In this document: in pieces, positions 1-64,000 of the stretch
How positions within the stretch are numbered: position 1 is the first letter of the stretch
How the letters are laid out: the number at the start of each line of letters is the position of its first letter
Source of the DNA: an uncultured Bdellovibrionales bacterium
GTDB lineage: Bacteria > Patescibacteriota > Minisyncoccia > Moranbacterales > UBA1568
Assembly: GCA_964580285.1 (NCBI GenBank)
Contig: CAZOKB010000001.1
Span: 73,366-137,365 of the forward strand
DNA: 64,000 nucleotides
Reading direction: 5' to 3'
Notes under the pieces: model-generated
Told to the model about the DNA's origin: nothing
What the model saw: the letters and a program-made list of their open reading frames with translations, nothing else
Database searches by the model: none
Made by a program: the position numbers and the translations under genes

Positions 1-300
1 GAGCGTATCAGGCAAGCTTCCTCGGCACACCTGGCCAAGAAAATCGGCAACGATCCGATGTTTCAGGACAAGGTTCGCGCTGATTGGCAGGAGATCAAGC
101 ATGACATCATGGAAGAAATTCTCCGAGCCAAGCTGGTGCAGCACGAGTACGTCCAGAAGAAACTTCGCGAGAGTCGGGGGATGCTCTTGGTCGAAGATTC
201 GCATCGGGACTCCCACTGGGGACGAGGTGAGCACTGGAATGGAGAGAACTGGCTCGGTCAGATTTGGATGAAGCTCCGCGACGAAGTGTTCCCGGGCTGA
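1..300 (+). CDS. C-terminal fragment of a NADAR/YbiA-like (DUF1768) domain protein; the ORF is open to the window edge
   Basis: Frame 1 has no stop from nt 1. The HWGRGE...GENWLGQIWMKLR motif resembles the NADAR C-terminus. Confidence 0.35.
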   Translation, partial: ERIRQASSAHLAKKIGNDPMFQDKVRADWQEIKHDIMEEILRAKLVQHEYVQKKLRESRGMLLVEDSHRDSHWGRGEHWNGENWLGQIWMKLRDEVFPG

Positions 301-662
301 TCTTTGCTGGACGCTAATGTGCACAGAAGCCGCATAGGGGGAAACACAACGACTCGCCGCATTTTCTGATCAACGATTTGGAGGTGCGGCTTTTTTCTTT
401 TCATGCAAGCACCAGGAGCTTTCGTATTTCTCTCAATGAAACATCGGGATCAGGGAATGCCCTTTCCCATTCAAACGTTCGGAAGCTGTTCCGCCAAGCG
501 AGCTAAGAAAACAAGGCTTAGATGAGCCTTGTTTTTTTTACCCAGGATGGGATTCGAACACGTTTCTTTACATGACTGAGGAACTGTGCTGAAATAGGGT
601 GTTCTGGATGATGCCTTGGCTTAATTCAGGACAGTCCTTTAACTTAACTCGAGGAGCTTGTT

Positions 663-1415
663 ATGACGCTTGAAAAAAGTGTTACTGACGATCAACTCGG
701 CAAGTACTATCGTCGCGTGAACGCGATAGTGAGCCGACTTGGCAAATCCCTGTCCTACAGTGACGTCATGGATGCGTTGCAGCACCTCCATGATGGAACT
801 CTACGACTTGGCCTCAACACAGCTGAGGATTTGCAGCAGTTGTTGCAACGACCGCTTGGGGCAGAGGCTGTTCTGACTACTTTCCAGGAATCGGAAATCC
901 AGGCTTTTCCCACGAGGTCGCTCAAGGACTGCTTCGCGAACAAGAACCGTTACCCTCGTGGTTTCGATACCAGCGTAAGTGACGGCCGGTACATCTCATG
1001 GCCGGAAGTGATTCCGGAACAGGAGGCAGGGAGGGTTCGCGTGTTCAAGATGAAGGGTATGGCAAGCTATGCGATGCTTGCAGCAGAGTTACTACAGGTG
1101 TCGAACGAGACCCCGGTATCTTGGTTGCAGCAGCTTCTGGTGAAGCGCGGCCACACTTTGACCCTCTCTGCAATCGAGGGGATCATCGAGCTTCATACAG
1201 AAGGGAATGATCTTGGCCTTGCGCCTCCGCCTCGACACAATAACCGTAGTTTTCACCCAGGCAATCTTGCCTTTGTCGAGGTAAAGCACGGGGTGGTTGA
1301 TGTGATTCACTTCAATAGAAAGTCATCCAAGCGTTGGGATGTTTCCCGATACCCCTTCGATCAGAATGGTGGTCGGAGTTCCCAGAATGATCGCCATCTC
1401 GTGACCCGGGCATGA
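663..1415 (+). CDS. hypothetical protein
   Basis: 250-aa ORF with GC-rich codons and no recognisable motif. Confidence 0.4.
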   Translation: MTLEKSVTDDQLGKYYRRVNAIVSRLGKSLSYSDVMDALQHLHDGTLRLGLNTAEDLQQLLQRPLGAEAVLTTFQESEIQAFPTRSLKDCFANKNRYPRGFDTSVSDGRYISWPEVIPEQEAGRVRVFKMKGMASYAMLAAELLQVSNETPVSWLQQLLVKRGHTLTLSAIEGIIELHTEGNDLGLAPPPRHNNRSFHPGNLAFVEVKHGVVDVIHFNRKSSKRWDVSRYPFDQNGGRSSQNDRHLVTRA

Positions 1416-1742
1416 TCCAATGCCGGCAGCACTTCAAGGCCACGGCTAGTCTGTGGTCTTTTTTCTTACAAATCAGGACAAGTTTTTATAAAACAGTTTC
1501 TCACTTCATCCAACAGGTGGAGCTAATAATTTTTCAGGGCTTATTCAAAGTCCTATTTTTTATACCCGAGTAAGGCGATAGGGCTCATGATATAATTCAA
1601 ATATAAAAAATTAAAAAATATAGAGATGCTTCTTAACAAATTTAAATAAGCTATATTGTCATCAAGCAGATTCTAATGTTATCCACGATGCAGAGCTTAG
1701 TAAGAAAAAAGGCCTCTAAAGGCCTCTTTTCTGTGTATACCC

Positions 1743-1771
1743 CGCTGCTTTTAGTTTTGCAGTGGTATAAT
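1743..1771 (+). promoter_or_regulatory. sigma70-type promoter with extended -10 (TGgTATAAT at 1763-1771) for the DUF1428 gene
   Basis: Perfect TGnTATAAT lies 29 nt upstream of the ATG at 1800, preceded by an AT-rich tract. Confidence 0.45.
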
Positions 1772-1799
1772 GCTGGTGTAAATCGCTAACTTTAGATGT

Positions 1800-2174
1800 A
1801 TGCCTAAAGGAAAATATGTGGATGGTTTTGTTATCGCTATCCCCAAGAAGAATAAAGAAGCCTATATAAAAATGGCTAAGGAGGGCAGGGCTGCTTGGAA
1901 GAAATTTGGTGCTCTTGATTACAAGGAGTGCGTGTTGGATATTGAAAAGCCAAATGAATGTATCAGTCTGACTTTTCCGCAGATGATTCAGGCAAAGCCA
2001 GGGGAAACAGTCTGGTTTTCTTTTATTACCTATAAGTCCAAAAAACATCGTGACGAAGTGAACAAAAAAGTCATGGCGTATTTTGAGAAGAAGTACAGCG
2101 CAAAAGAGATGAAGATGCCTTTTGATATGCAGCGCTTTACGTGTGCTGGCTTTACGGTAGAGGTAGGTATGTAA
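1800..2174 (+). CDS. DUF1428 family protein
   Basis: N-terminal KYVDGFVIAIPKKNKEAY is typical of DUF1428. Length 124 aa. Confidence 0.55.
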   Translation: MPKGKYVDGFVIAIPKKNKEAYIKMAKEGRAAWKKFGALDYKECVLDIEKPNECISLTFPQMIQAKPGETVWFSFITYKSKKHRDEVNKKVMAYFEKKYSAKEMKMPFDMQRFTCAGFTVEVGM

Positions 2175-2333
2175 ATGGAGCAGAAGCTTCTTATACAAAG
2201 TTCGAATTTGATCGAAAAGGGGAGCTTCAATGAAGGCGCTGTTTTAATACGGGGGTATTTGCTATAGCCTAGAGCTCTCTCAAAGAGAGGTGTGGTATAC
2301 TCGATAGTATGGTAATTTTTCTGACTCTTAACT

Positions 2334-2885
2334 ATGACGGGCGTGATAAAGAAGGTGCTTTTGGTGGATGACAATGTCGAAATCCGCAGTCTGTATGCGG
2401 AAATTTTCCGGCAGGAGCAGTTTGATGTGCGGGAAGCGAATGATGGGCTGGAAGGCCTGGAGATGGCCAATCAGATAACGCCGGACATTATCGTGTCGGG
2501 CATCATTATGCCTCGCATGGATGGATTTCAATTTGTGGAGACGCTCAAGAAAAGCGTGGCGACCGCGGGTGTACCGGTGGTCTTCTTATCGCACTTGGGA
2601 CGAGAAGAGGATGAAGTGCGTTCCAAGGAACTGGGGGTCAAGGATTTTATCGTGCAGGGTATGGTCTCTCCGGTGGAGGCTCTAGCGCGGATTAAGGGCT
2701 TGCTCGAAAATAAGGAATATACCGTCAATATTGATCCGCACAGTCTGGATGCCGAACGACTCTCGAAAGAGTTGGGCATTGATGAGAATTTCAGTACAGC
2801 GGACGGTGGGAAATGGACGCTGCGCCTGCGTTTGCGAAGTCAGGATCGAAAACAATTTGATGCGGAGCTGAGAGCTGATGAATAG
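2334..2885 (+). CDS. orphan response regulator (CheY-like REC domain)
   Basis: KKVLLVDDN...PDIIVSGIIMPRMDGFQFV phospho-acceptor receiver motifs. Confidence 0.7.
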   Translation: MTGVIKKVLLVDDNVEIRSLYAEIFRQEQFDVREANDGLEGLEMANQITPDIIVSGIIMPRMDGFQFVETLKKSVATAGVPVVFLSHLGREEDEVRSKELGVKDFIVQGMVSPVEALARIKGLLENKEYTVNIDPHSLDAERLSKELGIDENFSTADGGKWTLRLRLRSQDRKQFDAELRADE

Positions 2886-2906
2886 GACTGGCTCCCGCTG
2901 TATTTT

Positions 2907-4610
2907 ATGGCTGTATGGAAGTTTCGTAGAAAAGAGCGCGCGTTGTTGCCGGGCGTAGGTCATCCTGTAACCAGTATGTTACTTGAGGCTCGGGGGTATG
3001 CGGATCCGGAAGCGCAAGCGTCTTTTTTTTCTCCCCAGTATGATCGTGATCTCCACGATCCGTTTTTGTTTTCTCAAATGGAACGAGCGGTCGAACGGAT
3101 CAAACAGGCGCTTTCGGCCCAAGAGGTTATCGGGATTTTTGGAGATTATGATGCGGACGGCGTGACTTCTTCGGTGGTCATGCGCGAAGCTTTGGAAGCT
3201 CTTGGAGGCAGAGTAGCGGTGTATATCCCGCAGAAAGATACGGAAGGACATGGGTTGAATTCCCAGGCACTCCATTTTTTTGTTGAGCAGGGAGCGAAAC
3301 TTATCATGACGCTTGACTGCGGCATGATGAATCACAAGGAAATTGAGGAAGCGAATGCTCTTGGTTTGGAAGTGATCATTGTCGATCATCACCATGTGCC
3401 GGAAATGCTCCCAGCCGCGTACGCCATTATCAATCCGAAATTGCCCGGAGAGACGTATCCTTTCCAGGATCTGTGCGGGGCGGGGACGGCGTTCAAGGTC
3501 GCTCAGGCATTGTTTCGTCGCTTGGCTCCAGAACAGGAAGAGCAGTTAAAGTGGCTGTTGGATGTGGTGGCGACGGGGACGGTGGCAGATGTGATGCCCC
3601 TCGTTGGCGAGAATCGGGTACTGGTGACCTATGGTCTGGTGGTGCTTTCGCGTACGCGCCGTGTGGGTTTTCAAGCGCTGTTCCAGGTGGGCAAATTGTC
3701 TATCGATGAAGAACGCCGGCCGACAGCGAGGGATATCGGGTTTCAGATCGCTCCGCGCATCAATGCGGCTTCGCGTATGGCGCACGCCATGCTCGCGCAT
3801 AATCTTTTGGTGGAGCAGAATACGGAGCGGGCACTCGAGTTAGCGCTGGAACTTGAAGCGCACAATGTGGCTCGTCAGAAATTAAGTACTTTAGCCACAG
3901 ATCGGGTCAGGTGTTTAGTGGAAGAACAGTATCAAGGAAAGAAATTTATCTTTGCTGTAGGAGAGGAGTATCCCTTTGGTATCGTTGGTTTGATAGCGGG
4001 TCGAGTGGCGAGCACGTATCGGAAACCGACCTGTGTGCTCTATCGAGGCGAGCATGAGAGTATGGGATCGTTTCGGAGTATTCCGGAGTTCAACATTATC
4101 GAAGCGATTGAACAGTGCGCGGATCTTTTGGTGAAATTCGGCGGGCACTCTCAGGCAGCAGGCATGACGATCAAGAATGAGCATCTTGAAGATTTCTATA
4201 CGCGTTTCAGTGGATTGGTAGAAAAAAAGCTAGAGGATGTTGTGACTGAACCGGAATTGTGGATTGATATGCTGCTCGATCCGAGAGATGTAGTTCCAGA
4301 GCTGGTAGCGGATATAACACGTTTTGCTCCTTTTGGTGAAGGGAACCCTGAGCCGGTGTTCTGTTTGACAGATATGGTGGTTCGGCAGGTGCGTTTTGTA
4401 GGGAATGGGAATAAGCACTTGAAACTTTCTCTCGAGACGAGTGACGGGTCTAAAATTTTTGATGCGATTGGTTTTTCGCTCGGAGAGAAGTTTTTGGATA
4501 TGGCTCCAGGGGATCGATTTGACGTGGCTTTTAACTTGGAAGAGAATGTGTGGAATGGACGAACATCCATTCAGTTGAAACTGATTGATTTGGTGCAGAA
4601 AGGAGAATAG
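2907..4610 (+). CDS. recJ: single-stranded-DNA-specific exonuclease RecJ
   Basis: DHH motifs (DYDADGVTS, DHHH) and overall RecJ architecture. Confidence 0.85.
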   Translation: MAVWKFRRKERALLPGVGHPVTSMLLEARGYADPEAQASFFSPQYDRDLHDPFLFSQMERAVERIKQALSAQEVIGIFGDYDADGVTSSVVMREALEALGGRVAVYIPQKDTEGHGLNSQALHFFVEQGAKLIMTLDCGMMNHKEIEEANALGLEVIIVDHHHVPEMLPAAYAIINPKLPGETYPFQDLCGAGTAFKVAQALFRRLAPEQEEQLKWLLDVVATGTVADVMPLVGENRVLVTYGLVVLSRTRRVGFQALFQVGKLSIDEERRPTARDIGFQIAPRINAASRMAHAMLAHNLLVEQNTERALELALELEAHNVARQKLSTLATDRVRCLVEEQYQGKKFIFAVGEEYPFGIVGLIAGRVASTYRKPTCVLYRGEHESMGSFRSIPEFNIIEAIEQCADLLVKFGGHSQAAGMTIKNEHLEDFYTRFSGLVEKKLEDVVTEPELWIDMLLDPRDVVPELVADITRFAPFGEGNPEPVFCLTDMVVRQVRFVGNGNKHLKLSLETSDGSKIFDAIGFSLGEKFLDMAPGDRFDVAFNLEENVWNGRTSIQLKLIDLVQKGE

Positions 4611-5001
4611 CGTGTGGAGAAAAGGACAGGTGGTGTGCGTGTCGATTTGGGAATCAGGATGCCTGATGTGGCATCTTGGTAAGGTTAGTGCCCATGTTTC
4701 ATCACGAACAAGTTCTTTGTACGACGTAGAAGTGCCAGTAGAAAAGGGTAGCTTTAGAGAAAACAGAGAGCCAGATGAAAGTTATATGTGGTCTGGTTAT
4801 ATACCGTTTTCAAAACACTCGCTCGCAGTGCTCTGCGCTCGCATCGCTAGCCGTACCTTCCTCGCGAATTTTCAGGCAGACAAGGTGCTGTGCCAACGAA
4901 CGGTGTATAAAAAAATACCCTTAACCCAACTCTGCGAACCGTCTCTGACAGCGCTTCTTACGCGTTTGCCGAGGACCTTTGGGTGATTCTGATTGAAGTT
5001 T

Positions 5002-5033
5002 GCCGCCTTGGAGAGAGGGCGGTTTCTTTTTTG
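5002..5033 (+). terminator. rho-independent terminator (CCGCC stem, 9-nt loop, GGCGG stem, then T-run)
   Basis: GC stem at 5003-5022 followed by tttcttttttgg. It ends a ~420 nt non-coding transcript region downstream of recJ. Confidence 0.6.
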
Positions 5034-5069
5034 GGAAAAAAACGAGAGGCATGATATCATACAGACATT

Positions 5070-5498
5070 ATGGAAAAAATCATTCTCTATACTGACGGTG
5101 GATCACGAGGAAATCCTGGTCCGGCGGCTCTTGGTGTGTACATTGAAACGCTTGATAGGCGTTACGGCGAATTTCTGGGTGAAAAAACAAACAATGAGGC
5201 AGAATATGCTGCGATTGTTTCGGCGCTCAAAAAGGTAAAGGCTTTGATCGGGAAGGAAAAATCCAAACAGACAGCGATTGAAGTGCGCATGGATAGCGAG
5301 TTGGCCTGTAAGCAGCTGAATCATGTCTACAAAATAGAGAACGAAAAGCTGCAGCCGCTCTTTTTGGTGGTGTGGAATCTGATATTGGATTTTAAGCAGG
5401 TGACTTTTGTGCACGTGCCACGCGAGCGTAATCAGGTGGCGGATGCGGAAGCGAATAAGGCGATGGATCTCGTTATGAAGCAGCCGGGCCTGCTGTAG
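5070..5498 (+). CDS. rnhA: ribonuclease HI
   Basis: YTDGGSRGNPGPAA, NNEAEYAA and C-terminal catalytic D motifs. Confidence 0.85.
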   Translation: MEKIILYTDGGSRGNPGPAALGVYIETLDRRYGEFLGEKTNNEAEYAAIVSALKKVKALIGKEKSKQTAIEVRMDSELACKQLNHVYKIENEKLQPLFLVVWNLILDFKQVTFVHVPRERNQVADAEANKAMDLVMKQPGLL

Positions 5499-5507
5499 GG
5501 AAGTGTG

Positions 5508-6530
5508 ATGTTAAACAAAACAAAAGAGTCTATGTTGGTAGGGAAAAAGAAAATATTCGTGATCATCCTGCTCGTGGGTGCCTTAGGTGGGTGGTTTTGG
5601 TGGCATGCTCGGGTACCGAAGGCTCTTTGGGAAACGGTTTCCGTGGGCCGGGGAGATGTATTGGAAACGGTTTCCGTGGTCGGTAAGCTGCGACCGGTTG
5701 AGTATGCCGATATTTCTTTTCCGACACTCGGAACGGTAGAAAAGATTTTTTTTGAAGAAGGCGAATCAGTGAAGCGGGGGGATGTGATTGCAGTGATGAA
5801 TACGGATATTCTTCAATCAGAGTTGAAGCAGGCGGTAGTTGCCTTGTCGATTGCAGAAGAAAATGAGAAACTGGCCCGCCGTGGGTGGGATGATTTGAAG
5901 CCGGAAGAACGTGCTGTAAAGAAACTCACCACAAAGCAGGCGCGTGAAAACGTGCGTACCGTGGCAGCACAGATCGATGAAGCGCGGGCGGTTGCCCCGC
6001 TTGATGGGACCGTGTCTCAGCTTGATATCCGTGCTGGTGAAACCGTGTTGGCGGGTAAAACGATTGGCCGCGTTTCAGGTCCGGGAAATTTCATCATCGA
6101 GGCGAACGTTCCGGAGGCGGATATAGCTCGGGTTGTTCCGGGGAAGCCAGCAACGGTAGTTTTCGATGCCCTTTCGTCGGATGAAAAATTTGAAGCGACG
6201 GTTGTATCGGTGGATCCTTCGGCGAATGTTATTCAAGACGTGATTTACTATACGGTAACGTTCAGTCTAGAGAATCAAGATGCGCGTCTGAAAGAAGGTA
6301 TGAGTGCGGATGTGGATGTGCGTATTTCTGAACGTAAGGATGTGCTTGTGGTACCATACCGCGCCTTGGAGCGTGATGGAAACAAAACATTTGTGGAAGT
6401 AGCTAAGAGCGCTACCGAGTCTGCGCGTCAGCCGGTTACTCTCGGTGTTGAAGGGGATGACGGATCGGTGGAAATCACGTCTGGTTTGGCTGAAGGCGAA
6501 TTGGTCGTTGTGGGGAGGAGTAAGCAGTAG
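5508..6530 (+). CDS. HlyD/MacA-family periplasmic adaptor (membrane fusion protein)
   Basis: N-terminal TM, coiled-coil and beta-barrel regions typical of efflux adaptor subunits. Confidence 0.7.
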   Translation: MLNKTKESMLVGKKKIFVIILLVGALGGWFWWHARVPKALWETVSVGRGDVLETVSVVGKLRPVEYADISFPTLGTVEKIFFEEGESVKRGDVIAVMNTDILQSELKQAVVALSIAEENEKLARRGWDDLKPEERAVKKLTTKQARENVRTVAAQIDEARAVAPLDGTVSQLDIRAGETVLAGKTIGRVSGPGNFIIEANVPEADIARVVPGKPATVVFDALSSDEKFEATVVSVDPSANVIQDVIYYTVTFSLENQDARLKEGMSADVDVRISERKDVLVVPYRALERDGNKTFVEVAKSATESARQPVTLGVEGDDGSVEITSGLAEGELVVVGRSKQ

Positions 6531-6546
6531 GGTAACATTGTGGAGT

Positions 6547-7167
6547 ATGGAATATTTTGGTATTGATCTCGCTGTGCTGATAAAAACCGTCGGACTCATT
6601 GGTTTGTTTGTGATTGTGTTTGCTGAAACCGGTTTGTTCTTAGGCTTCTTTTTTCCGGGGGATAGCCTTCTGTTTGTGGCCGGACTTTTGGCGGCTCAGG
6701 GATTTTTCTCTCCAGAAGCCCTTATTGTGACGATTGCAGTAGCGGCCATCACAGGCAATATGGCGGGGTATTGGTTTGGAGCGCGGGTCGGTCCGAAACT
6801 GTTTGATCGCGAGGACTCACTCTTCTTTAAAAAACAGTATGTTCATCGAGCGCAGGCTTTTTATGATGAACATGGGGCTAAAACGATTGCGTTAGCTCGT
6901 TTTGTGCCGATTGTGCGTACTTTCGCGCCGATTGTGGCCGGAATTGCACGTATGCGGTATCGAGCGTTTCTTCTGTATAATATTATCGGAGGGTTTGTTT
7001 GGACGGTACTTTTAGTGCTGATAGGGTATCTTTTTGGAAATTTGATCAGCGATGTTGATCGGTATATTCTCCCGGTTATTTTGGCTATCGTTATCCTTTC
7101 TTTCTTGCCTGCAGTGCTCCATATTCTTAAAGAACGGAAGCGTTTAGGGCAGCAAGAATCTAGGTAG
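6547..7167 (+). CDS. DedA/SNARE-associated family membrane protein
   Basis: VFAETGLFLGFFFPGDSLLFVAG signature. The ATG at 6547 has an SD-like sequence upstream. Confidence 0.75.
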   Translation: MEYFGIDLAVLIKTVGLIGLFVIVFAETGLFLGFFFPGDSLLFVAGLLAAQGFFSPEALIVTIAVAAITGNMAGYWFGARVGPKLFDREDSLFFKKQYVHRAQAFYDEHGAKTIALARFVPIVRTFAPIVAGIARMRYRAFLLYNIIGGFVWTVLLVLIGYLFGNLISDVDRYILPVILAIVILSFLPAVLHILKERKRLGQQESR

Positions 7168-7199
7168 GAGAGAAAGTAAGTTCCTTGTTCTCGGGCCTT

Positions 7200-7227
7200 T
7201 TGACAAAAAAATCGAGAGGTGTAAGAT
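7200..7227 (+). promoter_or_regulatory. sigma70-like promoter (TTGACA, 16-17 nt spacer, TGTAAGAT) for the Ehr-like operon
   Basis: Consensus -35 hexamer at 7200-7205 and extended -10 at 7220-7227, about 60 nt before the first gene. Confidence 0.5.
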
Positions 7228-7286
7228 ACCCTGGTGTTCCGAAAAGGAGGTATGGTGGTTTTTCTTTGTCTGAATGGAAGTAAAGT

Positions 7287-7832
7287 ATGTTTCAGATACT
7301 CAATAAAATTCGTAAAACGCCACGTTTAGTGGTTTCACAGTCAGAACTTCCGGAGTTAGAGCTTGAAGCTCTAGGTAAAGAAGTTTCGGGGGCTATCAAG
7401 AAGCTGTTTCGGGGATCATTTGCTATCCGTTCAGTAGCGGCAGGGTCATCCAATGCTGAGGAACAAGAACTGACAGCGCTTTCAAACGCCTACTATGACA
7501 TAGAGCGTTTCGGTATCCGTTTTGTGGCATCGCCTCGGCATGCCGATGCTTTGTTCGTGTCTGGTCCGGTATCAAGGAATATGGTGCAGGGACTCCGGCA
7601 CACCTATGCCGCCATGCCTACGCCAAAGCTCGTCGTGGCCTTGGGGGACGGCGCTATTGATGGCGGTGTCTTTAAAGATTCCTACGCGGTGGTGAATCGG
7701 GTGGAAGATGTTATTCCGGTAGATTGGAAAATTCCCGGAGACCCGCCTTCACCAAAACAGATTCTCGCAGCTCTTCTGCGGTTATTCCGCGAAATGGAAC
7801 GCACTGCGGATTCTCTTGAAACGAAACATTGA
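7287..7832 (+). CDS. NuoB/hydrogenase small-subunit homolog lacking all FeS-ligand cysteines (Ehr-like small subunit)
   Basis: NuoB-like FVASPRHADALFVSGPV...VALGDGAIDGG...IPGDPPSP, but the 181-aa protein contains no cysteine. Confidence 0.75.
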   Translation: MFQILNKIRKTPRLVVSQSELPELELEALGKEVSGAIKKLFRGSFAIRSVAAGSSNAEEQELTALSNAYYDIERFGIRFVASPRHADALFVSGPVSRNMVQGLRHTYAAMPTPKLVVALGDGAIDGGVFKDSYAVVNRVEDVIPVDWKIPGDPPSPKQILAALLRLFREMERTADSLETKH

Positions 7833-7838
7833 TAAGTT

Positions 7839-9899
7839 ATGGAACTTTTTTTTCAAACCGGAGTACTGCAGTGGGTGATAGCGCTCTATATAGGGTCTGC
7901 TGTACTTGCGCTTGTGGTAGAGTACTGGCTGCGTGACGGGCGGCTCGCCAATCGTTGCGCTCACGCGGGGGCATTTATAGCCTCGCTTCTCTTAGTGCTT
8001 TTTTCAGCAGGAGTATTTCTTTCAGGGGAAGGGAGGGCATTGCTCTACGCCACTCCATTTCCCGGGGTATCGTTTGTGTTTCGTGTTGATGGGCTGGCAG
8101 CTTTTTTCCTTGGCTTGATTGGTACCGTGGCTGCGTTGGCTTCGGTGTATGGTATAGCCTATCAAGAACATTTTTCTGGGAAGTATGCTCTTGGGCCATT
8201 TGGATTTTTTTATAATCTCTTTCTGCTCGGCATGGTGCTTACGGTTTCAGCTAATCATGCCCTCTTCTTTCTTTTTGCATGGGAGCTGATGTCTCTTGCT
8301 TCCTACTTTCTTGTGGTATTTGATCGTAACGAGGCGCGGAATGTGCGTGCGGGTTTTCTCTATCTGCTCATGACACAGCTCGGTACGGTTTTTGTTGCTA
8401 TAGCGCTGCTTTTGGCCTATCAGGCCACGGGATCCTTTGATTTTGATGTATGGCGTTCTCAAGGGTCTTCGCTCTCTGTTCTGTGGCAGGGGGTGCTCTA
8501 TGCTTCTGTACTCATTGGTTTTGGTGCTAAGGCAGGTATTATCCCTTTGCATATTTGGTTACCAGAAGCGCATCCAGCAGCACCATCGCATGTTTCGGCA
8601 CTGATGTCTGGAGTCATGATCAAGACGGCTCTGTTCATGATCATTCGCTTCTTTTTTGATTTTTTCCCGGGCGCATCGGTCGAATGGGGACTGGTGCTCT
8701 TGGCTTTCGGCGCCGTAGCGACTCTGTTAGGGGTGCTCTATGCGTTGTCTGAAAATGATATCAAGCGGCTCCTGGCCTACTCGAGCATTGAAAATATCGG
8801 CATTATTCTTTTGGGTATTGGAGCAGCCCTGGTGTTCATGAATTACGGCCTCCAGGATTTTTTTGTGTTTGCTTTGGCGGCAGCGTTGTTTCATATAGTC
8901 AATCATGCTCTATTCAAGTCACTGCTGTTTTTGACGGCTGGGTCAGTAGCAGCGGCTACCGGTACCCGCAACATGGAAGCTTATGGAGGGTTGATTCGTC
9001 TTCTTCCGTACACGGCCTTCTTCTTTTTCGTGGGGGCCTTGGCTATTTCTGCTTTTCCTCCGCTGAATGGCTTCGCAAGCGAATGGCTTATTTTTCAATC
9101 GCTCTTTGTAGGTATCGCTGCTTCAAGTCTCTTGGTGAAACTCACTTTTTTGGTGAGTATCGCGAGTCTATCTTTTTCTGGTGGCTTGGTGATGGCTTGT
9201 TTTGCCAAGGCTTTTGGAGTGACGTTCCTCGGGCGTTCTCGCGAAACGTTCTCCTCGCATACGTCTTTTCCAGAAAAGAAATCCTGGCTCATGCATGCCC
9301 CGATGGGAATCTTGAGTATTCTTTTGGTGGCTCTCGGGGTGGGAGCGCCTTTGGTGATTGCTTTTCTTGTCGGAATCGTTGCCAGCCTGGTCTTTGGAAC
9401 GAGCGGAACTCTGGTATTTCCGTACCTGCGTTTCATGGGGATGAGTGAGAATTTTTCCGGCATTCTTCCGGTGCAAGGAACGGCTGTAGCGTTGTTTTTG
9501 TGCGTAGCCATACTCGGTGCGCTCATAGGTTGGTTCACTCGCAAGCGTACCGTAACAGTAGCTCCAACCTGGGATTGCGGCATGCCATTGTCGGGTAAGA
9601 TGCAGATTACGTCAACAAGTTTCTCTCGCTCGTTGGTAACCATTTTCCGGGGTATTCTTCGACCGACTAAGCAAACAGATATCGAATATCGTGATGCTGA
9701 GACTCGTTACTTTACCTCCATACACAGTGTCAAGACGGATTTCTTTGATGTTTATCGAAACTATATCTTCCGGCCAATCACCCGGGTAATCGGATACATT
9801 TCGAGCCGAGCCAGAAAGATACAGAGCGGAAACGTCAATATTTATATGTTGTACGTGTTCGTGACGCTGGTGGTCTTGCTTATTCTTACGACGCGTTAA
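7839..9899 (+). CDS. NuoL/HyfB/MrpA-like proton-translocating antiporter-type membrane subunit
   Basis: 686 aa, polytopic, WLPEAHPAAPSHVSALMSGVMIKTALF antiporter motif. Confidence 0.75.
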   Translation: MELFFQTGVLQWVIALYIGSAVLALVVEYWLRDGRLANRCAHAGAFIASLLLVLFSAGVFLSGEGRALLYATPFPGVSFVFRVDGLAAFFLGLIGTVAALASVYGIAYQEHFSGKYALGPFGFFYNLFLLGMVLTVSANHALFFLFAWELMSLASYFLVVFDRNEARNVRAGFLYLLMTQLGTVFVAIALLLAYQATGSFDFDVWRSQGSSLSVLWQGVLYASVLIGFGAKAGIIPLHIWLPEAHPAAPSHVSALMSGVMIKTALFMIIRFFFDFFPGASVEWGLVLLAFGAVATLLGVLYALSENDIKRLLAYSSIENIGIILLGIGAALVFMNYGLQDFFVFALAAALFHIVNHALFKSLLFLTAGSVAAATGTRNMEAYGGLIRLLPYTAFFFFVGALAISAFPPLNGFASEWLIFQSLFVGIAASSLLVKLTFLVSIASLSFSGGLVMACFAKAFGVTFLGRSRETFSSHTSFPEKKSWLMHAPMGILSILLVALGVGAPLVIAFLVGIVASLVFGTSGTLVFPYLRFMGMSENFSGILPVQGTAVALFLCVAILGALIGWFTRKRTVTVAPTWDCGMPLSGKMQITSTSFSRSLVTIFRGILRPTKQTDIEYRDAETRYFTSIHSVKTDFFDVYRNYIFRPITRVIGYISSRARKIQSGNVNIYMLYVFVTLVVLLILTTR

Positions 9900-9904
9900 C
9901 GCTT

Positions 9905-10876
9905 ATGGACATACTTTTTTTCATACTTGAACTTATAGCGGTCCCAGCTCTCTCGCCGCTGCTTATCGGGGTTATCCGAAAATGTAAGGCGTGGTTGCAG
10001 AATCGGGTGGGGGCCGATGTGCTGCAACCGTATCGGGATCTTTGGAAATTATTCCAGAAAAATGAGGTGCTTTCTGAAAACGCCTCTTGGGTGACACGTT
10101 TTTTCCCGCTGGTTATTTTTGCGCTCACAGTGTTGATCGGTGGCGCAGTGCCTTTAGTGAGCGCTTTGAGCCCGGAGCTTTCTCTGGGCGGGTCATATGT
10201 ATTTTCTTTGGCTCCGGTTTCTGATTTTATTGTGATCGTGTATCTTTTTGCGCTCGCGACGTTCTTATTGGTGCTTATCGGTATGGATCAGGGGAGCGCT
10301 TTCGGTGGTTTTGGATCGAGTCGCGAAATGATGGTTTCGGCCTTGGCTGAAGGCGGTTTTTTCTTCGCTTTGCTTACGGTGTCGATTGCGGCTCAGACGG
10401 GTAATGTCATGGAAATGGTATCTGGACTGCAGAACTTGCCATTTCCGGTACTTCTCCCGCTCATGATCGCTTTCATTGGATTTTTTCTGGTACTGCTGGC
10501 TGAGAATGCTCGTTTTCCTTTTGATAATCCAGCCACGCATCTTGAACTCACTATGATTCATGAGGCAATGATCCTGGATCTTTCCGGAAAGCGGCTGGCG
10601 CTTATGGAGTGGGCAGCGGCTAATAAGCTCCTTATTTTTCTGGCACTGGGGGCTAATCTCTTCTTCCCGTGGGGAGTAGCGGTGACGTATGAGCCGAGCG
10701 CTTTTGTTGTCGCTTTGCCTTTGTTCTTGCTCAAGGTAGTGTTCCTGGCGATAGTGATTGCTGGTATCGAATCCCTCATGGCGAAGTTTCGCCTCTTCCG
10801 TCTGCCGGATCTCTTGTTCACCTCGTTCATTTTGTCGGTGATCGCTATTGGTATTTATGTAGGCGCCTATGTCTGA
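9905..10876 (+). CDS. NuoH/HycD/HyfC-like membrane subunit
   Basis: N-terminal KAWLQNRVGADVLQPYRDLWKLFQKNE is NuoH-like. 8 predicted TM segments. Confidence 0.7.
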   Translation: MDILFFILELIAVPALSPLLIGVIRKCKAWLQNRVGADVLQPYRDLWKLFQKNEVLSENASWVTRFFPLVIFALTVLIGGAVPLVSALSPELSLGGSYVFSLAPVSDFIVIVYLFALATFLLVLIGMDQGSAFGGFGSSREMMVSALAEGGFFFALLTVSIAAQTGNVMEMVSGLQNLPFPVLLPLMIAFIGFFLVLLAENARFPFDNPATHLELTMIHEAMILDLSGKRLALMEWAAANKLLIFLALGANLFFPWGVAVTYEPSAFVVALPLFLLKVVFLAIVIAGIESLMAKFRLFRLPDLLFTSFILSVIAIGIYVGAYV

Positions 10877-11525
10877 AAACTTTTTTGAAATTTTCTTTTT
10901 TCTGGATATTGTCGCTTTTCTGGCGGCGGTGTTTATGCACCTTGTGAAGCGGTCTCGTTCGCTGGTGCGCCTCTATGCGCTTCAGTCATTTGCTGTGGCT
11001 GGGACGCTCTTTTTTCTGGGTTTTCTGGAAGATGAACGCAGTCTTATGTTAGTAGGAGCTATTACGCTTTTGGTAAAGGCAGTCATCGCGCCAGTGTTTT
11101 TTGGTAAGGTCTTGCGTAAGCTTTCGTCGGCAGCGAGTGCTACCAACTATCTAAGCACGCCACTTACGCTATTTGTCCTGACAGGGCTTGTTCTGTTTTC
11201 TTATTCCAAGGTATTCCTTCCTCTTGCTACCTTATACCCGCAGGCATTTGTTTCGGTGGCTCTCAATATCTCGTTGATCTTTATTTCTATTTTTCTGTTG
11301 ATTAATCGTCGCGGAGTATTTACTCAGATGGTAGGTATGCTTTCGCTCGAGAATAGCATCGTTTTATTCGCGGCCTTTTTCGGTCTACACCATCCGTTGC
11401 CTCTGGAGATTGGAACCTTGTTTGATATTGTGATCTGGATGGTTATTGCATCTATGTTTTTGGGCATGATTTACCGTCAGTTCGGTACGTTGTCTACCGC
11501 TGATCTGAAACGTCTTACCGAATAA
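10869..11525 (+). CDS. HyfE-like small membrane subunit (NuoK/J-like)
   Basis: 218-aa polytopic protein inside a hydrogenase-4-like gene order. Confidence 0.55.
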   Translation: MSENFFEIFFFLDIVAFLAAVFMHLVKRSRSLVRLYALQSFAVAGTLFFLGFLEDERSLMLVGAITLLVKAVIAPVFFGKVLRKLSSAASATNYLSTPLTLFVLTGLVLFSYSKVFLPLATLYPQAFVSVALNISLIFISIFLLINRRGVFTQMVGMLSLENSIVLFAAFFGLHHPLPLEIGTLFDIVIWMVIASMFLGMIYRQFGTLSTADLKRLTE

Positions 11526-11535
11526 TCAACATTCT

Positions 11536-12993
11536 ATGCTGCTTGTCTATCTTATTGCGACTCCGCTCCTGGCTGCTTTTATACTTTTCTCACTCAAGCC
11601 TGGTCAGGTTCGCCTTATCGAACGTGTGGTCGGGTCAGCAGCGATTATAAGCGCCGTACTCTACACAGATATTCTCATGAGCTTTGAGTCAGGGATGACT
11701 CTTTCGGTGGGGAAGTACTTGGCTTTTGATGCGTTTTCAGCGCTCCTCTCTCTGATTATCTCCAGTATTGGTTTTTTTGTGGCGTTTTATGCGATCGGGT
11801 ATTTGCGTCATGAGGTTGCGAAGGGGATTGTGGGACCGCGCCGGGTAAAACAATTTTTCATACTTTTCGAGTTGTTTCTTTTTGCTATGCTCTTGGCATC
11901 GAGTGCTGCGAATCCGGTACTCATGTGGATCGCTATTGAGGCGACGACTTTAGCGACAGCTTTTCTTATCAGTTTTTATAACAAACCAACAGCTACGGAA
12001 GCTGCCTGGAAATACCTCATCATCAATTCACTGGGGCTGTTGGTAGGGTTTTTAGGAACCTTGCTGTTTCTTTCACTTCCGAATGAAATTGCGAGCGGTG
12101 GCATAATGACATGGGCGGATCTGCGTTCGGCGGCTCCAGAGTTTCATCCAATGGTAGCGAAGGTAGCTTTTTTGTTCGTTTTGGTCGGCTACGGAACCAA
12201 GGTAGGTCTCGTGCCAATGCACACGTGGCTACCGGATGCTCATGGCAAGGCTCCGTCGCCGATTTCTGCTCTCCTCTCCGGAGTACTGCTCAATGTAGCA
12301 CTGATCTCAATCTTGCGTTTCAAGGGCCTCGTGGACCTTTCTTTAGGAACGGCTTTTACTTCAACACTCCTCATGTATTTCGGTCTTGCTTCGCTCGTGT
12401 TGGCGGCACTCATTATTTTTACGCAACGGAGCTATAAACGCTTGTTGGCTTACTCGAGTATTGAACACATGGGCATTGTGGCCTTGGGTATTGGCTTTGG
12501 AGGAGTAGGCACGGTGGCGGCATTTTTCCATATTCTCTACCACGCGCTCTCCAAAGTATTCCTCTTCTTGGCAGCCGGAAACATTCTGCTTCGCTTTAGT
12601 TCTACAAAGTTTGCCTACGTTTCGGGTGTGATTCGTGCCTTGCCAGTAACAGGTGTGCTCTTTTTCGGCGGATTTTTGGCGATTTCCGGTTTGCCGCCCT
12701 TCGGAATGTTCTTTTCAAAATTCTTGATCCTTTCAGCTGGAGCAAACGAACATCTCTTGGTTATGGGAACGGCTGTAATAGCTCTAGCAGTCGTGTTTTA
12801 TGGATTTTTTCGACATGTTTCGCCGATGCTTTTTGGACCATTGCCAGAGGGTATTGAGCGAGGCGAGGCTAATTGGCTGACACTGTTTCCGCTTATAGCG
12901 CTGGCAGGCCTTTATCTTTTCTTGAGCTTCTCCGTGCCGGAACCTCTTTTAGCTATTCTTTCTGGCGCTGCTGATATGGTGAATTTCAAATAA
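11536..12993 (+). CDS. NuoN/NuoM/HyfF-like proton-translocating membrane subunit
   Basis: WLPDAHGKAPSPISALLSGVLLNVA antiporter-module motif. 485 aa. Confidence 0.75.
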   Translation: MLLVYLIATPLLAAFILFSLKPGQVRLIERVVGSAAIISAVLYTDILMSFESGMTLSVGKYLAFDAFSALLSLIISSIGFFVAFYAIGYLRHEVAKGIVGPRRVKQFFILFELFLFAMLLASSAANPVLMWIAIEATTLATAFLISFYNKPTATEAAWKYLIINSLGLLVGFLGTLLFLSLPNEIASGGIMTWADLRSAAPEFHPMVAKVAFLFVLVGYGTKVGLVPMHTWLPDAHGKAPSPISALLSGVLLNVALISILRFKGLVDLSLGTAFTSTLLMYFGLASLVLAALIIFTQRSYKRLLAYSSIEHMGIVALGIGFGGVGTVAAFFHILYHALSKVFLFLAAGNILLRFSSTKFAYVSGVIRALPVTGVLFFGGFLAISGLPPFGMFFSKFLILSAGANEHLLVMGTAVIALAVVFYGFFRHVSPMLFGPLPEGIERGEANWLTLFPLIALAGLYLFLSFSVPEPLLAILSGAADMVNFK

Positions 12994-13012
12994 TTTTTTC
13001 CACACTGATTCT

Positions 13013-14596
13013 ATGCACGATACGCACTCCCTTCTTTCTCGTCTTGGTCTCGATCATTTTCCTTCAAAAACGGAACGGAATCTGTTAGTGGTAACGGTAG
13101 CACAGGAACTCTTGCCTGGTGTAGCCCGAACGCTTCTGGCAGATCACGGTCTGCATCTTAAGACTGTCGTAGCCACGGATGAACGGCAGGCTGGAAGAGA
13201 TTTTGTGATCCGGTATATTTTTGGCTTACCCAAAGAGCCCGTGTTTGTGGTCTTGGAAATCGATGTGGATCGCTATGCTTGTACTTTCCCATCATTGGTT
13301 TTTGTGAGCCAAAGCTTCTCATTGTATGAACAGGAAATAAAGAGTTTGTTTGGACTTGAACCGGTAGGGCATCCTAAGCCAGATCGTATTATTTTGCATC
13401 GACACTATCCGAAAGAGTTCTATCCTTTGCGCAAAGATACTGCTTGGGATACCCGTTTTCCACTGCCCACTGAAGATACGGTGACGGAAGTGGAAGGAGT
13501 AGTGGGAGAGGGGATATATCAGATCCCCGTCGGACCGGTCCATGCAGGGATTATCGAGCCGGGGCATTTCCGTTTCAGTGCTCTGGGCGAAGAAATAGTG
13601 AAATTCGAAGCTGAGTTGGGGTATGTGCACAAAGGGACAGAAAAACTCTTTGAAACGCTGCCCTTGGAAAAAACGCTTTCTTTGGCAGAGCATATTTCCG
13701 GGGATAGCTCGGTGCATCATGCGTTAGTATTTGCCCAGGCTGTTGAGACTTTGACAGATGTCCGCGTGCCTGAGCGAGCGAAGCTGATTCGTATGGTATG
13801 TGCAGAACTGGAACGCCTAGCCAATCATTTCAATGATATCGGGTTCATTATGCTCGATACGGGTTTTTCATTCGGAGGGAGTCACGGAGCTCGCTTGCGT
13901 GAACGGGTGATGCAGTGGAACGAACGCCTTACGGGAAACCGTTTTTCTCGAGGGATGATTGCGTTTGGTGGCGTAAACCGAGACATTGAAGAAGCGCTCG
14001 TGGATGCCCTTCAGGATGATCTTGAATTATTGGAAGCTGATTTTAAGGAGGTGATAGAAATAGCCAAGGACTCGGATTCTCTTTATAATCGTTTGAAAGA
14101 AACGGGCCGATTGGATAAGGAGATCGCGGATGATTATGGAGTGATTGGAGTCGGGGCCCGAGCCCTGGGCTACGAGATAGATGCGCGTGTGGATTACCCG
14201 TATGCGGCGTATGAAGCCGTGCAGTTTGCGGTGGCTACCGAGAAACACGGAGATGTACATGCTCGTTTTTTTGTCCGGGTGAAAGAGGTATATCAATCAT
14301 TCCGTATCTTGAATCAGGTGTTAGCTCTACTGCCTTTTGAAACCTCAGCATTAAAAACAGCTCTTCCGGTACTTCCGAGAGAGGCTATGGCCGTAGGTAT
14401 GGTAGAAGGGTGGCGTGGTGATATTGTAACGTTTGTAGCCACAGATGCAGCTGGGAAATTGACTCGTGTCAAAGTGCGCGATACCTCATTCATCAATTGG
14501 CAAATTTTCCCTCACGTTTTATTGCGCGATATTGTTCCCGATTTCCCGCTCATCAACAAGAGCTTCGATCTTTCCTATTCAGGGAATGATCTTTAG
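13013..14596 (+). CDS. NuoC-NuoD fusion / HycE-like large subunit lacking the NiFe-binding CxxC motifs (Ehr-like large subunit)
   Basis: N-terminal NuoC-like domain plus NuoD/HycE-like core (GPVHAGIIEPGHFRFSALGEEIV). No N-terminal RxCGxC or C-terminal DPCxxC cysteines. Confidence 0.75.
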   Translation: MHDTHSLLSRLGLDHFPSKTERNLLVVTVAQELLPGVARTLLADHGLHLKTVVATDERQAGRDFVIRYIFGLPKEPVFVVLEIDVDRYACTFPSLVFVSQSFSLYEQEIKSLFGLEPVGHPKPDRIILHRHYPKEFYPLRKDTAWDTRFPLPTEDTVTEVEGVVGEGIYQIPVGPVHAGIIEPGHFRFSALGEEIVKFEAELGYVHKGTEKLFETLPLEKTLSLAEHISGDSSVHHALVFAQAVETLTDVRVPERAKLIRMVCAELERLANHFNDIGFIMLDTGFSFGGSHGARLRERVMQWNERLTGNRFSRGMIAFGGVNRDIEEALVDALQDDLELLEADFKEVIEIAKDSDSLYNRLKETGRLDKEIADDYGVIGVGARALGYEIDARVDYPYAAYEAVQFAVATEKHGDVHARFFVRVKEVYQSFRILNQVLALLPFETSALKTALPVLPREAMAVGMVEGWRGDIVTFVATDAAGKLTRVKVRDTSFINWQIFPHVLLRDIVPDFPLINKSFDLSYSGNDL

Positions 14597-14837
14597 TATC
14601 CTCTTGAAGAAATGGATTTTTCTGCTAGAAGAAGTGTCTTTTTTGGAGTATACTGAAAGCGCTTCATTCGTTCGAGGAGGATACTGATGAAAGCGTATAC
14701 TTCGGTCTCATTGGCCCCTTTGTTTCCGTGCGTCTGGTGGTATGCCTACTCTATGGGCATGTACGCCACTCTGACTCAGCGTATCATCCGGCATGCGGCC
14801 GAGCAGTATTGATGCTCTCCGTTCCTGTGAGAAGCAA

Positions 14838-14870
14838 CCCCCTTTGGTAGAACCGGAGGGGGATTTTTAT
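14838..14870 (+). terminator. rho-independent terminator after the Ehr-like operon
   Basis: 10-bp stem CCCCCTTTGG / CCGGAGGGGG with tagaa loop, followed by TTTTT. Confidence 0.65.
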
Positions 14871-15123
14871 TACCCAACGAAGGGAGTAAAGCGAAAGTAA
14901 GCTTTCGTTTCTGAGCGAGTGTAGGTAAAAGCCAGTCTAATACCCAGTGGTTTGCTATGAAACAAAATAAACATTATTTGTTTTTTTTGAGTTTAGCGTT
15001 CTTGAGGGTACATCTCTGTTGTTGGTTGAAGACAAAAATAATTCTTCTTTTTTGTTTATAGATAAAACCCCCGTCTGGTATCAACCGGACGGGGGAGGAA
15101 GGGGCCTCATGATTTCCCTCAGA

Positions 15124-15795
15124 TTAAATGAGGATGCAATGAGGGACAAATTCGTAGGTGCGACCATCTTTACCGACCCGCTGTTTGATACTGCCGGGGA
15201 GGCGAGGGAAGTGCTCACTGCCAAACTGGCGCTCGAGCTTCTTCTCCAGGTAGTCGCGCCGGGTCGAGGCGAAGGCTTCGAGCGCGCCGTCTTCGAGATA
15301 CTGCCGTACCTTGAGGTGCAGTGCATCGAAGACGAGACGGCTTCCGGAATTGTTGATCATCCGGCTTATCTCGACCGCCCTGCTGGGGTCGATCATCGTT
15401 TGGCCAGCTTCGTTCAGGGTTTCTTCCATAGGAAGTGGCCCATTAAGCAGGCTCTTGTGGATGATGCGGCAGCCAGCCACAACCGTGTCATCTTTGACGA
15501 CAACGATGAATTTGGCTGCACGATCGTAGCGATCGCGTTCCAGGCCGCGCGGTTCCTCCCATTCATACTTCTCCGCGAAAATCTGATCGCGGAGACGGTA
15601 GAAGCTCTGCGCCAAGAGGGCGTGAGCTGGGAAGGCGGGGTCGATGACCACAAGCCGGTACCCCTGCAGACGCAGCGCAAGACTGAGAAGGCAGAGTGTC
15701 GCTTCGGGGTGTGCCAGCGCGGTGTCGCGCAGAAATTTTTGAATTCGCATGAGGATTCTCCTAGAGTTGAGCCCGGGATAACGGGCAAGCTGCAA
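15124..15795 (-). CDS. LuxI-family autoinducer synthase-like GNAT acyltransferase
   Basis: LuxI block motifs RLRDQIFAEKYEW, ERDRYD, GCRII and EISRM. GC-rich gene flanked by AT-rich spacers. Confidence 0.6.
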   Translation of the reverse strand: MQLARYPGLNSRRILMRIQKFLRDTALAHPEATLCLLSLALRLQGYRLVVIDPAFPAHALLAQSFYRLRDQIFAEKYEWEEPRGLERDRYDRAAKFIVVVKDDTVVAGCRIIHKSLLNGPLPMEETLNEAGQTMIDPSRAVEISRMINNSGSRLVFDALHLKVRQYLEDGALEAFASTRRDYLEKKLERQFGSEHFPRLPGSIKQRVGKDGRTYEFVPHCILI

Positions 15796-15964
15796 ACGTG
15801 CAGCCAGAATTGTTATCCCTAAAGCCCCCCGAGGGGGACCCCTTTAAGGTACTAAATGTATATTATATACCTTTTTTTAATATTTGTCAATAGTAAAATA
15901 ATAATTTATTTAAGCTGTTATAAGATACTTTTGAAGAAATGTGGTAAACTAGTAACAAAGAATT

Positions 15965-16540
15965 ATGGATGCTTTTGAAAGTCAATTCAGCGGTCATCCT
16001 GCAGAAAGTCATCCTCAGCCTCGGGGATGGTCTTCGGGTATGCGTGCTGAATTTGCCACTCACCGTATTGAACCAGGTTGGCACATAAAACCCCTGACTC
16101 CAGAAGCTCAGGCACTTCTGTTTTCTCTTGGAAACGAAATTGTCGATGAGTTAGAGCGGAATATTATTCAGAGGGGTATAAAGCTTGGATTTTCTCGAGC
16201 TGATTTTCAACCATTGTTTGAGAAGATTCGTCCAGAGGCCGAAAAGTTTTTGGAAGAAACGCTGTATCCAGAAATACTCCCGAAAGTAGATGCCCAGGGA
16301 ATACTTGTCCAGGATGGCAGTCAAGAAATTTTTCTGGAAGAATGGGTGCAGGATGAGCAGGAGGCGCGCGAAGGAAAACATCCGCGGCCCGAGTTAGCAC
16401 ATGGCATGAAAAAGGACCATATTCTGTTATTGGCTGATGGGCGAGTAGCGGAAATGAAACTCGATGGAGTGCAGAGTTTTGAAGACTACTTGTTTCGTAT
16501 TGTTACGAGCGGATTATCACCAAAAACCAAGCGGCAATAG
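15965..16540 (+). CDS. hypothetical protein
   Basis: 191-aa ORF, divergently arranged from the LuxI-like gene. Confidence 0.4.
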   Translation: MDAFESQFSGHPAESHPQPRGWSSGMRAEFATHRIEPGWHIKPLTPEAQALLFSLGNEIVDELERNIIQRGIKLGFSRADFQPLFEKIRPEAEKFLEETLYPEILPKVDAQGILVQDGSQEIFLEEWVQDEQEAREGKHPRPELAHGMKKDHILLLADGRVAEMKLDGVQSFEDYLFRIVTSGLSPKTKRQ

Positions 16541-16627
16541 CGGATAATTGTCAGTCTTTACTTTTTATGCCACAATGGTATTCATTGCCGATAGAGACGG
16601 CTTTTTTGTTTGTAGAAGGAAGTGTAT

Positions 16628-18085
16628 ATGGCGAAGGATAATGTGGTTTTGAGGTTCGAGAAGGTGTCTTTTGAGTATGGGCACAAAAAGCCGATTCTCG
16701 AAGAGGTAAGCTTTGCGGTGCGTAATGGCGCTAAGTTAACGTTGATGGGTCAGAACGGGGCGGGAAAAAGCTCACTGTTCAAATTGATCATGGGAGAACT
16801 CACGCCTCAGGCAGGTCGGGTGTCGATAGATCAGCATGCCACCGTGGCAATTGGGCGCCAAACGATACCGCGTGATCAATTAGGGTTCACGGTTGAAGCA
16901 TTCTTTGAACAATTTTTTACTGAAAAACAGTGGAATCTCCCGAAGTTGATCGCGGAAGTACTGGACGCCGTTAACCTACCTATGCCGCCGCTTGATAAGA
17001 AGATGAATGAATTTTCGGGAGGGCAGCAGGCGCGCCTCTTATTGGCTTCGGCGCTTATTCAGAATCCGGATATTTTGCTCCTCGACGAGCCGACGAATAA
17101 TCTCGACTACGAAGGTATTGCTCACTTGACGAGCTTTCTCATTGGTTACGAAAAGACGGTATTAGTGATCTCTCATGATGCGGATTTTTTGAATGCTTTC
17201 ACGCACGGCGTTCTGTATCTTGATGTGCATACGCATACGATTGAACAGTATACGGGCGACTATTACGATGTTGTTGAAGAAATCAAACGGCGGATCGAGA
17301 AAGAGCAGAGCGAGAACGTGCGCCTTGAGCGGACGATACGCGAGAAAAAGGATCAGGCCAATGTGTTTGCGAATAAAGGCGGGAAGCTGCGTGCGGTCGC
17401 CAAGCGCATGCGTGATCTCGCTCTAGAGCTTGAAGAGAATAAAGTGGAAATTCGCCGAGAAGACAAGGCATTACCGGAATTCGAGATTCCGTTCCCGGAT
17501 ATCGTGGGGCCGATTGTGCACTTGAAGACCGTGTCATTAGTGGGCGAGTTCGGAGCCAATGTGAAAGGTATAGATCTGACGCTGAAAAAGAAAATGCATC
17601 TTTTGGTCTCAGGGCCGAACGGTATCGGTAAGAGCACCTTTCTTGAAGAACTGGCTTCTGGAAATACTGAGCGAGCGGATATCACACCAGGGGTACGCGT
17701 GGGTTATTACCGGCAGGATTTTTCCACGTTGGATTTTGATCGGACAGGATTTGAGGCGCTAGAAGAGGTTATGGAGCAAGGGACCAAGGAAGATATCTAT
17801 CGGATTGCGGCGAGCTTCCTTATCTCAGCTGAACTTTTGAATCATAAGGTAGCGAGCTTTTCGGAAGGACAGAAAGGACTTCTCTTGTTCGCTCGCTTGG
17901 TGATTGAGCGCCCACAGCTCCTTATTCTGGATGAGCCAACGAACCATATCAATTTCCGTCATTTACCGGTAATTGCACAGGCTCTTAACGAATATGAGGG
18001 TGCCATGATACTGGTATCGCACGTGCCGGATTTTGTGGCGCAGATCCGTATTGATGAGGAGCTCGATCTGGCGAAGCTCAGATAG
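16628..18085 (+). CDS. ABC-F family ATPase (two tandem ABC domains, no TMD)
   Basis: Two Walker A motifs (GQNGAGKS, GPNGIGKS), signature LSGGQQARLLLA and inter-domain linker. Confidence 0.8.
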   Translation: MAKDNVVLRFEKVSFEYGHKKPILEEVSFAVRNGAKLTLMGQNGAGKSSLFKLIMGELTPQAGRVSIDQHATVAIGRQTIPRDQLGFTVEAFFEQFFTEKQWNLPKLIAEVLDAVNLPMPPLDKKMNEFSGGQQARLLLASALIQNPDILLLDEPTNNLDYEGIAHLTSFLIGYEKTVLVISHDADFLNAFTHGVLYLDVHTHTIEQYTGDYYDVVEEIKRRIEKEQSENVRLERTIREKKDQANVFANKGGKLRAVAKRMRDLALELEENKVEIRREDKALPEFEIPFPDIVGPIVHLKTVSLVGEFGANVKGIDLTLKKKMHLLVSGPNGIGKSTFLEELASGNTERADITPGVRVGYYRQDFSTLDFDRTGFEALEEVMEQGTKEDIYRIAASFLISAELLNHKVASFSEGQKGLLLFARLVIERPQLLILDEPTNHINFRHLPVIAQALNEYEGAMILVSHVPDFVAQIRIDEELDLAKLR

Positions 18086-18336
18086 TCAGCGCAAGGAATA
18101 TGAAGATTATAAAAGGCTCTCCGACAGGAGTCTTTTTGTATAAAAAAATAACAGGTAATCACCCCAGAGCAAGCTCCGGACACTCAAACGAGTTAAGACT
18201 CGTTTGACTTCCGCGGCAAGCCGCGGGGTATGTACCCTGATTTTACCTACACTCGTTCAAATTCTTTTGGTAATGAAAAGCGAGTCACTGTAAGTGACTC
18301 GCTGGTTTTGTAGAACGAGAAGCGTGATTCTCGAAC

Positions 18337-18660
18337 TTAGCCGACCGACAAAGTTTTGCCGTTCCGGTCGATGATGCGGCAGCCTTGGGACTGGAGCAGG
18401 TTGATGGCCAGAACGTTGAGTTCGGCCTGGGTGGCTGCGATGCCGAAGCCGCTGTCGAGCGAGTGCTGCGTGCCAATCCCGATCTGGTCGCCCAAACGGA
18501 ACGTCTGGATCGAATGAGCGTTTCTGCGCGTGAGCGGATCATGACCGCTGTGCGAAGTGATCCCGAGTTCTTGGGGGTCGATGTTGATCTTCCGGCCGTG
18601 GGAATCGATGATCTGGATTGGTGCCTTGGGAATAGACATGTGCCGGTGCTTCTTATGCAT
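18337..18660 (-). CDS. hypothetical protein
   Basis: 107-aa ORF. A stem-loop (CGAGTCACT gtaa GTGACTCG, 18281-18302) lies 35 nt beyond its stop. Confidence 0.3.
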   Translation of the reverse strand: MHKKHRHMSIPKAPIQIIDSHGRKINIDPQELGITSHSGHDPLTRRNAHSIQTFRLGDQIGIGTQHSLDSGFGIAATQAELNVLAINLLQSQGCRIIDRNGKTLSVG

Positions 18661-18800
18661 GGGCTTTCTCCTTGAGGTAAGCTCAATTGGAAAAGAAAAA
18701 GTCGGGAGTAACCGACCAGGTAACTCTATCGTTTATAGGGTGTTTTGTCAACACGATTCAGTGAGATCAGCGAACTTGAAAAGGGAGTGAAGCGGATAAA

Positions 18801-18975
18801 CTAATTGTCAAATGTTTGACTGAGACGATAACCAGTATACACGCCGGCGAGTCCGCCGATGCCACTCAAGATCACTGAAGCGAGAGAAAAAGTACTGCCA
18901 CCCCAGAGAAGGGGCAGGTATCCTCCGAGTAGGGTTCCGATACAGAGAAAAATAAGGATAAGCTTTTTGGTCATA
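18801..18975 (-). CDS. small hydrophobic membrane protein (58 aa), below the ORF-track length cutoff
   Basis: ATG at 18975 to TAG at 18801 encodes MTKKLILIFLCIGTLLGGYLPLLWGGSTFSLASVILSGIGGLAGVYTGYRLSQTFDN, with two predicted TM helices. Confidence 0.3.
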
Positions 18976-19261
18976 GCTCAGGTTTTTCTGTCTTTCAGTA
19001 TAGTGTGTCTTGTTGTGAAGAGGAAAGAAGTACGTGGCAGGATAGGGCTGTTATCACTAGGAATATTCACTAAGATAAAGCCTAGTTCAGTCTTGCTGAA
19101 TAGGGTTAAAAACTCCTGTAGAGTAGCTCTTCTTGGTGGGATACTCAAACAGACTTTTTAATGGACATCGAGAATATATTTAAACCAGTAAATATCCTTT
19201 ACACGAGAGGAATTTGTGATACACTGGTCGTGGTCAATGTTACCAAGAAGGGAGACTGATC

Positions 19262-19810
19262 ATGCCCCGCTTTATAGTCTTATGGATTGCTCTGTTCTTT
19301 GTTTACCCCGTAGATGTTACAGCACGTATCACTCTTGTGGGTCAACACAAGCTTTCTGTGTACCAACAAGAGGATTTGGAACAGATTATGCATGATATGC
19401 TGGTCTGGATTGCTCATCATTCTGGTTATGCCGTCACGTTTGAACTTCCCAGCATCGAATTCGTTTCGCCGGAAACGCTGGCAGGAGGAGGAGACTACGG
19501 TGGCCCGGTGGCATTTTTTGCTTGGGATCAAGGAAGGCTTCAAATAAGTGAACACCTGGATGTATTCCAGAGCCCTCTTGACCAAGCGTTCCTGCTACAC
19601 GAATTGGTGCACTATTACCAGTGGTTAGCAGGGAAGTCGTTCAAAGACAATGCATGGGAGTGTCAGGAAGACCTTGCTTTGGAGGTGGAGGCGTATGTTT
19701 TGCAACGCCAATACTATTTCACGCATGGGGGGCGGTTTATGCCAGCCATGATACCGGTCTTATTCTGCGATGGAGGTGGCCAGCTTAAGATTAAGGCTGC
19801 ATTGGATTGA
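19262..19810 (+). CDS. secreted hypothetical protein with an HExxH zinc-metallopeptidase-like motif
   Basis: N-terminal signal peptide (MPRFIVLWIALFFVYPVDVTA) and LLHELVHYYQ motif. Confidence 0.45.
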   Translation: MPRFIVLWIALFFVYPVDVTARITLVGQHKLSVYQQEDLEQIMHDMLVWIAHHSGYAVTFELPSIEFVSPETLAGGGDYGGPVAFFAWDQGRLQISEHLDVFQSPLDQAFLLHELVHYYQWLAGKSFKDNAWECQEDLALEVEAYVLQRQYYFTHGGRFMPAMIPVLFCDGGGQLKIKAALD

Positions 19811-19872
19811 TGAGCCACTTACTCGAACGGGAGTTACTACTACTCCCGTTTTTGTTTGAAAAAAATCTGTAA

Positions 19873-19946
19873 TGCTGGGGAGGAAGGGATCGAACCTTCG
19901 TATGGAGGCTTCAAAGGCCCCTGCCTTACCACTTGGCTACTCCCCA
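19873..19946 (-). tRNA. tRNA-Gln (anticodon UUG)
   Basis: Reverse complement folds as a cloverleaf: acceptor TGGGGAG/CTCCCCA, anticodon loop CUUUGAA, T-arm GAAGG-TTCGATC-CCTTC. Confidence 0.8.
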
Positions 19947-20016
19947 AATCAGAGAACAGGCATCAATAAACAATCAACATGAAATACCAACTGCCTTACC
20001 TGTTTTTTATTAGTGG

Positions 20017-21651
20017 TTAATTGTTTTCTGTTATCACTCGGCCGCCGAGCATTTTGATAGCTTGGGATACTAGAGAAGGATCGGATTGTGTCGCGACGGA
20101 ATGACGCTCGGAAGAGCTTTCGAGGATAACTTTGAACTGCGGCTCGAACGAAAGAATCCTACCAAAGGCTTGCGCCAGCGTCAATCGGCTCTGCGGATCA
20201 TCGAGACGTTCTTTGTGGAAATTGTGCCGAGTACGCAGAATAAGGGTGTTTCCGTGAACTTCTACTGGTTTGGCTTGGACCAGCGCGAGCGCGAGCGAAG
20301 CATTGAGAATTTTCGTTTGTTCAAGAATGCTGGCCCAGGCAAGGACGATCTCATCGAGGGAGAAGGTAGTAGGCTCATGCGTCTCTGGCGTGCGCTCTGC
20401 GGCGGGTGCTGATGCAGCTGGTTCTGTCGAGACAACAGATTCTTCTGTAATCGGTACCACGGGTGTTGGTGTGGGAGCGGCTTTGGGCGGGAAAGACGAG
20501 GAGGGAGTAATGCGGGGAGTCGCGCTTGATTTTGGCGGTTGCGGGGGGATTGCGGATACCTCGACTGGGTCGAGCGTTTTGACGATAGCAATCTCAAGGG
20601 AGAGTTCCGGGGTTGAGCTGTTGCGGGCATCGCGTTTGGCAGTCTGAAAGAGCTCAAGCATGCGGACGATATCGCGAGGAGCGAAACGCTTCCCAAGATC
20701 AGATAATGCTTGGCGTTCGGTCTCAGCGAGTTCTTCGAAAAGCGAGGTAGCTTCTTTTGGGGCGGCGCTCATGAGGAGTACGCGACGAAGAAAATCAAGG
20801 AATGAACCAGTAAATATGGAAAGATCGCGCCCTTCTTCTGAAAGAGTAGTGATCATTCGGAGCGCGGCAAACAGGTCTTTATCAGCCAGGTGAGTGGCGA
20901 GAGTAATCAGGCTCTCAGTCTGTGAAGAACCGAAGAGTACAGCGACCGTTTCATCGCTGATAGCGCCATCGGCGAGGCTGGCTACTTGAGTGAGGAGGGA
21001 TTCGGCATCACGCATGCCGCCTTCGGCGATTTCAGCAATGGTACGGAGAGCACTCGGGCTCGCCTTGATATGTTCGGCCTTGGCGATGCGAGCGAGTTTT
21101 TCTTCAATGCTTTTGACTGGAAAACGTGAGAGATCAAAGCGTTGGCAGCGCGAAAGGATGGTTTCTGGAACTTTGTGAATTTCCGTTGTGGCAAGAATGA
21201 AAATGACGTGCGCTGGTGGCTCCTCGAGGGTTTTGAGGAGGGCATTAAAGGCACCGGTTGAGAGCATGTGTACTTCGTCGATGATGTAGATCTTATGGGA
21301 ACCGGTAGTCGGGAGGAGCTTTACGGTATCTCGGAGATCACGGATATTATCAACGCCCGTATGCGAAGCCGCATCGATTTCAATGACATCGAGCGAACGT
21401 CCTTCTTGCATGAGGCGGCAGTGTTCACAGGTATCACAGGGTTCAGCGCCTTTTCTCGAGCTACAGTTTACGGCCTTCGCAAAAAGACGAGCGAGAGTGG
21501 TTTTTCCGGTACCACGCGGCCCGGTAAAGAGGTAGGCTTGGCCAACACGCCCAAGTTTCAGGGCGTTTTCCAGGGTACGGACGAGCGGTTGTTGGCCGAT
21601 CACATCCGAGAAATGCTGGGGTCGGTACTTGCGATAGAGGGTAGTAGACAT
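20017..21651 (-). CDS. dnaX: DNA polymerase III subunit gamma/tau
   Basis: YRKYRPQHF, Walker A GPRGTGKTT, zinc module CDTCEHC, and a Pro/Ala-rich tau-like linker. Confidence 0.85.
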   Translation of the reverse strand: MSTTLYRKYRPQHFSDVIGQQPLVRTLENALKLGRVGQAYLFTGPRGTGKTTLARLFAKAVNCSSRKGAEPCDTCEHCRLMQEGRSLDVIEIDAASHTGVDNIRDLRDTVKLLPTTGSHKIYIIDEVHMLSTGAFNALLKTLEEPPAHVIFILATTEIHKVPETILSRCQRFDLSRFPVKSIEEKLARIAKAEHIKASPSALRTIAEIAEGGMRDAESLLTQVASLADGAISDETVAVLFGSSQTESLITLATHLADKDLFAALRMITTLSEEGRDLSIFTGSFLDFLRRVLLMSAAPKEATSLFEELAETERQALSDLGKRFAPRDIVRMLELFQTAKRDARNSSTPELSLEIAIVKTLDPVEVSAIPPQPPKSSATPRITPSSSFPPKAAPTPTPVVPITEESVVSTEPAASAPAAERTPETHEPTTFSLDEIVLAWASILEQTKILNASLALALVQAKPVEVHGNTLILRTRHNFHKERLDDPQSRLTLAQAFGRILSFEPQFKVILESSSERHSVATQSDPSLVSQAIKMLGGRVITENN

Positions 21652-21719
21652 AACGAGAGCTAACAAGCTTTGAGTTACTGAGTTTTTGAGGAAAAGTAAG
21701 TAAATGTATCAGGTTTCAA

Positions 21720-22265
21720 TCAACAACCCTGTGCCAAGAGCACAGGGTATGAACTAGAGGAGTCGCAATTGGACTGCCTCAGGTTCCACACCCTGATTTC
21801 TGACATACTTTTCAACCGCTTGCCAGCTTCCTCTTTCTCCAACGGTAGCTACATAGTAACCGTCTGACCAAAACTCTCCACCCCAGAGGTTTTTCTTGAT
21901 GTAGGGATGTTGTTTGAAGAGTTCTCTGGCCGTATTGCTTTTGTACAGACGTACAAATTGTCCGATACTGTACTTTGGATGAAAACTACACAGGAGATGG
22001 ATATGATCTTGGTCGCAACCAAGTTGTTCCATTTCGAACTCGTAGCAATCTTCCAGTGTTTTGGTCAGGTGCTTGAGCGTTGTCACTACCGGTTCGTCGA
22101 GGAGGGCTTTGCGATACTTGACGGGAAAGACGATGTGATAGTGAGTTTGATAGGCACAGTGCCAGCCTTTTTTGAGAGTTTCCATTGCGACTCTAGTCTA
22201 CCTTGAAAACCAACGGTTTTCAAACTTTCCTCATTTGTTCCTGCGGCAAGACCGCAGGGAAAAGG
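21720..22265 (-). mobile_element. IS200/IS605-family insertion sequence (tnpA only, no tnpB) with subterminal hairpins
   Basis: Perfect hairpin CCCTGTGC-caaga-GCACAGGG at 21728-21747 and CCTGCGG-caaga-CCGCAGG at 22240-22258 flank the tnpA ORF. Confidence 0.5.
21754..22185 (-). CDS. tnpA: IS200/IS605 family transposase TnpA (HUH Y1)
   Basis: Near-canonical HYHIVFPVKYRK...HIHLL...SNTARELF HUH-Y1 motifs, 143 aa. Confidence 0.85.
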   Translation of the reverse strand: METLKKGWHCAYQTHYHIVFPVKYRKALLDEPVVTTLKHLTKTLEDCYEFEMEQLGCDQDHIHLLCSFHPKYSIGQFVRLYKSNTARELFKQHPYIKKNLWGGEFWSDGYYVATVGERGSWQAVEKYVRNQGVEPEAVQLRLL

Positions 22266-22300
22266 CTACGCTATTGTACCTGTTTTTGGGGAAGAAAAAA

Positions 22301-22319
22301 AGCCTCCTGTAAGGAGGCT
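22301..22319 (-). terminator. bidirectional hairpin terminator (AGCCTCCT gtaa GGAGGCT) flanked by A/T runs
   Basis: Perfect 8-bp palindrome with A-runs on both sides, immediately downstream of the GtrA-like gene. Confidence 0.55.
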
Positions 22320-22336
22320 GAAAAAAAATCCTTCCC

Positions 22337-22948
22337 TTAATTTTCTTTCTTCTTGAAGACAAAGAATTTGTAGCCAACAAAGTTCCAGGTGAGTACCAGT
22401 ATGGTAGCCATGAGGGCGCCAACATTCGCCCAGGCCTTGTCTGAGAAGCCAGCAGGTGCCGAAAGCACATTGACGACGAAGCTGGTAATACCCACATTCA
22501 TAAGGAGGCCGACGAGGCTAACGGCGAGGAAGTGAGTGAATTCTTCGCCGACATTGTCGTTATCTTTTTTGGCAAAAGACCAGTATTTGTTCCACACAAA
22601 GCTGTTGACGATAGCTGCCAGAACAGAGAAGCTTTTGAAAACACTCACCATGTAGCCATCGGAAACATGGCTGAAATAGATGAAGAGATTGAACAGACCG
22701 AGATCGATAACGGTATTGGTGACTCCGATGAGTCCGAATTTGGCTAACTCAAAGAAGAAAGGTTTAAGGCGCGAGAGAAAATAGCCTACAGCGACACCAA
22801 TGGCGGAGAAGAGGGAGAGTAGAAAAACGAATATGATCTCTGAAACGGGGAGTTTAACGGAAAGATTAGCAAAGATGAATGGTGCGAGGATGCCGATAAA
22901 AGCGCCGTTGATGGCGGCGAAAAGAAGATCGCGATAAGAAAGTTTCAT
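22337..22948 (-). CDS. GtrA-family polysaccharide-synthesis membrane protein
   Basis: GLIGVTNTVIDLGLFNLFIY GtrA motif, polytopic. Confidence 0.55.
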   Translation of the reverse strand: MKLSYRDLLFAAINGAFIGILAPFIFANLSVKLPVSEIIFVFLLSLFSAIGVAVGYFLSRLKPFFFELAKFGLIGVTNTVIDLGLFNLFIYFSHVSDGYMVSVFKSFSVLAAIVNSFVWNKYWSFAKKDNDNVGEEFTHFLAVSLVGLLMNVGITSFVVNVLSAPAGFSDKAWANVGALMATILVLTWNFVGYKFFVFKKKEN

Positions 22949-22999
22949 GATGCTGCAATTACAATTTAGAAGAGAATTCTCTCCATTTAAGAGAAGTAC

Positions 23000-23785
23000 T
23001 TATTCAAGAGAGGTAGGTGAAGTCGGACGTTCGGAACGGATTTCTTTTTCGATTTCTTCCATATCGCGTACCCAGCTATCGAGGAGAGAAGGATCGCTTA
23101 CCGGGGTTTCGGCTTTTGGTGCTGCAGGAGCCGGAGCGATATCTTTCAAATCGTCTTTCCAGGCATTCATAGTTTCGTTGGCCTCGGTCGCTTTTTGAAA
23201 ATCATTCTGCCAATCTTTGTGAGCACCGCGTTCGATAACGTTTTCGATGGCTGACCAGTTGCTTTCAATGTCACGCGGGAGAACAATAGCGATTTCGTCT
23301 CCAGGAAGGGCTTTGAAATAAGTGACAGAGGCGAGGAGGACTCGGTAGGGCTTGCCATTAGCCAGGACGTAGTAATTACCGTTTTCATCCTGAGTCATGA
23401 CGCCAAGAGCATGTCGGCGCTCAACTGGACCGATTTGTTTGTAAATAAACATGCCATCATGGGTGATGGTGAGCTTGAGCATGTCGCCTTCCACTAACTT
23501 GGATTTGGAAGCGTAATTGGCAGGAACAGGGTATTGTTTGCCATCGGTACCAGTCATGATTTGACCATCAAAGGTGCCTTCAATGACGGTGCCGTCAGCT
23601 TCATTTTCCACTTTACGAGGCCGGCCAGCTTTCTTTTTGCCTTCGAGCTGAAGCAGCATGGCCTTGGCACTCTGGATAGTTTTTTCAGCGCTTTGCACCA
23701 TATCACGCAGCGCCTGAATCTTTTGAGTGCGCTCGGTTTCTGGAAGGCCTTCAAGTTCGGGAATGTCTGATGAATACTGCGTCAT
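23000..23785 (-). CDS. hypothetical protein
   Basis: 261-aa ORF with coherent codon usage and no recognisable motif. Confidence 0.4.
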   Translation of the reverse strand: MTQYSSDIPELEGLPETERTQKIQALRDMVQSAEKTIQSAKAMLLQLEGKKKAGRPRKVENEADGTVIEGTFDGQIMTGTDGKQYPVPANYASKSKLVEGDMLKLTITHDGMFIYKQIGPVERRHALGVMTQDENGNYYVLANGKPYRVLLASVTYFKALPGDEIAIVLPRDIESNWSAIENVIERGAHKDWQNDFQKATEANETMNAWKDDLKDIAPAPAAPKAETPVSDPSLLDSWVRDMEEIEKEIRSERPTSPTSLE

Positions 23786-24007
23786 AGTTTTTTTGTTTTT
23801 CCCGATGCGTAAGAACGTTCTCGGTACTGAGCTTTCTTTTTATTTTCATTGACATCATTATAATGATTTTCTCTAAAGCATGCAAATAGGAAGAGAAAAA
23901 GTTATTTTTTTATCGTATAAAAAGAAAGTTGCGGGCTTTGTATGATGGAAGAATAGGCTGACAGAAGACGGGGTGTTCCGTCAACCCTTGACATTTTTTA
24001 TGATTGT

Positions 24008-25138
24008 GTGTTAATGTTTCATGACAATATTGAGATTAAGAAAAGGCTTTTTACTGACTACTCATTGACGGAAAACACTATGGCATCAAAAAACACTAGC
24101 GTGGACAAAAAAACATTTTCTTATAAAGCAGCACTGGAGCTTCTTTTGGAGCGTCTGCCGGTGCGTTCACGCGAGATAGTAAAACTCCGCTTTGGTGTGA
24201 AGGACGGTAAGGTGCGGACATTGGAAGAAATTGGAAAGCAGTATGGCATTACGCGTGAGCGAGTACGCCAGGTTGTGGGGAGTGCTCTTACTCTGATTGC
24301 ATCACATAAGGAGTATCCGGAAGTCATCGAAATCACAGAACATATTCAGGCGGCTTTGGAAGAACGGAGCGGAGTCATGAAAGCGGATCATTTGATTGAA
24401 AAGCTTGCAGGTAAAGACGCCTCTGAACAAGGGGCTCTTTCGGTATTCTTAGAAAGTTTGCCTGCCTGTGGTACCGAGAAAGAAGATGAGAGTCGTGAGG
24501 AAGTATGTTTCCTGAACGGGTTTCTTTTTTCTGAGTGGAAAGAAATTCATGATGCTGTAGTGGCTATTCTCACGGCTTCCAAAGAAGCACTCTCGCTCGA
24601 AGAGTTGTATGGGCGCTTTGCGAAACAGGTGGAAGGTTTTTCTAAGGATCGTCTCCTGCATTTTTTGCTTATTTCGAAGTGTGTACAACAGAACGTCTTT
24701 GGGAAATGGGGTCTTTCTGAATGGAGTGAAATCAAACCTCGAGGGATGCGTGAAAAGGCACACTTAGTGCTCAAGACTTCGGCCCGGCCGCTGCACTTTC
24801 GTGACATTGCCAAGCTGATTGATGAATATGGTCTGCATGGAGCTAAGAAGAAAAAGAGTCATCCACAAACCGTACATAACGAACTCATCAAAGACCAGCG
24901 TTTTGTTTTAGTCGGTCGTGGAATCTATGCTCTTTCTGATTGGGGGTATACAAAAGGCACGGTGAAGGATGTGATTACGGATATTCTGCGAGAAGCTAAA
25001 GGACCGCTTTCGCGTGAAGAAATTCTCGAACGCGTACTCAAGATTCGTCAGGTGAAAAAATCAACGATTGTAATCAATTTGAATACGTATTTTGGTCGAG
25101 TAGGGAGGAATGCTTATACCCTCAAGGACAAAAAGTAG
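24008..25138 (+). CDS. sigma-70 region-4 (HTH) domain protein with a C-terminal extension
   Basis: SREIVKLRFGVKDGKVRTLEEIGKQYGITRERVRQV matches sigma70 region 4.2. The likely true start is the ATG at about 24080. Confidence 0.55.
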   Translation: MLMFHDNIEIKKRLFTDYSLTENTMASKNTSVDKKTFSYKAALELLLERLPVRSREIVKLRFGVKDGKVRTLEEIGKQYGITRERVRQVVGSALTLIASHKEYPEVIEITEHIQAALEERSGVMKADHLIEKLAGKDASEQGALSVFLESLPACGTEKEDESREEVCFLNGFLFSEWKEIHDAVVAILTASKEALSLEELYGRFAKQVEGFSKDRLLHFLLISKCVQQNVFGKWGLSEWSEIKPRGMREKAHLVLKTSARPLHFRDIAKLIDEYGLHGAKKKKSHPQTVHNELIKDQRFVLVGRGIYALSDWGYTKGTVKDVITDILREAKGPLSREEILERVLKIRQVKKSTIVINLNTYFGRVGRNAYTLKDKK

Positions 25139-25268
25139 ACTTTCAGGTACAATGGTATCAGGAGGGTATAGAAGTATATCCTTACCCCATACAGGGGTCA
25201 GTAGGAGTCATCTTTTTCTGGTGGCTCGATATTCAATGGTTCTCCTTTGACATACAGAAACCTCGAAC

Positions 25269-26564
25269 ATGGATCTTCTCGTTTCCAGCTTGCTCAACGC
25301 AGTAAGCGGCATGGGGCAAGGCTTCGCTGCTTTTCTTGACGTGTGGTTTATTGTACTCCCGCCTTTGCTGTATGGGATTTTTTTGCTTCTCTGGATGCAG
25401 TACGTGTGGGGAAAATGGGCTTCAAATGTGAAGTGGATACTGCTCGAGATTATCCCGCCGCGCGATATCGAGAAGAGTCCGCAACCTATGGAATCCATCT
25501 TTGCGGGTTTGGCGGGTGTCATCACTTCTCCCACAGCGATCGAGGAGTATATCAAGGGATTTATTCCTGTGTCGTTTAGTCTGGAATTAGTGAGTACTGA
25601 GGGAACCGTGCATTTCTATATCCGTACGCAGGCACAGTTCCGTAATCTCGTCGAAGCGCATTTTTACGCCCAGTATCCGGATGTGGAGATTATCGAAGTG
25701 CCGGATTATGTACGGGCGATACCGAAGACTATTCCTAATAAGGACTGGGACCTGTGGGGAACGGATTTCGAAGTGACAAAAGATGATCTCTATCCGATTC
25801 GCACCTACAAATATTTTGAGGAATCCGTGACCGGAAAGATGATTGATCCGGTGTCTGGCTTGATCGAGACAATGGGTAAGCTCGGACCGGGACAGCATCT
25901 CTGGTTACAGTTCATCACCACCCCATTGGGCGAAAAAGCTACCCGCGAAGCGCTCCAGAAAACCGTGGATAAATTTCTCGGCAAAGAGAAGCCCGAAGAG
26001 ATCGGAGTCTTTCGGATGTTCTTTATGGATATGTGGGATGTGATCCGTAATCTTCCAGCGGGCGTCTTGGCGAACGAACCGGAGTTTTTTTCCTACAAGC
26101 AAGAGAAGAAGGACGAGCAGCCGGTTGAGTTTCGTCTGACACCGGGTGAAAAAGATGTTTTGAAAGCGCTGCAGGCGAATCTTGGCAAACAGCAGTACAA
26201 GGTGCGTATGCGTATGGTGTATCTCGGCCGGCGTGATGGATTTTCCAAAACGGTCGTCTCATCCTTCATCGGAGGCATCAAGCAGTTTTCGGACCAGAAT
26301 ATGAACGGTTTCAAACCCAATGATGATTCCAAGACCTACGCGAACTATGTTATGACCCAGGAACGATTGCGGTTTCGACAACGGCGTCTCTTCCAGCGCT
26401 ATATCAGTCGGGATAGCACTCCTCAGGAAACCCGTTTTATTTTAAGCTCGGAAGAAATGGCAACGGTATTCCATCTGCCGGATATGTCGGTAGTGGCCCC
26501 AACCATGATGCGGGTTTCGGCTAAGCGCGGGAACGCACCTGCCAATTTGCCTATACAAGAATAG
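25269..26564 (+). CDS. membrane protein partnered with the downstream T4CP-like ATPase
   Basis: N-terminal TM helices. Stop is 7 nt before the ATPase gene start. Confidence 0.45.
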   Translation: MDLLVSSLLNAVSGMGQGFAAFLDVWFIVLPPLLYGIFLLLWMQYVWGKWASNVKWILLEIIPPRDIEKSPQPMESIFAGLAGVITSPTAIEEYIKGFIPVSFSLELVSTEGTVHFYIRTQAQFRNLVEAHFYAQYPDVEIIEVPDYVRAIPKTIPNKDWDLWGTDFEVTKDDLYPIRTYKYFEESVTGKMIDPVSGLIETMGKLGPGQHLWLQFITTPLGEKATREALQKTVDKFLGKEKPEEIGVFRMFFMDMWDVIRNLPAGVLANEPEFFSYKQEKKDEQPVEFRLTPGEKDVLKALQANLGKQQYKVRMRMVYLGRRDGFSKTVVSSFIGGIKQFSDQNMNGFKPNDDSKTYANYVMTQERLRFRQRRLFQRYISRDSTPQETRFILSSEEMATVFHLPDMSVVAPTMMRVSAKRGNAPANLPIQE

Positions 26565-26570
26565 AACCCT

Positions 26571-28811
26571 ATGAGCATGCAAGATGACATTGCTTTTTTC
26601 GCCAAAACGAACTTCCGTAATCAGGAGCGGGTGTTTGGTATCAAGATGGACGACCGTCGCCGACACATGTATGTGATCGGGAAGACGGGTATGGGGAAAA
26701 CCAATCTCCTTGAGAACCTGGTGATTCAGGATATCCAAAAAGGCCACGGCGTGGCGTTTGTCGACCCGCATGGTGATACGGCCGAGAAACTGATCAAGGC
26801 TATCCCAGCCAATCGGATCAACGATGTGATCTATTTCAACCCGTCTGATCAGGATTTCCCGATCGCTTTTAACGTGATGGAAAAAGTAGGTCCGGAATAT
26901 CGGCACCTGGTGGCTTCCGGTTTGGTGGGTGTATTCAAAAAAATCTGGGCAGATTCGTGGGGACCTCGGCTTGAATATATTTTACGGAACGCTATTTTGG
27001 CGCTTCTCGAATACCCGGGGGCTACCCTCTTAGGGGTAACGCGTATTTTGGTAGACAAGGGCTATCGGGAACGAGTGGTAGAAAAGGTAACAGATCCGGT
27101 CGTGAAGAGTTTCTGGGTGGATGAGTTTTCCAAATGGAATGACCGTGTTCTTCAAGAGGTTATCTCGCCGATCCAGAACAAAGTTGGGCAGTTTCTTTCG
27201 AGCTCGCTCATCCGGAATATTGTAGGCCAGACCACATCCTCGTTCGATGTGCGTGCGGCTATGGATAGCCGGAAGATTCTCATTATGAACCTTTCAAAGG
27301 GGCGTATTGGAGAAGATAACAGCGCGCTCCTCGGGGCCATGATGATTACCAAGATCCAGCTCGCGGCTATGGGCCGGGTGGATATGCCAGAAGAAGATCG
27401 GGCAGATTTCTATCTCTATGTCGATGAGTTCCAGAATTTCGCTACGGAATCATTCGCGAATATTCTTTCTGAGGCGAGAAAGTATCACCTCAATCTCGTC
27501 TTGGCCAATCAGTACGTGACGCAGATTGATGAGAAAGTACGGGATGCTATTTTCGGTAATGCAGGCAGCATCATCGCGTTTCGGGTTGGGGCGACCGATG
27601 CGGAATTTCTTGAAAAAGAATTTGATCCTGTTTTTCTCATGAATGACATTGTTAATCTCCCTAAGTACCATATTTACCTCAAACTCATGATTGATGGTAT
27701 TGCGGGGGATGCTTTTAGTGCTGTTTCTCTTCCGCCGATCCGATTGGATCAGACTGAGGAAAACGCCGAAAAAGTCATTCGAATTTCTCGAGAACGGTAC
27801 GCTGCCAACAAAGGGGAAGTGGAAGATAAAATCCGTCGCTGGAGCGGCTTGTTAACGGAAGAGGAAAAAGCGGCGCTCTATAGTGGTGGTGCAGCAGAAC
27901 GACGTTCATTGGAACGACCAGCGCCCAGGGCGGTTCCTCGTCCGGCGGCTACTGTGCCGAAAAAATCAACCGTGATAAGTAGTCGGCCAGCGGCACGGCC
28001 AGTAACACCAGTGGCTGCTCCGCCGCGCCCAGTGACGCCGGTTCCAAAACCGATACCGCAAGCGGTGGTGCCCCAGAAACCCGCAAGGGAACCGGAAGTG
28101 TCGGTAGCCAAGGTTCAAGCGTCTGTACCGGTGCAGGCCGAGACACCCGTGGTTGCCTCGAACCCACTGATAGGTACTGAAGGAGTGAAAAAGGATGCCC
28201 CAACACCTGTTTTTGACCCACGGAAGTTTCAACCGAACCTCATCCGCTGGTCGGGTCATGAAGAGACGGCTAAGAAAAAAGAGGAAGCGCTGCAACAAGA
28301 AGAGCTAACCAATACACCGCCAGTTGAGGAGACAGTGGCGTCCAGCGTTACTCACGAGCCGGTACCGGTTATTGAAATACCAGAGTCAGAAGAAGTATCT
28401 TTGGCAGCAGCAGCGTCGGAGGCAGAGCGTGATGAAGTGCCTGAGAAGGTGTTGTATCCAGCAGCGTGCGCCACGTGCGGTATCGATATCGAGGTTCCGT
28501 TTGAGCCTGTACCGGGGCGCCCCACTTTCTGTAAAGACTGTCTGAAAGATTATCAGCGAGCGACGGCGAAGGCTCGTCGAGAAATGGAATCAAAACAGCA
28601 TCCAATGACTACGACTGCCTCTCTGACACGTTCGTGTACTCCGTCACAACGGCATATGCAGCCACAACGACATATACCGACAGAAGCACCAATGTCGCTC
28701 GCACAGATGCAGCATATCCAGCCGAAAAAATTCAAAACAATCCGTAAAAAACCGGATATTGATTTAGGGGATGTACGTTCGATGATTCAGGCTGTCAGAA
28801 AGGCTCAGTAG
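26571..28811 (+). CDS. TraD/VirD4/HerA-like (type IV coupling protein-like) P-loop ATPase with a Pro/Ala/Val-rich tail and C-terminal C4 zinc ribbon
   Basis: Walker A GKTGMGKTN. T4CP-like LYVDEFQNF...LVLANQY block. Tail repeats of PAARPVTPV. CATCG...CKDC near the C-terminus. Confidence 0.65.
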   Translation: MSMQDDIAFFAKTNFRNQERVFGIKMDDRRRHMYVIGKTGMGKTNLLENLVIQDIQKGHGVAFVDPHGDTAEKLIKAIPANRINDVIYFNPSDQDFPIAFNVMEKVGPEYRHLVASGLVGVFKKIWADSWGPRLEYILRNAILALLEYPGATLLGVTRILVDKGYRERVVEKVTDPVVKSFWVDEFSKWNDRVLQEVISPIQNKVGQFLSSSLIRNIVGQTTSSFDVRAAMDSRKILIMNLSKGRIGEDNSALLGAMMITKIQLAAMGRVDMPEEDRADFYLYVDEFQNFATESFANILSEARKYHLNLVLANQYVTQIDEKVRDAIFGNAGSIIAFRVGATDAEFLEKEFDPVFLMNDIVNLPKYHIYLKLMIDGIAGDAFSAVSLPPIRLDQTEENAEKVIRISRERYAANKGEVEDKIRRWSGLLTEEEKAALYSGGAAERRSLERPAPRAVPRPAATVPKKSTVISSRPAARPVTPVAAPPRPVTPVPKPIPQAVVPQKPAREPEVSVAKVQASVPVQAETPVVASNPLIGTEGVKKDAPTPVFDPRKFQPNLIRWSGHEETAKKKEEALQQEELTNTPPVEETVASSVTHEPVPVIEIPESEEVSLAAAASEAERDEVPEKVLYPAACATCGIDIEVPFEPVPGRPTFCKDCLKDYQRATAKARREMESKQHPMTTTASLTRSCTPSQRHMQPQRHIPTEAPMSLAQMQHIQPKKFKTIRKKPDIDLGDVRSMIQAVRKAQ

Positions 28812-29019
28812 CGGAAGATGGATACAGGAACCAGTGAAACGCTTTGCCCGGCAGAGCGTTTTTTGGTATCCTATAAGGGTAACCGGACTGAAAAGAAGAG
28901 AGATATGAGCTTTCGTAAATGGCATCGCCGGGCCTATATATTTTGGGTGATCGCGTCTGGATTGGTAGCGCTTTCTATGATTGCTTTTTTGTTGGCGCCG
29001 CTCCTCTATTCGTAGGCAT

Positions 29020-29418
29020 ATGCAGAAGGAGAAATTGTTCTTTCGAATAGTACTCCTGGGAGCCTTGTTTCTGGTGATCTGGGTAGGGTTCGCTTCCTAT
29101 CGTTCGCTCAAGCGTACGTGGGCTATTGATCAGGAGATTGAAAAACTGGAAAACGAAGCGCAGCAGATTGAACGAGAGAACGCGACGTTACGAGAAAAGA
29201 TAACCTATTTTTCTTCAGCGAATTTCCAGGAGCGTGAAGCGAAGGAGAAGCTCGGATTGAAGAAGACTGGTGAACAGGTTGTGATTATCAAAGCCTTGCC
29301 GGAAACCGATGATGCACACGCTTTGATTCCGACTATCGATACGGGCCGCACTGCCGAGTTTCGTTCTCCCAACTATTACAAATGGTGGAAACTCTTTTTT
29401 AGTCGCACTACCTTATGA
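29020..29418 (+). CDS. FtsB/DivIC-like septum formation initiator
   Basis: Single TM then coiled coil (IEKLENEAQQIERENATLREKI) then the conserved KEKLGLKKTGEQVVII tail. Confidence 0.6.
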   Translation: MQKEKLFFRIVLLGALFLVIWVGFASYRSLKRTWAIDQEIEKLENEAQQIERENATLREKITYFSSANFQEREAKEKLGLKKTGEQVVIIKALPETDDAHALIPTIDTGRTAEFRSPNYYKWWKLFFSRTTL

Positions 29419-30470
29419 CGCAGGAAAAAAAACATCGGAGTATCACCCTTAAGCCTGCGCTCTTGGCAGTAGCAGGAATAGCGGGATTGGTGGCGGTCAT
29501 ACTGCTTGTCTTCGCGTATATGTTACCTGCGGAAAACCGGGTAGGGGAAACATTACGGCAAAGACTTCCTCTGCCGCTGGTTATTGTTGGGTATAAGCAT
29601 GTGATCACTACCCAGGAACTGGGCGCTAATATGCGTTCGGTGCGGCGTTTTTATGAAACACAAGATTTTTCACAATATGGTATTCGGATCGATTTCTCAA
29701 CGGATGAAGGAAAAAAACGCTTGCGTGTCCGAGAAAAGGAAGTATTGAATAAAATGCTTGAAGACCGCATGTTGGCTCTTCTGGCGCAGGAGAAGGGTAT
29801 TGTCGTCACCGAAGAAGCGGCGCGTGATGGCGTGCGGCGCAAGCTGGAAGAGTACGGCGGCAGCGAGGAAGCTATCCGATCGAATCTTGAGCGGCTCTAC
29901 GGGTGGTCGCTAAAAGATTTTGAAGAAAAAGTAGTCATTCCAAATCTCTATGAAGAGCGGTTAAGTGAGGTTTTTCAGAAGGAGTCGGATACGCGTACTC
30001 AGGCGGAACAGCGTATCCGTGAAGCTCGCGAGGCTATTCGGAACGGAGCTTCCTTTGAAGAAGCCGTGGAGAAATATTCAGAAGGGCGTACCCGTGAGCA
30101 GGGCGGCGAACTCGGTTGGTTCGCTCAGGCAGATTTAGCGCAAGAATTGCAGCGTCCGGTAGCAGCGCAGAAGGTTGGGGTGATCGGAGATATCATCGAA
30201 AGCGACCTGGGGTTCCATATTATTGTGGTGGAAGAAACGAAAAAAGAAAACGGTAAGGCGCTCTATCGTCTGAAACAGATTTTTTCCAAGAAAACCACGG
30301 TTGCTGATTGGTTGACTGAGCGGATGCGGGCTTCCCCACCATTGCTTCTTTCGAGAGAATATGTTTGGGATGCTGCGGAGGCGCGTATAGAATTTAAGAA
30401 CGCCGATATGCAGCGTTTTGAGCGGGATTTGATGGAGAAAACAGAAGGTAATTCTTTGCTCTTGTTTTAA
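29415..30470 (+). CDS. PpiC-type peptidyl-prolyl cis-trans isomerase (SurA/PrsA-like)
   Basis: Parvulin domain GGELGWF...GFHIIVV, N-terminal TM anchor. Confidence 0.7.
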   Translation: MTQEKKHRSITLKPALLAVAGIAGLVAVILLVFAYMLPAENRVGETLRQRLPLPLVIVGYKHVITTQELGANMRSVRRFYETQDFSQYGIRIDFSTDEGKKRLRVREKEVLNKMLEDRMLALLAQEKGIVVTEEAARDGVRRKLEEYGGSEEAIRSNLERLYGWSLKDFEEKVVIPNLYEERLSEVFQKESDTRTQAEQRIREAREAIRNGASFEEAVEKYSEGRTREQGGELGWFAQADLAQELQRPVAAQKVGVIGDIIESDLGFHIIVVEETKKENGKALYRLKQIFSKKTTVADWLTERMRASPPLLLSREYVWDAAEARIEFKNADMQRFERDLMEKTEGNSLLLF

Positions 30471-30509
30471 TCTCACAGTCAGAGTGTAATTTGTACAATA
30501 TATTACCCT

Positions 30510-31823
30510 ATGGATACTTTTCAAAATGAGAAAGAACCAATGAAAGAATCGATCAAGCCAGCTACTGCTTCTTCAGCGGCTTTCGATTGGGAGCGCCACA
30601 GCCGGTCTTCCTTGAAACTGTTTATGTTCCTTTTGGTGGCTGCCGTGTTTGGTTTCATTGGGGGAACCACGGCTCCTTTCTTTTCAGCTATGCTGAAACA
30701 GCACATGGCCACGCTCTCAACCGGAAAAGAAACATCAACTGGAGAACTTCCAAAACCAGGTCGTCAAGAAGTTTCTTCGCAAGATGATACTATCGTGGTG
30801 GATCTTGTAGGGCGTAATTCTCCAGGTGTCGTCAGTATTGTGATTACGAAAGACGTGCCAAAGGTACGGAATTTTTTCCAGAACCCGTTTTTCTTTGATC
30901 CATTTGGTAGTTCTTTCGGACAACAAAGAGGGTTGGGGGGCGGAGGAACAGAAAAGCAACAGGTAGGGAGTGGGTCCGGGTTTATTGTTTCGGAAGACGG
31001 TTTAGTGGTGACCAACCGGCATGTGGTGGTCGATGCAACAGCGGAGTATACCGTCATCACCAGTGATGGGAAGGAACATGCAGCGACGGTGCTCGCGCGT
31101 GATCCGAATAAAGATATCGCCGTACTTAAGATTGAAGGATCGAATCTGCCGGTACTTGATTTGGGGGATTCGGATACGGTGAAGGTGGGCCAGACGGTGA
31201 TTGCTATCGGGAATCCTTTAGGGGAATTTGCTAATTCCGTCACTCGCGGGATTATTTCTGGCGTAAAACGCGAGGTATATGCGGGCTCATCGAGGAGTGG
31301 TCAGTCTGAACAGCTTTCCGGAATTTTCCAGACGGATGCCGCTATTAATCCAGGGAATTCCGGTGGTCCACTTTTTAATTTGTCTGGTGAAGTGATTGGC
31401 GTAAATGTTGCGATGGCACAGGGGGCGGAAAATATCGCCTTTGCCCTGCCGATCAACCAAGTGAAGCGCGTTATTGATGAGGTGAAGACTACGGGGAAGA
31501 TTTCAACGCCCTATATTGGCGTGCGCTATCTGATTCTAGATGAAGCTATTGCGAAAGAGAATGGGCTACCGCTTGATCATGGTGCCTTAGTCATTCGTGG
31601 AGAAAAAATGACCGACTTCGCGGTGATTCCTGGTTCACCGGCGGATAAGGCGGGTATTGTTGAGAACGATATTCTCCTTGAGGTGAATGGTACGAAAATT
31701 GATGCACAGCATCAGCTCACAGACCTGATCGGGGACAAGCGTGTGGGGGATGAGATTACCTTGAAAGTGTGGCATAAAGGTGACGCCAAGGATGTAAAGC
31801 TCCGGCTTGAGGAGCGGAAGTAG
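30510..31823 (+). CDS. HtrA/DegP-family serine protease with C-terminal PDZ domain
   Basis: Catalytic triad contexts TNRHVV, DIAVLKI and GNSGGPL, plus a PDZ domain. Confidence 0.85.
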   Translation: MDTFQNEKEPMKESIKPATASSAAFDWERHSRSSLKLFMFLLVAAVFGFIGGTTAPFFSAMLKQHMATLSTGKETSTGELPKPGRQEVSSQDDTIVVDLVGRNSPGVVSIVITKDVPKVRNFFQNPFFFDPFGSSFGQQRGLGGGGTEKQQVGSGSGFIVSEDGLVVTNRHVVVDATAEYTVITSDGKEHAATVLARDPNKDIAVLKIEGSNLPVLDLGDSDTVKVGQTVIAIGNPLGEFANSVTRGIISGVKREVYAGSSRSGQSEQLSGIFQTDAAINPGNSGGPLFNLSGEVIGVNVAMAQGAENIAFALPINQVKRVIDEVKTTGKISTPYIGVRYLILDEAIAKENGLPLDHGALVIRGEKMTDFAVIPGSPADKAGIVENDILLEVNGTKIDAQHQLTDLIGDKRVGDEITLKVWHKGDAKDVKLRLEERK

Positions 31824-31866
31824 CGGAAAAGAGAATAGAGAATAGGGAATATTGAATAGTGGGATA

Positions 31867-31892
31867 AAGAGGCTTTTTAAAGCCTCTTTTAG
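31867..31892 (+). terminator. hairpin terminator after htrA (AAGAGGCT-ttttaa-AGCCTCTT, then TTTT)
   Basis: Perfect 8-bp inverted repeat at 31867-31888 followed by a short T-run. Confidence 0.55.
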
Positions 31893-31894
31893 TA

Positions 31895-31923
31895 TTGACA
31901 AAAATATGTAAATATGCTATTTT
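31895..31923 (+). promoter_or_regulatory. sigma70-like promoter of the island (TTGACA, 17 nt spacer, TGcTATTTT)
   Basis: Consensus -35 at 31895-31900 and extended -10 at 31915-31923. It is followed by a ~90 nt 5'-UTR with inverted repeats CTTGATC/GATCAAG and TGTGC/GCACA. Confidence 0.45.
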
Positions 31924-32014
31924 CTCTTGATCCCTGAGTCTGTGCATGGGGCACAATAACTCTTTGTGATCAAGCCGTTCTTTGGCAAATCAACCCTTCT
32001 TTAGGAGAAATACC

Positions 32015-32662
32015 ATGGCAAAAGCTGCCACTCAAGTACAAGACTCCCTCAAGCGCGTCATGCTGACCCTCGAGGGCATCCGGCCGCTCCTCATCAATAC
32101 CATGACGCCGTTTGAAGTCATGGCGCTGAACAAAGATCTTGCGCCGGACGCTGTCAACAAGGTGAAGGCATTGAAGCAGATGACACTGCCCGAGCAGATC
32201 AAGGTGAAGTACGAGCTCTGGCGCGATCCGGAAACCGGCAAGGTCGGCATTTGGTCGCACATGCTCTACGCTGCTCTGGTCGGCGCCGGCAAGTTCATCA
32301 AGTACGAGGGCAACATGAAGCTCTCGACTTCGAAGAGTTCGCTCGTGCCGAGTTTCCTTACCATCGTCGATGAACACCTACCCTTCGTTGATCAGGGTTC
32401 GGACGGGAAGGGAACGCCGTATACGGACGACTACCGGCGTGGCGAGGCCAATCAGGGCAGCGGTGCCGTGTGCGTCGCTCGTCCCATGATCGGAAGCGGC
32501 TGGCGGGTCGGTGTGGATATCGAGGTGGAGACCACTCTTCTCGATCTCGTCCGTACCCGCGAGCTCTTCGACAAGGCGGGGCGCATGTCTCGCTTGGGCT
32601 CTTTCCGCACCAAGGCTGACTTCGGGATGTTCCGGGTCGCCGAGTGGGAAGTGATGAACTAA
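32015..32662 (+). CDS. hypothetical protein (215 aa) and first gene of the GC3-rich island, of unrecognised family
   Basis: ATG at 32015 preceded by AGGAGA. Strongly GC3-biased codons unlike the flanking genes. Confidence 0.6.
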   Translation: MAKAATQVQDSLKRVMLTLEGIRPLLINTMTPFEVMALNKDLAPDAVNKVKALKQMTLPEQIKVKYELWRDPETGKVGIWSHMLYAALVGAGKFIKYEGNMKLSTSKSSLVPSFLTIVDEHLPFVDQGSDGKGTPYTDDYRRGEANQGSGAVCVARPMIGSGWRVGVDIEVETTLLDLVRTRELFDKAGRMSRLGSFRTKADFGMFRVAEWEVMN

Positions 32663-32674
32663 TATCACTCACGC

Positions 32675-34918
32675 AACTGCGGCGACTTCGGTTGCCGCAG
32701 TTCTCAAGTGTATTTGCAAGAGTATACTTGAGACTCTGCTTTTGAAAGAGAGCAGGGTATAGAGAGTATAGCAATGTATTCTTGTGCTACATTCGGTTTC
32801 GCGGATTTTTGTTTTGGATCGATCCTCTGCTTCAGCACGATCGATCATCTTATAAGGATTCGCAAGAGTTTTTATAAGACTTCGCTTTCGAAAAAGAGTG
32901 AAGCGAAAGATGCAGTTGTGTCGTATGCTGAGCTGTTAGGTATTTTGACCCAGTGTCCTTTATTGGCTCGTACCTCTATGAAAATATGCACGAGCATCTA
33001 AAGCATTTTGGTGACAGAATGTTTTGGACAATCTCTTCGTAAGAGGGGATTGTAATGTTGTTATGCAGCGCCGTGTGTTCTTCTTTCCTATACTTTCGCG
33101 TATCCTAGTGGACCGAGCCTCTCCACCAACGCTCGGTCATCCCTGAATACTTTCAAGAAGAGAGTATTGAGGACAACATCCTCGCAAGAGGGGGTTGTAC
33201 AGTAGTTTCGACTTAAGCTAAGCGTTGTTCTTTGACCTAATTTCCACAAGTGTTCTGGACTGAGCCTCTCCGTCAATGACGGACGCTCGGTCATCCTAAG
33301 CGCTTTTGTGAAAGAGTGTTTAGGACAGCATCCTCGTAAGAGGGGGTTGTGAAGTGTAAGTTCGGACTTGTAAAATTACGCAGTCCAAACTCCGCACGAG
33401 TTCTTTATATTACTGGAGCGAACCTCTCCGCCCAAGGCGGACGTTCGCTCGCTGTTCGCGGGATGTATGTCTCGCCTGATGAGCCGGAAACGGCGAAAAC
33501 AGTCGTTCTTTGATACGGTATCCTACCGTAGAGCTAACAGAAGTTATCCTAATTCGCTTCCTGTTTTGGCTCGTACCTCTGCTTTGGTACGTACGAGCAC
33601 CTTAAATATATTGGGAACAGTGTATTTAAGGCATCATCTTCGAAAAAGGATGATGTACTGGGTAGTGTTGGGTCTCGTCAAGCAACGAAAAGTTACCTTG
33701 GATCCTTTCCTGGATCAGCCCTCTGCCTCGGTACGACTGATCATCTTATGAGTATTCGCAAGAGTGTTCATAAGACTCTTCTCTTGGAAGAGAGTAGAGT
33801 GATTCCAGTTACATCCAGTTACGTACTGCTCTCCGTCGTAGTTTATGTTTCTGGCTCGCACCTCTGCTTCGGTACGTACGAGCATCCAAAGCATTTTAGA
33901 AACAGAATGTTTTGGACAATTTTCTTGGAAGAGAAAATTGTGAAGGGAATAATCTCCTATACCGTTGCGCAACGTACGGTCATGTAGCGTAGCGTAATGG
34001 ACCGAGTCTCTGTATAAATTCATACACGCTCGGTCATCTTATGAATATTTGCAAGAGTGTTCATAAGACTCTGCTTTCGAAAGAGAGCGGGGTACAGTAG
34101 TGTGCCGTCATGCATAGTGCAGTAATGTTTTTTACTGGCTCGTATCTCTGTGCAAGCATGTACGAGCAACTTAAATGCATTGTAAGCAGTGTATTTAAGA
34201 CTTCGCTTTCGCAAGAGAGTGAGGTGAAAGATGCAGTTTTGTCGCATGCTGTGTTGTTAGGTATTTTTATCTAGTGTCCTTTATTGGCTCGTGCCTCTAC
34301 TTCGGCACGCACGAGCACCTTAAACGCATTTACAGAAGTGTGTTTAAGACTTTGCTTTCGAAAGAAAGTAAGGTGTACCAATCTCGTAGCGTGTGGCATA
34401 GTTTTCTTCGGATCGGTGCTTTATTCTAAAGGCTCGCATCTCTCTGTTTCGGCGGATGTGTGAGCATCTTAAGTGCATTTGCAAAAGTGTATTTAAGACT
34501 TCGCTTTCGCAAGAGAGCAGAGTATTTCTGTAAAGCACTGTGGCGTACTGTGGCGTGAACTTCTTTGGACTGAATTGGAGCGGTCTGAATTGCTGGCTTG
34601 CGTCTCTGCGAAAGTACGCGCGAGCACCAAAAGTATTTTGGTAACAGAATATTTTGGGTATTATCTTCGCAAGAGGGTGATACTTGTAGATACGTATTCT
34701 CCGGTCCTGAACTGTGTGTTAAATCAATGCAATGGCTCGTACCTCTCTGTTTCGGCAGACGTACGAGCATCCTGAATATTTTCGAAAAGAGAATATTGAG
34801 GACAATCTCTTCGCAAGAGGGGGTTGTCATAGTAGCATCGTGTTGAGCTAGGTCATCTAGTGCACGTGTATAGTAAATTACTGGACCGAGCCTCTTCGTT
34901 AATGACGAACGCTCGGTC
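32675..34918 (+). repeat. tandem array of about 16 degenerate structured-RNA modules with ~146-nt period. Each module is hairpin E1 (5' stem arm then CCTCT), hairpin E2 (10-bp AT-rich stem), GNRA-tetraloop hairpin E3 (CYYYC-GNAA-GAGRG then GGGKTGT), then a ~50-nt variable linker
   Basis: E1 starts at 32675, 32817, 32965, 33110, 33257, 33415, 33568, 33712, 33853, 33998, 34137, 34285, 34430, 34595, 34733, 34882. Stems covary (GGCTCGTAC/GTACGAGC, GGACCGAGC/GCTCGGTC, GGAGCGAAC/GTTCGCTC, GGCTCGTGC/GCACGAGC, GGATCGATC/GATCGATC). ORFs in the region are repeat translations. Confidence 0.7.
33450..33504 (+). ncRNA. type III hammerhead ribozyme HHR-1, with predicted self-cleavage 3' of C33457
   Basis: Stem III CGCUGUU/AACAGUG. 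GUC-like site UUC, cleaved after it. Stem I GCGGG-atgtatgt-CTCGC. Core CUGAUGA at 33476-33482. Stem II GCCG-GAAA-CGGC, then GAAA at 33495-33498. Confidence 0.8.
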
Positions 34919-35018
34919 GCTGTCGGTAGGTGTGTGCCTATCCTGATGAGCCCAGCACTTACATCATCCGATTCATTGATGGTGTAAGTGCATTCCGTAA
35001 GTGCTGGGCGAAACAGCG
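34918..35018 (+). ncRNA. type III hammerhead ribozyme HHR-2, with predicted cleavage 3' of C34924, ending 30 nt upstream of the helicase start codon (in its 5'-UTR)
   Basis: Stem III CGCUGU/ACAGCG (6 bp). Cleavage site GUC at 34922-34924, cleaved after it. Stem I GGUAGG-ugugug-CCUAUC. CUGAUGA at 34943-34949. 12-bp stem II CCCAGCACUUAC/GUAAGUGCUGGG with a 34-nt loop. GAAA at 35010-35013. Confidence 0.85.
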
Positions 35019-35048
35019 TCATGGTTCATTTCCAAGAGGAGTTTGCAC

Positions 35049-36839
35049 ATGCAAACACATATCATGCAGTTTTTCCCGTACGAGAAGTACGAGCAGCCGA
35101 CAGCGCTGCAGGAAACAGCACTTGCCTTTATCGGCGAAAACGCTTCTTTTGGCCCCGTCGTCACTGAGCTCCCCACCGGGACCGGCAAGACCGCCATTGG
35201 CATCGCGTATTTGCGCGCCATGAGTCAGCCGAAACGTGTGAACTTCTACCTGGTTTCGAACAAAGTGCAGGCAGAGCAGGTGAAGTTGATGCACCCCGAG
35301 GTTGAAATCATGCTCGGCCGAAGCGAGCATCAGTGTCTCTATTACGAAGGTGAACAGGTGAACGCGGAAGAGATTCCGTGCATGGCTCTCAAGGACTGTC
35401 CGCATCGTGTGCACCAGCAAAGCGGCGAGACGCATACACTGGGCGCGATTCCGTGTCCGTACCTCAAGCAGAAGTACGACACGAAAAGTGCTCAGATCGT
35501 TGTTGCGACGGTCCCGTTTTATCTCTGCGCTGTTTTCTTCGGGAAGCAGTACGACGTGGGGGCTGTGGTGGTTGACGAGGCGCATAATATCGCCAAGATC
35601 GTGCGTGGGAGCTTGTCGCACCGTCTCTCCAATCACAAGTTGGAGCGGATGATCGGCGTGCTCGAACACTCAGGTTTCGGCGACGAAGCGGAAACGCTCG
35701 GACAGTTCCTCAAGCTGGTGCGTTCTACGATCACAAGGAATAAGAAACAAGAACGTTCGACGCTCGGGACGACGGAAGTGGAGAAGCTGCTTGGGACTTT
35801 GCGCGGGATTGATCGACGCAAGATTGAGGAAGCGATGTATGCTTCGCTCAAGCAGGGTATTCTCAATCCGGTGAGCGACCGCGATCTCTTGAAGCAATTC
35901 GAGGTGCTCTCGCGGGATCTCAAACGTTACATCAACTCGCTGGAGTTCTCTTTGCCGCAGGGTGATCATAAGCCGCTTGCGTATGCGTTTGGGTATCTGG
36001 ATCCGGAGTACGAGGACGGGAAGAAAGACTTTGCACTGGTGATCAAGAATTATCATGTCGCTGGTCTCATCCACCACATGCTTCCGGAGAAGACACTCGC
36101 GTACTCGGCAACCATCGGCGACGCGGAATGTTTCGGTTTTGAAACCGGGCTGCGTGGCGCGTTCACTTCACTTGAGTCGGAATTTGCTCATGAGAAGACG
36201 CGTATCTATATGCCGACCGACACGCAGGATCTTGCGTACGACAGTCGTGGTAATCGCGATGTAGCACGTTCGCTCCGGCTTGTAGCGCGTAGTGTCGCCA
36301 AGTTCAACATGCAAGGGTTGCGATCGCTCGTGGTGCTCGTATCTGAAGACGAACGGCAGCGGTTCTTGCGGATGTGTCCGGAAGCAGAACTAAACGGCGG
36401 AGCTCTTGAAGCTGTTTCGTACGGCAAAGGGGTGACAGCACGGGAAGCCGCGGTGCGGTTTAAGGATGGCGTTGGCGATGTGCTTGTGGGGACGGTGTCG
36501 CAGTACGGCGAGGGGGTTGATCTCCCGAATCGCATTGCACCGGTCATTTTTTATCTCCGACCGGCCTATCCCAATCCCTATGAACCGGAAGCGCAGTTTG
36601 AAGCTAGTCGGTACGGATCGCGCCGGTTTGCGGTTTGGAACTGGCGGGTGATGAACGATCTTCTGCAAGTGCGAGGGCGCAATATCCGCTCGGTGAATGA
36701 CGAAGGGGTCACCTTTCTCATTTCCCAGCAGTTTCGCAAGTTCGCCCGCCCGACACTTCCGAAGTGGCTCCTGCCGGCGTACGTGGCCGACAAGAGTATG
36801 GAAGAGTGCGTGGATGACGCGATGCGACTTCTCGTTTAA
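35049..36839 (+). CDS. DinG/XPD (Rad3)-family FeS-cluster DEAH-box helicase
   Basis: Motif I LPTGTGKT. Four-cysteine FeS insertion (HQCLYY...CMALKDCP...CPY). Motif II VVDEAHN. Strong SD AAGAGGAG 7 nt before ATG 35049. GC3-rich like the island ORF. Confidence 0.75.
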   Translation: MQTHIMQFFPYEKYEQPTALQETALAFIGENASFGPVVTELPTGTGKTAIGIAYLRAMSQPKRVNFYLVSNKVQAEQVKLMHPEVEIMLGRSEHQCLYYEGEQVNAEEIPCMALKDCPHRVHQQSGETHTLGAIPCPYLKQKYDTKSAQIVVATVPFYLCAVFFGKQYDVGAVVVDEAHNIAKIVRGSLSHRLSNHKLERMIGVLEHSGFGDEAETLGQFLKLVRSTITRNKKQERSTLGTTEVEKLLGTLRGIDRRKIEEAMYASLKQGILNPVSDRDLLKQFEVLSRDLKRYINSLEFSLPQGDHKPLAYAFGYLDPEYEDGKKDFALVIKNYHVAGLIHHMLPEKTLAYSATIGDAECFGFETGLRGAFTSLESEFAHEKTRIYMPTDTQDLAYDSRGNRDVARSLRLVARSVAKFNMQGLRSLVVLVSEDERQRFLRMCPEAELNGGALEAVSYGKGVTAREAAVRFKDGVGDVLVGTVSQYGEGVDLPNRIAPVIFYLRPAYPNPYEPEAQFEASRYGSRRFAVWNWRVMNDLLQVRGRNIRSVNDEGVTFLISQQFRKFARPTLPKWLLPAYVADKSMEECVDDAMRLLV

Positions 36840-36860
36840 TTTGGATCAGCTGATCCAATT

Positions 36861-36890
36861 GGCCTACTACTAAAATAGTAGGCCTTTTTC
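36861..36890 (+). terminator. rho-independent terminator of the island (GGCCTACTA-ctaaaa-TAGTAGGCC then TTTTT)
   Basis: Perfect 9-bp stem followed by a T-run, 22 nt after the helicase stop. Confidence 0.75.
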
Positions 36891-36901
36891 TTTTTCCTAA
36901 A

Positions 36902-36928
36902 TTAGCACTCTAGTACTGAGATTGCTAA
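36902..36928 (+). promoter_or_regulatory. CIRCE element (HrcA operator) upstream of clpB
   Basis: TTAGCACTC-N9-GATTGCTAA matches the consensus TTAGCACTC-N9-GAGTGCTAA with one mismatch. Confidence 0.65.
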
Positions 36929-37117
36929 TTTTTTATTGTGGTGATAGAGTAGTAATAAGAAAGATGGAGTACGGAGAAGGGAATAGATGCTATTTCAAGC
37001 GGGTCGATACATCTTCATCATGAAGAGAAAACGCAGATCCCTCGACAAGCTCGGGATGACAGATCAAAGGAATTTTATTCTTAAATCAAAAATCTTATAT
37101 CTTAAATCTTTTTTCTT

Positions 37118-39766
37118 ATGAACATCAACAAATTCACTACTAAAAGTCAGGAGGCGCTCCGGCACGCACAGGAGATTGCTTTGTCACGCAATAATCCGCA
37201 GATGGAGATCGCGCATCTTCTTTATGCGCTCCTCATGCAGGAAGATTCTATTGTGCCGGTGGTGATCGGAAAGTTAGGGATAGATATCGAGGTGGTACGA
37301 GGAGCCGTGCTGGATGAGATTGATAAGTTCCCGCGGGCTGAATCTGGGGCGATCGGCCAATTGTATCTGGCTCCGCATTTGGCACAGGTCTTTGCTGAGG
37401 CTGAAAAAGAAATGCAGAAAATCGGCGATACGTTTGTTTCGACGGAACACTTGCTGTTAGCTGTACTCTTGGTGCCGAGTCATGTGAAGTCGGCTCTTGA
37501 AAGTATGCAGGTGCGGTACGATGTCGTCTTGACGATGCTTAAGGAGGTGCGCGGTAATCAACGGGTGGAGAGTCAAGAACCGGAACAAACTTATCAAGCG
37601 CTGGAAAAATATGCCCTTAATCTTACCAAGCAGGCACGCGAAGAAAAGCTGGATCCTGTGATCGGTCGGGATGAAGAAATTCGCCGGGTGATGCAGGTCC
37701 TGTCACGGCGCACGAAGAATAATCCGGTACTGATCGGTGAGGCGGGTACGGGGAAGACGGCAATCGCGGAGGGTTTGGCGCAGCGGATCGTTTCGGGTGA
37801 TGTTCCCGAAAGTCTTAAGGAAAAAGAAATTATTTCGCTCGACTTAGGGGCGCTCTTGGCGGGAGCCAAGTTCCGAGGAGAATTTGAAGAACGCTTGAAA
37901 GCCATTCTGAAAGAGGTAGAGCGTTCAGCAGAGCGGTTCATTCTCTTTATCGATGAAATCCATACGCTCGTGGGGGCGGGAGCGACCGATGGAGCGCTGG
38001 ACGCTTCGAATATGCTGAAGCCGGCTTTGGCTCGAGGAAAGCTTCGGACGATTGGTGCTACTACGCTGAAGGAATATCAAAAATATATTGAGAAAGACGC
38101 GGCGTTTGAGCGGCGTTTTCAGCCGGTGTTTGTGAGTGAACCTTCAGAAGAGGACGCTATCGCTATTCTTCGGGGCATTAAGGAAAAGTATGAATTGCAT
38201 CATGGTGTGAAGATAGATGATGATGCGCTGATTGCAGCGGTGCGTTTATCACGCCGCTATATCAGTGACCGCTTCCTTCCGGACAAGGCTATCGACCTGA
38301 TTGATGAAGCTGCTTCGCTTCGGCGCATGGAAATTGATTCGATGCCGGAAGATTTGGATCAGTTGGAGCGGAATATCCGTCGACTGGAAATTGAGAAACG
38401 GGCGTTGGAAAAAGAGCGCGAGGCATCAGCCAAAAAGAAGATTGCTGCTATCAACCGGGAACTTTCTGAATTACGGGAACGCAGCCAGAAATTTTCTCTG
38501 CAATGGAAAGCGGAACGTGAACTGATCGCGGCTATACGGGCGCGTAAGGAAGAACTGGACCGCTACCGTTCGGAAGCGGATAGTGCTGAGCGGCGAGGCG
38601 AACTGGATCGGGTCGCGGAGATTCGCTATGGATTGATTCCTGAAACTGAGAAAAAGATGCGAGCGGAGGAAAAGAAGCTGGAAGGTTTGCAACAGTCAGG
38701 ATCCATCTTGCGGGAAGAGATTACGGAGGAAGAAATAGCGGCGGTGGTCTCGCGCTGGACGGGGGTACCTATAAAGAAGATGCTTGCAGGAGAAGAAGAA
38801 AAGCTGGTGTATATGGAAAAGGCTCTGCAAGAACGGGTGATCGGGCAGGATGATGCCATCCGTGTCGTTGCACAGGCGATTCGGCGTTCCCGGACCGGTC
38901 TGTCGGAAGAAGGTCGGCCGATTGGATCTTTTATGTTCCTCGGTATGACGGGTGTTGGAAAAACGGAGCTGGCTAAGGCGCTGGCGGCCTTCCTCTTTGA
39001 TGATGAACGGGCGTTGGTGCGGGTAGATATGAGTGAATACATGGAAGCGCATGCCACGGCCAAACTGATTGGATCACCTCCGGGGTATGTGGGGCACGAT
39101 GAGGGAGGACAGTTGACGGAGACGATTCGTCGGCGGCCGTATAGCGTGATCCTGTTTGATGAAATTGAAAAAGCCCATCCAGAAGTTTTCAATATTTTCT
39201 TGCAGATTCTGGATGATGGCCGGCTCACCGATGCCAAAGGGCGGGTGGTGAATTTCAAGAATAGTGTCATTATCATGACGTCGAATGTCGGCTCCGATGT
39301 TCTGCTGAGGATGCAGGCACTTGGTTTCCAGGGGGAGCGCAAAGATCGGGATGATCCACGAGAAGAAGATATGAAGTCGAAAATTATGGCCAGCTTGAAA
39401 GAAACATTTCGGCCGGAGTTTTTGAACCGTATTGACGAGATCGTGGTCTTTCATCCGCTTTCGAAGCAGGCGATTCGGAATATTGTGGATGCTGAATTGA
39501 AAAAATTGGATCGTCGACTTGCGGTACAAGAGATTCGTATAGAATGGCCAGAGAGCGTGCGGAAGCACTTGGCAGAAAAGGGGTATGATCCGCTCTACGG
39601 TGCGCGGCCGCTCAAGCGGGTGATACAGAACGATATTCTTGATGTACTGGCTCTGGATATCCTGGAGAAAAAATGGGAGGCCGGCCGATGGCTTCGGGCT
39701 TCAGTAGAGAAGGGGCGAATAGCTTTCGGGGTACGCCGTCCGATTCAAAAGAGGAAAAAGATCTAA
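37118..39766 (+). CDS. clpB: ATP-dependent chaperone ClpB
   Basis: Clp N-domain, NBD1 (GEAGTGKTA), long coiled-coil middle domain, NBD2 (GMTGVGKTE) and the ClpB C-terminus. Confidence 0.9.
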
Positions 39767-39842
39767 AGGAAGCTCGTATTTTGTTTTTTTGAGAGAACTG
39801 CTATAAGCTGAAAAGAGGAATCTGATCTGGCGAAATACCCGC

Positions 39843-40598
39843 ATGATATTTCATTTCACGATACTTTTGTGGTCATTCATCTTCTCGGCAGGGCTGTGGT
39901 TTGTGGCCCAGGGAGAAGTGGTTTTGGAATGGAGTTGGTATCTCTATACCATTGGTCCGTTGGCGCTTATCTCAGTCATTGCGGCGCAGCGAGTAACACA
40001 CAGGACTGTTGATGCGGCTATCCCGCTTCTTCTTTCCGTAACGGCCCCGGTGCTCCTTTCTTTGATTGATGCGCCATTGGAACGCCAGTTGTTTGTGATG
40101 ATTGCTGGCTCTATGTACTATCTGGGTCTCTTGGCGCTCTACCGTTTGCGGCATACTCCGAGTGATCAAACGGCACAATCAATGCTGTCGGTAGCTGTTA
40201 TGGCAGCGGTTTTCTTTTTCTATTCAGGAATCTACGGATTTTATGTTAATTTTAATTTCCCTCTCTGGGGACTGATACTCTTATTTGCTTCAGGAACAGC
40301 CGCAGCGAGCTACCAGACATTTGTGATTCGGGGTCGCAAGGAGCGTCGGCGAGCTCTGACATACAGCTTGGTAGTGGGTATCATCATGGGGGAAATGGCC
40401 TGGGCGCTTGGTTTTTGGCCGTTCGGTTATCTGACTACCGGAGCCATTGCGCTCATCCTCTATGCGATTCTTTGGGATATAGCTTTTGATGTCTTTCATC
40501 GAGAGCTTTCGCTCCGGCGTGCCGCCACCCGCATACTCTTTTTTTTAGCACTGATTTTCCTTTTGTTGTGGAGTACCCCGTGGCATATTCTTGCTTGA
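39843..40598 (+). CDS. hypothetical polytopic membrane protein
   Basis: 251 aa with about 7 predicted TM helices. Confidence 0.4.
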   Translation: MIFHFTILLWSFIFSAGLWFVAQGEVVLEWSWYLYTIGPLALISVIAAQRVTHRTVDAAIPLLLSVTAPVLLSLIDAPLERQLFVMIAGSMYYLGLLALYRLRHTPSDQTAQSMLSVAVMAAVFFFYSGIYGFYVNFNFPLWGLILLFASGTAAASYQTFVIRGRKERRRALTYSLVVGIIMGEMAWALGFWPFGYLTTGAIALILYAILWDIAFDVFHRELSLRRAATRILFFLALIFLLLWSTPWHILA

Positions 40599-40623
40599 TA
40601 GAAACAGGGAGATATGGTAGGGT

Positions 40624-41811
40624 GTGGCATCGGTATCGCTTGATAAGAAAACGATTATGACGCTGAAAAATGTAGTTCGAGGAGCAGTACTGGTGGCAGG
40701 GATCATGCTCTTAGGTGGTATAGGCAGCCTTATTATTGATCGGTCAATTTTGCCGTGGCTTTCTGCTCAAAACGGGTTGAGTCACTTCGAATTTTTGAAG
40801 CGCGCTGCGGACAACGTAACGATTGTAAATAAGACGGAACAGATAACCGTTCGTGAAGATGATTCATTGGAAAATATTGTGTCGCAGCCAGCCACCGCTG
40901 TGGTGACTCTGGTAACTCATCTGCCGGGTACAGCAGAACGGACGGGAGGAGAGGGTGATGTTGCATCAGGGGTACTCCTCACGAACGATGGTATTATCGC
41001 GACCTACCGGTCTTCGGATATACCTAAAATAGAGGGGCAGACATTCTCGGTCATTCTTTTTGATGGTTCAGTAGAGGAAGCGCGCTTTATTGGTTGGGAT
41101 TCGCTTACGAATATAGCCTTTTTCCGTATTGAGGTTTCCGATGCTCCGGCTATTGCTCTGGCAGATTCAGATAGTGCGCGGTTGGGAAAAAAACTCATCG
41201 CTATTGCGCATGGTGACGAGGCTCGTCAGAATCGATTTCTGACGGGTACGCTAGATGCTTTTGATGCCACCTTTAATCTTTCGGGTAAGACAGTGGCGTC
41301 AACTGAAAAATGGGAGGGTGTCTTCCGAATGAATACGCCTCTCGGTGTTGATTTTGTTGGCAGTCCGGTTATCCAGTATAACGGTGAGATGCTAGGGATC
41401 ATCGGAACACTCGTGATAGATAATGCCCCAGAAACCTTCATTATTCCAGCAAAAGCCATCCGTCAGTCGTTAGATTTTGTGCTTTCAGAAGAAGGGAAGA
41501 ATGGGCGACCATCTTTAGGGGTGTATTATCTTCCCTTGACGAAATCAGTGGCGTTGCTCCGTGGTATAGCGCGCGATCAGGGAGCGCTCGTGTACTCATC
41601 GTCCGGTCGGACAGGGCTGGCACTTATCGCCGGGTCACCGGCGGAAAAAGCCGGTCTTCGAGTGAATGATATTATTGTGGCGGTAGCCGGAGAACCGATA
41701 ACGCTTACTACTCCGCTGCCAGTAGCCCTCATGAAGTTTAAGCGAGGGGAAACCTTTGCTCTTACGGTGCTGCGCGACGGGACAGAGCAAGAGCTCCTGG
41801 TGACGCTCTAA
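40624..41811 (+). CDS. HtrA-like trypsin-fold plus PDZ protein with a degenerate catalytic triad (probable pseudoprotease)
   Basis: PDZ (GLALIAGSPAEKAGLRVNDIIVAV) and protease-fold blocks are present. The His context TNRHVV is replaced by TNDGII and the Asp context DIAVL by NIAFF. Confidence 0.5.
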   Translation: MASVSLDKKTIMTLKNVVRGAVLVAGIMLLGGIGSLIIDRSILPWLSAQNGLSHFEFLKRAADNVTIVNKTEQITVREDDSLENIVSQPATAVVTLVTHLPGTAERTGGEGDVASGVLLTNDGIIATYRSSDIPKIEGQTFSVILFDGSVEEARFIGWDSLTNIAFFRIEVSDAPAIALADSDSARLGKKLIAIAHGDEARQNRFLTGTLDAFDATFNLSGKTVASTEKWEGVFRMNTPLGVDFVGSPVIQYNGEMLGIIGTLVIDNAPETFIIPAKAIRQSLDFVLSEEGKNGRPSLGVYYLPLTKSVALLRGIARDQGALVYSSSGRTGLALIAGSPAEKAGLRVNDIIVAVAGEPITLTTPLPVALMKFKRGETFALTVLRDGTEQELLVTL

Positions 41812-41854
41812 AGAACAGGTCTAAATCCTTTTGACAGAGCCTTTTTTGAAAGGT

Positions 41855-43147
41855 ATGATACGGGAAGATAATTCATACTTCCTGTTTTGTATGCGACAAT
41901 CGCAACTCTTTACCAAGACGCTAAAACACGCTCCGAAAGATGAAGTCTCAAAAAACGCCCAGCTGTTGATTCGGGCTGGTTTTGTGCATAAGGAAATGGC
42001 TGGTGTCTACGCCTTTCTCCCGTTGGGCCTGCGGGTACTTGAGCACATCAAGAGTATTGTGCGGGAGGAAATGGATGCCCTGGGGTGCCAGGAGCTCATT
42101 ATGACGAGTTTGCAACGGAAAGAGCTATGGCAAAAAACTGATCGTTGGGATGATGAGAAAGTAGATGTATGGTTTAAATCGATGTTCAAAAATGGAGCCG
42201 AGGTTGGTTTTGGGTGGTCGCATGAAGAGCAGATTACAGAGATGATGAAAAATTATCTTTCTAGTTACCGCGATCTCCCTGCTAATGTCTATCAATTTCA
42301 AACCAAGCTGCGCAATGAAACGCGAGCGAAATCTGGGATCATGCGTTGCCGGGAGTTTGTGATGAAGGATTTGTATTCTTATTCGCGCACAGAAGAGCAT
42401 CACCAAAAGTTTTATGATTCTGTGACAAAGGCGTACCTGCGTGTTTTTGAAAGAGTCGGTTTAGGTGATCGGACATTTCTTACGTTTGCATCTGGCGGTG
42501 CGTTTACTCAGTTTAGTCACGAATTTCAAACGATTACGGATGCGGGTGAAGATATCGTGTATCTTGATCGAGAAAAAGGAGTAGCTATCAATGAAGAAGT
42601 GCTTACAGATGAAGTTATTGTTCAGCTTGGAGTCAATCGGGAAAATCTTGAAAAGATAAAAACTGCAGAAGTTGGTAATATCTTTAGTTTTGGCGGAACC
42701 AAGAGTGAACAGTTAGGATTGTATTTTAAGGACGATGACGGTGTGATGAAACCTGTTGTCCTTGGTTCTTATGGAATTGGAATAACACGACTTATGGGAG
42801 TTATAGCGGAGTGTTTTTCAGATGAAAAAGGGTTGGTGTGGCCAGAAAGCGTGGCGCCATTCCAGGTGCACTTGCTTTCGCTGGGACAAAACGAAAAGGC
42901 GGATGAAATCTATCGATCGCTTACTGAAGCGGGTTTTGAAGTGCTCTATGATGACCGTGATGTGACGCCAGGAGAAAAGTTTGCTGAAAGTGATCTTTTT
43001 GGTATTCCCTACCGTATGGTGATCGGTAAGCGTTCTCTTGAGAGCGGAGCGGCTGAAGTGAAACGGCGTATTGAAAGCGAGGCTATTCCAGTGGCTTTCG
43101 AACATCTCATTTCTTTCTTGAAAGAACACCTCCATGTCTCGGCATAA
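41855..43147 (+). CDS. proS: prolyl-tRNA synthetase (short form)
   Basis: MRQSQLFTKTLKHAPKDEVSKNAQLLIRAGF N-terminus, class II motifs and C-terminal anticodon-binding domain. Confidence 0.8.
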   Translation: MIREDNSYFLFCMRQSQLFTKTLKHAPKDEVSKNAQLLIRAGFVHKEMAGVYAFLPLGLRVLEHIKSIVREEMDALGCQELIMTSLQRKELWQKTDRWDDEKVDVWFKSMFKNGAEVGFGWSHEEQITEMMKNYLSSYRDLPANVYQFQTKLRNETRAKSGIMRCREFVMKDLYSYSRTEEHHQKFYDSVTKAYLRVFERVGLGDRTFLTFASGGAFTQFSHEFQTITDAGEDIVYLDREKGVAINEEVLTDEVIVQLGVNRENLEKIKTAEVGNIFSFGGTKSEQLGLYFKDDDGVMKPVVLGSYGIGITRLMGVIAECFSDEKGLVWPESVAPFQVHLLSLGQNEKADEIYRSLTEAGFEVLYDDRDVTPGEKFAESDLFGIPYRMVIGKRSLESGAAEVKRRIESEAIPVAFEHLISFLKEHLHVSA

Positions 43148-43838
43148 CGATGAGCGTATCATTATTTCTTTGGGTGGATCGCTCCTGGTGCCGGAAGCGA
43201 TTGATACGGCTTTTGTGAAGGTGTTTAAGCAGTGTCTTCTGAAGGAGATAAAGACCGGGAAGCGGTTCATTCTCGTAACCGGTGGCGGTAAGGTGGCGCG
43301 GCGCTATATTGAAGCGGCAGGTGAGGTGAGCCGGATTACTAATGATGACAAAGACTGGCTAGGGATTCATGCTACGCGGATGAATGCTCATTTCATTCGC
43401 ACGGTGTTTCGTGCACATGCGCACCCAAAAATCAATACCAATCCGCATGATCTGGAAGATTTCTACGGGGCCAAAGAAGCGATTCTGGTAGCTGGCGGTT
43501 GGCGGCCGGGACACTCAACCGATTTCAATGCTGTCGTCCTGGGGAAATATCTGGGAGCGAAACAGATTATCAATCTTTCAAATATTGATGCCGTGTATGA
43601 TCGGGATCCAAAACAATTTCCGGATGCGAAACCGATCAAGAGCATGCGCTGGAAAGCTTTTCGTAAACTGGTTGGTGATGAGTGGGATCCGGGTATGAAT
43701 ACTCCTTTTGATCCCATTGCGGCGCAATTAGCTCAGGAGGAAGGAATGGAAGTAGTGATTTTACATGGACGAAATATTGAGAATCTTGAGCGGTATTTAG
43801 CGAATAAAACTTTTGTGGGTACGGTAATCAAAGACTAA
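43134..43838 (+). CDS. pyrH: UMP kinase (archaeal-like amino-acid-kinase fold)
   Basis: IISLGGSLLVPE...ILVTGGGKVARRYIEAA. Confidence 0.7.
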   Translation: MSRHNDERIIISLGGSLLVPEAIDTAFVKVFKQCLLKEIKTGKRFILVTGGGKVARRYIEAAGEVSRITNDDKDWLGIHATRMNAHFIRTVFRAHAHPKINTNPHDLEDFYGAKEAILVAGGWRPGHSTDFNAVVLGKYLGAKQIINLSNIDAVYDRDPKQFPDAKPIKSMRWKAFRKLVGDEWDPGMNTPFDPIAAQLAQEEGMEVVILHGRNIENLERYLANKTFVGTVIKD

Positions 43839-43839
43839 T

Positions 43840-44790
43840 ATGATGGGAAAAAAAGTTTGGTTGGCGAGCCCCAGAGGCTTTTGTGCTGGAGTAGCGCGGG
43901 CAGTCAAAACGGTAGAAGAAGTATTGGAAATATTTGGAGCACCGGTATACGTTAAGCACGAAATCGTCCACAACAAGCACGTTGTAGAAGCGCTGCAAAA
44001 AAAAGGGGCTATTACGGTAGAGGATATCGCTCTGGTTCCGGAAGGATCTGTAGTGGTGTTTTCCGCGCATGGTTCTCCGCGAGAACACTACGCACAGGCT
44101 CGGGTTCGGAATCTCACACTGATTGATGCAACCTGTCCTTTGGTTACCAAAGTGCATCTCGAATTACTTCGCTACCTCAAAGAAGGGTACCGAGTAATCT
44201 ATATTGGCCATCGGGGGCATATTGAAGGAGTAGGCGTGTTAGGTGAGGCACCAGGAGTTGAGATTCCGATTGTTGAAACGGTGGAGGATGTTGAAAGGTT
44301 AGATATTGGCCAGCCAGATAAGGTGGTGTATCTCACCCAGACCACGCTTTCAGTGGATGAGACTCGAGGAGTGATTGAGGTGCTGACTCAGAAATATCCG
44401 AATATCATAGCTCCGCCGCTGCAGGATATTTGTTTTGCAACCACGAATCGTCAGGAGGCGGTAAAGGCTTTGGCGGAACGTTCCGAGCTTGTGCTTATTT
44501 TTGGATCACAAAATTCTTCGAACTCAAAACGGCTCATGGAAACAGCTCGGGCAGCCGGAGCCGAGGCATACCTGATTGATGATATTTCCATGCTTCAAGA
44601 TCACTGGTTCGAGAAGGTGACGACTATTGGGATCAGTGCGGGAGCGAGCGCTCCAGAACATGTGGTGTTTGAGGCAACTGAATATTTCCGTTCCCATGGC
44701 TATACAGTAGAAGATCTCATTGCCCTCGAAGAGCATATGCGTTTTGCTCCACCTCTTGAACTTATGCAGCTGAAAGAAAAGTCTGCGTAG
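43840..44790 (+). CDS. ispH: 4-hydroxy-3-methylbut-2-enyl diphosphate reductase
   Basis: LASPRGFCAGVARAV, HNKHVV and conserved cysteines of IspH/LytB. Confidence 0.85.
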   Translation: MMGKKVWLASPRGFCAGVARAVKTVEEVLEIFGAPVYVKHEIVHNKHVVEALQKKGAITVEDIALVPEGSVVVFSAHGSPREHYAQARVRNLTLIDATCPLVTKVHLELLRYLKEGYRVIYIGHRGHIEGVGVLGEAPGVEIPIVETVEDVERLDIGQPDKVVYLTQTTLSVDETRGVIEVLTQKYPNIIAPPLQDICFATTNRQEAVKALAERSELVLIFGSQNSSNSKRLMETARAAGAEAYLIDDISMLQDHWFEKVTTIGISAGASAPEHVVFEATEYFRSHGYTVEDLIALEEHMRFAPPLELMQLKEKSA

Positions 44791-45091
44791 TATAAGAAGC
44801 GTATACGGTATTGGGTATTGCATGCCTGTGACCTCTTCGGATTTTATCCGTTGCTTTTTTCTTTTTCCCTCCGTACACTATTTGTAACGGTCGTGTGCAA
44901 TTGTGTACACTTTTTTTCAAGTCTCACACTCAAAAGTCTCTGGATGGTTTTCCTTCCCAGCATTCCATTGTCTTCCTGTGGTGCTTTGCATCCAGCGGTC
45001 GCCAACGGAACGACCGGAAAGGAAAACGAATGCGGCTTGTTGTCAAACAAAAGAAAGGGTACACTAATCTTAACATTCCTAACACAAAACT

Positions 45092-45796
45092 ATGTCTTTT
45101 CTCAAACCCAAAAAAGGTTCCGTCCTCGTCTTCTCCCTCATTATCTTGAGCATCATCCTCTCTGCTGCCATTACCGTCGCCACGGTTTCCGTCACCAATC
45201 AACGTTCGGCTACCGCTACCGGTAAATCCGTCCAATCTTTCCAAGTAGCTGATTCCGGCATCGAACTGGCTCTCCAAAAGATCTACAAAGGTACCTATAC
45301 CTCTTCCGACTCTCTCGCTACCGCTATGACCGGTATGACCTGTTCTGGTACTACCCTCACCAAAAGCGATGTCGCCGGAGGCAATGTCTCCCTCACCCTC
45401 TTTGATACGGATGGTAACCCGATCAATTGCTCGGATACTAGCTGGAGAGACAAAGTGGTCAAAGTCAAATCAGAAGGCAGTGCTTTTGGAACGACACGAG
45501 TGGTGGAGACGGCGGTGGCGGCGACGAGTCCAGATTACAAAGTGTGTTATGGAGCCTATGCATCTCCATCATTCGCATCCGCATCTAATAGTCATATGTT
45601 TGAAACGGTAGTTCCTGATTCATGGACTAATGAGACTTGTCGTGCCCATGTGATGAGTATGAAAGGCGGAGCAAGCGAAGTCGTTTATCAATTAAAATGC
45701 TTTCTTTCCGGAGGCTCTATATCAACTGGTTCTACTTCATCTATTAATCCAAGCACAACAACAGGAGGAATTCCAAGTTCGAATTGCGGATGGTAG
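45092..45796 (+). CDS. hypothetical secreted/anchored protein (N-terminal hydrophobic anchor, Ser/Thr-rich C-terminus)
   Basis: MSFLKPKKGSVLVFSLIILSIILSAAITVATV is pseudopilin-like but lacks the canonical G-FTLIE motif. Confidence 0.4.
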   Translation: MSFLKPKKGSVLVFSLIILSIILSAAITVATVSVTNQRSATATGKSVQSFQVADSGIELALQKIYKGTYTSSDSLATAMTGMTCSGTTLTKSDVAGGNVSLTLFDTDGNPINCSDTSWRDKVVKVKSEGSAFGTTRVVETAVAATSPDYKVCYGAYASPSFASASNSHMFETVVPDSWTNETCRAHVMSMKGGASEVVYQLKCFLSGGSISTGSTSSINPSTTTGGIPSSNCGW

Positions 45797-45828
45797 TTGT
45801 TGTAGAAAATTGGCTAGAATCTTTAATT

Positions 45829-46944
45829 TCATTTAAGAATATATTCAAGGGTTTGTTGAGCACAGGTATCCCAAGAGAACGCTCTCAAGCGTTCTTTGCC
45901 TTTTTGTACGAGTGTATTACGGAGTATTTCGTCGCCCCAGAGTCGCAGGAGCTGTTCGGTGATCTCACCGGTATCAAAAGCGCTGGCATAGAGGGCGGCA
46001 TCGCCGGCGACTTCCGGGAGACTAGAATTGTTGGCGGTAAGCACGGGTGTGCCAGAGGCGAAGGCTTCGAGGAGCGGAATGCCGAAGCCTTCGTAGAGCG
46101 AAGGGAAAGCAAAGCAGCGAGCCCCTTGATAGAGAGCGGGCAGATGCGCGAAGGGAACCTGCCCAGTGAGCAGGATATCATCCCGATAGGGGGAAGATTC
46201 GCGAGCAGCCAAAATCGGATCCGATAACCAGGCGCGCTCACCAGCCAGCACCAGGATGGCCTCGGGAGCCGTATGTTTGAGTATACCGAAGGCTTCAATC
46301 AGGCGTACAAGATTTTTTCGCGGCTGGAGTGCACCGACATAGAGGATATATTGCTGATCGCGGAGCCCGTAATGCGTGAGAATCTCAAGTTTTTCTTTTT
46401 CTGGTACCGGAACAGAGAAGCGTGCTTGATCAAAACCATGATGAATAACGCGAACCTTTTCGGGTGGAAGCGCTGGAAAGAAGTGGAGGAGGTCTTTTTT
46501 AGTGGCTTCAGAAACGGCAACGATCTTGTTGGCACGCTGTACCGCTCTTTCAAGAAGAAAATTAAGCTTGAAACGAGTTTTGGGGGTGAAGGTTTCCGGG
46601 TAATGCTTCCAGGCGAGATCATGCACGGTAATCGTGACTTCGGAAGCGGAGGGTAGAAAGACGGGGACTGCCTGTACAGGGAAGAAGATTTTCTCCGGTT
46701 GAGTACGGAACATTGCGCGAGCGAAACGGGTTTGCATCCACTGACTCGGGAAAGGAAGGGTATGTACGGTGTAGTTAGGAAAGAGAGGTGGGGTGAGTTC
46801 GGGATTAAAACGGTGTTTGTGATAGAGGTGAAAGTCTGTCTCAGGGGCAAGAGAACCGAAACGTTTCAAGAGTTCCAGAAGATAGACGCGGGTACCGTCT
46901 ATACGAGAGGCGTCAAGATCGGCGGCTTGAACGGCAAGAGTCAT
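45829..46944 (-). CDS. glycosyltransferase family 4
   Basis: GT4 C-terminal EGFGIPLLEAFASGTPVL motif. Confidence 0.75.
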   Translation of the reverse strand: MTLAVQAADLDASRIDGTRVYLLELLKRFGSLAPETDFHLYHKHRFNPELTPPLFPNYTVHTLPFPSQWMQTRFARAMFRTQPEKIFFPVQAVPVFLPSASEVTITVHDLAWKHYPETFTPKTRFKLNFLLERAVQRANKIVAVSEATKKDLLHFFPALPPEKVRVIHHGFDQARFSVPVPEKEKLEILTHYGLRDQQYILYVGALQPRKNLVRLIEAFGILKHTAPEAILVLAGERAWLSDPILAARESSPYRDDILLTGQVPFAHLPALYQGARCFAFPSLYEGFGIPLLEAFASGTPVLTANNSSLPEVAGDAALYASAFDTGEITEQLLRLWGDEILRNTLVQKGKERLRAFSWDTCAQQTLEYILK

Positions 46945-46949
46945 AAGTT

Positions 46950-47345
46950 TTACCTATTTTTTCGAAACAGGAATCCGAGGAGGGCAAGCAGGCATAGGAT
47001 ACAGCCTATGATGATAGGTGGAAATTTGATGAGTGAGAGGAGAACCAGTGTGCCTCCCCAGAGACCAAGGAGGGCGAGGAAGATGAAAAAGAAGGAGCGT
47101 TGTGGAGTATGAATGTTTTGGTGAAAGGCGGTGAGAAGGACTTGATGGAGCATAAAGAGTGTGAGAATGCCACCAAAACAGAGAGCCAGATTGATACGGG
47201 CAGATACAAAGGTTGGAAGCAGTATTTCGATCGAGAGGAGAACAGCGAAACCAAAGAGGAGGATGAAGAGGAACTCCGTGAAGAGCGCTAGAATGACCGG
47301 AACGGAGGGGTGTTTTGCTTTGATGGTTTTTATAGAAAAAGACAT
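46950..47345 (-). CDS. small polytopic membrane protein in the glycosyltransferase cluster
   Basis: 131 aa, 4 predicted TM helices. Stop is 5 nt after the upstream ORF's stop. Confidence 0.4.
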   Translation of the reverse strand: MSFSIKTIKAKHPSVPVILALFTEFLFILLFGFAVLLSIEILLPTFVSARINLALCFGGILTLFMLHQVLLTAFHQNIHTPQRSFFFIFLALLGLWGGTLVLLSLIKFPPIIIGCILCLLALLGFLFRKNR

Positions 47346-47354
47346 AGGATGTGG

Positions 47355-48518
47355 TTATTCACCGAGGCCGAAGCGATTAAGGAGTCGGGATTTGATTTGG
47401 CTGGCGAAGAGACGGAAATTATGAGGAGTCCGATCAGTGATAAGCGATACTGTGAGCGTGTCGATGTCGATGGCAGTGTTGCTGCGTAGAGCCAGCTGGA
47501 AAGCGGTTCCCCAGCCTGAGGGAAGTGTGCTCTCAGGAATATCACAGACGAGACTCTTCCGGTACCAGGAAGCCAGAGGTATACAAGAAAGAGTTTGATT
47601 GCGCGCAGCGAGTGAAACGCTGATAGGAGTAGTGTGTTCGGTGAGAAACTTGCGGTATTCCGGCGAAGTGATGGGGCGGAGCTGCTGCTGGTCTACAATG
47701 AGCAGGGTGCCGCTATCGGTATCCCGGAACAGTGTTCCATCAGATTGGGCCGCTCCGTAGAGAAGGATGCGTCCGCGCTTATAGATACCGATTTCTTCTT
47801 CGTGAGCCGGGATAACGTCTTCGAAACGGTAGCCCATGGAAAGGAAGATACCTGGATCTCCGAATGGGCGGATCTCATGCTCATTGACGACGAGAAAAAT
47901 ACCATCGGCGAATGAAATAAGGCTACCGATACGGAAGCCGATCCATTCTTCGGAAACCGGAAGAGAGGCAGCGAGACTCGAAGAAAGCGGGAGCGCCAAG
48001 GATTCTGGATAGCGAGAGAGGTAGGCTTGGGTGGAAACAAAGCGTTTGAGTACTCCATCCTCTTCGGTGTAGTAGATACCGTGCTGATCTCGGTAGAGGG
48101 GCGGATGCTCGAAAGTGGCAACGGGTATTCCATCGATCGGCAAAAAGAAGGCGCGGTATGAGCGAGAGAAGGATGCTTTGAGATCAGAAGCCGGAGCTGA
48201 TTTCTTGTTCAGTGTGAGAGTTATCCGAATGCGCGAAAAAGTGCCCGGGCTATCAAAGTTGCCGATGAGTGTTTGATGAGCATTGATTTTCCCGTTGAGG
48301 AGTGGTGCTTGATTGCTGGCTTGCCGGGGATCAAGGAAAGTATTTTTAGTTGATTGCGGGGTGCGGAAATTGAAACTGAACGGTAGAGTGGGAAAAATAA
48401 TACGGAGCGCGAAGAAAAGAGCGAGAGAAAAACATGTGAGGTAGAGCGCTATGCGGAGAAAGGTATAGCGCCGCTGTTCGGCTTGAGGGATAGGCAGAAA
48501 GGGTTCGGTAAATGACAT
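47355..48518 (-). CDS. hypothetical membrane-anchored protein
   Basis: 387 aa with an N-terminal TM anchor. Confidence 0.4.
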   Translation of the reverse strand: MSFTEPFLPIPQAEQRRYTFLRIALYLTCFSLALFFALRIIFPTLPFSFNFRTPQSTKNTFLDPRQASNQAPLLNGKINAHQTLIGNFDSPGTFSRIRITLTLNKKSAPASDLKASFSRSYRAFFLPIDGIPVATFEHPPLYRDQHGIYYTEEDGVLKRFVSTQAYLSRYPESLALPLSSSLAASLPVSEEWIGFRIGSLISFADGIFLVVNEHEIRPFGDPGIFLSMGYRFEDVIPAHEEEIGIYKRGRILLYGAAQSDGTLFRDTDSGTLLIVDQQQLRPITSPEYRKFLTEHTTPISVSLAARNQTLSCIPLASWYRKSLVCDIPESTLPSGWGTAFQLALRSNTAIDIDTLTVSLITDRTPHNFRLFASQIKSRLLNRFGLGE

Positions 48519-48532
48519 ACGGAATAACGGTA

Positions 48533-50374
48533 TTATTGTATTTCAAAAATGACAGCCGTATTACTAAAGGGATTGGCCTCTGGAAAACGAAACCCTGAAT
48601 GAGAGCTGGTGTCTCGAGGAGCTAAAGAAGAGGAAGTGAAGATGAGTGTGTGTCGAGGCGTGAGCGTGTAGCCAGAGAGGCTGTGCATCCATTGATGAGC
48701 TTGATCTTGAGGTACAACGAGCCAGGTGTGTTCGTAGAGTGAGCGGTCAAGTCGGGAAAAGTCAGCTGGATTGAAAAAATAAGCTGCGTTTTTATGGTAG
48801 AGAGAAGCAAGAGGACCGGCGAGCATAGCAAATCCGGACCCGGTAGTATTGCGGTCAATCAGCACGAGATCATGCGGACCAAAGAAGGTGGCAGCTTGCC
48901 GGGTTTCTTCCAGGAGTACTGGATTTTCTCGTGCCAAGAGCCCTTGATACCAGGCGTGCGCTTGAGAAGAGAAGAGGCTTATGAAAATGAGTATCAGGAT
49001 AAAACGGCGCCGGGGACTTTCAGGGATATTAAGGGGAAAACGTTTGGTTTCAGCAAAGAAAAAAGAAGGACCAACTACGGCAAAGAAGAGGAAGACGGGA
49101 TAAATGGTAGGGAGGTAACGACGGAGCATCCAGGGGTGATCTGGGGTGATATTCGGAAAAAAAAGATAGGCAAAAGTGGGTAAGGCAATGATCGCGGGCA
49201 GAAGTGTTGAAAAGCGTTTTTTCCAGAGAAGAAAACAGAATCCGAATATGCCGAGTATCCAGACAAGAAGGAGGCCGTAAGAAAAGAGAAGGGATGAAAA
49301 AGAAAGAGAGGTGGAAGTGGATGTGAGGGTGTTTGAGTGAAGAGTGAAGCTCAACAGGAAGTCTCTTAGGGCTTTACCAATAGTGATAAAAAACGGCAGC
49401 ATGTCAGAAAGACTGGCAGCTAACGTAAGGAGAAAGAGGAGTGTTGGAGCAACAAGACTTTTGAGCGGGTACTGTTTCCACAGATTTCGAGTCTGTGGAT
49501 GAAAAGCGAGGAGAGCGCAGGTGAGGGGGAGAATGAGCGTGCCTTCAATGCGAGTAAAAAAAAGTATGCCTGCAGCCGATAAAGTGGCGGCGTAGTGAAG
49601 GAATTTTCCTTCTTGACGGAAGCGGATAAGAGAGAGGGTGAGGAAGAGGAAGAGAAAGAGGGCGAGATTTTCGGTGAGGGTGAATTTTACAAACCACACT
49701 GGAAGGAAGGCGGTGCTTAAAAGGAGTGCTCCTAAGAAGGCGAGGAGCCGGCGGAGGAAAATCCGAAGGAGAAAATAAAACGTACAAGAGGAGAAGGCGA
49801 GTAACACAGCATTACCGATTTGAAAGCCATTCAGGTGGAAGAGCTGGTAGAAGCTGCCTAGCCAGGCGGTGTAGGCGAGAGGGAATTGTGTCAGGAGTTC
49901 GCCGTGTTCGGTGTAAAAAAAGCCAGGGAAATTATAAGCGAGACCGGGACCATAGAGAGAAAAAAAAGTGGTGGCAACGGGCGTGGAAAAATGAAAGGCA
50001 TGATGTTCTGCGAGGGCGATGGCGGCGGTAGCGATGGCTCCCTGATCTCGACCGGTAAAGACCGTGGGCTCGGCAGAGAGAGCGCTTATCATCGCGAGAG
50101 CGGTGAGAACTAAAAGAAAGGCTTTTTCTGGAGCAGGAAGAAGGGAGAGTGTTTTGATGCACAGGAACAGAATAAGGGTGCTCATGAGCGAAAAACCAAA
50201 AGCGATGAGCGGGAGCATGAAAAGCCCGCTCACTCCGAGAGCCAGAGCGAACCAGATAAAAACGAGGATGGCGAGGCCGGTTAAAGTGAAAAAGTTTTGC
50301 GCTCGAAAGTGGTTACGGTGTTCGTGTTCCATATGTCTAGTGTACCGTAGAAAAGAGGTCTTTTCAATTTGCAA
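48533..50374 (-). CDS. polytopic membrane protein, putative GT39/ArnT/PMT-like glycosyltransferase
   Basis: 613 aa with more than 12 TM helices, located in the polysaccharide cluster. Confidence 0.35.
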   Translation of the reverse strand: MQIEKTSFLRYTRHMEHEHRNHFRAQNFFTLTGLAILVFIWFALALGVSGLFMLPLIAFGFSLMSTLILFLCIKTLSLLPAPEKAFLLVLTALAMISALSAEPTVFTGRDQGAIATAAIALAEHHAFHFSTPVATTFFSLYGPGLAYNFPGFFYTEHGELLTQFPLAYTAWLGSFYQLFHLNGFQIGNAVLLAFSSCTFYFLLRIFLRRLLAFLGALLLSTAFLPVWFVKFTLTENLALFLFLFLTLSLIRFRQEGKFLHYAATLSAAGILFFTRIEGTLILPLTCALLAFHPQTRNLWKQYPLKSLVAPTLLFLLTLAASLSDMLPFFITIGKALRDFLLSFTLHSNTLTSTSTSLSFSSLLFSYGLLLVWILGIFGFCFLLWKKRFSTLLPAIIALPTFAYLFFPNITPDHPWMLRRYLPTIYPVFLFFAVVGPSFFFAETKRFPLNIPESPRRRFILILIFISLFSSQAHAWYQGLLARENPVLLEETRQAATFFGPHDLVLIDRNTTGSGFAMLAGPLASLYHKNAAYFFNPADFSRLDRSLYEHTWLVVPQDQAHQWMHSLSGYTLTPRHTLIFTSSSLAPRDTSSHSGFRFPEANPFSNTAVIFEIQ

Positions 50375-50418
50375 AGCGAGATGCTCCCGTATAGAATGAA
50401 GAAAACAAATTTATCCAC

Positions 50419-52881
50419 ATGACTCATCTGGCTTTTTTTGCTTGGTACTATCGTGAGGGTGCGCGCAATGGTTTTTCAAATGTGAAAAATCTTTTACGTG
50501 CGGTGCTGCATCGTTTCAATACGCGTGAGCTAGCACTCACTCTTTTTGCTCCATGGAAGCGGGATATTGAATACCGCACGTGGCGTGGTTTTCATCCTTT
50601 GCGAGCGTTCGTGCGTTTTATCGATAATACTCTTTCTCGGTTTATGGGCATGTGGGTACGCTTGCCAGTAGTGCTCTATGGTTTCGCATATCTTTGTGTG
50701 GCTTTGGTGATTTCTTTTGCGGTCTATGTGTGGTATCTCGGAGCGCCTCTTTGCTTGCTCATAGGGCTGTACGGGTTTTTTACGGGTTTCTCATTAGCTC
50801 CTGTTTTGGTGCTGGCGGGTATCTTTGGAATGCTTTTTGGATTCCTGTGCTTTCTTATGCGCACACCGGAACTCGAAGTGATTGGTAATATTGATTTTTT
50901 GGCTCTTCAGAAAAAACCTTGGTTTTATCGAGTGTTGGCGCGATTAGAGATGGATATCAAAGATATTCCGGCTGATGCACTGGCCAATGTCAGGGCGTTT
51001 ATGGCGCTCCTTAAAATCCGCAATATTGATGAAGAAACCCTGGCCATCGCTTTAGATATCGAGCAACGAGCTTTTGTGCGGCAGGCCCGAGCTAAGCGTT
51101 TTTGGCTTTGGGAAAACCTGGAGAAAAAAACTCCTCTGGGTAAGGGGTGGCGTTTTGGGTACACTCCTCGACTTGATCGCTATTGTTTAGATCTCTCTCA
51201 GGAAGATCCAACGGAGTACCGTTCTATGGAACTTATCGGTCGTCAAGCGGAATTCCGAGTGGCAACTGTGGTGCTGGAGCGTCCTGAACAGAATAATATT
51301 TTCTTGGTGGGTGAGCCGGGTATTGGTAAAAAAATGTTTGTGCACTATCTGGCACGGTTGATTCGGGAAAGTGCCTTTCCCAAAAACAGCTCCTTGAATG
51401 ACCTGCGCGTACTCCTCTTTGATCTTGAAGAAGCGATTGGTGAAATATTGAATCGAGGAGAGAATCCAGAAGATACGTTGCGCGGACTCTTTTTTGAGGC
51501 TGCATCAGCAGGGAATGTGCTCCTGGTGGTTGAGGATGTCGATTTGTTTTTAGGGACAGATCCACAGAAACTGAATATCGCGCATCTTTTGAATGAATTT
51601 TTAGCACTCCCATCCTTCCGTTTCATTGGAACAGCGGTGGCGGCTCGGTATCATGCGCTCGCTAAAAAAGATGAACAAATCCTCAAACTCTTTGAAACTA
51701 TCTATCTTCGTCAGCCAAATGTGGCTGAGAACCGCGAGATCCTTGTCCAGTTTTTTGCACAATCAGAGCGGAGGCAGGTAGTGCTGACCCTGAAGGCGAT
51801 TGAGACGATTATTATGTCATCGCGTCGGTACAATTGGGAAATGCCGTATCCGGAACGGGTGCTTGATTTAGCTCAGCAGGTGATGATTTATTTCCGTAAT
51901 CAGCCAGGGCGTTTCTTGACGGAGAAGGTGGTGAACGAGTACGTGAGCATGAAGACGGGTATGCCGATCGGGGAAGTTGGTGCGGATGAACAGAAGAAGC
52001 TCTTAAATCTTGAAACTGAGCTCCATGAGCGTGTGATCGGCCAGAATGAAGCGGTGAACCAGGTGTCGCAGGTGCTCCGTAAGGCCCGAGCAGGCTTTCA
52101 TGATCCAAAACGACCACTGGGGAGTTTTCTCTTTATGGGCCCAACAGGTGTAGGGAAAACCGAAACCGTTAAAGCCTTGGCCGAATCGATTTTTGGTGAT
52201 GAGGAAAAAATGTTCCGGATTGACATGAGTGAGTTTCAGATCCCAAACAGTCTGGAACGTTTGCTTGGATCACAGGCCGACGGTTTGCCAGGCATTCTCA
52301 CGAAAGCCATGAAAGAGCATCCATACTGCATCTTGCTTTTGGACGAAATCGAAAAGGCTTACCCAAAAATTTTGGATGTGTTCCTGCAGATTATTGATGA
52401 AGGCATGGTGACGGATAGCTTTGGTGAAAAGATCAATTTCCGTAATGCCATTATTATTGCGACTTCGAATGCGGGGTCAGTATTGATCAAGGAGCTCTCT
52501 GAACAGGGGATACCGCTCAATGTGCTCCGGAAACAAGTCATTGATCAGGTGGTACATGAAGGTATTTTCCGTATCGAATTTATGAACCGCTTTGATAATC
52601 TCATTTTCTTCGAACCGCTCTCAGCTCCGCAATTGACTGATATCGCGGAACTGAAGCTCAAGAAATTTGTAGATCAGATCAAGGCTGAAAAAAATATCGA
52701 AGTGGTGATCGCGCCGGGAGTGACGGAGCGTATTGTGGCCCATGGGTACGAGCCACAGTTTGGGGCTCGCTCGGTGAATCGGTACATTATGGATCATATT
52801 GAAGATATCGTGGTGCGCAAGGTTATTTCGGGAGCCGTGAAGTCTGGCGGCAGTGTTATTATCGGCCCTGAGGATATCTAG
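50419..52881 (+). CDS. membrane-anchored ClpA/ClpB-like AAA+ ATPase (N-terminal 4-TM domain plus two NBDs)
   Basis: TM helices within the first ~150 residues. NBD1 GEPGIGKK. NBD2 GPTGVGKTE...LLLDEIEKA...IIDEGMVTD. ClpB C-terminal block GARSVNRYI. Confidence 0.65.
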   Translation: MTHLAFFAWYYREGARNGFSNVKNLLRAVLHRFNTRELALTLFAPWKRDIEYRTWRGFHPLRAFVRFIDNTLSRFMGMWVRLPVVLYGFAYLCVALVISFAVYVWYLGAPLCLLIGLYGFFTGFSLAPVLVLAGIFGMLFGFLCFLMRTPELEVIGNIDFLALQKKPWFYRVLARLEMDIKDIPADALANVRAFMALLKIRNIDEETLAIALDIEQRAFVRQARAKRFWLWENLEKKTPLGKGWRFGYTPRLDRYCLDLSQEDPTEYRSMELIGRQAEFRVATVVLERPEQNNIFLVGEPGIGKKMFVHYLARLIRESAFPKNSSLNDLRVLLFDLEEAIGEILNRGENPEDTLRGLFFEAASAGNVLLVVEDVDLFLGTDPQKLNIAHLLNEFLALPSFRFIGTAVAARYHALAKKDEQILKLFETIYLRQPNVAENREILVQFFAQSERRQVVLTLKAIETIIMSSRRYNWEMPYPERVLDLAQQVMIYFRNQPGRFLTEKVVNEYVSMKTGMPIGEVGADEQKKLLNLETELHERVIGQNEAVNQVSQVLRKARAGFHDPKRPLGSFLFMGPTGVGKTETVKALAESIFGDEEKMFRIDMSEFQIPNSLERLLGSQADGLPGILTKAMKEHPYCILLLDEIEKAYPKILDVFLQIIDEGMVTDSFGEKINFRNAIIIATSNAGSVLIKELSEQGIPLNVLRKQVIDQVVHEGIFRIEFMNRFDNLIFFEPLSAPQLTDIAELKLKKFVDQIKAEKNIEVVIAPGVTERIVAHGYEPQFGARSVNRYIMDHIEDIVVRKVISGAVKSGGSVIIGPEDI

Positions 52882-53012
52882 TTGATAGAGAGTCTTTGGA
52901 AGACCGCTCAAAAGGCGGTCTTTTTTTGTTGAATCCTCAAAAACTAACCCCTAAAAAAACTATCAGCTGTCCTTTGTTTTCCTTTGGGGAATAGGCTAAT
53001 ATAGAGGAGATT

Positions 53013-54224
53013 ATGTCTGAAACATTCAAGAAAAAACTCAAAATTCTTGTGGTTGCTCCGACCCCGTTTTTTGCTGATCGCGGGACACATATCCGGATTC
53101 TGGAAGAAGCGCTCGCGCTGGAGCGATTAGGAAATGAAGTGACGATTGCCACGTACCATATCGGTAACGATATTCCTGAAAGTCTTGGGTCTTCCATTGA
53201 TGTACGCCGTATTCGCCGGCTTCTTTTTTGGTATAAAAAATTGGAAGCGGGTCCGGATTGGCAGAAAATTGTACTGGATCTCTTGCTTATCAAGAAGACG
53301 CTTTTTTTGGCACGCACCAAACGGCCGGATATCATCCATGGCCATCTCCATGAGGGTGTGCTGATTGGTTGGATGGTGCAGAAGCTACTTTTTTGGCGCG
53401 GTATTAAGTTGGTCGGTGATTTTCATGGCAGCCTGGTAAAAGAGATGGTTTCTCATTCCTATCTTGGTGGGGGGGTATTGCGTAAGATATTTCAGTGGAT
53501 TGAACACAGGATCGATAACCTCGGTGACGCAGCCGTGACGAGCTCGTGGGAAAACACGGAAGAGATTGCACGTATTCGCACCAGAGGATCAACGGAAGTC
53601 TTATTGGATGGTGTGCGCGTGGAAATGTTTGATCACCTTCCAGAAAAAAATATTTTGCGCCGCGAATATGGCATACCGGAAGATAAGATAGTTGTTACCT
53701 ATACAGGTGCTTTGATTCCTAATAAGGGCATCCAGTTTTTTCTTGAGGCGATCCCTTTGGTTCTCGAAAAATACCCAGCGGCACATTTTCTTATTTCCGG
53801 ATTTCCCTATGATCAAATAGAGCATCGTATTCGGGGTCAGGCGTGGGAAAAAAATGTCAGCGTTGTTTCGCCGCTGCCATACTTCATACTACCCAAAATT
53901 CTTAAACTTTCTGATATTGGGGTGGATCCTAAGGAGGCATCTGTGAGACAGGCCAGTGGAAAGACACTGCAGTATATGGGGGCCGGATTGGCTATTGCTT
54001 GTTTTGATACGCGTAATAATCGAGAGTATCTCGGTGAAGGTGGTTCCTTCGCTCAGGATATTTCTGGCGCTGGACTTGCGGAAGCCATTGGAAGACTCGT
54101 AGAAAGTCCTGAACGACGAGAACGATACGGGACAATGAACCGAGAGCGAGCCAAGCAATTCACGTGGGTGCAGCCAGCCGAAAAGCTCGAAACGATCTAT
54201 AGACAACTAACAGCGAACAACTAA
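53013..54224 (+). CDS. glycosyltransferase family 4
   Basis: GT4 fold motifs. Confidence 0.65.
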   Translation: MSETFKKKLKILVVAPTPFFADRGTHIRILEEALALERLGNEVTIATYHIGNDIPESLGSSIDVRRIRRLLFWYKKLEAGPDWQKIVLDLLLIKKTLFLARTKRPDIIHGHLHEGVLIGWMVQKLLFWRGIKLVGDFHGSLVKEMVSHSYLGGGVLRKIFQWIEHRIDNLGDAAVTSSWENTEEIARIRTRGSTEVLLDGVRVEMFDHLPEKNILRREYGIPEDKIVVTYTGALIPNKGIQFFLEAIPLVLEKYPAAHFLISGFPYDQIEHRIRGQAWEKNVSVVSPLPYFILPKILKLSDIGVDPKEASVRQASGKTLQYMGAGLAIACFDTRNNREYLGEGGSFAQDISGAGLAEAIGRLVESPERRERYGTMNRERAKQFTWVQPAEKLETIYRQLTANN

Positions 54225-54233
54225 CATCAATCA

Positions 54234-54620
54234 ATGAACACCCAACAGCGCACAACTAAGAATATAAAGAGAGATATCTTGAAGGAAAAGATGGATGAGC
54301 TTGCGTATTCTGTATACAAAGAAACAAAAAGCTTTCCAAAGGATGAGATATTTGGTATAACTTCGCAGCTTCGTCGAGCGGTGCTTTCGATTGTTTTAAA
54401 TTATATTGAAGGATATGCTCGGAATGGAGCAAAAGAATACAGAAATTTCTTGAAAATTTCCTATGGATCTTTACAAGAAACAAAGTATCTCCTCTTTTTT
54501 TCAGCACGAGAGAATTATTTATCAGAAGGGAGCTATGCGAAGCTAGAGAAGTTAACCGACGAAGTAGGAGCTCTCTTGTGGACTACTCTCGAGAGAATAA
54601 AGGATAGCATCGGGAAGTAA
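54234..54620 (+). CDS. four-helix-bundle protein (23S rRNA intervening-sequence protein family)
   Basis: FPKDEIFGITSQLRRAVLSIVLNYIEGYAR...SLQETKYLL signature. Confidence 0.7.
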   Translation: MNTQQRTTKNIKRDILKEKMDELAYSVYKETKSFPKDEIFGITSQLRRAVLSIVLNYIEGYARNGAKEYRNFLKISYGSLQETKYLLFFSARENYLSEGSYAKLEKLTDEVGALLWTTLERIKDSIGK

Positions 54621-54741
54621 CGTGATGTTTCGGATGTTTATTTCTCGATAGTGACTGGTTATTGTTAGCTGATAGTTGCTCGTTGTTCAGTGTTAGATGT
54701 TAATTGTTCGATGATGATAGTTGATTATTGTTAGCTGATCT

Positions 54742-55917
54742 ATGAAATTGTGGCTGATTAATCTCGGAAAAGCATGGAGTACGCTCAAGCGTGAAGGAGT
54801 TCTCAGAGGAGCACAAAGAATCCTTGTGGGAGCCTGGAATCTTCTTCCACGTCGTTTGAATGGCGACATTTTGATTATCACGAGCGGTGTTGGGGACAGT
54901 GCACGATACCGAGGAGAATACGTAGCAGAGGAGTTGCGACTCAAAGGGTTCCGGGTGGCGGTAACCACGCAGCATAATCCTTGGCTAGCAAAGTACGCGG
55001 ATGATTTCTCTGTTTTTATCTTTCATCGGACACTCTACATTGGCCAGGTAAAAGAACTCTTTGATCGTGTAAAAGTGTTGAAGAAAACCGTTGTGTTTGA
55101 AACGGATGACTTGGTCTACGATCCGACGTATATCACAAAGACGGAGTATTATCAGAAAATGAATGCGCTTGAAAAGAAGTTGTATGAGCATGGGGTGGGA
55201 GGGGAAATTCTCAATGATGTGCAGGTTTGTACGACCACGACCTCGTATATCGCTGAAAAACTTCGGGAGAAAGGAAAGAAAGTCTTTATTGTCCGGAATA
55301 AACTTTCTCAAGAAGATATTGCATGGATCGAAAAGCTATCCGCTAAAAACTATCCGCTAAGAGCTGCTCTACGGATTGGATATGCAAGCGGTACGGCTAC
55401 GCATAATAAGGATTTTGCAACCATTACTGAGGCACTTCTCAAGCTTCTGGAGGCGTATCCGGAGATACGACTGGTCATTGCTGGGCCATTACTGCTGGAT
55501 GATCGTTTTGCTTCCTTTCATGAGCGGATCGAAAGATTGCCGTTTGCTAGTCGACGGCAGCATTTCAAAAATCTGGCAACATTAGATATCAATCTTGCGC
55601 CACTCGAAGTTGGTGCGCCGTTCTGCGAAGGGAAGTCGGAACTTAAGTGGTTTGAAGCGGGAGTTCTTGGTGTGCCAACGGTTGCCGCGGCGACAGAGAC
55701 ATTTCGCGAGGCAATCCGAGATGGTGTGGATGGTTTTGTAGCGCATGAGCGTGATGAATGGTATGCGAAGCTCGAGCGATTGATCCAGGATCCGGTCTTA
55801 AGAAAAACCATGGGCGAAGAGGCTCGGAAGACGGTGCTGGATGAATATGTGACCCAGGTGAATGATAATCAAGCGTATTATGATTTTCTGCATGGAGCGA
55901 TAACGCGAAACTCATAA
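54742..55917 (+). CDS. glycosyltransferase family 4
   Basis: GT4-like C-terminal domain. Confidence 0.55.
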   Translation: MKLWLINLGKAWSTLKREGVLRGAQRILVGAWNLLPRRLNGDILIITSGVGDSARYRGEYVAEELRLKGFRVAVTTQHNPWLAKYADDFSVFIFHRTLYIGQVKELFDRVKVLKKTVVFETDDLVYDPTYITKTEYYQKMNALEKKLYEHGVGGEILNDVQVCTTTTSYIAEKLREKGKKVFIVRNKLSQEDIAWIEKLSAKNYPLRAALRIGYASGTATHNKDFATITEALLKLLEAYPEIRLVIAGPLLLDDRFASFHERIERLPFASRRQHFKNLATLDINLAPLEVGAPFCEGKSELKWFEAGVLGVPTVAAATETFREAIRDGVDGFVAHERDEWYAKLERLIQDPVLRKTMGEEARKTVLDEYVTQVNDNQAYYDFLHGAITRNS

Positions 55918-55920
55918 GGA

Positions 55921-57081
55921 TTGGATTTTACTGTTGCGATTATGCACAAGAAAGAATGGTTGGAAAAGATAGAGAGACAAGGAAGAGATCTGAAAAATAA
56001 AATCAAACACTCCCCACGCTTGCTTAAAAAGAAGAAGGGGTTTTTGTGGGCAAGTTTTCTCGGATGGGGCTTAGTGGTTTTTGCTCTTGTTTTGGGCGTT
56101 TGGTTGCAAAAATATTTCTCCTTTCAACCAAAACCTTCTCAGGTTTCTAAACCAGAACCAGAAGCAATTGTGTTAGAGCGTGCGAGCCTGCTCAAAGTAG
56201 GCTTTGTTACGGATTGGGAATATGCAGATAAGATTCGTCTCAAGCAAAAAATCACCAGTGAGGCCCCGATTGAGCTTCGCAAGGTGGTGAGTTATTTTAA
56301 TACGACATTCTTGCCGGATGTGGTGGTGGGAGGTGGTGATTATATCGAGTCATCCAATGCCAAACCGGAGCGAGCCAGACGGCAACTGGCAGAGATGAAC
56401 GCTATTTTTTCCAAAGTCACAGCGCCAAGACTTTATGCTTTTGGAGATCATGATTTCCGATCGTTGACGCAGGAGGAGATCAAATCAGTGCTAGGACTTG
56501 CCGAAACGCACGATTGGAAAGATATTGGTGACTGGCGCATTATTACCATCGATCCGAACTATGACCGGGATGATAATCATCGCAATGCGAAGCCGTATGT
56601 TTTCGGGCACATGAGTCCTGCGGAGATGGATTGGCTGCGGGGAGCACTGCAGACAGAGCGGCCGGTGCTGGTGTTTTCTCACTATAATCTGATTCCGGTA
56701 CCGAATTCCAAGGGAGCCTATATTTACAATGTCGATAATGCGGATGCAGTACGGACACTTCTTGAAGAAGCCGGGAATGTCGTGGCGGTGGTTTCCGGGC
56801 ATAATCCAATGGGGTATTATGAAAAGCGGAACGGCATCCATTATTTCGTTGTCGATACGCTGGTGAATCGCAAGGCGATGGGAAGCTTCGCAACCATTGA
56901 AGCGCGCTATGTCCGTGAAGAGCATTATGCGCATATTTTTCTTCGTCAGTACGGAGCCAACAAAGTCCAGTATTCGGTAGATGGAAAAATCGGAAAGTCG
57001 GATACCCATTTGATCACGAGCCCACCGTTTGCATTGCAGCTTTCGGATGAGGTGACTGAGGCAGAATTGATGGATCAGTAA
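55921..57081 (+). CDS. membrane-anchored metallophosphoesterase (calcineurin-like)
   Basis: GDHDF...GHMSPAE...VFSHYNL...GHNP metal-binding motifs and an N-terminal TM. Confidence 0.6.
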   Translation: MDFTVAIMHKKEWLEKIERQGRDLKNKIKHSPRLLKKKKGFLWASFLGWGLVVFALVLGVWLQKYFSFQPKPSQVSKPEPEAIVLERASLLKVGFVTDWEYADKIRLKQKITSEAPIELRKVVSYFNTTFLPDVVVGGGDYIESSNAKPERARRQLAEMNAIFSKVTAPRLYAFGDHDFRSLTQEEIKSVLGLAETHDWKDIGDWRIITIDPNYDRDDNHRNAKPYVFGHMSPAEMDWLRGALQTERPVLVFSHYNLIPVPNSKGAYIYNVDNADAVRTLLEEAGNVVAVVSGHNPMGYYEKRNGIHYFVVDTLVNRKAMGSFATIEARYVREEHYAHIFLRQYGANKVQYSVDGKIGKSDTHLITSPPFALQLSDEVTEAELMDQ

Positions 57082-57101
57082 CTGAGTAACATAAAAACAC
57101 T

Positions 57102-58055
57102 ATGAGGATTCTTATTACAGGTGGAGCGGGATTTATTGGAAGCGCGTGTGCAAAAGCGTTGATGGAGCGAGGGGATATGCCGATTCTCGTCGATAACTTC
57201 AACGACTACTATGATCCGCAACTGAAGAAGGACCGTATTTCGAAGTTTCTCAAGGCTTATAAGGGAAAGTTCGTTTTGCGGAAGGGGGATATCCGTGACC
57301 GGAAGTTCATGGAGCGAGTGTTCAAAAAGGATCAACCAGAAAAAGTGATCCACTTGGCTGCTATGGCCGGAGTGCGGAATTCATTGCGCGATCCTTTGCT
57401 CTATGCGGATGTGAATGTGATGGGCACAACGAATCTTCTGGATCTCTCCGTGAAGTACAAGATCAAGAATTTCGTCTATGCGTCTTCGTCCTCAGTGTAT
57501 GGTACGAATACGCCGCCATTCTCCGAGACAGATAATGTTGATACGCCGATCTCTCCGTATGCCGCGACTAAGAAAGCTACCGAATTGATCGCGCATACGT
57601 TTAGTCATATCCACGGGCTACCGACGACAGGGCTACGATTCTTCACGGTCTATGGGCCATGGGGCCGGCCGGATATGGCGCTCTTCCATTTCACCAAGAG
57701 CATTCTCGAAGGGCAGGAAATTGAGGTCTACAATTTCGGCAAGATGTCACGTAATTTCACTTACGTCGACGATATTGTGTCAGGGACGATCGCTGTGCTC
57801 GATGCCAATTTGTCCTGCGATATCATGAATATCGGTGGAGATCGTGAAGAGACGTTGCTGGCTTTTATTGCGACGATCGAGAAGCATACTGGCAAGGAAG
57901 CGAAAAAGAAACTCATGCCGATGCAGCCGGGGGATGTGCCGAATACGGTGGCGAATATCAAAAAGCTCCGTAAACTCGGTTGGAAGCCGACGACGCGCAT
58001 CGACCAGGGCATCGGGAATTTCGTCGCGTGGTACCGAGAATATTTTAAAGTGTAA
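57102..58055 (+). CDS. NAD-dependent sugar epimerase/dehydratase (UDP-glucuronate 4-epimerase-like SDR)
   Basis: ILITGGAGFIGS Rossmann motif and catalytic YxxxK. Confidence 0.8.
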   Translation: MRILITGGAGFIGSACAKALMERGDMPILVDNFNDYYDPQLKKDRISKFLKAYKGKFVLRKGDIRDRKFMERVFKKDQPEKVIHLAAMAGVRNSLRDPLLYADVNVMGTTNLLDLSVKYKIKNFVYASSSSVYGTNTPPFSETDNVDTPISPYAATKKATELIAHTFSHIHGLPTTGLRFFTVYGPWGRPDMALFHFTKSILEGQEIEVYNFGKMSRNFTYVDDIVSGTIAVLDANLSCDIMNIGGDREETLLAFIATIEKHTGKEAKKKLMPMQPGDVPNTVANIKKLRKLGWKPTTRIDQGIGNFVAWYREYFKV

Positions 58056-58063
58056 CTCTGTTA

Positions 58064-58110
58064 GAGGGCGTAGAAAAAAACAACCCCGGTATCATTGCTG
58101 ATGCCGGGGC
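58064..58110 (-). terminator. hairpin terminator (CCCCGG...CCGGGG) with a T-run on the minus strand, between convergent genes
   Basis: Hairpin at 58084-58109. The minus-strand read continues into TTGTTTTTTTT. Confidence 0.55.
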
Positions 58111-58125
58111 GGGATCGTGTTAGAT

Positions 58126-58533
58126 CTAATTTTGTTGACGCCGGAGGATAGCGACGCAGGCGGACGCTACCTTGTCTTGTGCTTGCAACCGATCACGGAT
58201 GGCATAGGCCAGGCAAACAGAGACCATTTGTCGGAGCAAATCCTCGCAGTCGCCGGTGAAATGAACCTGCCGAAAAAGGTCTTCTTTGCTTGCCATGACG
58301 TCACCGATCTCGAACGCAGTCATGATCTTCCCAAGCGTTGCAGGGTTCATGTCACGGACATCGCCACTCTCCAAGTCAAGTTGGATATGAGACAACAGGG
58401 CATGAGAATCCAGGTTGTGTTGCAAGAGGTCGCCGTAGCGATTCTTCTTGATGAGGTGACTCGTGAGATCGAGAATATATGGGCTCATTTTTATCTCCTT
58501 TCGAGAGATTTCCCGCTCCCAAGATTGGATCAC
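58126..58533 (-). CDS. hypothetical protein
   Basis: 135-aa ORF terminated by the convergent hairpin. An AT-rich promoter region lies upstream (58534-58728). Confidence 0.4.
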   Translation of the reverse strand: MIQSWEREISRKEIKMSPYILDLTSHLIKKNRYGDLLQHNLDSHALLSHIQLDLESGDVRDMNPATLGKIMTAFEIGDVMASKEDLFRQVHFTGDCEDLLRQMVSVCLAYAIRDRLQAQDKVASACVAILRRQQN

Positions 58534-58728
58534 AGCAGCCAGATGATTCTGGAAGATGAGTGATGGGAACCAGAGCAGGTTCCTGGGCGGCCTGTTAGTC
58601 CGTAAACTAACAATATTAATATTATATCAAAATTAGTAGTAAATGTCAATATTGCTTTGAATCTGGGGAATACGTACCATTCGCTATGGTATGATTTTGT
58701 ATAACTGCTTTTTGGAGGAGGAAGAGAT

Positions 58729-59835
58729 ATGAAAATCGCGTTGGTACATGATTATTTGGTGCAGTACGGAGGAGCGGAGCGGGTGCTTGAGGCTTTTACA
58801 GAGCTTTACCCGTATGCGCCTATCTATACGCTTATCTATGATCCGGATGCGATGCATGGGGTTTTTGCAGCGAAGCGGATTTATACCTCGTTCCTTCAGA
58901 AATCACGCCTCGTACGGAAGCATCACCGGCTCTTTCCGCCGCTCATGCCGCTCGCGATCGAGCAGTTTGATTTTTCAAAATACGACGTCGTGCTTTCGGA
59001 TTCCTCGAGCTACGCCAAAGGCATCCTCACACGTCCAGAGACGCTGCATATTTCCTATATGCATACGCCGATGCGCTATGCCTGGGATGATTGCCAGAAG
59101 TATACGTCTGATTTTGGTTTCCCACGTTTCATTAAGAAACTCGTGCCGTTCTTCATGAATCCGATCCGGATTTGGGATCGGGTGAGTGCTGATCGGGTTG
59201 ATCGGATTATTGCGAACTCGAATTTCGTAGCGGCTCGGATTCAGAAGTACTACCGGAAGGATTCCATCGTGATTCATCCGCCCGTGGATATTAATCGCTT
59301 TTCGATCGCACCAGTGCAGAAGGATTATTATCTTATGGTGGGGCGTCTGATCGCCTACAAGCGGCACGATATTGCTATCGAAGCTTTTAATCGTCTCAAG
59401 CTGCCGCTCAAGATTATCGGTCGTGGACCAGAAATGGAACGGCTGAAGAAGCTCGCTGGACCAACGATTGAATTTTTGGGTCGGATCGATGAAGAAGAGC
59501 TTCCTCGCTACTACTCAGAGTGCCGCGGATTTATCTTCCCGCAAGAAGAAGACTTTGGCATCGTGGCGATTGAGGCGTTGGCTTCTGGCCGGCCGCTCAT
59601 CGCGTATCGGGGTGGAGATATCCCGGAACATATGGAAGAAGGGAGAATGGGAGTGTTTTTTGATGAGCAGACGAGCAAAGCGATCGTAGAAGCGGTGCAG
59701 AAATTTGAAACGATGACGTTTGACCCGGAGGAGATCCGGTCACAAGTGCTTCACTTTGACAAAGATCAATTTAAGGCTAAGATAAAAGACTACATTGAGG
59801 GGGAGGTAGCTAGACACCTAGCCCGAAAAATGTAG
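58729..59835 (+). CDS. glycosyltransferase family 4
   Basis: GT4 fold. RBS GGAGGAGGAAG before the ATG. Confidence 0.75.
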   Translation: MKIALVHDYLVQYGGAERVLEAFTELYPYAPIYTLIYDPDAMHGVFAAKRIYTSFLQKSRLVRKHHRLFPPLMPLAIEQFDFSKYDVVLSDSSSYAKGILTRPETLHISYMHTPMRYAWDDCQKYTSDFGFPRFIKKLVPFFMNPIRIWDRVSADRVDRIIANSNFVAARIQKYYRKDSIVIHPPVDINRFSIAPVQKDYYLMVGRLIAYKRHDIAIEAFNRLKLPLKIIGRGPEMERLKKLAGPTIEFLGRIDEEELPRYYSECRGFIFPQEEDFGIVAIEALASGRPLIAYRGGDIPEHMEEGRMGVFFDEQTSKAIVEAVQKFETMTFDPEEIRSQVLHFDKDQFKAKIKDYIEGEVARHLARKM

Positions 59836-60026
59836 CAAAGCCCAAAACAAAGAACAAAAAGCTTAAGCCTCTTGGATGAGGTAAGTTTTTGTTTTTTGAT
59901 GATCAGTTTTTGTTGTTGTTTGGCTGTAAAAGAAATTTTTCTGATGCCGTGTTCCGACACCAAGCAAGGAAAAATTTCTTTTACAGTCAAACAATACCTC
60001 TATTTAAAGAAGAAAAGGAAGAAGAT

Positions 60027-60635
60027 ATGGAATTCCGAGATATTGTAAAATTATATTGGGAAGAGCGTCGATTGTTTTTGTTAGTGGTTGCAGTCACAGT
60101 GTTTATGACACTGGTTTGGCAGGTGAATCAGCCAGTGATGTACCGAGCATCGCTTCTCTTAAATATCGGTCGTGAAGGCGCGAAAACAACCGTTGATTAC
60201 ACTTACGATAATTTTTATCGTCTTCAGGCGGATGAACGCTTTGCGGATACGGTAGTGCGCTGGCTGCAATCACCGCGCGTGGTATCGGACATTCTGACTG
60301 AGACGGGTATTCGCCCAGAAGCCGCTTCCGAACGTGAGCTCCGGAGCCGTATCGGAGCAAAGCGGCTTTCATCTCAGGTCGTGGAGGCTTCTTTTGTGGC
60401 GGGAGAAAGGAGCGTTCTAGAGAAAGAATCAGAGGTTATCGTCAAGATACTGAATGCGTATGCATCTGGTCTGAATCGGAATGGAACGAGTGAAGGCTGG
60501 TTCGTGGTGGTAGGAAGTAATCCGGTTATTCTGGATGCTCGTACAGCATCAGGAACAGCGATTGCTTTTGGTCTTGCTCTCGGTGTATTTTTGGCTTTTT
60601 GGGGCATTGCACTGAAGCGTTATGTGAACGGATAA
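60027..60635 (+). CDS. Wzz-like chain-length-determinant family membrane protein (two flanking TM helices)
   Basis: N-terminal TM LFLLVVAVTVFMTLV, periplasmic-type middle domain and C-terminal TM AIAFGLALGVFLAFWGIAL. Confidence 0.4.
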   Translation: MEFRDIVKLYWEERRLFLLVVAVTVFMTLVWQVNQPVMYRASLLLNIGREGAKTTVDYTYDNFYRLQADERFADTVVRWLQSPRVVSDILTETGIRPEAASERELRSRIGAKRLSSQVVEASFVAGERSVLEKESEVIVKILNAYASGLNRNGTSEGWFVVVGSNPVILDARTASGTAIAFGLALGVFLAFWGIALKRYVNG

Positions 60636-60679
60636 GACGACAAGGAGAAAGAAAGATTGGGTTGTTGACTGAGAATACT

Positions 60680-61831
60680 ATGAGAATTGGCATTGATGTA
60701 CGCTGTTTGCAGGATGGAACCCATTCGGGTGTGGAAGAATATGCCCGGTCGTTGCTTGAGGAAATTTTTGCTCAGGATACAAAGAATAAGTATATCCTTT
60801 TTGCGAACGCCTGGAATACATCACGGGTAGATTTTTCCTGGGCCACGGTTTACCCAAATGTGACGGTTCGACTCTCGCGGTGGCCGAACAAACTATTGAA
60901 TTTCTGTTTTTGGTATCTAGGATGGCCGAAAGTAGATCGTATGCTCGGCGGGATGGATGTCTTCTTCATGCCGAATCTCAACTTCATCGCGCTCTCCCGG
61001 GACGTGCGTTTCGTGCTGACGGCGCATGATCTTTCTTTCGAATTGTTTCCGGAGACGTTTTCGTGGAAACGGCGACTCTGGCATGTTTTTGTGAATTTTC
61101 GAGCCTTAGTACGGCGGGCCGATAAGGTTATCGCGGTATCGCAGTCGACAGCGGATGATCTTCGAGCAGTCTATTATACCCAGTTAGAGAAAATTACAGT
61201 GATTCCAAGTGGTATCCGGGATATCTTCAAACCGGTCGACCGTAATGACACGACGTTGCTTGCTATCAAGGAAAAACATGGTTTACCGTTCAAATTCATC
61301 CTTTCGCTCGGTACCATCGAGCCGCGCAAGAACCTGATTTCTCTCCTCCGAGCATTTGAAGTGATGCAAGCGAGTGGTCATTCGGAACTGATGAAGTATT
61401 CACTGGTGATCGCCGGGACTGAGGGCTGGGCCTCGCGTGATTTTTTCGACCAGGTACGGCGATCGCCGGTGAGGGATCGCATCATTCTGACTGGGTTTGT
61501 GGAGGATCAGGATAAACCAGGACTCTATTCGCTCGCGAGCGCTTTTGTCTATCCGTCGCTCTACGAAGGCTTCGGCTTTCCGCCGCTCGAAGCACTCTCA
61601 TGCGGGACGCCGGTGATTGCATCGCATTCGTCATCGCTACCAGAAATTATCGGTACTGAAGGAATACTCATCGATCCATACCGACCGGAGGAAATTCTGC
61701 AGGCATTGCGGCAGTTGCTCCTCTCGAGAGAGCTACAGGAAATGCTGCGTGACGCCGGTCCGGTGCAAGCCGCACGTTTTTCTTGGAAACATACGGCTAC
61801 AGCGGTGTTGCATTGCTTGACAGAAATCTAG
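60680..61831 (+). CDS. glycosyltransferase family 4
   Basis: MRIGIDVRCL N-terminus and EGFGFPPLEALSCGTPVI C-terminal motif. Confidence 0.75.
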   Translation: MRIGIDVRCLQDGTHSGVEEYARSLLEEIFAQDTKNKYILFANAWNTSRVDFSWATVYPNVTVRLSRWPNKLLNFCFWYLGWPKVDRMLGGMDVFFMPNLNFIALSRDVRFVLTAHDLSFELFPETFSWKRRLWHVFVNFRALVRRADKVIAVSQSTADDLRAVYYTQLEKITVIPSGIRDIFKPVDRNDTTLLAIKEKHGLPFKFILSLGTIEPRKNLISLLRAFEVMQASGHSELMKYSLVIAGTEGWASRDFFDQVRRSPVRDRIILTGFVEDQDKPGLYSLASAFVYPSLYEGFGFPPLEALSCGTPVIASHSSSLPEIIGTEGILIDPYRPEEILQALRQLLLSRELQEMLRDAGPVQAARFSWKHTATAVLHCLTEI

Positions 61832-61963
61832 GAAAACGTTCAGTGGGCTGATATACTATGGGTAGTGCAACGGACTCGAGTGGAGGAGTGCGTGAGCGCT
61901 ACCTGGTTTGACGCGGGGCGTTTACTAGGAGAGAAAAATTATTAAGGTAAAATAAATTTTTTT

Positions 61964-63337
61964 ATGGACAAACATCGTTCTCAGGCTGTGTCATTGCCAG
62001 CCGCTCTTATGATAGCCTTTATTTCTTTAGGAGCCTTTACGGGCGTAGCTAAGCTCGTGGCTCCTGACAAGCATTTTGGACTTACTTCTTTTTCGTTCGC
62101 GAAGGATGGTGAAGATGATAATGAAGGTGATAGCGAAGATAATAATGATGATAACGATGGTGATAGCCAGGATAAGTCTTCTGAAAAGGCCAAGAAAGAC
62201 GCTGAAAAGCAGAAAAAAGATGCTGAACGTCAGCGCGAGACGCTGAAGAAAGCTTCTGAACGATCGGGATCGAGAGTAGTGGAAAACGAAAATGAAGATG
62301 ATACCGCTGATGTTAACGGTGATGACGCTGAAAATGATGATGATACCGCTAAGGTAGAGGATGACACTGAACATTCAGGTTCATCGGAAGGCATGTATAA
62401 GGACAAGAATAAGACGCTTGAAAAGCTCAATGAAGAGCTCGCTAAAGCTGAGGAAGATATTCTTAAGCAGCAGGCAAAAGGGGCAAATGTCTCGGTACAG
62501 CTTGCAGCTTTGGCTGCCTACAAAGATCAATTGAATGCCGTGGGAGGGTCCTTTGATGCCAATAACTTAGATGCCGCCAAAGCTTTGGCCAAGCAGATTA
62601 AGAAAGAAGCACATTTCTTGAAGAAGGATGCTCAAGATGCTGAAAAAGTAGCTAAGGAAATGGCAGATGTTTTGAAGCGTTTTGCTAAGGCCGAAGCCAA
62701 GGTAGCTGAACTCGAAGCGCTTGGGGGAGACGTGACTTCTTTGAAGAATCAATTGTCAGTTCTAAGATCAGACTATGCGGTGCTTCAATCAACGATTGAT
62801 TCGGCTCCAGGAACTATCTCTCGGGAAACCGTGAAGGCGTTGGGAAAGAAAGTGCAACGGGTGAAGAGTTTGGCAGAATCAGCTATCTTCGCACTTGGTG
62901 GCGATGATGATGGTGAACTGGCAGCAGATCATGAGGACGAGTCTGATGATATCGCTGAACACCTGATGGATGTAGCAGAAGTGGAAGATGGGGATCATAC
63001 CGATGTCGCTACCAAAGTTCGCACGGTGGCTACGAGCCAGAAGCTTGCTGCTCAGACCGTAAAAACTTCTCTCCAGAACTTTGAACGACGCAGTAAAGTA
63101 ACGAAGTTTTTCTTGGGTGCTGATCAGACGGCATCGGCTCAGCTGACCGCAGAAGTGAATGCGATGCAATCGCGAGCAGCTACCTTGGAAACCTCGGCTG
63201 CCGCTCTCACTGATCCAGATATGAAGCAGATTCTTTTGGATCAGGCAGCAGCGCTTAAGTCTGAGGCCACAAAGCTTGCAACCTACCTCAATAGTCAGAA
63301 TTCAGACTTCAGCCTCTTTGGCTGGTTGTTCCGGTAA
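61964..63337 (+). CDS. secreted acidic low-complexity coiled-coil protein
   Basis: Signal peptide, D/E-rich blocks (GDSEDNNDDNDGDSQD) and long alpha-helical Lys/Ala/Glu-rich segments. Confidence 0.45.
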   Translation: MDKHRSQAVSLPAALMIAFISLGAFTGVAKLVAPDKHFGLTSFSFAKDGEDDNEGDSEDNNDDNDGDSQDKSSEKAKKDAEKQKKDAERQRETLKKASERSGSRVVENENEDDTADVNGDDAENDDDTAKVEDDTEHSGSSEGMYKDKNKTLEKLNEELAKAEEDILKQQAKGANVSVQLAALAAYKDQLNAVGGSFDANNLDAAKALAKQIKKEAHFLKKDAQDAEKVAKEMADVLKRFAKAEAKVAELEALGGDVTSLKNQLSVLRSDYAVLQSTIDSAPGTISRETVKALGKKVQRVKSLAESAIFALGGDDDGELAADHEDESDDIAEHLMDVAEVEDGDHTDVATKVRTVATSQKLAAQTVKTSLQNFERRSKVTKFFLGADQTASAQLTAEVNAMQSRAATLETSAAALTDPDMKQILLDQAAALKSEATKLATYLNSQNSDFSLFGWLFR

Positions 63338-63473
63338 AGGAAGTTTAAGGAAATATCACCTCACTTCAAGTGGGGTGATATTTTTATAGCGAAGAAAATG
63401 TAAAAGAAAGTCTCTTTTTAAGAGACTTTCTTTATGATATTATGTAAAAGAGTGATGAACTTTTTATTGTGTT

Positions 63474-63959
63474 ATGAATATAAAATCAAAAATCTTACTG
63501 AGCCTTTTTGTTATCTTTGCTCTTGCGTGTGTAGGCTTGACGTACTTTAAATTGATGGTGAAGAAGGATTACGTTATTGAGGCTCAGGCAAGTTGTGATC
63601 CTTCTGTAGAAAAATGTTTTGTAGCTATGTGTGATCCGAGTGCCGAAGAATGTACGGGTAATGTTCAAGAGGATACTTCTTATTATAAAATTATTCATCG
63701 AAATGCTGAGAATATGCCACTCTGCAATCCTGAAGAAGAGGGTTGCGAAGCACTTGTCTGTCCAGTAAATGAGTTAGGGTGCGAGATTATTTTTTGTGAT
63801 GAAGAAAAAGCGGCGGAAAATGGCACAACATGTAGTGATCCAGAAATATATACACTGTTGCGTGAAGAGCAAAAAAATGTTGTTGATACAGAAGAAAATT
63901 CAGATTCAGAAGTATCTCATGAGAATCTCATTGATGAAAATTCACAAGATCTTCAATAG
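63474..63959 (+). CDS. small secreted cysteine-rich protein
   Basis: Signal peptide then about 12 cysteines in repeated CxPxxEECxG-like units. Confidence 0.45.
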   Translation: MNIKSKILLSLFVIFALACVGLTYFKLMVKKDYVIEAQASCDPSVEKCFVAMCDPSAEECTGNVQEDTSYYKIIHRNAENMPLCNPEEEGCEALVCPVNELGCEIIFCDEEKAAENGTTCSDPEIYTLLREEQKNVVDTEENSDSEVSHENLIDENSQDLQ

Positions 63960-64000
63960 TAGGGTCTTTCTGGTAGTATATTTGTTAGTAACGGTTTTAT

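Follow-up and report, generated by a model that had tools for sequence, protein, structure and literature searches.

A type III hammerhead ribozyme between a putative VIPR guide-RNA array and a helicase gene in a Patescibacterium

Introduction

VIPR systems form a class of machinery that recognises DNA with the help of RNA guides. Only preprints from 2026 describe them, and according to the accessible part of the main one the guides, termed vrRNAs, consist of YNNGG tracts (with variants including YNNNG) followed by a structured 3' tail (bioRxiv 10.64898/2026.04.26.720920). The same part of the text reports 'hammerhead ribozyme-interspersed arrays' in VIPR types I and V (fig. S19/S20), states that this architecture was confirmed by small-RNA sequencing, includes expression of type V in E. 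coli, has a fig. S20 legend that covers type III and V loci, and assigns nucleases or helicases to types III-V; neither Patescibacteria nor DinG is mentioned in it (bioRxiv 10.64898/2026.04.26.720920).

The locus analysed here lies in a stretch of 64,000 nucleotides (the window, 64 kb) and, set against the arrays in that part of the preprint, has the same general plan: a Vipr-family RAMP gene adjoins a long non-coding array, the guides are made of pentanucleotide repeats and end in a structured 3' tail, hammerheads separate adjacent guides and cleave (or, in the window, are predicted to cleave) at their boundary, and an accessory gene with a DNA-related function is adjacent. Unlike the published arrays, the window uses G-Y-N-N-N pentamers (the preprint's 'YNNNG' variant) in place of GGY/NN and the canonical YNNGG, carries a hammerhead in only two of its 15 units with hairpins B and C at the same position in the rest, has an XPD/DinG-like Fe-S helicase as accessory, is chromosomal and patescibacterial, and is presumably read into the accessory gene, so that the last ribozyme would form the mRNA 5' end. 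The helicase accessory suggests types III-V, whereas the hammerhead arrays described in the accessible text belong to types I and V. Hammerhead-interspersed vrRNA arrays have thus already been reported, and the window array appears to be a further example.

Two other kinds of system invite comparison. Type IV-A CRISPR-Cas (Csf2 with CasDinG) likewise brings together an array of RNA guides, a Cas7-like RAMP and a helicase of the DinG family. In glmS and other leader or intercistronic self-cleaving ribozymes, the fate of the 5'-OH mRNA differs from that of the triphosphorylated transcript, and the glmS 5'-OH product is destabilised (RNase J1); intercistronic hammerheads were reportedly described by Perreault et al. 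in 2011. An earlier sequence-only reading of the window had placed a hammerhead, HHR-2, in the 5'-UTR of the helicase gene and suggested that it could set helicase mRNA stability or translation; this would work much as in these ribozymes, where leader cleavage yields a 5'-OH mRNA. We argue that this Kaiserbacteria-like Patescibacterium probably carries a VIPR system on its chromosome, with a vrRNA array that is interspersed with hammerheads and has HHR-2 as its final ribozyme.

Results

Gene content and synteny of the locus

The main elements of the locus are as follows.

31895..31923, + strand: candidate sigma-70-like promoter, TTGACA-17-TATTTT with TG (10/12 matches)
32015..32662, + strand: vipr gene, encoding a 215-aa Cas7-like RAMP homologous to Vipr of SUSP1
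32676..32758, + strand: leader element, hairpins A0, B and C without a pentamer tract ahead (three perfect hairpins, MFE -57 kcal/mol)
32759..34924, + strand: vrRNA array, 15 units of about 145-150 nt (from repeat families, unit listing and per-unit folds)
35019..35048, + strand: remaining helicase mRNA 5' leader, with the SD AAGAGGAG at 35034-35041
35049..36839, + strand: XPD/DinG-family helicase, 596 aa, VIPR accessory (vap) gene
36861..36894, + strand: intrinsic-terminator-like hairpin and T-run, operon end

A profile of 30 Vipr orthologs matched PDB entry 36pp_D, 'SUSP1 Vipr protein', over its full length (E=2.4e-13), with the G-loop motif GLGDFRP..GPFGRF aligned to that of SUSP1 Vipr. The AF2 model of the protein (pLDDT 86, pTM 0.82) has Csm3/Cas7 structures as its top Foldseek matches (E~6e-6, probability 1.0). 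The features that define VIPR are present, namely a minimal single-RRM RAMP with G-loop and thumb, a pentanucleotide tract with fixed G/Y positions, a structured 3' tail and an adjacent vap gene. Synteny is widely kept: vipr occurs in about 60 of 64 genome loci with helicase synteny, lies upstream on the helicase strand in 49 of these, and in 48 of those 49 is separated from the helicase gene by G-Y-N-N-N tracts. None of the libraries searched annotates the 2.2-kb array or the vipr gene.

The helicase carries the Pfam domains Helicase_C_2 and DEAD_2 and, among the PADLOC models, best matches typeIV_DinG, over its full length (114 bits, E=2e-33); its best PDB relatives are archaeal XPD proteins (E~5e-17), and four Cys residues are invariant (C96, C111, C117 and C136). 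The retained Cys residues and the closeness to archaeal XPD among solved structures set it apart from the type IV-A helicase. The locus also differs from type IV-A in having pentamer-coded guides and no CRISPR array of identical repeats; Csf1, Csf3 and Cas6 were not detected at the locus, and none of the PADLOC cas models recognises the RAMP. We accordingly rejected the idea of a type IV CRISPR locus in degenerate form, there being no near-identical repeats, a single RAMP gene and a typeIV_DinG-like match for the helicase only.

The HtrA gene is followed by a terminator-like hairpin and, shortly after it, by the best candidate promoter, which is the sole match above chance level and was assigned a function by its consensus match only. 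Neighbouring genes in the window are those of cellular CPR bacteria (ClpB, HtrA, PPIase and DUF5656). A phage origin was ruled out by these genes and by a blastn search of 32700-37000 against 50,697 phage records, which returned no match; the viral Vipr relatives (44 IMG/VR loci) have no hammerheads and no helicase homolog within ~5 kb.

An array of pentamer-coded units with structured tails

Directly after the vipr stop codon lies the leader element, and the array of ~2.2 kb follows. Each unit comprises a G-Y-N-N-N pentamer tract of ~50-55 nt (~10 pentamers) and then a structured 3' tail, and it is these tails, 60-80% identical, that constitute the repeat units of the array. Hairpin A is present in 15/15 units; the tail is A+B+C in 13 and A plus a hammerhead in two (33415 and 34883).

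32816, 32965, 33110, 33257, 33415, 33568, 33712, 33853, + strand: hairpin A starts, first eight units
33999, 34137, 34286, 34431, 34595, 34734, 34883, + strand: hairpin A starts, last seven units
33451..33503, + strand: HHR-1, minimal type III hammerhead, stem II CCG-GAAA-CGG, predicted cleavage after C33457
34829..34882, + strand: last vrRNA pentamer tract, degenerate (5 in-phase G-Y, 1-nt phase slip near the 3' end)
34884..34918, + strand: hairpin A of the last vrRNA (tail/handle), abutting HHR-2 stem III (from the fold)

Across 150 pentamers, G occupies position 1 in 55% and Y position 2 in 92%. In-phase G-Y pentamers number 4-9 per tract in 14/15 units, against a control maximum of 6. In the orthologous tract of a 96%-identical relative, all seven substitutions fall at pentamer position 2 (Y to Y) or 5, and none at positions 1, 3 or 4. 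The tract of the HHR-2 unit is the most degenerate of the array, reaching its 5 in-phase G-Y only after a 1-nt phase shift and staying within the control range. The A+B+C tail consensus shows compensatory changes in 23/31 pairs.

DNA recognition by Vipr-vrRNA complexes is described as following a 1-nt skip rule. In the 64-kb window, no vrRNA self-targets above the null were found with skips of 0-2 nt, and the systems in the accessible part of the preprint likewise lack self-targets above the null (bioRxiv 10.64898/2026.04.26.720920). Among known RNA families (Rfam, E<=10), the repeat units gave only chance-level matches to mir-33 (hairpin B), BTnc231 and sX9. The idea that hairpins B+C form a known self-cleaving ribozyme was rejected, since Rfam gives it no support and conserved nucleotides are lacking at the junction. 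That the tracts encode small Cys-rich peptides (such as MQLCRMLSC at ~32911-32940 and its paralog) was likewise rejected, as most tracts have no ORF of this sort, and the ORFs over the array and ribozyme (34426-35022 and 33715-34023 on the minus strand, 33467-33751, and 34930-35223) have no family matches.

HHR-1 lies directly after hairpin A of unit 33415 and is supported by RF00008 (27 bits, E=0.0036), the family model (72.1 bits) and a descriptor match. The hairpin A that precedes HHR-2, with an 8-bp outer stem GACCGAGC/GCUCGGUC, a CUC internal loop and an inner UUCGUU/GACGAA helix, is paralogous to the HHR-1 unit (family D8, 73% over 62 nt) and has an orthologous hairpin in L001, a related locus.

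HHR-2 retains an intact hammerhead core around a lineage-specific insertion

34918-35018, + strand: HHR-2, complete type III hammerhead, all core nucleotides present (sequence check)
34918-34923, + strand: stem III 5' strand CGCUGU
34919-23/35013-17, plus 34918/35018, + strand: stem III pairs
34924, + strand: C17 (C34924) in the GUC triplet, predicted cleavage after C34924
34925-30, 34931-36 and 34937-42, + strand: stem I GGUAGG, loop UGUGUG and CCUAUC
34943-49, + strand: core CUGAUGA
34950-35009, + strand: stem II, G34950/C35009, then CCCAGCACUUAC (34951-62) with GUAAGUGCUGGG (34997-35008)
~34954-35005, + strand: stem II insertion, lineage-specific, 52 nt (not in the L001 ortholog, unique in the window)
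35010-13 and 35014-18, + strand: GAAA and CAGCG

These coordinates agree throughout with those of the sequence-only reading. The junction has three helices and opens at stem III (III 5' strand, I, II, III 3' strand), and the core has C3-A9, G12-A14, A15.1-U16.1, a residue other than G at H17 and the canonical G10.1-C11.1 pair (G34950/C35009), with U34923 and C34924 at the cleavage site. In its canonical core and its opening at stem III, HHR-2 resembles RF00008 type III; in place of the few pairs and short loop of stem II in that family, it has a stem II of at least 13 bp that contains an internal hairpin and spans 60 nt altogether. The 6-bp stem I is capped by a hexaloop. Stem III had been read as 6 bp: the pairing is present, but C34918 doubles as the closing base of the preceding hairpin A, so that stem III is effectively 5 bp, stacked on hairpin A. 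Likewise, the perfect 12-bp stem II with a 34-nt loop holds as sequence, but the helix counts 13 bp once G10.1-C11.1 is included and RNAfold renders it bipartite, with 10 bp followed by an inner 9-bp hairpin UACAUCAUC/GAUGGUGUA.

The Rfam scan proposed earlier was borne out in part. HHR-2 aligns to the full RF00008 model (positions 1-54) with 34.0 bits and E=3.5e-5 in a 1.3-kb search (about 2e-3 when scaled to the 64-kb window by our own arithmetic), but because of the 52-nt insertion it does not reach the 48.5-bit gathering threshold, and a scan at that threshold does not report it. The clade-specific covariance model accepts the fold at 52.4 bits (E=2e-13). For 34918-35018 in isolation, both the MFE structure and the centroid are the hammerhead junction (-41.4 kcal/mol, z=-4.3), whereas in a longer context the MFE structure has a competing 14-bp hairpin in which the duplicated GUAAGUGC takes part.

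The insertion raises the question of whether HHR-2 is decaying or inactive, its stem II crippled and the last vrRNA separated from the mRNA by host RNases, which must in any case separate the 13 A+B+C units. A loop I/loop II tertiary contact is typical of fast natural hammerheads; with a stem II of at least 13 bp where the family has 4 bp and a GAAA loop, that contact probably cannot form in the usual geometry. Loop I retains the family-invariant U and near-invariant G, while the GAAA loop II found in ~90% of the family is replaced by the long helix, and we identified no substitute tertiary receptor for loop I. Decay would also fit the lineage specificity of the insertion, the alternative pairing in longer context, the degenerate pentamer tract of the HHR-2 unit and the non-canonical A10.1/C11.1 pair of the L001 ortholog. 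Nevertheless, all 13 core positions, G10.1-C11.1 and the four core-adjacent stem II pairs are intact, the isolated sequence adopts the active fold, and other family members tolerate stem II insertions of 41-42 nt. Minimal hammerheads, moreover, cleave without loop-loop contacts, if more slowly. We therefore regard loss of function as quite improbable, and HHR-2, judged by its sequence and predicted fold, as a genuine, evolutionarily conserved, functional-looking type III hammerhead. Neither a metagenome pattern scan nor a helicase-based metagenome scan found the insertion in closer relatives.

A hammerhead family on the helicase strand of related loci

We searched 662 kb (the window and related loci) with a strict descriptor, and each of the 55 hammerheads detected was on the helicase strand; the opposite strand had 0, as did five block-shuffled copies. 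The family covariance model gave 45 matches in the window and 14 related loci (the near-identical contigs L002-L007 being counted as one, L004), several of them outside the training set. Double changes occur in 13/15 hammerhead pairs, with a covariation score of 0.86 against 0.30 in shuffled controls and 0.15 or less with slid partners; the descriptor that picked the set itself demands paired stems, which makes the percentage paired circular. Compensatory changes also separate HHR-2 from its L001 ortholog, and HHR-1 from HHR-2 in stem I.

With a chance match excluded by the RF00008 match, the shuffles and the family model, a generic repeat or retrozyme-like selfish element can be considered, whose hammerhead-flanked units would be excised and circularised without any RNA guidance. 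In the locus L008, units are bounded by two hammerheads that lie 135-310 nt apart, and such units would have 5'-OH and 2',3'-cyclic phosphate ends, which RtcB-type ligases can in principle join. Yet in 48/49 loci the array holds the same place between vipr and the helicase gene, its units carry a Vipr-type pentamer code, and most units of the window could not be excised by hammerheads, since only 2/15 have one. Both chance and selfish origin are extremely unlikely.

The position of the family relative to the helicase gene bears on the role of HHR-2. The start of the gene is ATG 35049, from which homologs of 592-605 aa align at residue 1; the GTG at 35001 had rightly been doubted as a start, and HHR-2 does end 30 nt before the true one. 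In L001, where the helicase is 82% identical and begins with MQAHIMQFF at the matching ATG, the same hairpin A and hammerhead occur 29 nt before the ATG. In 10 species-level loci (the window, L001, L004, L008, L009, L011, L017, L021, L040 and L059) the helicase start lies 28-45 nt beyond the end of a hammerhead, and a hammerhead is the last element before the gene in 10/13 hammerhead-bearing upstream arrays. As the sequence-only reading had pointed out, cleavage after C34924 would cut the helicase mRNA off from the array, and the leader of that mRNA, now starting with a 5'-OH, would keep the ribozyme body.

That reading went further and suggested that the arrangement could set helicase mRNA stability or translation; were this its chief purpose, HHR-2 would be a dedicated cis-regulatory ribozyme acting through a 5'-OH, structure-capped mRNA. 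In favour are the conserved terminal position just described, an SD that is mostly unpaired in the predicted folds and would stay accessible after cleavage, and long stem II extensions, which would give a stable 5' structure, in HHR-2 and, independently, in the helicase-proximal ribozyme of L059. However, such extensions also occur in non-proximal copies (L008:2610 and L059:6147), and the family also has mid-array members (HHR-1 in the window, 7 upstream copies in L008) and, in relatives, members beyond the 3' end of the helicase gene. The family sits inside vrRNA arrays, and in 11/13 loci folded the ribozyme nearest the helicase gene is preceded, at 0-4 nt, by the end of a stable hairpin, which in the window, L001 and L004 is recognisable as tail hairpin A. 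HHR-2, unlike glmS, has no metabolite-sensing domain, and no ligand-binding or switch element was found in it. Finally, ~35 related loci have the vipr-array-helicase layout without any hammerhead, so that a dedicated role in helicase control is secondary at best. A mainly regulatory role is thus not supported as the leading interpretation, and we consider a dedicated cis-regulatory ribozyme unlikely.

Discussion

HHR-2 is most likely the last processing element of the vrRNA array and not a private switch of the helicase gene. With the array identified as a VIPR guide-RNA array, HHR-2 would primarily process guides, and the logic proposed for it is guide maturation, in contrast to the glmS type. 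Cleavage may also affect the helicase transcript, plausibly as a by-product that may itself be under selection because the terminal position is conserved in 10/13 hammerhead-bearing upstream arrays; the direction of any such effect cannot be assumed, given that the glmS 5'-OH product is destabilised.

In the most likely mechanism, promoter (~31895), vipr, ~15 vrRNAs, HHR-2, the XPD/DinG-like helicase gene (vap) and terminator (~36861) would be co-transcribed in that order. HHR-2 would fold during transcription and cut after C34924; since it follows the last hairpin A, this cut would make the vrRNA 3' end and release the helicase mRNA. The last vrRNA would then end in hairpin A-GCUGUC with a 2',3'-cyclic phosphate, and its tract, like the others, would presumably load onto Vipr. 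The 5-bp stem III would melt, freeing a helicase mRNA with a 5'-OH and a 5' leader formed by the ribozyme body with its stem I and extended stem II, with possible consequences for the stability of that mRNA.

The odd 5'-UTR ribozyme is thereby recast as a putative guide-RNA maturation element of a VIPR system. Automated annotation would miss it, as the curated Rfam threshold misses both HHR-1 and HHR-2. The pairing of a RAMP with an XPD/DinG-type helicase recalls type IV CRISPR, the hammerhead at the guide/mRNA boundary is conserved in at least 10 species-level lineages, and, to judge from the predicted tails, a single array holds both guides processed by a ribozyme and guides processed in another way, so that nature itself provides the comparison. 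More tentatively, and with considerable doubt on our part, Paceibacteria-class CPR bacteria may possess a vertically inherited chromosomal VIPR module (vipr, vrRNA array and XPD-like helicase) with interchangeable guide ends, either hammerhead or protein-dependent B+C, in which the terminal hammerhead is positively selected because the cut that matures the last guide also yields a helicase mRNA that begins with a 5'-OH and is capped by structure. If so, helicase dosage would be tied to array transcription, and B+C would be an undescribed RNA-processing signal.

Features of the HHR-2 hammerhead and its family

HHR-2, a type III hammerhead, lies at the boundary between an array of guide RNA (vrRNA) units and an XPD/DinG-like helicase gene:

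32015-32662: vipr, a conserved gene of 204-226 aa
32663-34924: non-coding array, 2.2 kb
33451-33503: HHR-1, a second, minimal hammerhead, mid-array (27 bits)
34829-34882: tract of the last vrRNA
34884-34918: hairpin A of the last vrRNA
34918-35018 (+): HHR-2
35034-35041: helicase Shine-Dalgarno sequence (SD)
35049-36839: helicase gene

HHR-2 reads CGCUGU-C / GGUAGG-UGUGUG-CCUAUC / CUGAUGA / G-CCCAGCACUUAC-(34 nt)-GUAAGUGCUGGG-C / GAAA / CAGCG, matching exactly every element laid out in the sequence-only reading, which also placed the helicase SD and ATG correctly; the start at 35049 is confirmed by homologs that align from residue 1. In Rfam, a gathering scan of the window reported a tRNA as its sole match and no hammerhead, whereas in a local E-value scan the whole RF00008 model aligned to 34917-35019 (34.0 bits, E=3.5e-5), the sole penalty being a 52-nt stem II insertion. 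For 34918-35018, the RNAfold MFE (-41.4 kcal/mol, z=-4.3) and the centroid both take the form of the hammerhead junction.

Using a strict descriptor on the window and 71 related loci (662 kb), we found 55 type III hammerheads, all on the helicase strand; the opposite strand and five block-shuffled copies had none. Among 36 distinct aligned copies, 13 of 15 pairs changed on both sides and the covariation score was 0.86, versus 0.30 for shuffled and at most 0.15 for slid partners; the percentage paired is circular here, because these copies were selected for pairing. A covariance model built from the aligned copies recovered 45 in the window and 14 loci, several outside the training set, and had no match in 411 kb of viral loci. 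In 10 species-level loci, 28-45 nt separate the end of a hammerhead from the helicase start. L001, the closest relative by helicase (82% identity), has the layout of the window (a hairpin followed by GCUGUC and a hammerhead, with 29 nt left to the ATG), and in L004, from a Kaiserbacteria genome with a 49% identical helicase, the distance from the hammerhead to the start is 33 nt. The HHR-2 motif is not a chance occurrence, and it is conserved.

The stem II insertion is unique in the window, lacks a counterpart in L001, where stem II is short, and is unrelated to the 41-42-nt insertions in two other loci (L008:2610 and L059); a closer relative for testing its conservation was sought by a pattern scan and a helicase-based scan of metagenomes, and none was found. 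A duplicated GUAAGUGC permits an alternative 14-bp hairpin, the preferred MFE in longer context, and the four stem II pairs adjoining the core can persist in either predicted fold. Since HHR-2 has lost the GAAA loop II of its family, its activity level is uncertain.

Further features recur across the family. At 10.1/11.1, where G-C is otherwise near-universal, non-canonical pairs occur (L008:3221-3271; L011:3561-3611, 3910-3960; L013:3042-3092; L047:3761-3811; L059:3189-3239, 6147-6226; L001:2021-2071; L008:2610-2690), U.U accounting for at least 7 copies (5 loci) and A.C for two, one being the L001 ortholog of HHR-2. Directly 3' of stem III, most hammerheads, mid-array and before the helicase SD alike, carry a conserved G-W-U-C-U-U-U-G-A (window 33508-33520; L004 4076-4090; L008 3826-3840; also L009, L017, L040, L021, L059), which is degenerate after HHR-2 (GGUUCAUUUCCA). 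Several relatives have hammerheads, and presumably vrRNAs too, 3' of the helicase gene (L004 6132-6182; L008 5890-6527; L009 5242-5292; L017 2340-2390; L021 5948-5998; L040 6479-6529; L059 6147-6226; L028 6104-6154); in the window, by contrast, a terminator comes right after the helicase gene, and ClpB lies next.

The array probably belongs to a VIPR system

The array comprises about 15 units of 145-150 nt, each with about 55 nt of variable sequence and then hairpin A (GG-N7-CCUCU...), followed by hairpins B and C in 13 units and by a hammerhead in two (HHR-1 and HHR-2). Across 19 A+B+C tails, taken from the window and from L001, 23 of 31 consensus pairs in the three hairpins show compensatory changes. 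Hairpin B is a stem of 12-14 bp, and hairpin C one of 11 bp that in most cases bears a GNRA loop. The two (window 32676-34830; L001 971-1932; L008 2754-3548) fill exactly the place of the hammerhead in the other two units, and an A0+B+C copy without a tract stands after the stop codon of vipr. An Rfam 'mir-33' match (34170-34199, 20.8 bits, E=0.088) is spurious, being hairpin B of the unit at 34137.

The vipr product had no match in Pfam, NCBIfam or PADLOC, and a profile of 30 orthologs matched PDB 36pp_D, 'SUSP1 Vipr protein', over its full length (E=2.4e-13); an AF2 model (pLDDT 86) resembles Csm3/Cas7 RAMPs. According to the VIPR preprint (bioRxiv 10.64898/2026.04.26.720920), Vipr is the RAMP of systems consisting of vipr and one accessory gene, with nucleases or helicases in types III-V, and vrRNA guides carry 9-16 pentanucleotide repeats (YNNGG; variants NNNGG, YNNNG, NNNNG) before a structured 3' tail.

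We anchored the pentamer phase on the start of hairpin A, giving 150 pentamers upstream of 15 hairpins. Position 1 is G in 55%, position 2 is a pyrimidine in 92% and never G, positions 3-4 vary and position 5 is rich in T, corresponding to the preprint's YNNNG variant. In-phase G-Y pentamers number 4-9 in 14 of 15 tracts, against at most 6 in control windows of 50 nt taken elsewhere in the window; the HHR-2 unit's own tract needs its phase shifted by 1 nt to reach 5, a value inside the control range. In L072, whose Vipr is 96% identical, the orthologous tract differs by 7 substitutions, each either a Y-to-Y change at position 2 or a change at position 5; positions 1, 3 and 4 are untouched, as expected if positions 3-4 carry targeting information. 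SD-like sequences precede tiny ORFs in paralogous tracts (MQLCRMLSC, 32911-32940; MQFCRMLCC, 34232-34261), which are probably coincidental, because most tracts have none.

Tracts occupy the vipr-helicase intergenic region (247-2486 nt) in 48 of 49 genome loci with vipr upstream, versus hammerheads in only about 14 loci; viral Vipr relatives (44 IMG/VR loci) have neither hammerheads nor, within about 5 kb, a helicase homolog. L072 (1-2680, against window 30510-33160) has a Pyr_redox_2 oxidoreductase upstream in place of HtrA, one additional vrRNA unit and an unrelated second unit, differences that point to turnover of the array and perhaps to a move of the locus.

Helicase and operon

The helicase (Pfam Helicase_C_2, DEAD_2) has homologs of 592-605 aa in Patescibacteria, the named matches being from Kaiserbacteria and Paceibacterota. 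PADLOC typeIV_DinG scores it at 114 bits and NCBIfam DinG or Rad3 models at 39 bits or less; archaeal XPD is its best match among solved structures, and four of its Cys residues are invariant, as is typical for Fe-S helicases of the XPD kind. This combination may connect VIPR accessory helicases with CasDinG in evolution. There is a promoter-like site before vipr and a terminator after the helicase, with no promoter or terminator signal above chance between them. The relatives at 49% identity have a different element between vipr and the array (L004 3610-3670; L008 2342-2400), a hairpin resembling a terminator, with a T-run, instead of the A0+B+C leader of the window and L001; lineages may thus differ in how transcription of the array is coupled to that of vipr. 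A TrwB/TraG-like type IV coupling-protein homolog (746 aa, treble-clef zinc finger, 26571-28811) encoded about 3 kb 5' of the VIPR operon hints at a mobile-element context. A phage origin of the window was rejected, since blastn of 32700-37000 against 50,697 phage records gave no match and the genes are cellular CPR genes (ClpB, HtrA, PPIase, DUF5656).

Possible roles of HHR-2

HHR-2 directly follows hairpin A of the last vrRNA, and in the fold C34918 can either close hairpin A or form a sixth stem III pair. Because of this adjacency, cleavage after C34924 would set the 3' end of the last vrRNA (tract, hairpin A, GCUGUC>p), and would at the same time free the helicase mRNA, which would then begin with a 5'-OH and the ribozyme body; the helicase SD is largely unpaired in predicted folds. 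Motif, conservation and surroundings are observed here, whereas cleavage, co-transcription and loading onto Vipr are inferred. The sequence-only reading had suggested that the arrangement could set helicase mRNA stability or translation; a dedicated regulatory role is weakened, because hammerheads also stand mid-array and 3' of the gene and many orthologous loci have none. However, of the 13 upstream arrays with hammerheads, 10 have one as their terminal element, so that shaping the helicase transcript is plausible as a secondary role.

Hammerhead-interspersed arrays are already described for VIPR types I and V (bioRxiv 10.64898/2026.04.26.720920). Relative to the text of that preprint, four features may be new: an array that mixes A+B+C with A+hammerhead tails, a hammerhead conserved where array and helicase gene meet, an XPD-like Fe-S helicase as VIPR partner, and the apparent chromosomal spread across Paceibacteria-class CPR genomes.

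Follow-up and report, generated by a model that had tools for sequence, protein, structure and literature searches.

[quoted passage not shown] In the available text of that preprint, VIPR is defined by Vipr, a RAMP protein, together with YNNGG-type vrRNAs that carry a structured tail. Vipr is described there as a single-RRM RAMP of about 20 kDa, with a G-loop and a thumb, that is related to Cas7, and the guides as 9-16 tandem pentamers with the variants NNNGG, YNNNG and NNNNG. Vipr and its vrRNA co-purify, DNA binding is guided by the vrRNA via a gapped pairing code, and the working RNAs are linear and ~100 nt long. The same text, which covers 667 VIPR loci, portrays the loci as minimal, with vipr and a vap gene of DNA-related function and long intergenic stretches on either side. 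It assigns helicase or nuclease vap genes to types III-V, and "hammerhead ribozyme-interspersed arrays", confirmed by sRNA-seq, to types I and V (10.64898/2026.04.26.720920). A structure of the Vipr filament is presented in a companion preprint (10.64898/2026.04.26.720927).

Type IV-A CRISPR-Cas, in which a Csf2/Cas7 filament on the crRNA is accompanied by the DinG helicase Csf4, resembles the locus reported here in pairing a Cas7-fold protein with a DinG-family helicase. Several CRISPR guides can be released from a single transcript with engineered arrays of the ribozyme-gRNA-ribozyme or tRNA-gRNA kind. Hammerhead ribozymes are also carried by retrozymes and viroid-like circular RNAs of plants, metazoans and satellites. 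The locus examined here lies within a 64-kb stretch of DNA, which we call the window, and the sequence-only reading had taken its two hammerheads to delimit a retrozyme-like, possibly circularisable RNA. With its sequence anatomy, protein fold, homology, covariation and cassette conservation in hand, we conclude instead, at a probability of roughly 85%, that a Patescibacteria-like bacterium carries here, on its chromosome, a VIPR system in which the hammerheads serve as RNA-processing elements of the guide array.

Results

The cassette lies on the forward strand between genes for HtrA and ClpB, and is framed as a whole by one promoter and one terminator. The putative sigma-70 promoter at 31895-31923 (TTGACA-17-TATTTT, with TG before the second hexamer) was identified by consensus match; it is the top promoter-like site in 31700-37200, with 10 of 12 positions matching, and the TTGACA-17 arrangement is likewise found upstream of vipr in the related loci L001 and L002. 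At the other end, an intrinsic-terminator-like site at 36861-36894, again a consensus match, has a 9-bp stem with five G-C pairs that is followed by TTTTTCTTTT. A single transcript probably runs from the 31895 promoter to the 36861 terminator, and would carry vipr, 15 vrRNA units and a helicase gene. This minimal, chromosomal layout of vipr plus one accessory gene resembles that of described VIPR loci.

The first gene, vipr (32015-32662, +), encodes a 215-aa single-domain Cas7-like RAMP protein, ORF1. Its AlphaFold model reached a pLDDT of 85 with an alignment of 26 sequences, which was required, as five close sequences gave a pLDDT of only 34. The best structural matches of the model are Csm3, Cmr4, Cmr6, type VII Cas7 and Csf2, and the C-terminus contains the G-rich motif GLGDFRPxxKGxFGxF. 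The ORF1 family comprises 409 cluster representatives, and its profile matches the SUSP1 Vipr candidate with a probability of 98.5% (E=3e-15). A peptide-pattern search for relatives in GTDB genomes, IMG/VR and JGI metagenomes returned none, and tblastn of ORF1 against a phage collection gave no match. ORF1 agrees with the description of Vipr as a small single-RRM RAMP related to Cas7, and is homologous to the SUSP1 candidate. The accessory gene, of the vap type, encodes a 596-aa DinG/XPD-like helicase with the Pfam domains Helicase_C_2 and DEAD_2 (35049-36839, +). Homologues of this helicase in Patescibacteria, with 42-50% identity, are preceded by an array and a Vipr gene.

Between the two genes lies an array of ~2.3 kb with 15 guide units. 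It begins directly 3′ of the vipr stop codon with a leader set of a plain hairpin, H2 and H3 that has no guide in front (32679-32757, +; delimited by sequence and the module 1 fold) and is kept in L001 and L002. The proximal array (32758-33457, +) contains guides 1-5 and their tails, as defined by pentamer register and logo, module folds and H1/H2/H3 covariation; its fifth H1 tail spans 33414-33450, and predicted cleavage by the first hammerhead, HHR-1, ends the fifth unit. The distal two-thirds of the array (33458-34924, +) consist of the body of HHR-1 and then ten vrRNA units, delimited by periodicity, register, logo and hairpin covariation. The guides of this interval, all on the + strand, occupy 33506-33566, 33656-33710, 33800-33851, 33941-33997, 34093-34135, 34225-34284, 34374-34429, 34523-34593, 34683-34732 and 34827-34881, and their H1 tails, also on the + strand, start at 33567, 33711, 33852, 33998, 34136, 34285, 34430, 34594, 34733 and 34882. 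The earlier count of ten structured modules behind a hammerhead at the 5′ end of the interval is borne out by these starts, which run from 33567 to 34882. The interval was also rightly described as lacking a convincing ORF, as the longest one is 198 aa on the minus strand and none of the five ORFs tested reaches the Pfam threshold.

Each guide consists of ~9-11 pentamers of the YNNNG type and is followed by the hairpin H1, with a unit length of ~145 nt and 60-80% identity among units. In the window array, GT dinucleotides follow a 5-nt period, with z = 7.5-8.6 for lags of 5, 10 and 15; across the window, L008 and L009 the 5-nt periodicity reaches z = 7.5-18, and none is seen in a coding control. 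The pentamer register is fixed relative to H1 in 14 of the 15 guides, ending 3 nt short of the hairpin. In the pentamer logo, position 1 is T in 71% of cases (Y in 87%), positions 2-4 carry 0.01-0.09 bits and position 5 is G in only 55%, and some guides are therefore degenerate. Compensatory changes are found in 23 of 31 pairs of H1, H2 and H3. After the H1 tail, 13 of the 15 units continue into a covarying H2-H3 double hairpin, including nine of the ten in the distal interval, where the second hammerhead, HHR-2, ends the tenth; the other two of the 15 end in a hammerhead, which takes the place 3′ of H1 equivalent to that of H2-H3. The array units arise by segmental duplication and drift, with 77% identity between modules 2 and 3 and between modules 11 and 12 that extends to their guides.

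Judged by its sequence, the array combines the pentamer guides and structured tails of VIPR vrRNAs. It shares with them a conserved Y and G frame around free inner positions and a conserved structured tail 3′ of every guide, as well as type III hammerheads within the array. It differs from YNNGG arrays in its YNNNG repeat, and its tail forms a hairpin whose internal loop is CUCU, whereas the SUSP1 tail is a pseudoknot. It also differs in that a hammerhead ends only two of the 15 units and a covarying H2-H3 follows the other 13. With 15 guides, it is larger than the SUSP1 array of four vrRNAs, the only array size given in the preprint text available. The locus is most consistent with VIPR type V, which we infer from the types as described in that text. 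In a search for targets, three guides were compared with IMG/VR under an NN-x rule, in which the NN positions pair, one base is skipped and only exact matches count (the preprint used at least 80% matching); they gave 0, 0 and 2 matches, the latter about what chance predicts for an 18-base pattern and not prolonged into the flanks. Three further candidates, namely a protein sponge made of tandem small RNAs, a repeat RNA resembling those of type III toxin-antitoxin systems and a Cas6-type processing enzyme, were dropped in view of the Cas7 fold of ORF1, the 5-nt frame of the guides and the preprint on VIPR.

A layout of repeat plus variable stretch, next to a helicase with a full-length match to the PADLOC typeIV_DinG model (E=2e-33), might also be read as a minimal type IV-like system with one Cas7 and DinG, in which the CRISPR array has diverged and the variable stretches would be acquired spacers. 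The variable stretches, however, are framed by a 5-nt periodic Y...G that is locked to the tail, in place of the contiguous spacers of type IV-A, and whole units, guides included, are duplicated segmentally with drift. The 'repeats' are ~95 nt long and only 60-80% identical, and the combination of near-identical short repeats, unrelated spacers and Csf1/Csf2/Csf3 that marks CRISPR-Cas type IV is not what the locus presents. The cassette contains a single RAMP gene, with the HtrA and ClpB genes at its flanks, and the Cas1, Cas2, Cas5, Cas6 and Cas8 families are absent among the genes scanned with Pfam. Unlike type IV-A, the locus offers neither a CRISPR array nor a Cas5/Cas6/Cas8-like subunit nor adaptation genes. 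A type IV-like CRISPR origin for the array is, in our judgement, extremely unlikely.

The two hammerheads of the array are both of type III and both on the + strand. HHR-1 (33451-33504) reads gcuguuC/GCGGGAuguaugUCUCGC CUGAUGA GCCGgaaaCGGC GAAA ACAGU, with the slash at the cleavage site predicted after C33457. HHR-2 (34918-35019), in which stem II has a 52-nt extension, reads cgcuguC/GGUAGGugugugCCUAUC CUGAUGA GCCC, the 52-nt extension, then GGGC GAAA CAGCG, and its predicted cleavage site, after C34924, precedes the helicase start codon by 124 nt. In both, the catalytic core CUGANGA...GAAA, H17 and the A15.1-U16.1 pair are complete. In a 4-kb search, the Rfam model RF00008 matched HHR-1 with 27.0 bits (E=0.01) and HHR-2 with 34.0 bits (E=1e-4), neither of which reaches the gathering score of 48.5 bits, and a scan of the window at the gathering threshold returned no ribozyme. 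The hammerheads of relatives are independent sub-threshold Rfam matches of 30.7-42 bits. A structural pattern scan, which called for the core together with complete pairing in stem I and partial pairing in stems II and III, found exactly two sites in the 64-kb window, HHR-1 and HHR-2, and none in 100 window shuffles.

Comparative evidence points the same way. In an alignment of 12 distinct copies, drawn from five independent loci, paired cells make up 96.9% of the stems, whereas slid controls give 38-46%; the figure of 96.9% is biased upward in that the copies were gathered with a pattern that demanded pairing. Compensatory change is present in 14 of 16 stem pairs of these copies, and their core is constant except at the variable N7. 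The minimum-free-energy fold of 33414-33510 is the three-way junction of HHR-1. In L001, the orthologue of HHR-1 shows compensatory changes in stems I and II, and the orthologue of HHR-2, in which stem II is short, reaches an Rfam score of 39.5 bits. The sequence evidence confirms HHR-1 and HHR-2 as genuine type III hammerheads, for which self-cleavage is predicted. Each abuts the H1 tail directly on its 3′ side in fixed register, and H1 plus hammerhead forms a short direct repeat of 62 nt with 73% identity, in which the ribozymes also align with each other.

The coordinates, cores and stems agree with the original proposal of two same-strand hammerheads that cleave after 33457 and 34924, 1467 nt apart, and, by established hammerhead chemistry, twin cleavage would release the RNA 33458-34924 with a 5′-OH and a 2′,3′-cyclic phosphate. 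What finds no support is the further step to a retrozyme-like circularisable unit, and hammerhead-interspersed vrRNA arrays are already described in the text of the VIPR preprint (10.64898/2026.04.26.720920). On the retrozyme- or viroid-like account, the 1467-nt RNA would be ligated, by RtcB or by reversal of the hammerhead reaction, into a stable functional or mobile circle. As in retrozymes, a non-coding stretch is enclosed by short direct repeats, each with a type III hammerhead on the same strand, and the ends predicted here are those that RtcB is known to join. In L012, the hammerheads have an equal stem III register, with which a hybrid ribozyme across the junction could form. In the window and L001, however, stem III of HHR-1 is one A-U pair longer than that of HHR-2, which puts the junction hybrid off by one base. 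By minimum free energy the hybrid does not fold as a hammerhead, a weak argument because the same method also misfolds native HHR-2. The interval consists of ten guide units of an RNA-guided system inside a vipr/DinG-like helicase operon, and the working RNAs of that system are, according to the preprint text, linear and ~100 nt long.

The distance between hammerheads is also unlike the conserved inter-ribozyme length of a retrozyme. It amounts to 143 and 610 nt in L013, 279 nt in L012, 720 nt in L001 and 1467 nt in the window, and none was detected in the L016 array. A length of 1467 nt therefore does not mark a conserved unit, and the number of guide units between ribozymes varies. Retrozymes are dispersed, whereas the locus is single-copy in the window, syntenic and embedded in a protein-coding operon, with both of the hammerheads found in 64 kb located in that one operon and with no retroelement features found. 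Neither a reverse transcriptase nor RtcB is encoded among the window's 29 ORFs of at least 300 aa. We regard a ligated circle as most improbable.

The cassette of vipr, array and helicase gene is found in four independent Patescibacterial loci (L001, L010-L012, L014/L015 and L016/L017), and adjoins clpB in both the window and L001. L001, L012 and L013 have a hammerhead 60-125 nt before the helicase start codon. L013 further contains one guide with hammerheads on both sides, 143 nt apart; a 201-aa gene beside its array was examined as a possible Vipr and is not one. Downstream of the helicase gene, L010-L012 and L014 have a unit with a hammerhead behind it. In L008, tRNA genes bound the vrRNA array where the window has hammerheads.

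Discussion

Our analysis suggests how the single transcript of vipr, 15 vrRNA units and helicase gene may be processed. A vrRNA unit would be a guide of ~9-11 YNNNG pentamers with its H1 tail, and each hammerhead would cut 7 nt past that tail, so that the vrRNA would end at a defined point and bear a 2′,3′-cyclic phosphate at its 3′ end. HHR-1 would split the vipr mRNA and guides 1-5 from the remaining transcript, and HHR-2 would end guide 15 and free a helicase mRNA whose structured 5′ end bears a 5′-OH. The 1467-nt RNA between the two cuts would then be a processing intermediate with ten guides. Its further cutting would presumably fall to Vipr or a host RNase, acting at H2-H3 or close by, and another processing route is needed for the remaining units because only two of the 15 end in a hammerhead. 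By analogy with the systems described in the VIPR preprints, RNP formation and DNA targeting may be carried over to this locus: a Vipr filament would coat the mature vrRNAs and direct DNA binding, and the helicase would act on the bound target. The most likely role of the ribozymes is to set vrRNA 3′ ends and to detach the helicase mRNA.

The ribozymes could also act mainly as operon insulators that keep the highly structured array from affecting how stable the vipr and helicase mRNAs are and how they are translated, and would then matter little for guide maturation. The position of HHR-2 and its counterparts in L001, L012 and L013, 60-125 nt upstream of the helicase start codon, would fit such a role, as would the presence of one promoter and one terminator around the cassette and of 13 guides out of 15 that have no bounding hammerhead. 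HHR-1, however, lies inside the array and distant from any gene, and insulation does not account for the L013 guide flanked on both sides, for the hammerheads that follow a unit downstream of the helicase in L010-L012 and L014, or for the fixed register in which each hammerhead abuts an H1 tail. Insulation as the main function strikes us as possible but rather unlikely; it complements guide processing in a VIPR system and does not exclude it. A more speculative extension is that the ten-guide RNA is circularised or stabilised at its ends as a guide reservoir, and that H2-H3 is a new guide-release element interchangeable with a ribozyme. We consider this very unlikely. If it were true, the excised ten-guide RNA would be a guide store protected via its 2′,3′-cyclic phosphate and 5′-OH ends.

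Guide release by VIPR hammerheads has a parallel in engineered arrays, in which self-cleaving ribozymes, or tRNAs that host enzymes process, punctuate a multi-guide transcript. The array reported here differs from these in being natural and in having a hammerhead only 3′ of some guides. Reading the locus as a VIPR system removes a false lead, in that the locus is not a bacterial retrozyme. It provides a clear chromosomal example of VIPR, with 15 guides, a DinG-like helicase and two hammerheads that would mark processing points, and the pairing of a VIPR locus with a DinG-like helicase recalls type IV CRISPR-Cas. The distribution of the cassette shows that it is common in Patescibacteria, and the spacings between its ribozymes show that the number of guides between them changes fast among close relatives.

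Results

The interval between the two hammerhead cleavage sites, 33458-34924, belongs to a non-coding stretch of 2.3 kb (32663-35048) that separates a small ORF of 215 aa without a Pfam family (vipr; 32015-32662, + strand) from a DinG/XPD-like helicase gene of 596 aa (35049-36839, + strand). The best promoter-like site of the region, a putative TTGACA-17-TATTTT promoter (31895-31923), lies upstream of the small ORF; of the terminator-like sites, the best (36861-36894) lies beyond the helicase gene. This cassette is flanked by ordinary chromosomal genes, with htrA upstream and clpB downstream, and farther away by recJ, dnaX and proS-like genes and glycosyltransferases. The ~90-nt 5′ untranslated stretch from the putative promoter to the vipr start codon (31924-32014) is kept in the related loci L001 and L002 and has a nested hairpin (cttgatc...gtgcatggggcac...gatcaag) within it; its role may be regulatory, or it may represent an upstream vrRNA (a guide with its hairpin tail) that has degenerated. 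Elsewhere, the window holds two ClpB-type AAA+ chaperone genes 10.7 kb apart (37118-39766 and 50419-52881), with no Clp_N domain detected in the second, and an Mrp-antiporter or complex-I-like cluster (7839-14596; Proton_antipo_M twice, NADHdh and a fused 30-kDa/49-kDa subunit) that is unexpected for a small Patescibacteria-type genome.

The non-coding stretch is built of 16 modules of ~145 nt, each comprising a hairpin with a conserved CUCU internal loop (H1), two long hairpins with GNRA-type loop caps (H2 and H3) and a variable stretch of 43-71 nt. When 21 modules, taken from the window and from two relatives, are aligned, all three hairpins are supported, with compensatory changes in 23 of 31 pairs. 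The sequence-only reading had placed ten module starts in the interval, which are correct, and had seen no convincing ORF there; indeed, none of the five ORFs within 33458-34924 has a meaningful Pfam match. Modules 2-3 (32807-32978) and 11-12 (34128-34299) form a 172-nt segmental duplication of 77% identity that includes the guides; as a result, the members of two guide pairs are distinguished by just a few inner positions of their pentamers.

In modules 6 and 16, H2-H3 is replaced by a type III hammerhead directly 3′ of H1. Both motifs are complete and on the + strand: HHR-1 (33451-33504; gcuguuC/GCGGGA-uguaug-UCUCGC CUGAUGA GCCG-gaaa-CGGC GAAA ACAGU, the slash marking the scissile bond) would be cut after C33457 and HHR-2 (34918-35019; cgcuguC/GGUAGG-ugugug-CCUAUC CUGAUGA GCCC...GGGC GAAA CAGCG) after C34924, 1467 nt apart, as first proposed from the sequence. 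In a 4-kb search, Rfam Hammerhead_3 matches HHR-1 at 27 bits (E=0.01) and HHR-2 at 34 bits (E=1e-4); both fall short of the curated 48.5-bit threshold, and neither ribozyme is therefore matched at gathering level. Across the 64-kb window, a scan for the core and three-stem pattern found only these two sites; 100 shuffles gave no hit. Stem II of HHR-2 is extended by 52 nt. GTAAGTGC is present twice in this extension (34950-35010), giving GCACTTAC two alternative pairings; in the orthologous ribozyme of L001, stem II is a simple 4-bp helix capped by a GAAA loop.

The variable stretches have the properties of pentamer guides. In these stretches of the window, as in the arrays of the related loci L008 and L009, the GT dinucleotide keeps a strict period of 5 nt (lags 5, 10 and 15; z = 7.5-8.6 for the window, 10-18 for L008 and L009), which is absent from a coding control. 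In 14 of the 15 window stretches, a gap of exactly 3 nt separates the end of the pentamer frame from the TGG at the start of H1. At position 1, 71% of pentamers have T and 87% a pyrimidine; at position 5, 55% have G; positions 2-4 are nearly uninformative. The window has 15 guide units of YNNNG type, five before HHR-1 and ten between the hammerheads. Two guides contain perfect 10-nt tandem duplications (33804-33822, TCCAGTTACA x1.9; 34537-34556, ACTGTGGCGT x2.0), each equal to two pentamers, which suggests that slippage, in register with the repeat frame, lengthens the guides.

Homologues of the helicase with 42-50% identity are numerous in Patescibacteria, Kaiserbacteria and Paceibacterota among them. 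At four independent loci, the helicase is preceded by both a Vipr homologue (hhalign E 1e-43 to 2.5e-33) and an array. Hammerheads of the same design (6-bp stem I, UGURUR loop, short stem II with a GAAA loop) recur in relatives, each directly 3′ of a tail hairpin; none was found in L016. As in the window, the helicase start codon of L001, L012 and L013 has a hammerhead 60-125 nt upstream. L010-L012 and L014 have additional hammerheads, each after a unit located downstream of the helicase (L012 6130-6184; L010 8238-8291; L014 7118-7203), so that guides flank the accessory gene on both sides in these Kaiserbacteria-type loci, whereas in the window a terminator follows the helicase. A gapless alignment of 12 distinct hammerhead copies has an invariant core and compensatory changes in 14 of 16 pairs; 96.9% of its cells are paired, against 38-46% in slid controls; the 96.9% is an overestimate because the copies were gathered with a filter that requires pairing. 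Independent evidence for the hammerheads comes from their syntenic positions and Rfam matches. The L001 locus is truly orthologous to that of the window (clpB 85% identical, Vipr and helicase 81-82%) and has five units between its ribozymes, versus ten in the window.

Other layouts occur in two further loci. The distant relative L008 (GCA_034680565.1, 28% identity) has a vipr-family gene with an array on each side (6647-7944 and 8700-9780), in which short hairpins alternate with G/T-rich variable stretches and the tail hairpins differ between arrays. Here, tRNA genes occupy the place of the window's hammerheads, bounding the upstream array at 6647-6719 and 7667-7739, with a weaker match at 7896-7944. 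L009 (8001-10600) has two tandem vipr paralogues (8001-8669 and 8722-9330), then a 1.2-kb GGT-rich array whose guides are strongly GGT-periodic and which carries a short ATGGCGAGGTTCCCCA-type motif that is conserved.

Discussion

In the VIPR preprint, VIPR is defined by a small ancestral RAMP protein, Vipr, and by vrRNAs in which 9-16 YNNGG pentamers precede a structured, conserved tail, with NNNGG, YNNNG and NNNNG as variant repeats; a single accessory vap gene encodes a nuclease or helicase in types III-V, and array layouts vary, with sRNA-seq-checked 'hammerhead ribozyme-interspersed arrays' in types I and V (10.64898/2026.04.26.720920). In SUSP1, the gene at 28474-29061 (- strand), taken as Vipr from the locus layout, matches the family profile of the window's 215-aa ORF (hhalign probability 98.5%, E=3e-15), and GGY/NN repeats are visible in the adjoining intergenic DNA. 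We conclude that the window contains a VIPR system, to which its 15 YNNNG-type guide units belong.

Our best reading is that the hammerheads are built-in processing sites of one vipr-guides-helicase transcript. Each would cut 7 nt 3′ of an H1 tail, so that the vrRNA would gain a fixed 3′ end bearing a cyclic phosphate and the ribozyme body would stay attached to the downstream piece, at its 5′ end. Cleavage at HHR-1 would part the vipr mRNA and five guides from the remainder, and cleavage at HHR-2 would complete guide 15 and free the helicase mRNA, making the 1467-nt RNA an intermediate that carries ten guides. As H2-H3 occupies the hammerhead position in 13 of 15 units, it may serve as a separator, perhaps recognised by a host RNase or Vipr. 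In later steps, which are taken from the VIPR preprints or suggested by DinG similarity, Vipr, which forms a helical filament on vrRNA (10.64898/2026.04.26.720927), would recognise DNA in a gapped manner and the helicase would act on the target.

The sequence-only reading had instead proposed that the excised 1467-nt RNA is retrozyme-like and possibly becomes circular. Excision itself is plausible, but the retrozyme-like and circular parts lack support. The length of the hammerhead-bounded unit is not conserved among relatives (cleavage-site spacings of 143 and 610 nt in L013, 279 nt in L012 and 720 nt in L001), the interval is made of guide units that work as short linear RNAs, and the locus is single-copy, syntenic and embedded in an operon. 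The 29 ORFs of at least 300 aa in the window include neither RtcB nor a reverse transcriptase, a survey that is uninformative on the remaining genome. In the window and L001, the two ribozymes differ by one base pair in their stem III register, so a junction-spanning hybrid ribozyme would be imperfect; however, this difference is absent in L012, and joining by RtcB would need no hybrid ribozyme.

The locus belongs to a kind first described in 2026. Of particular interest are its DinG-like partner, its large array of 15 guides, the use of both hammerheads and a covarying double hairpin as separators, and a guide number that changes fast between relatives.
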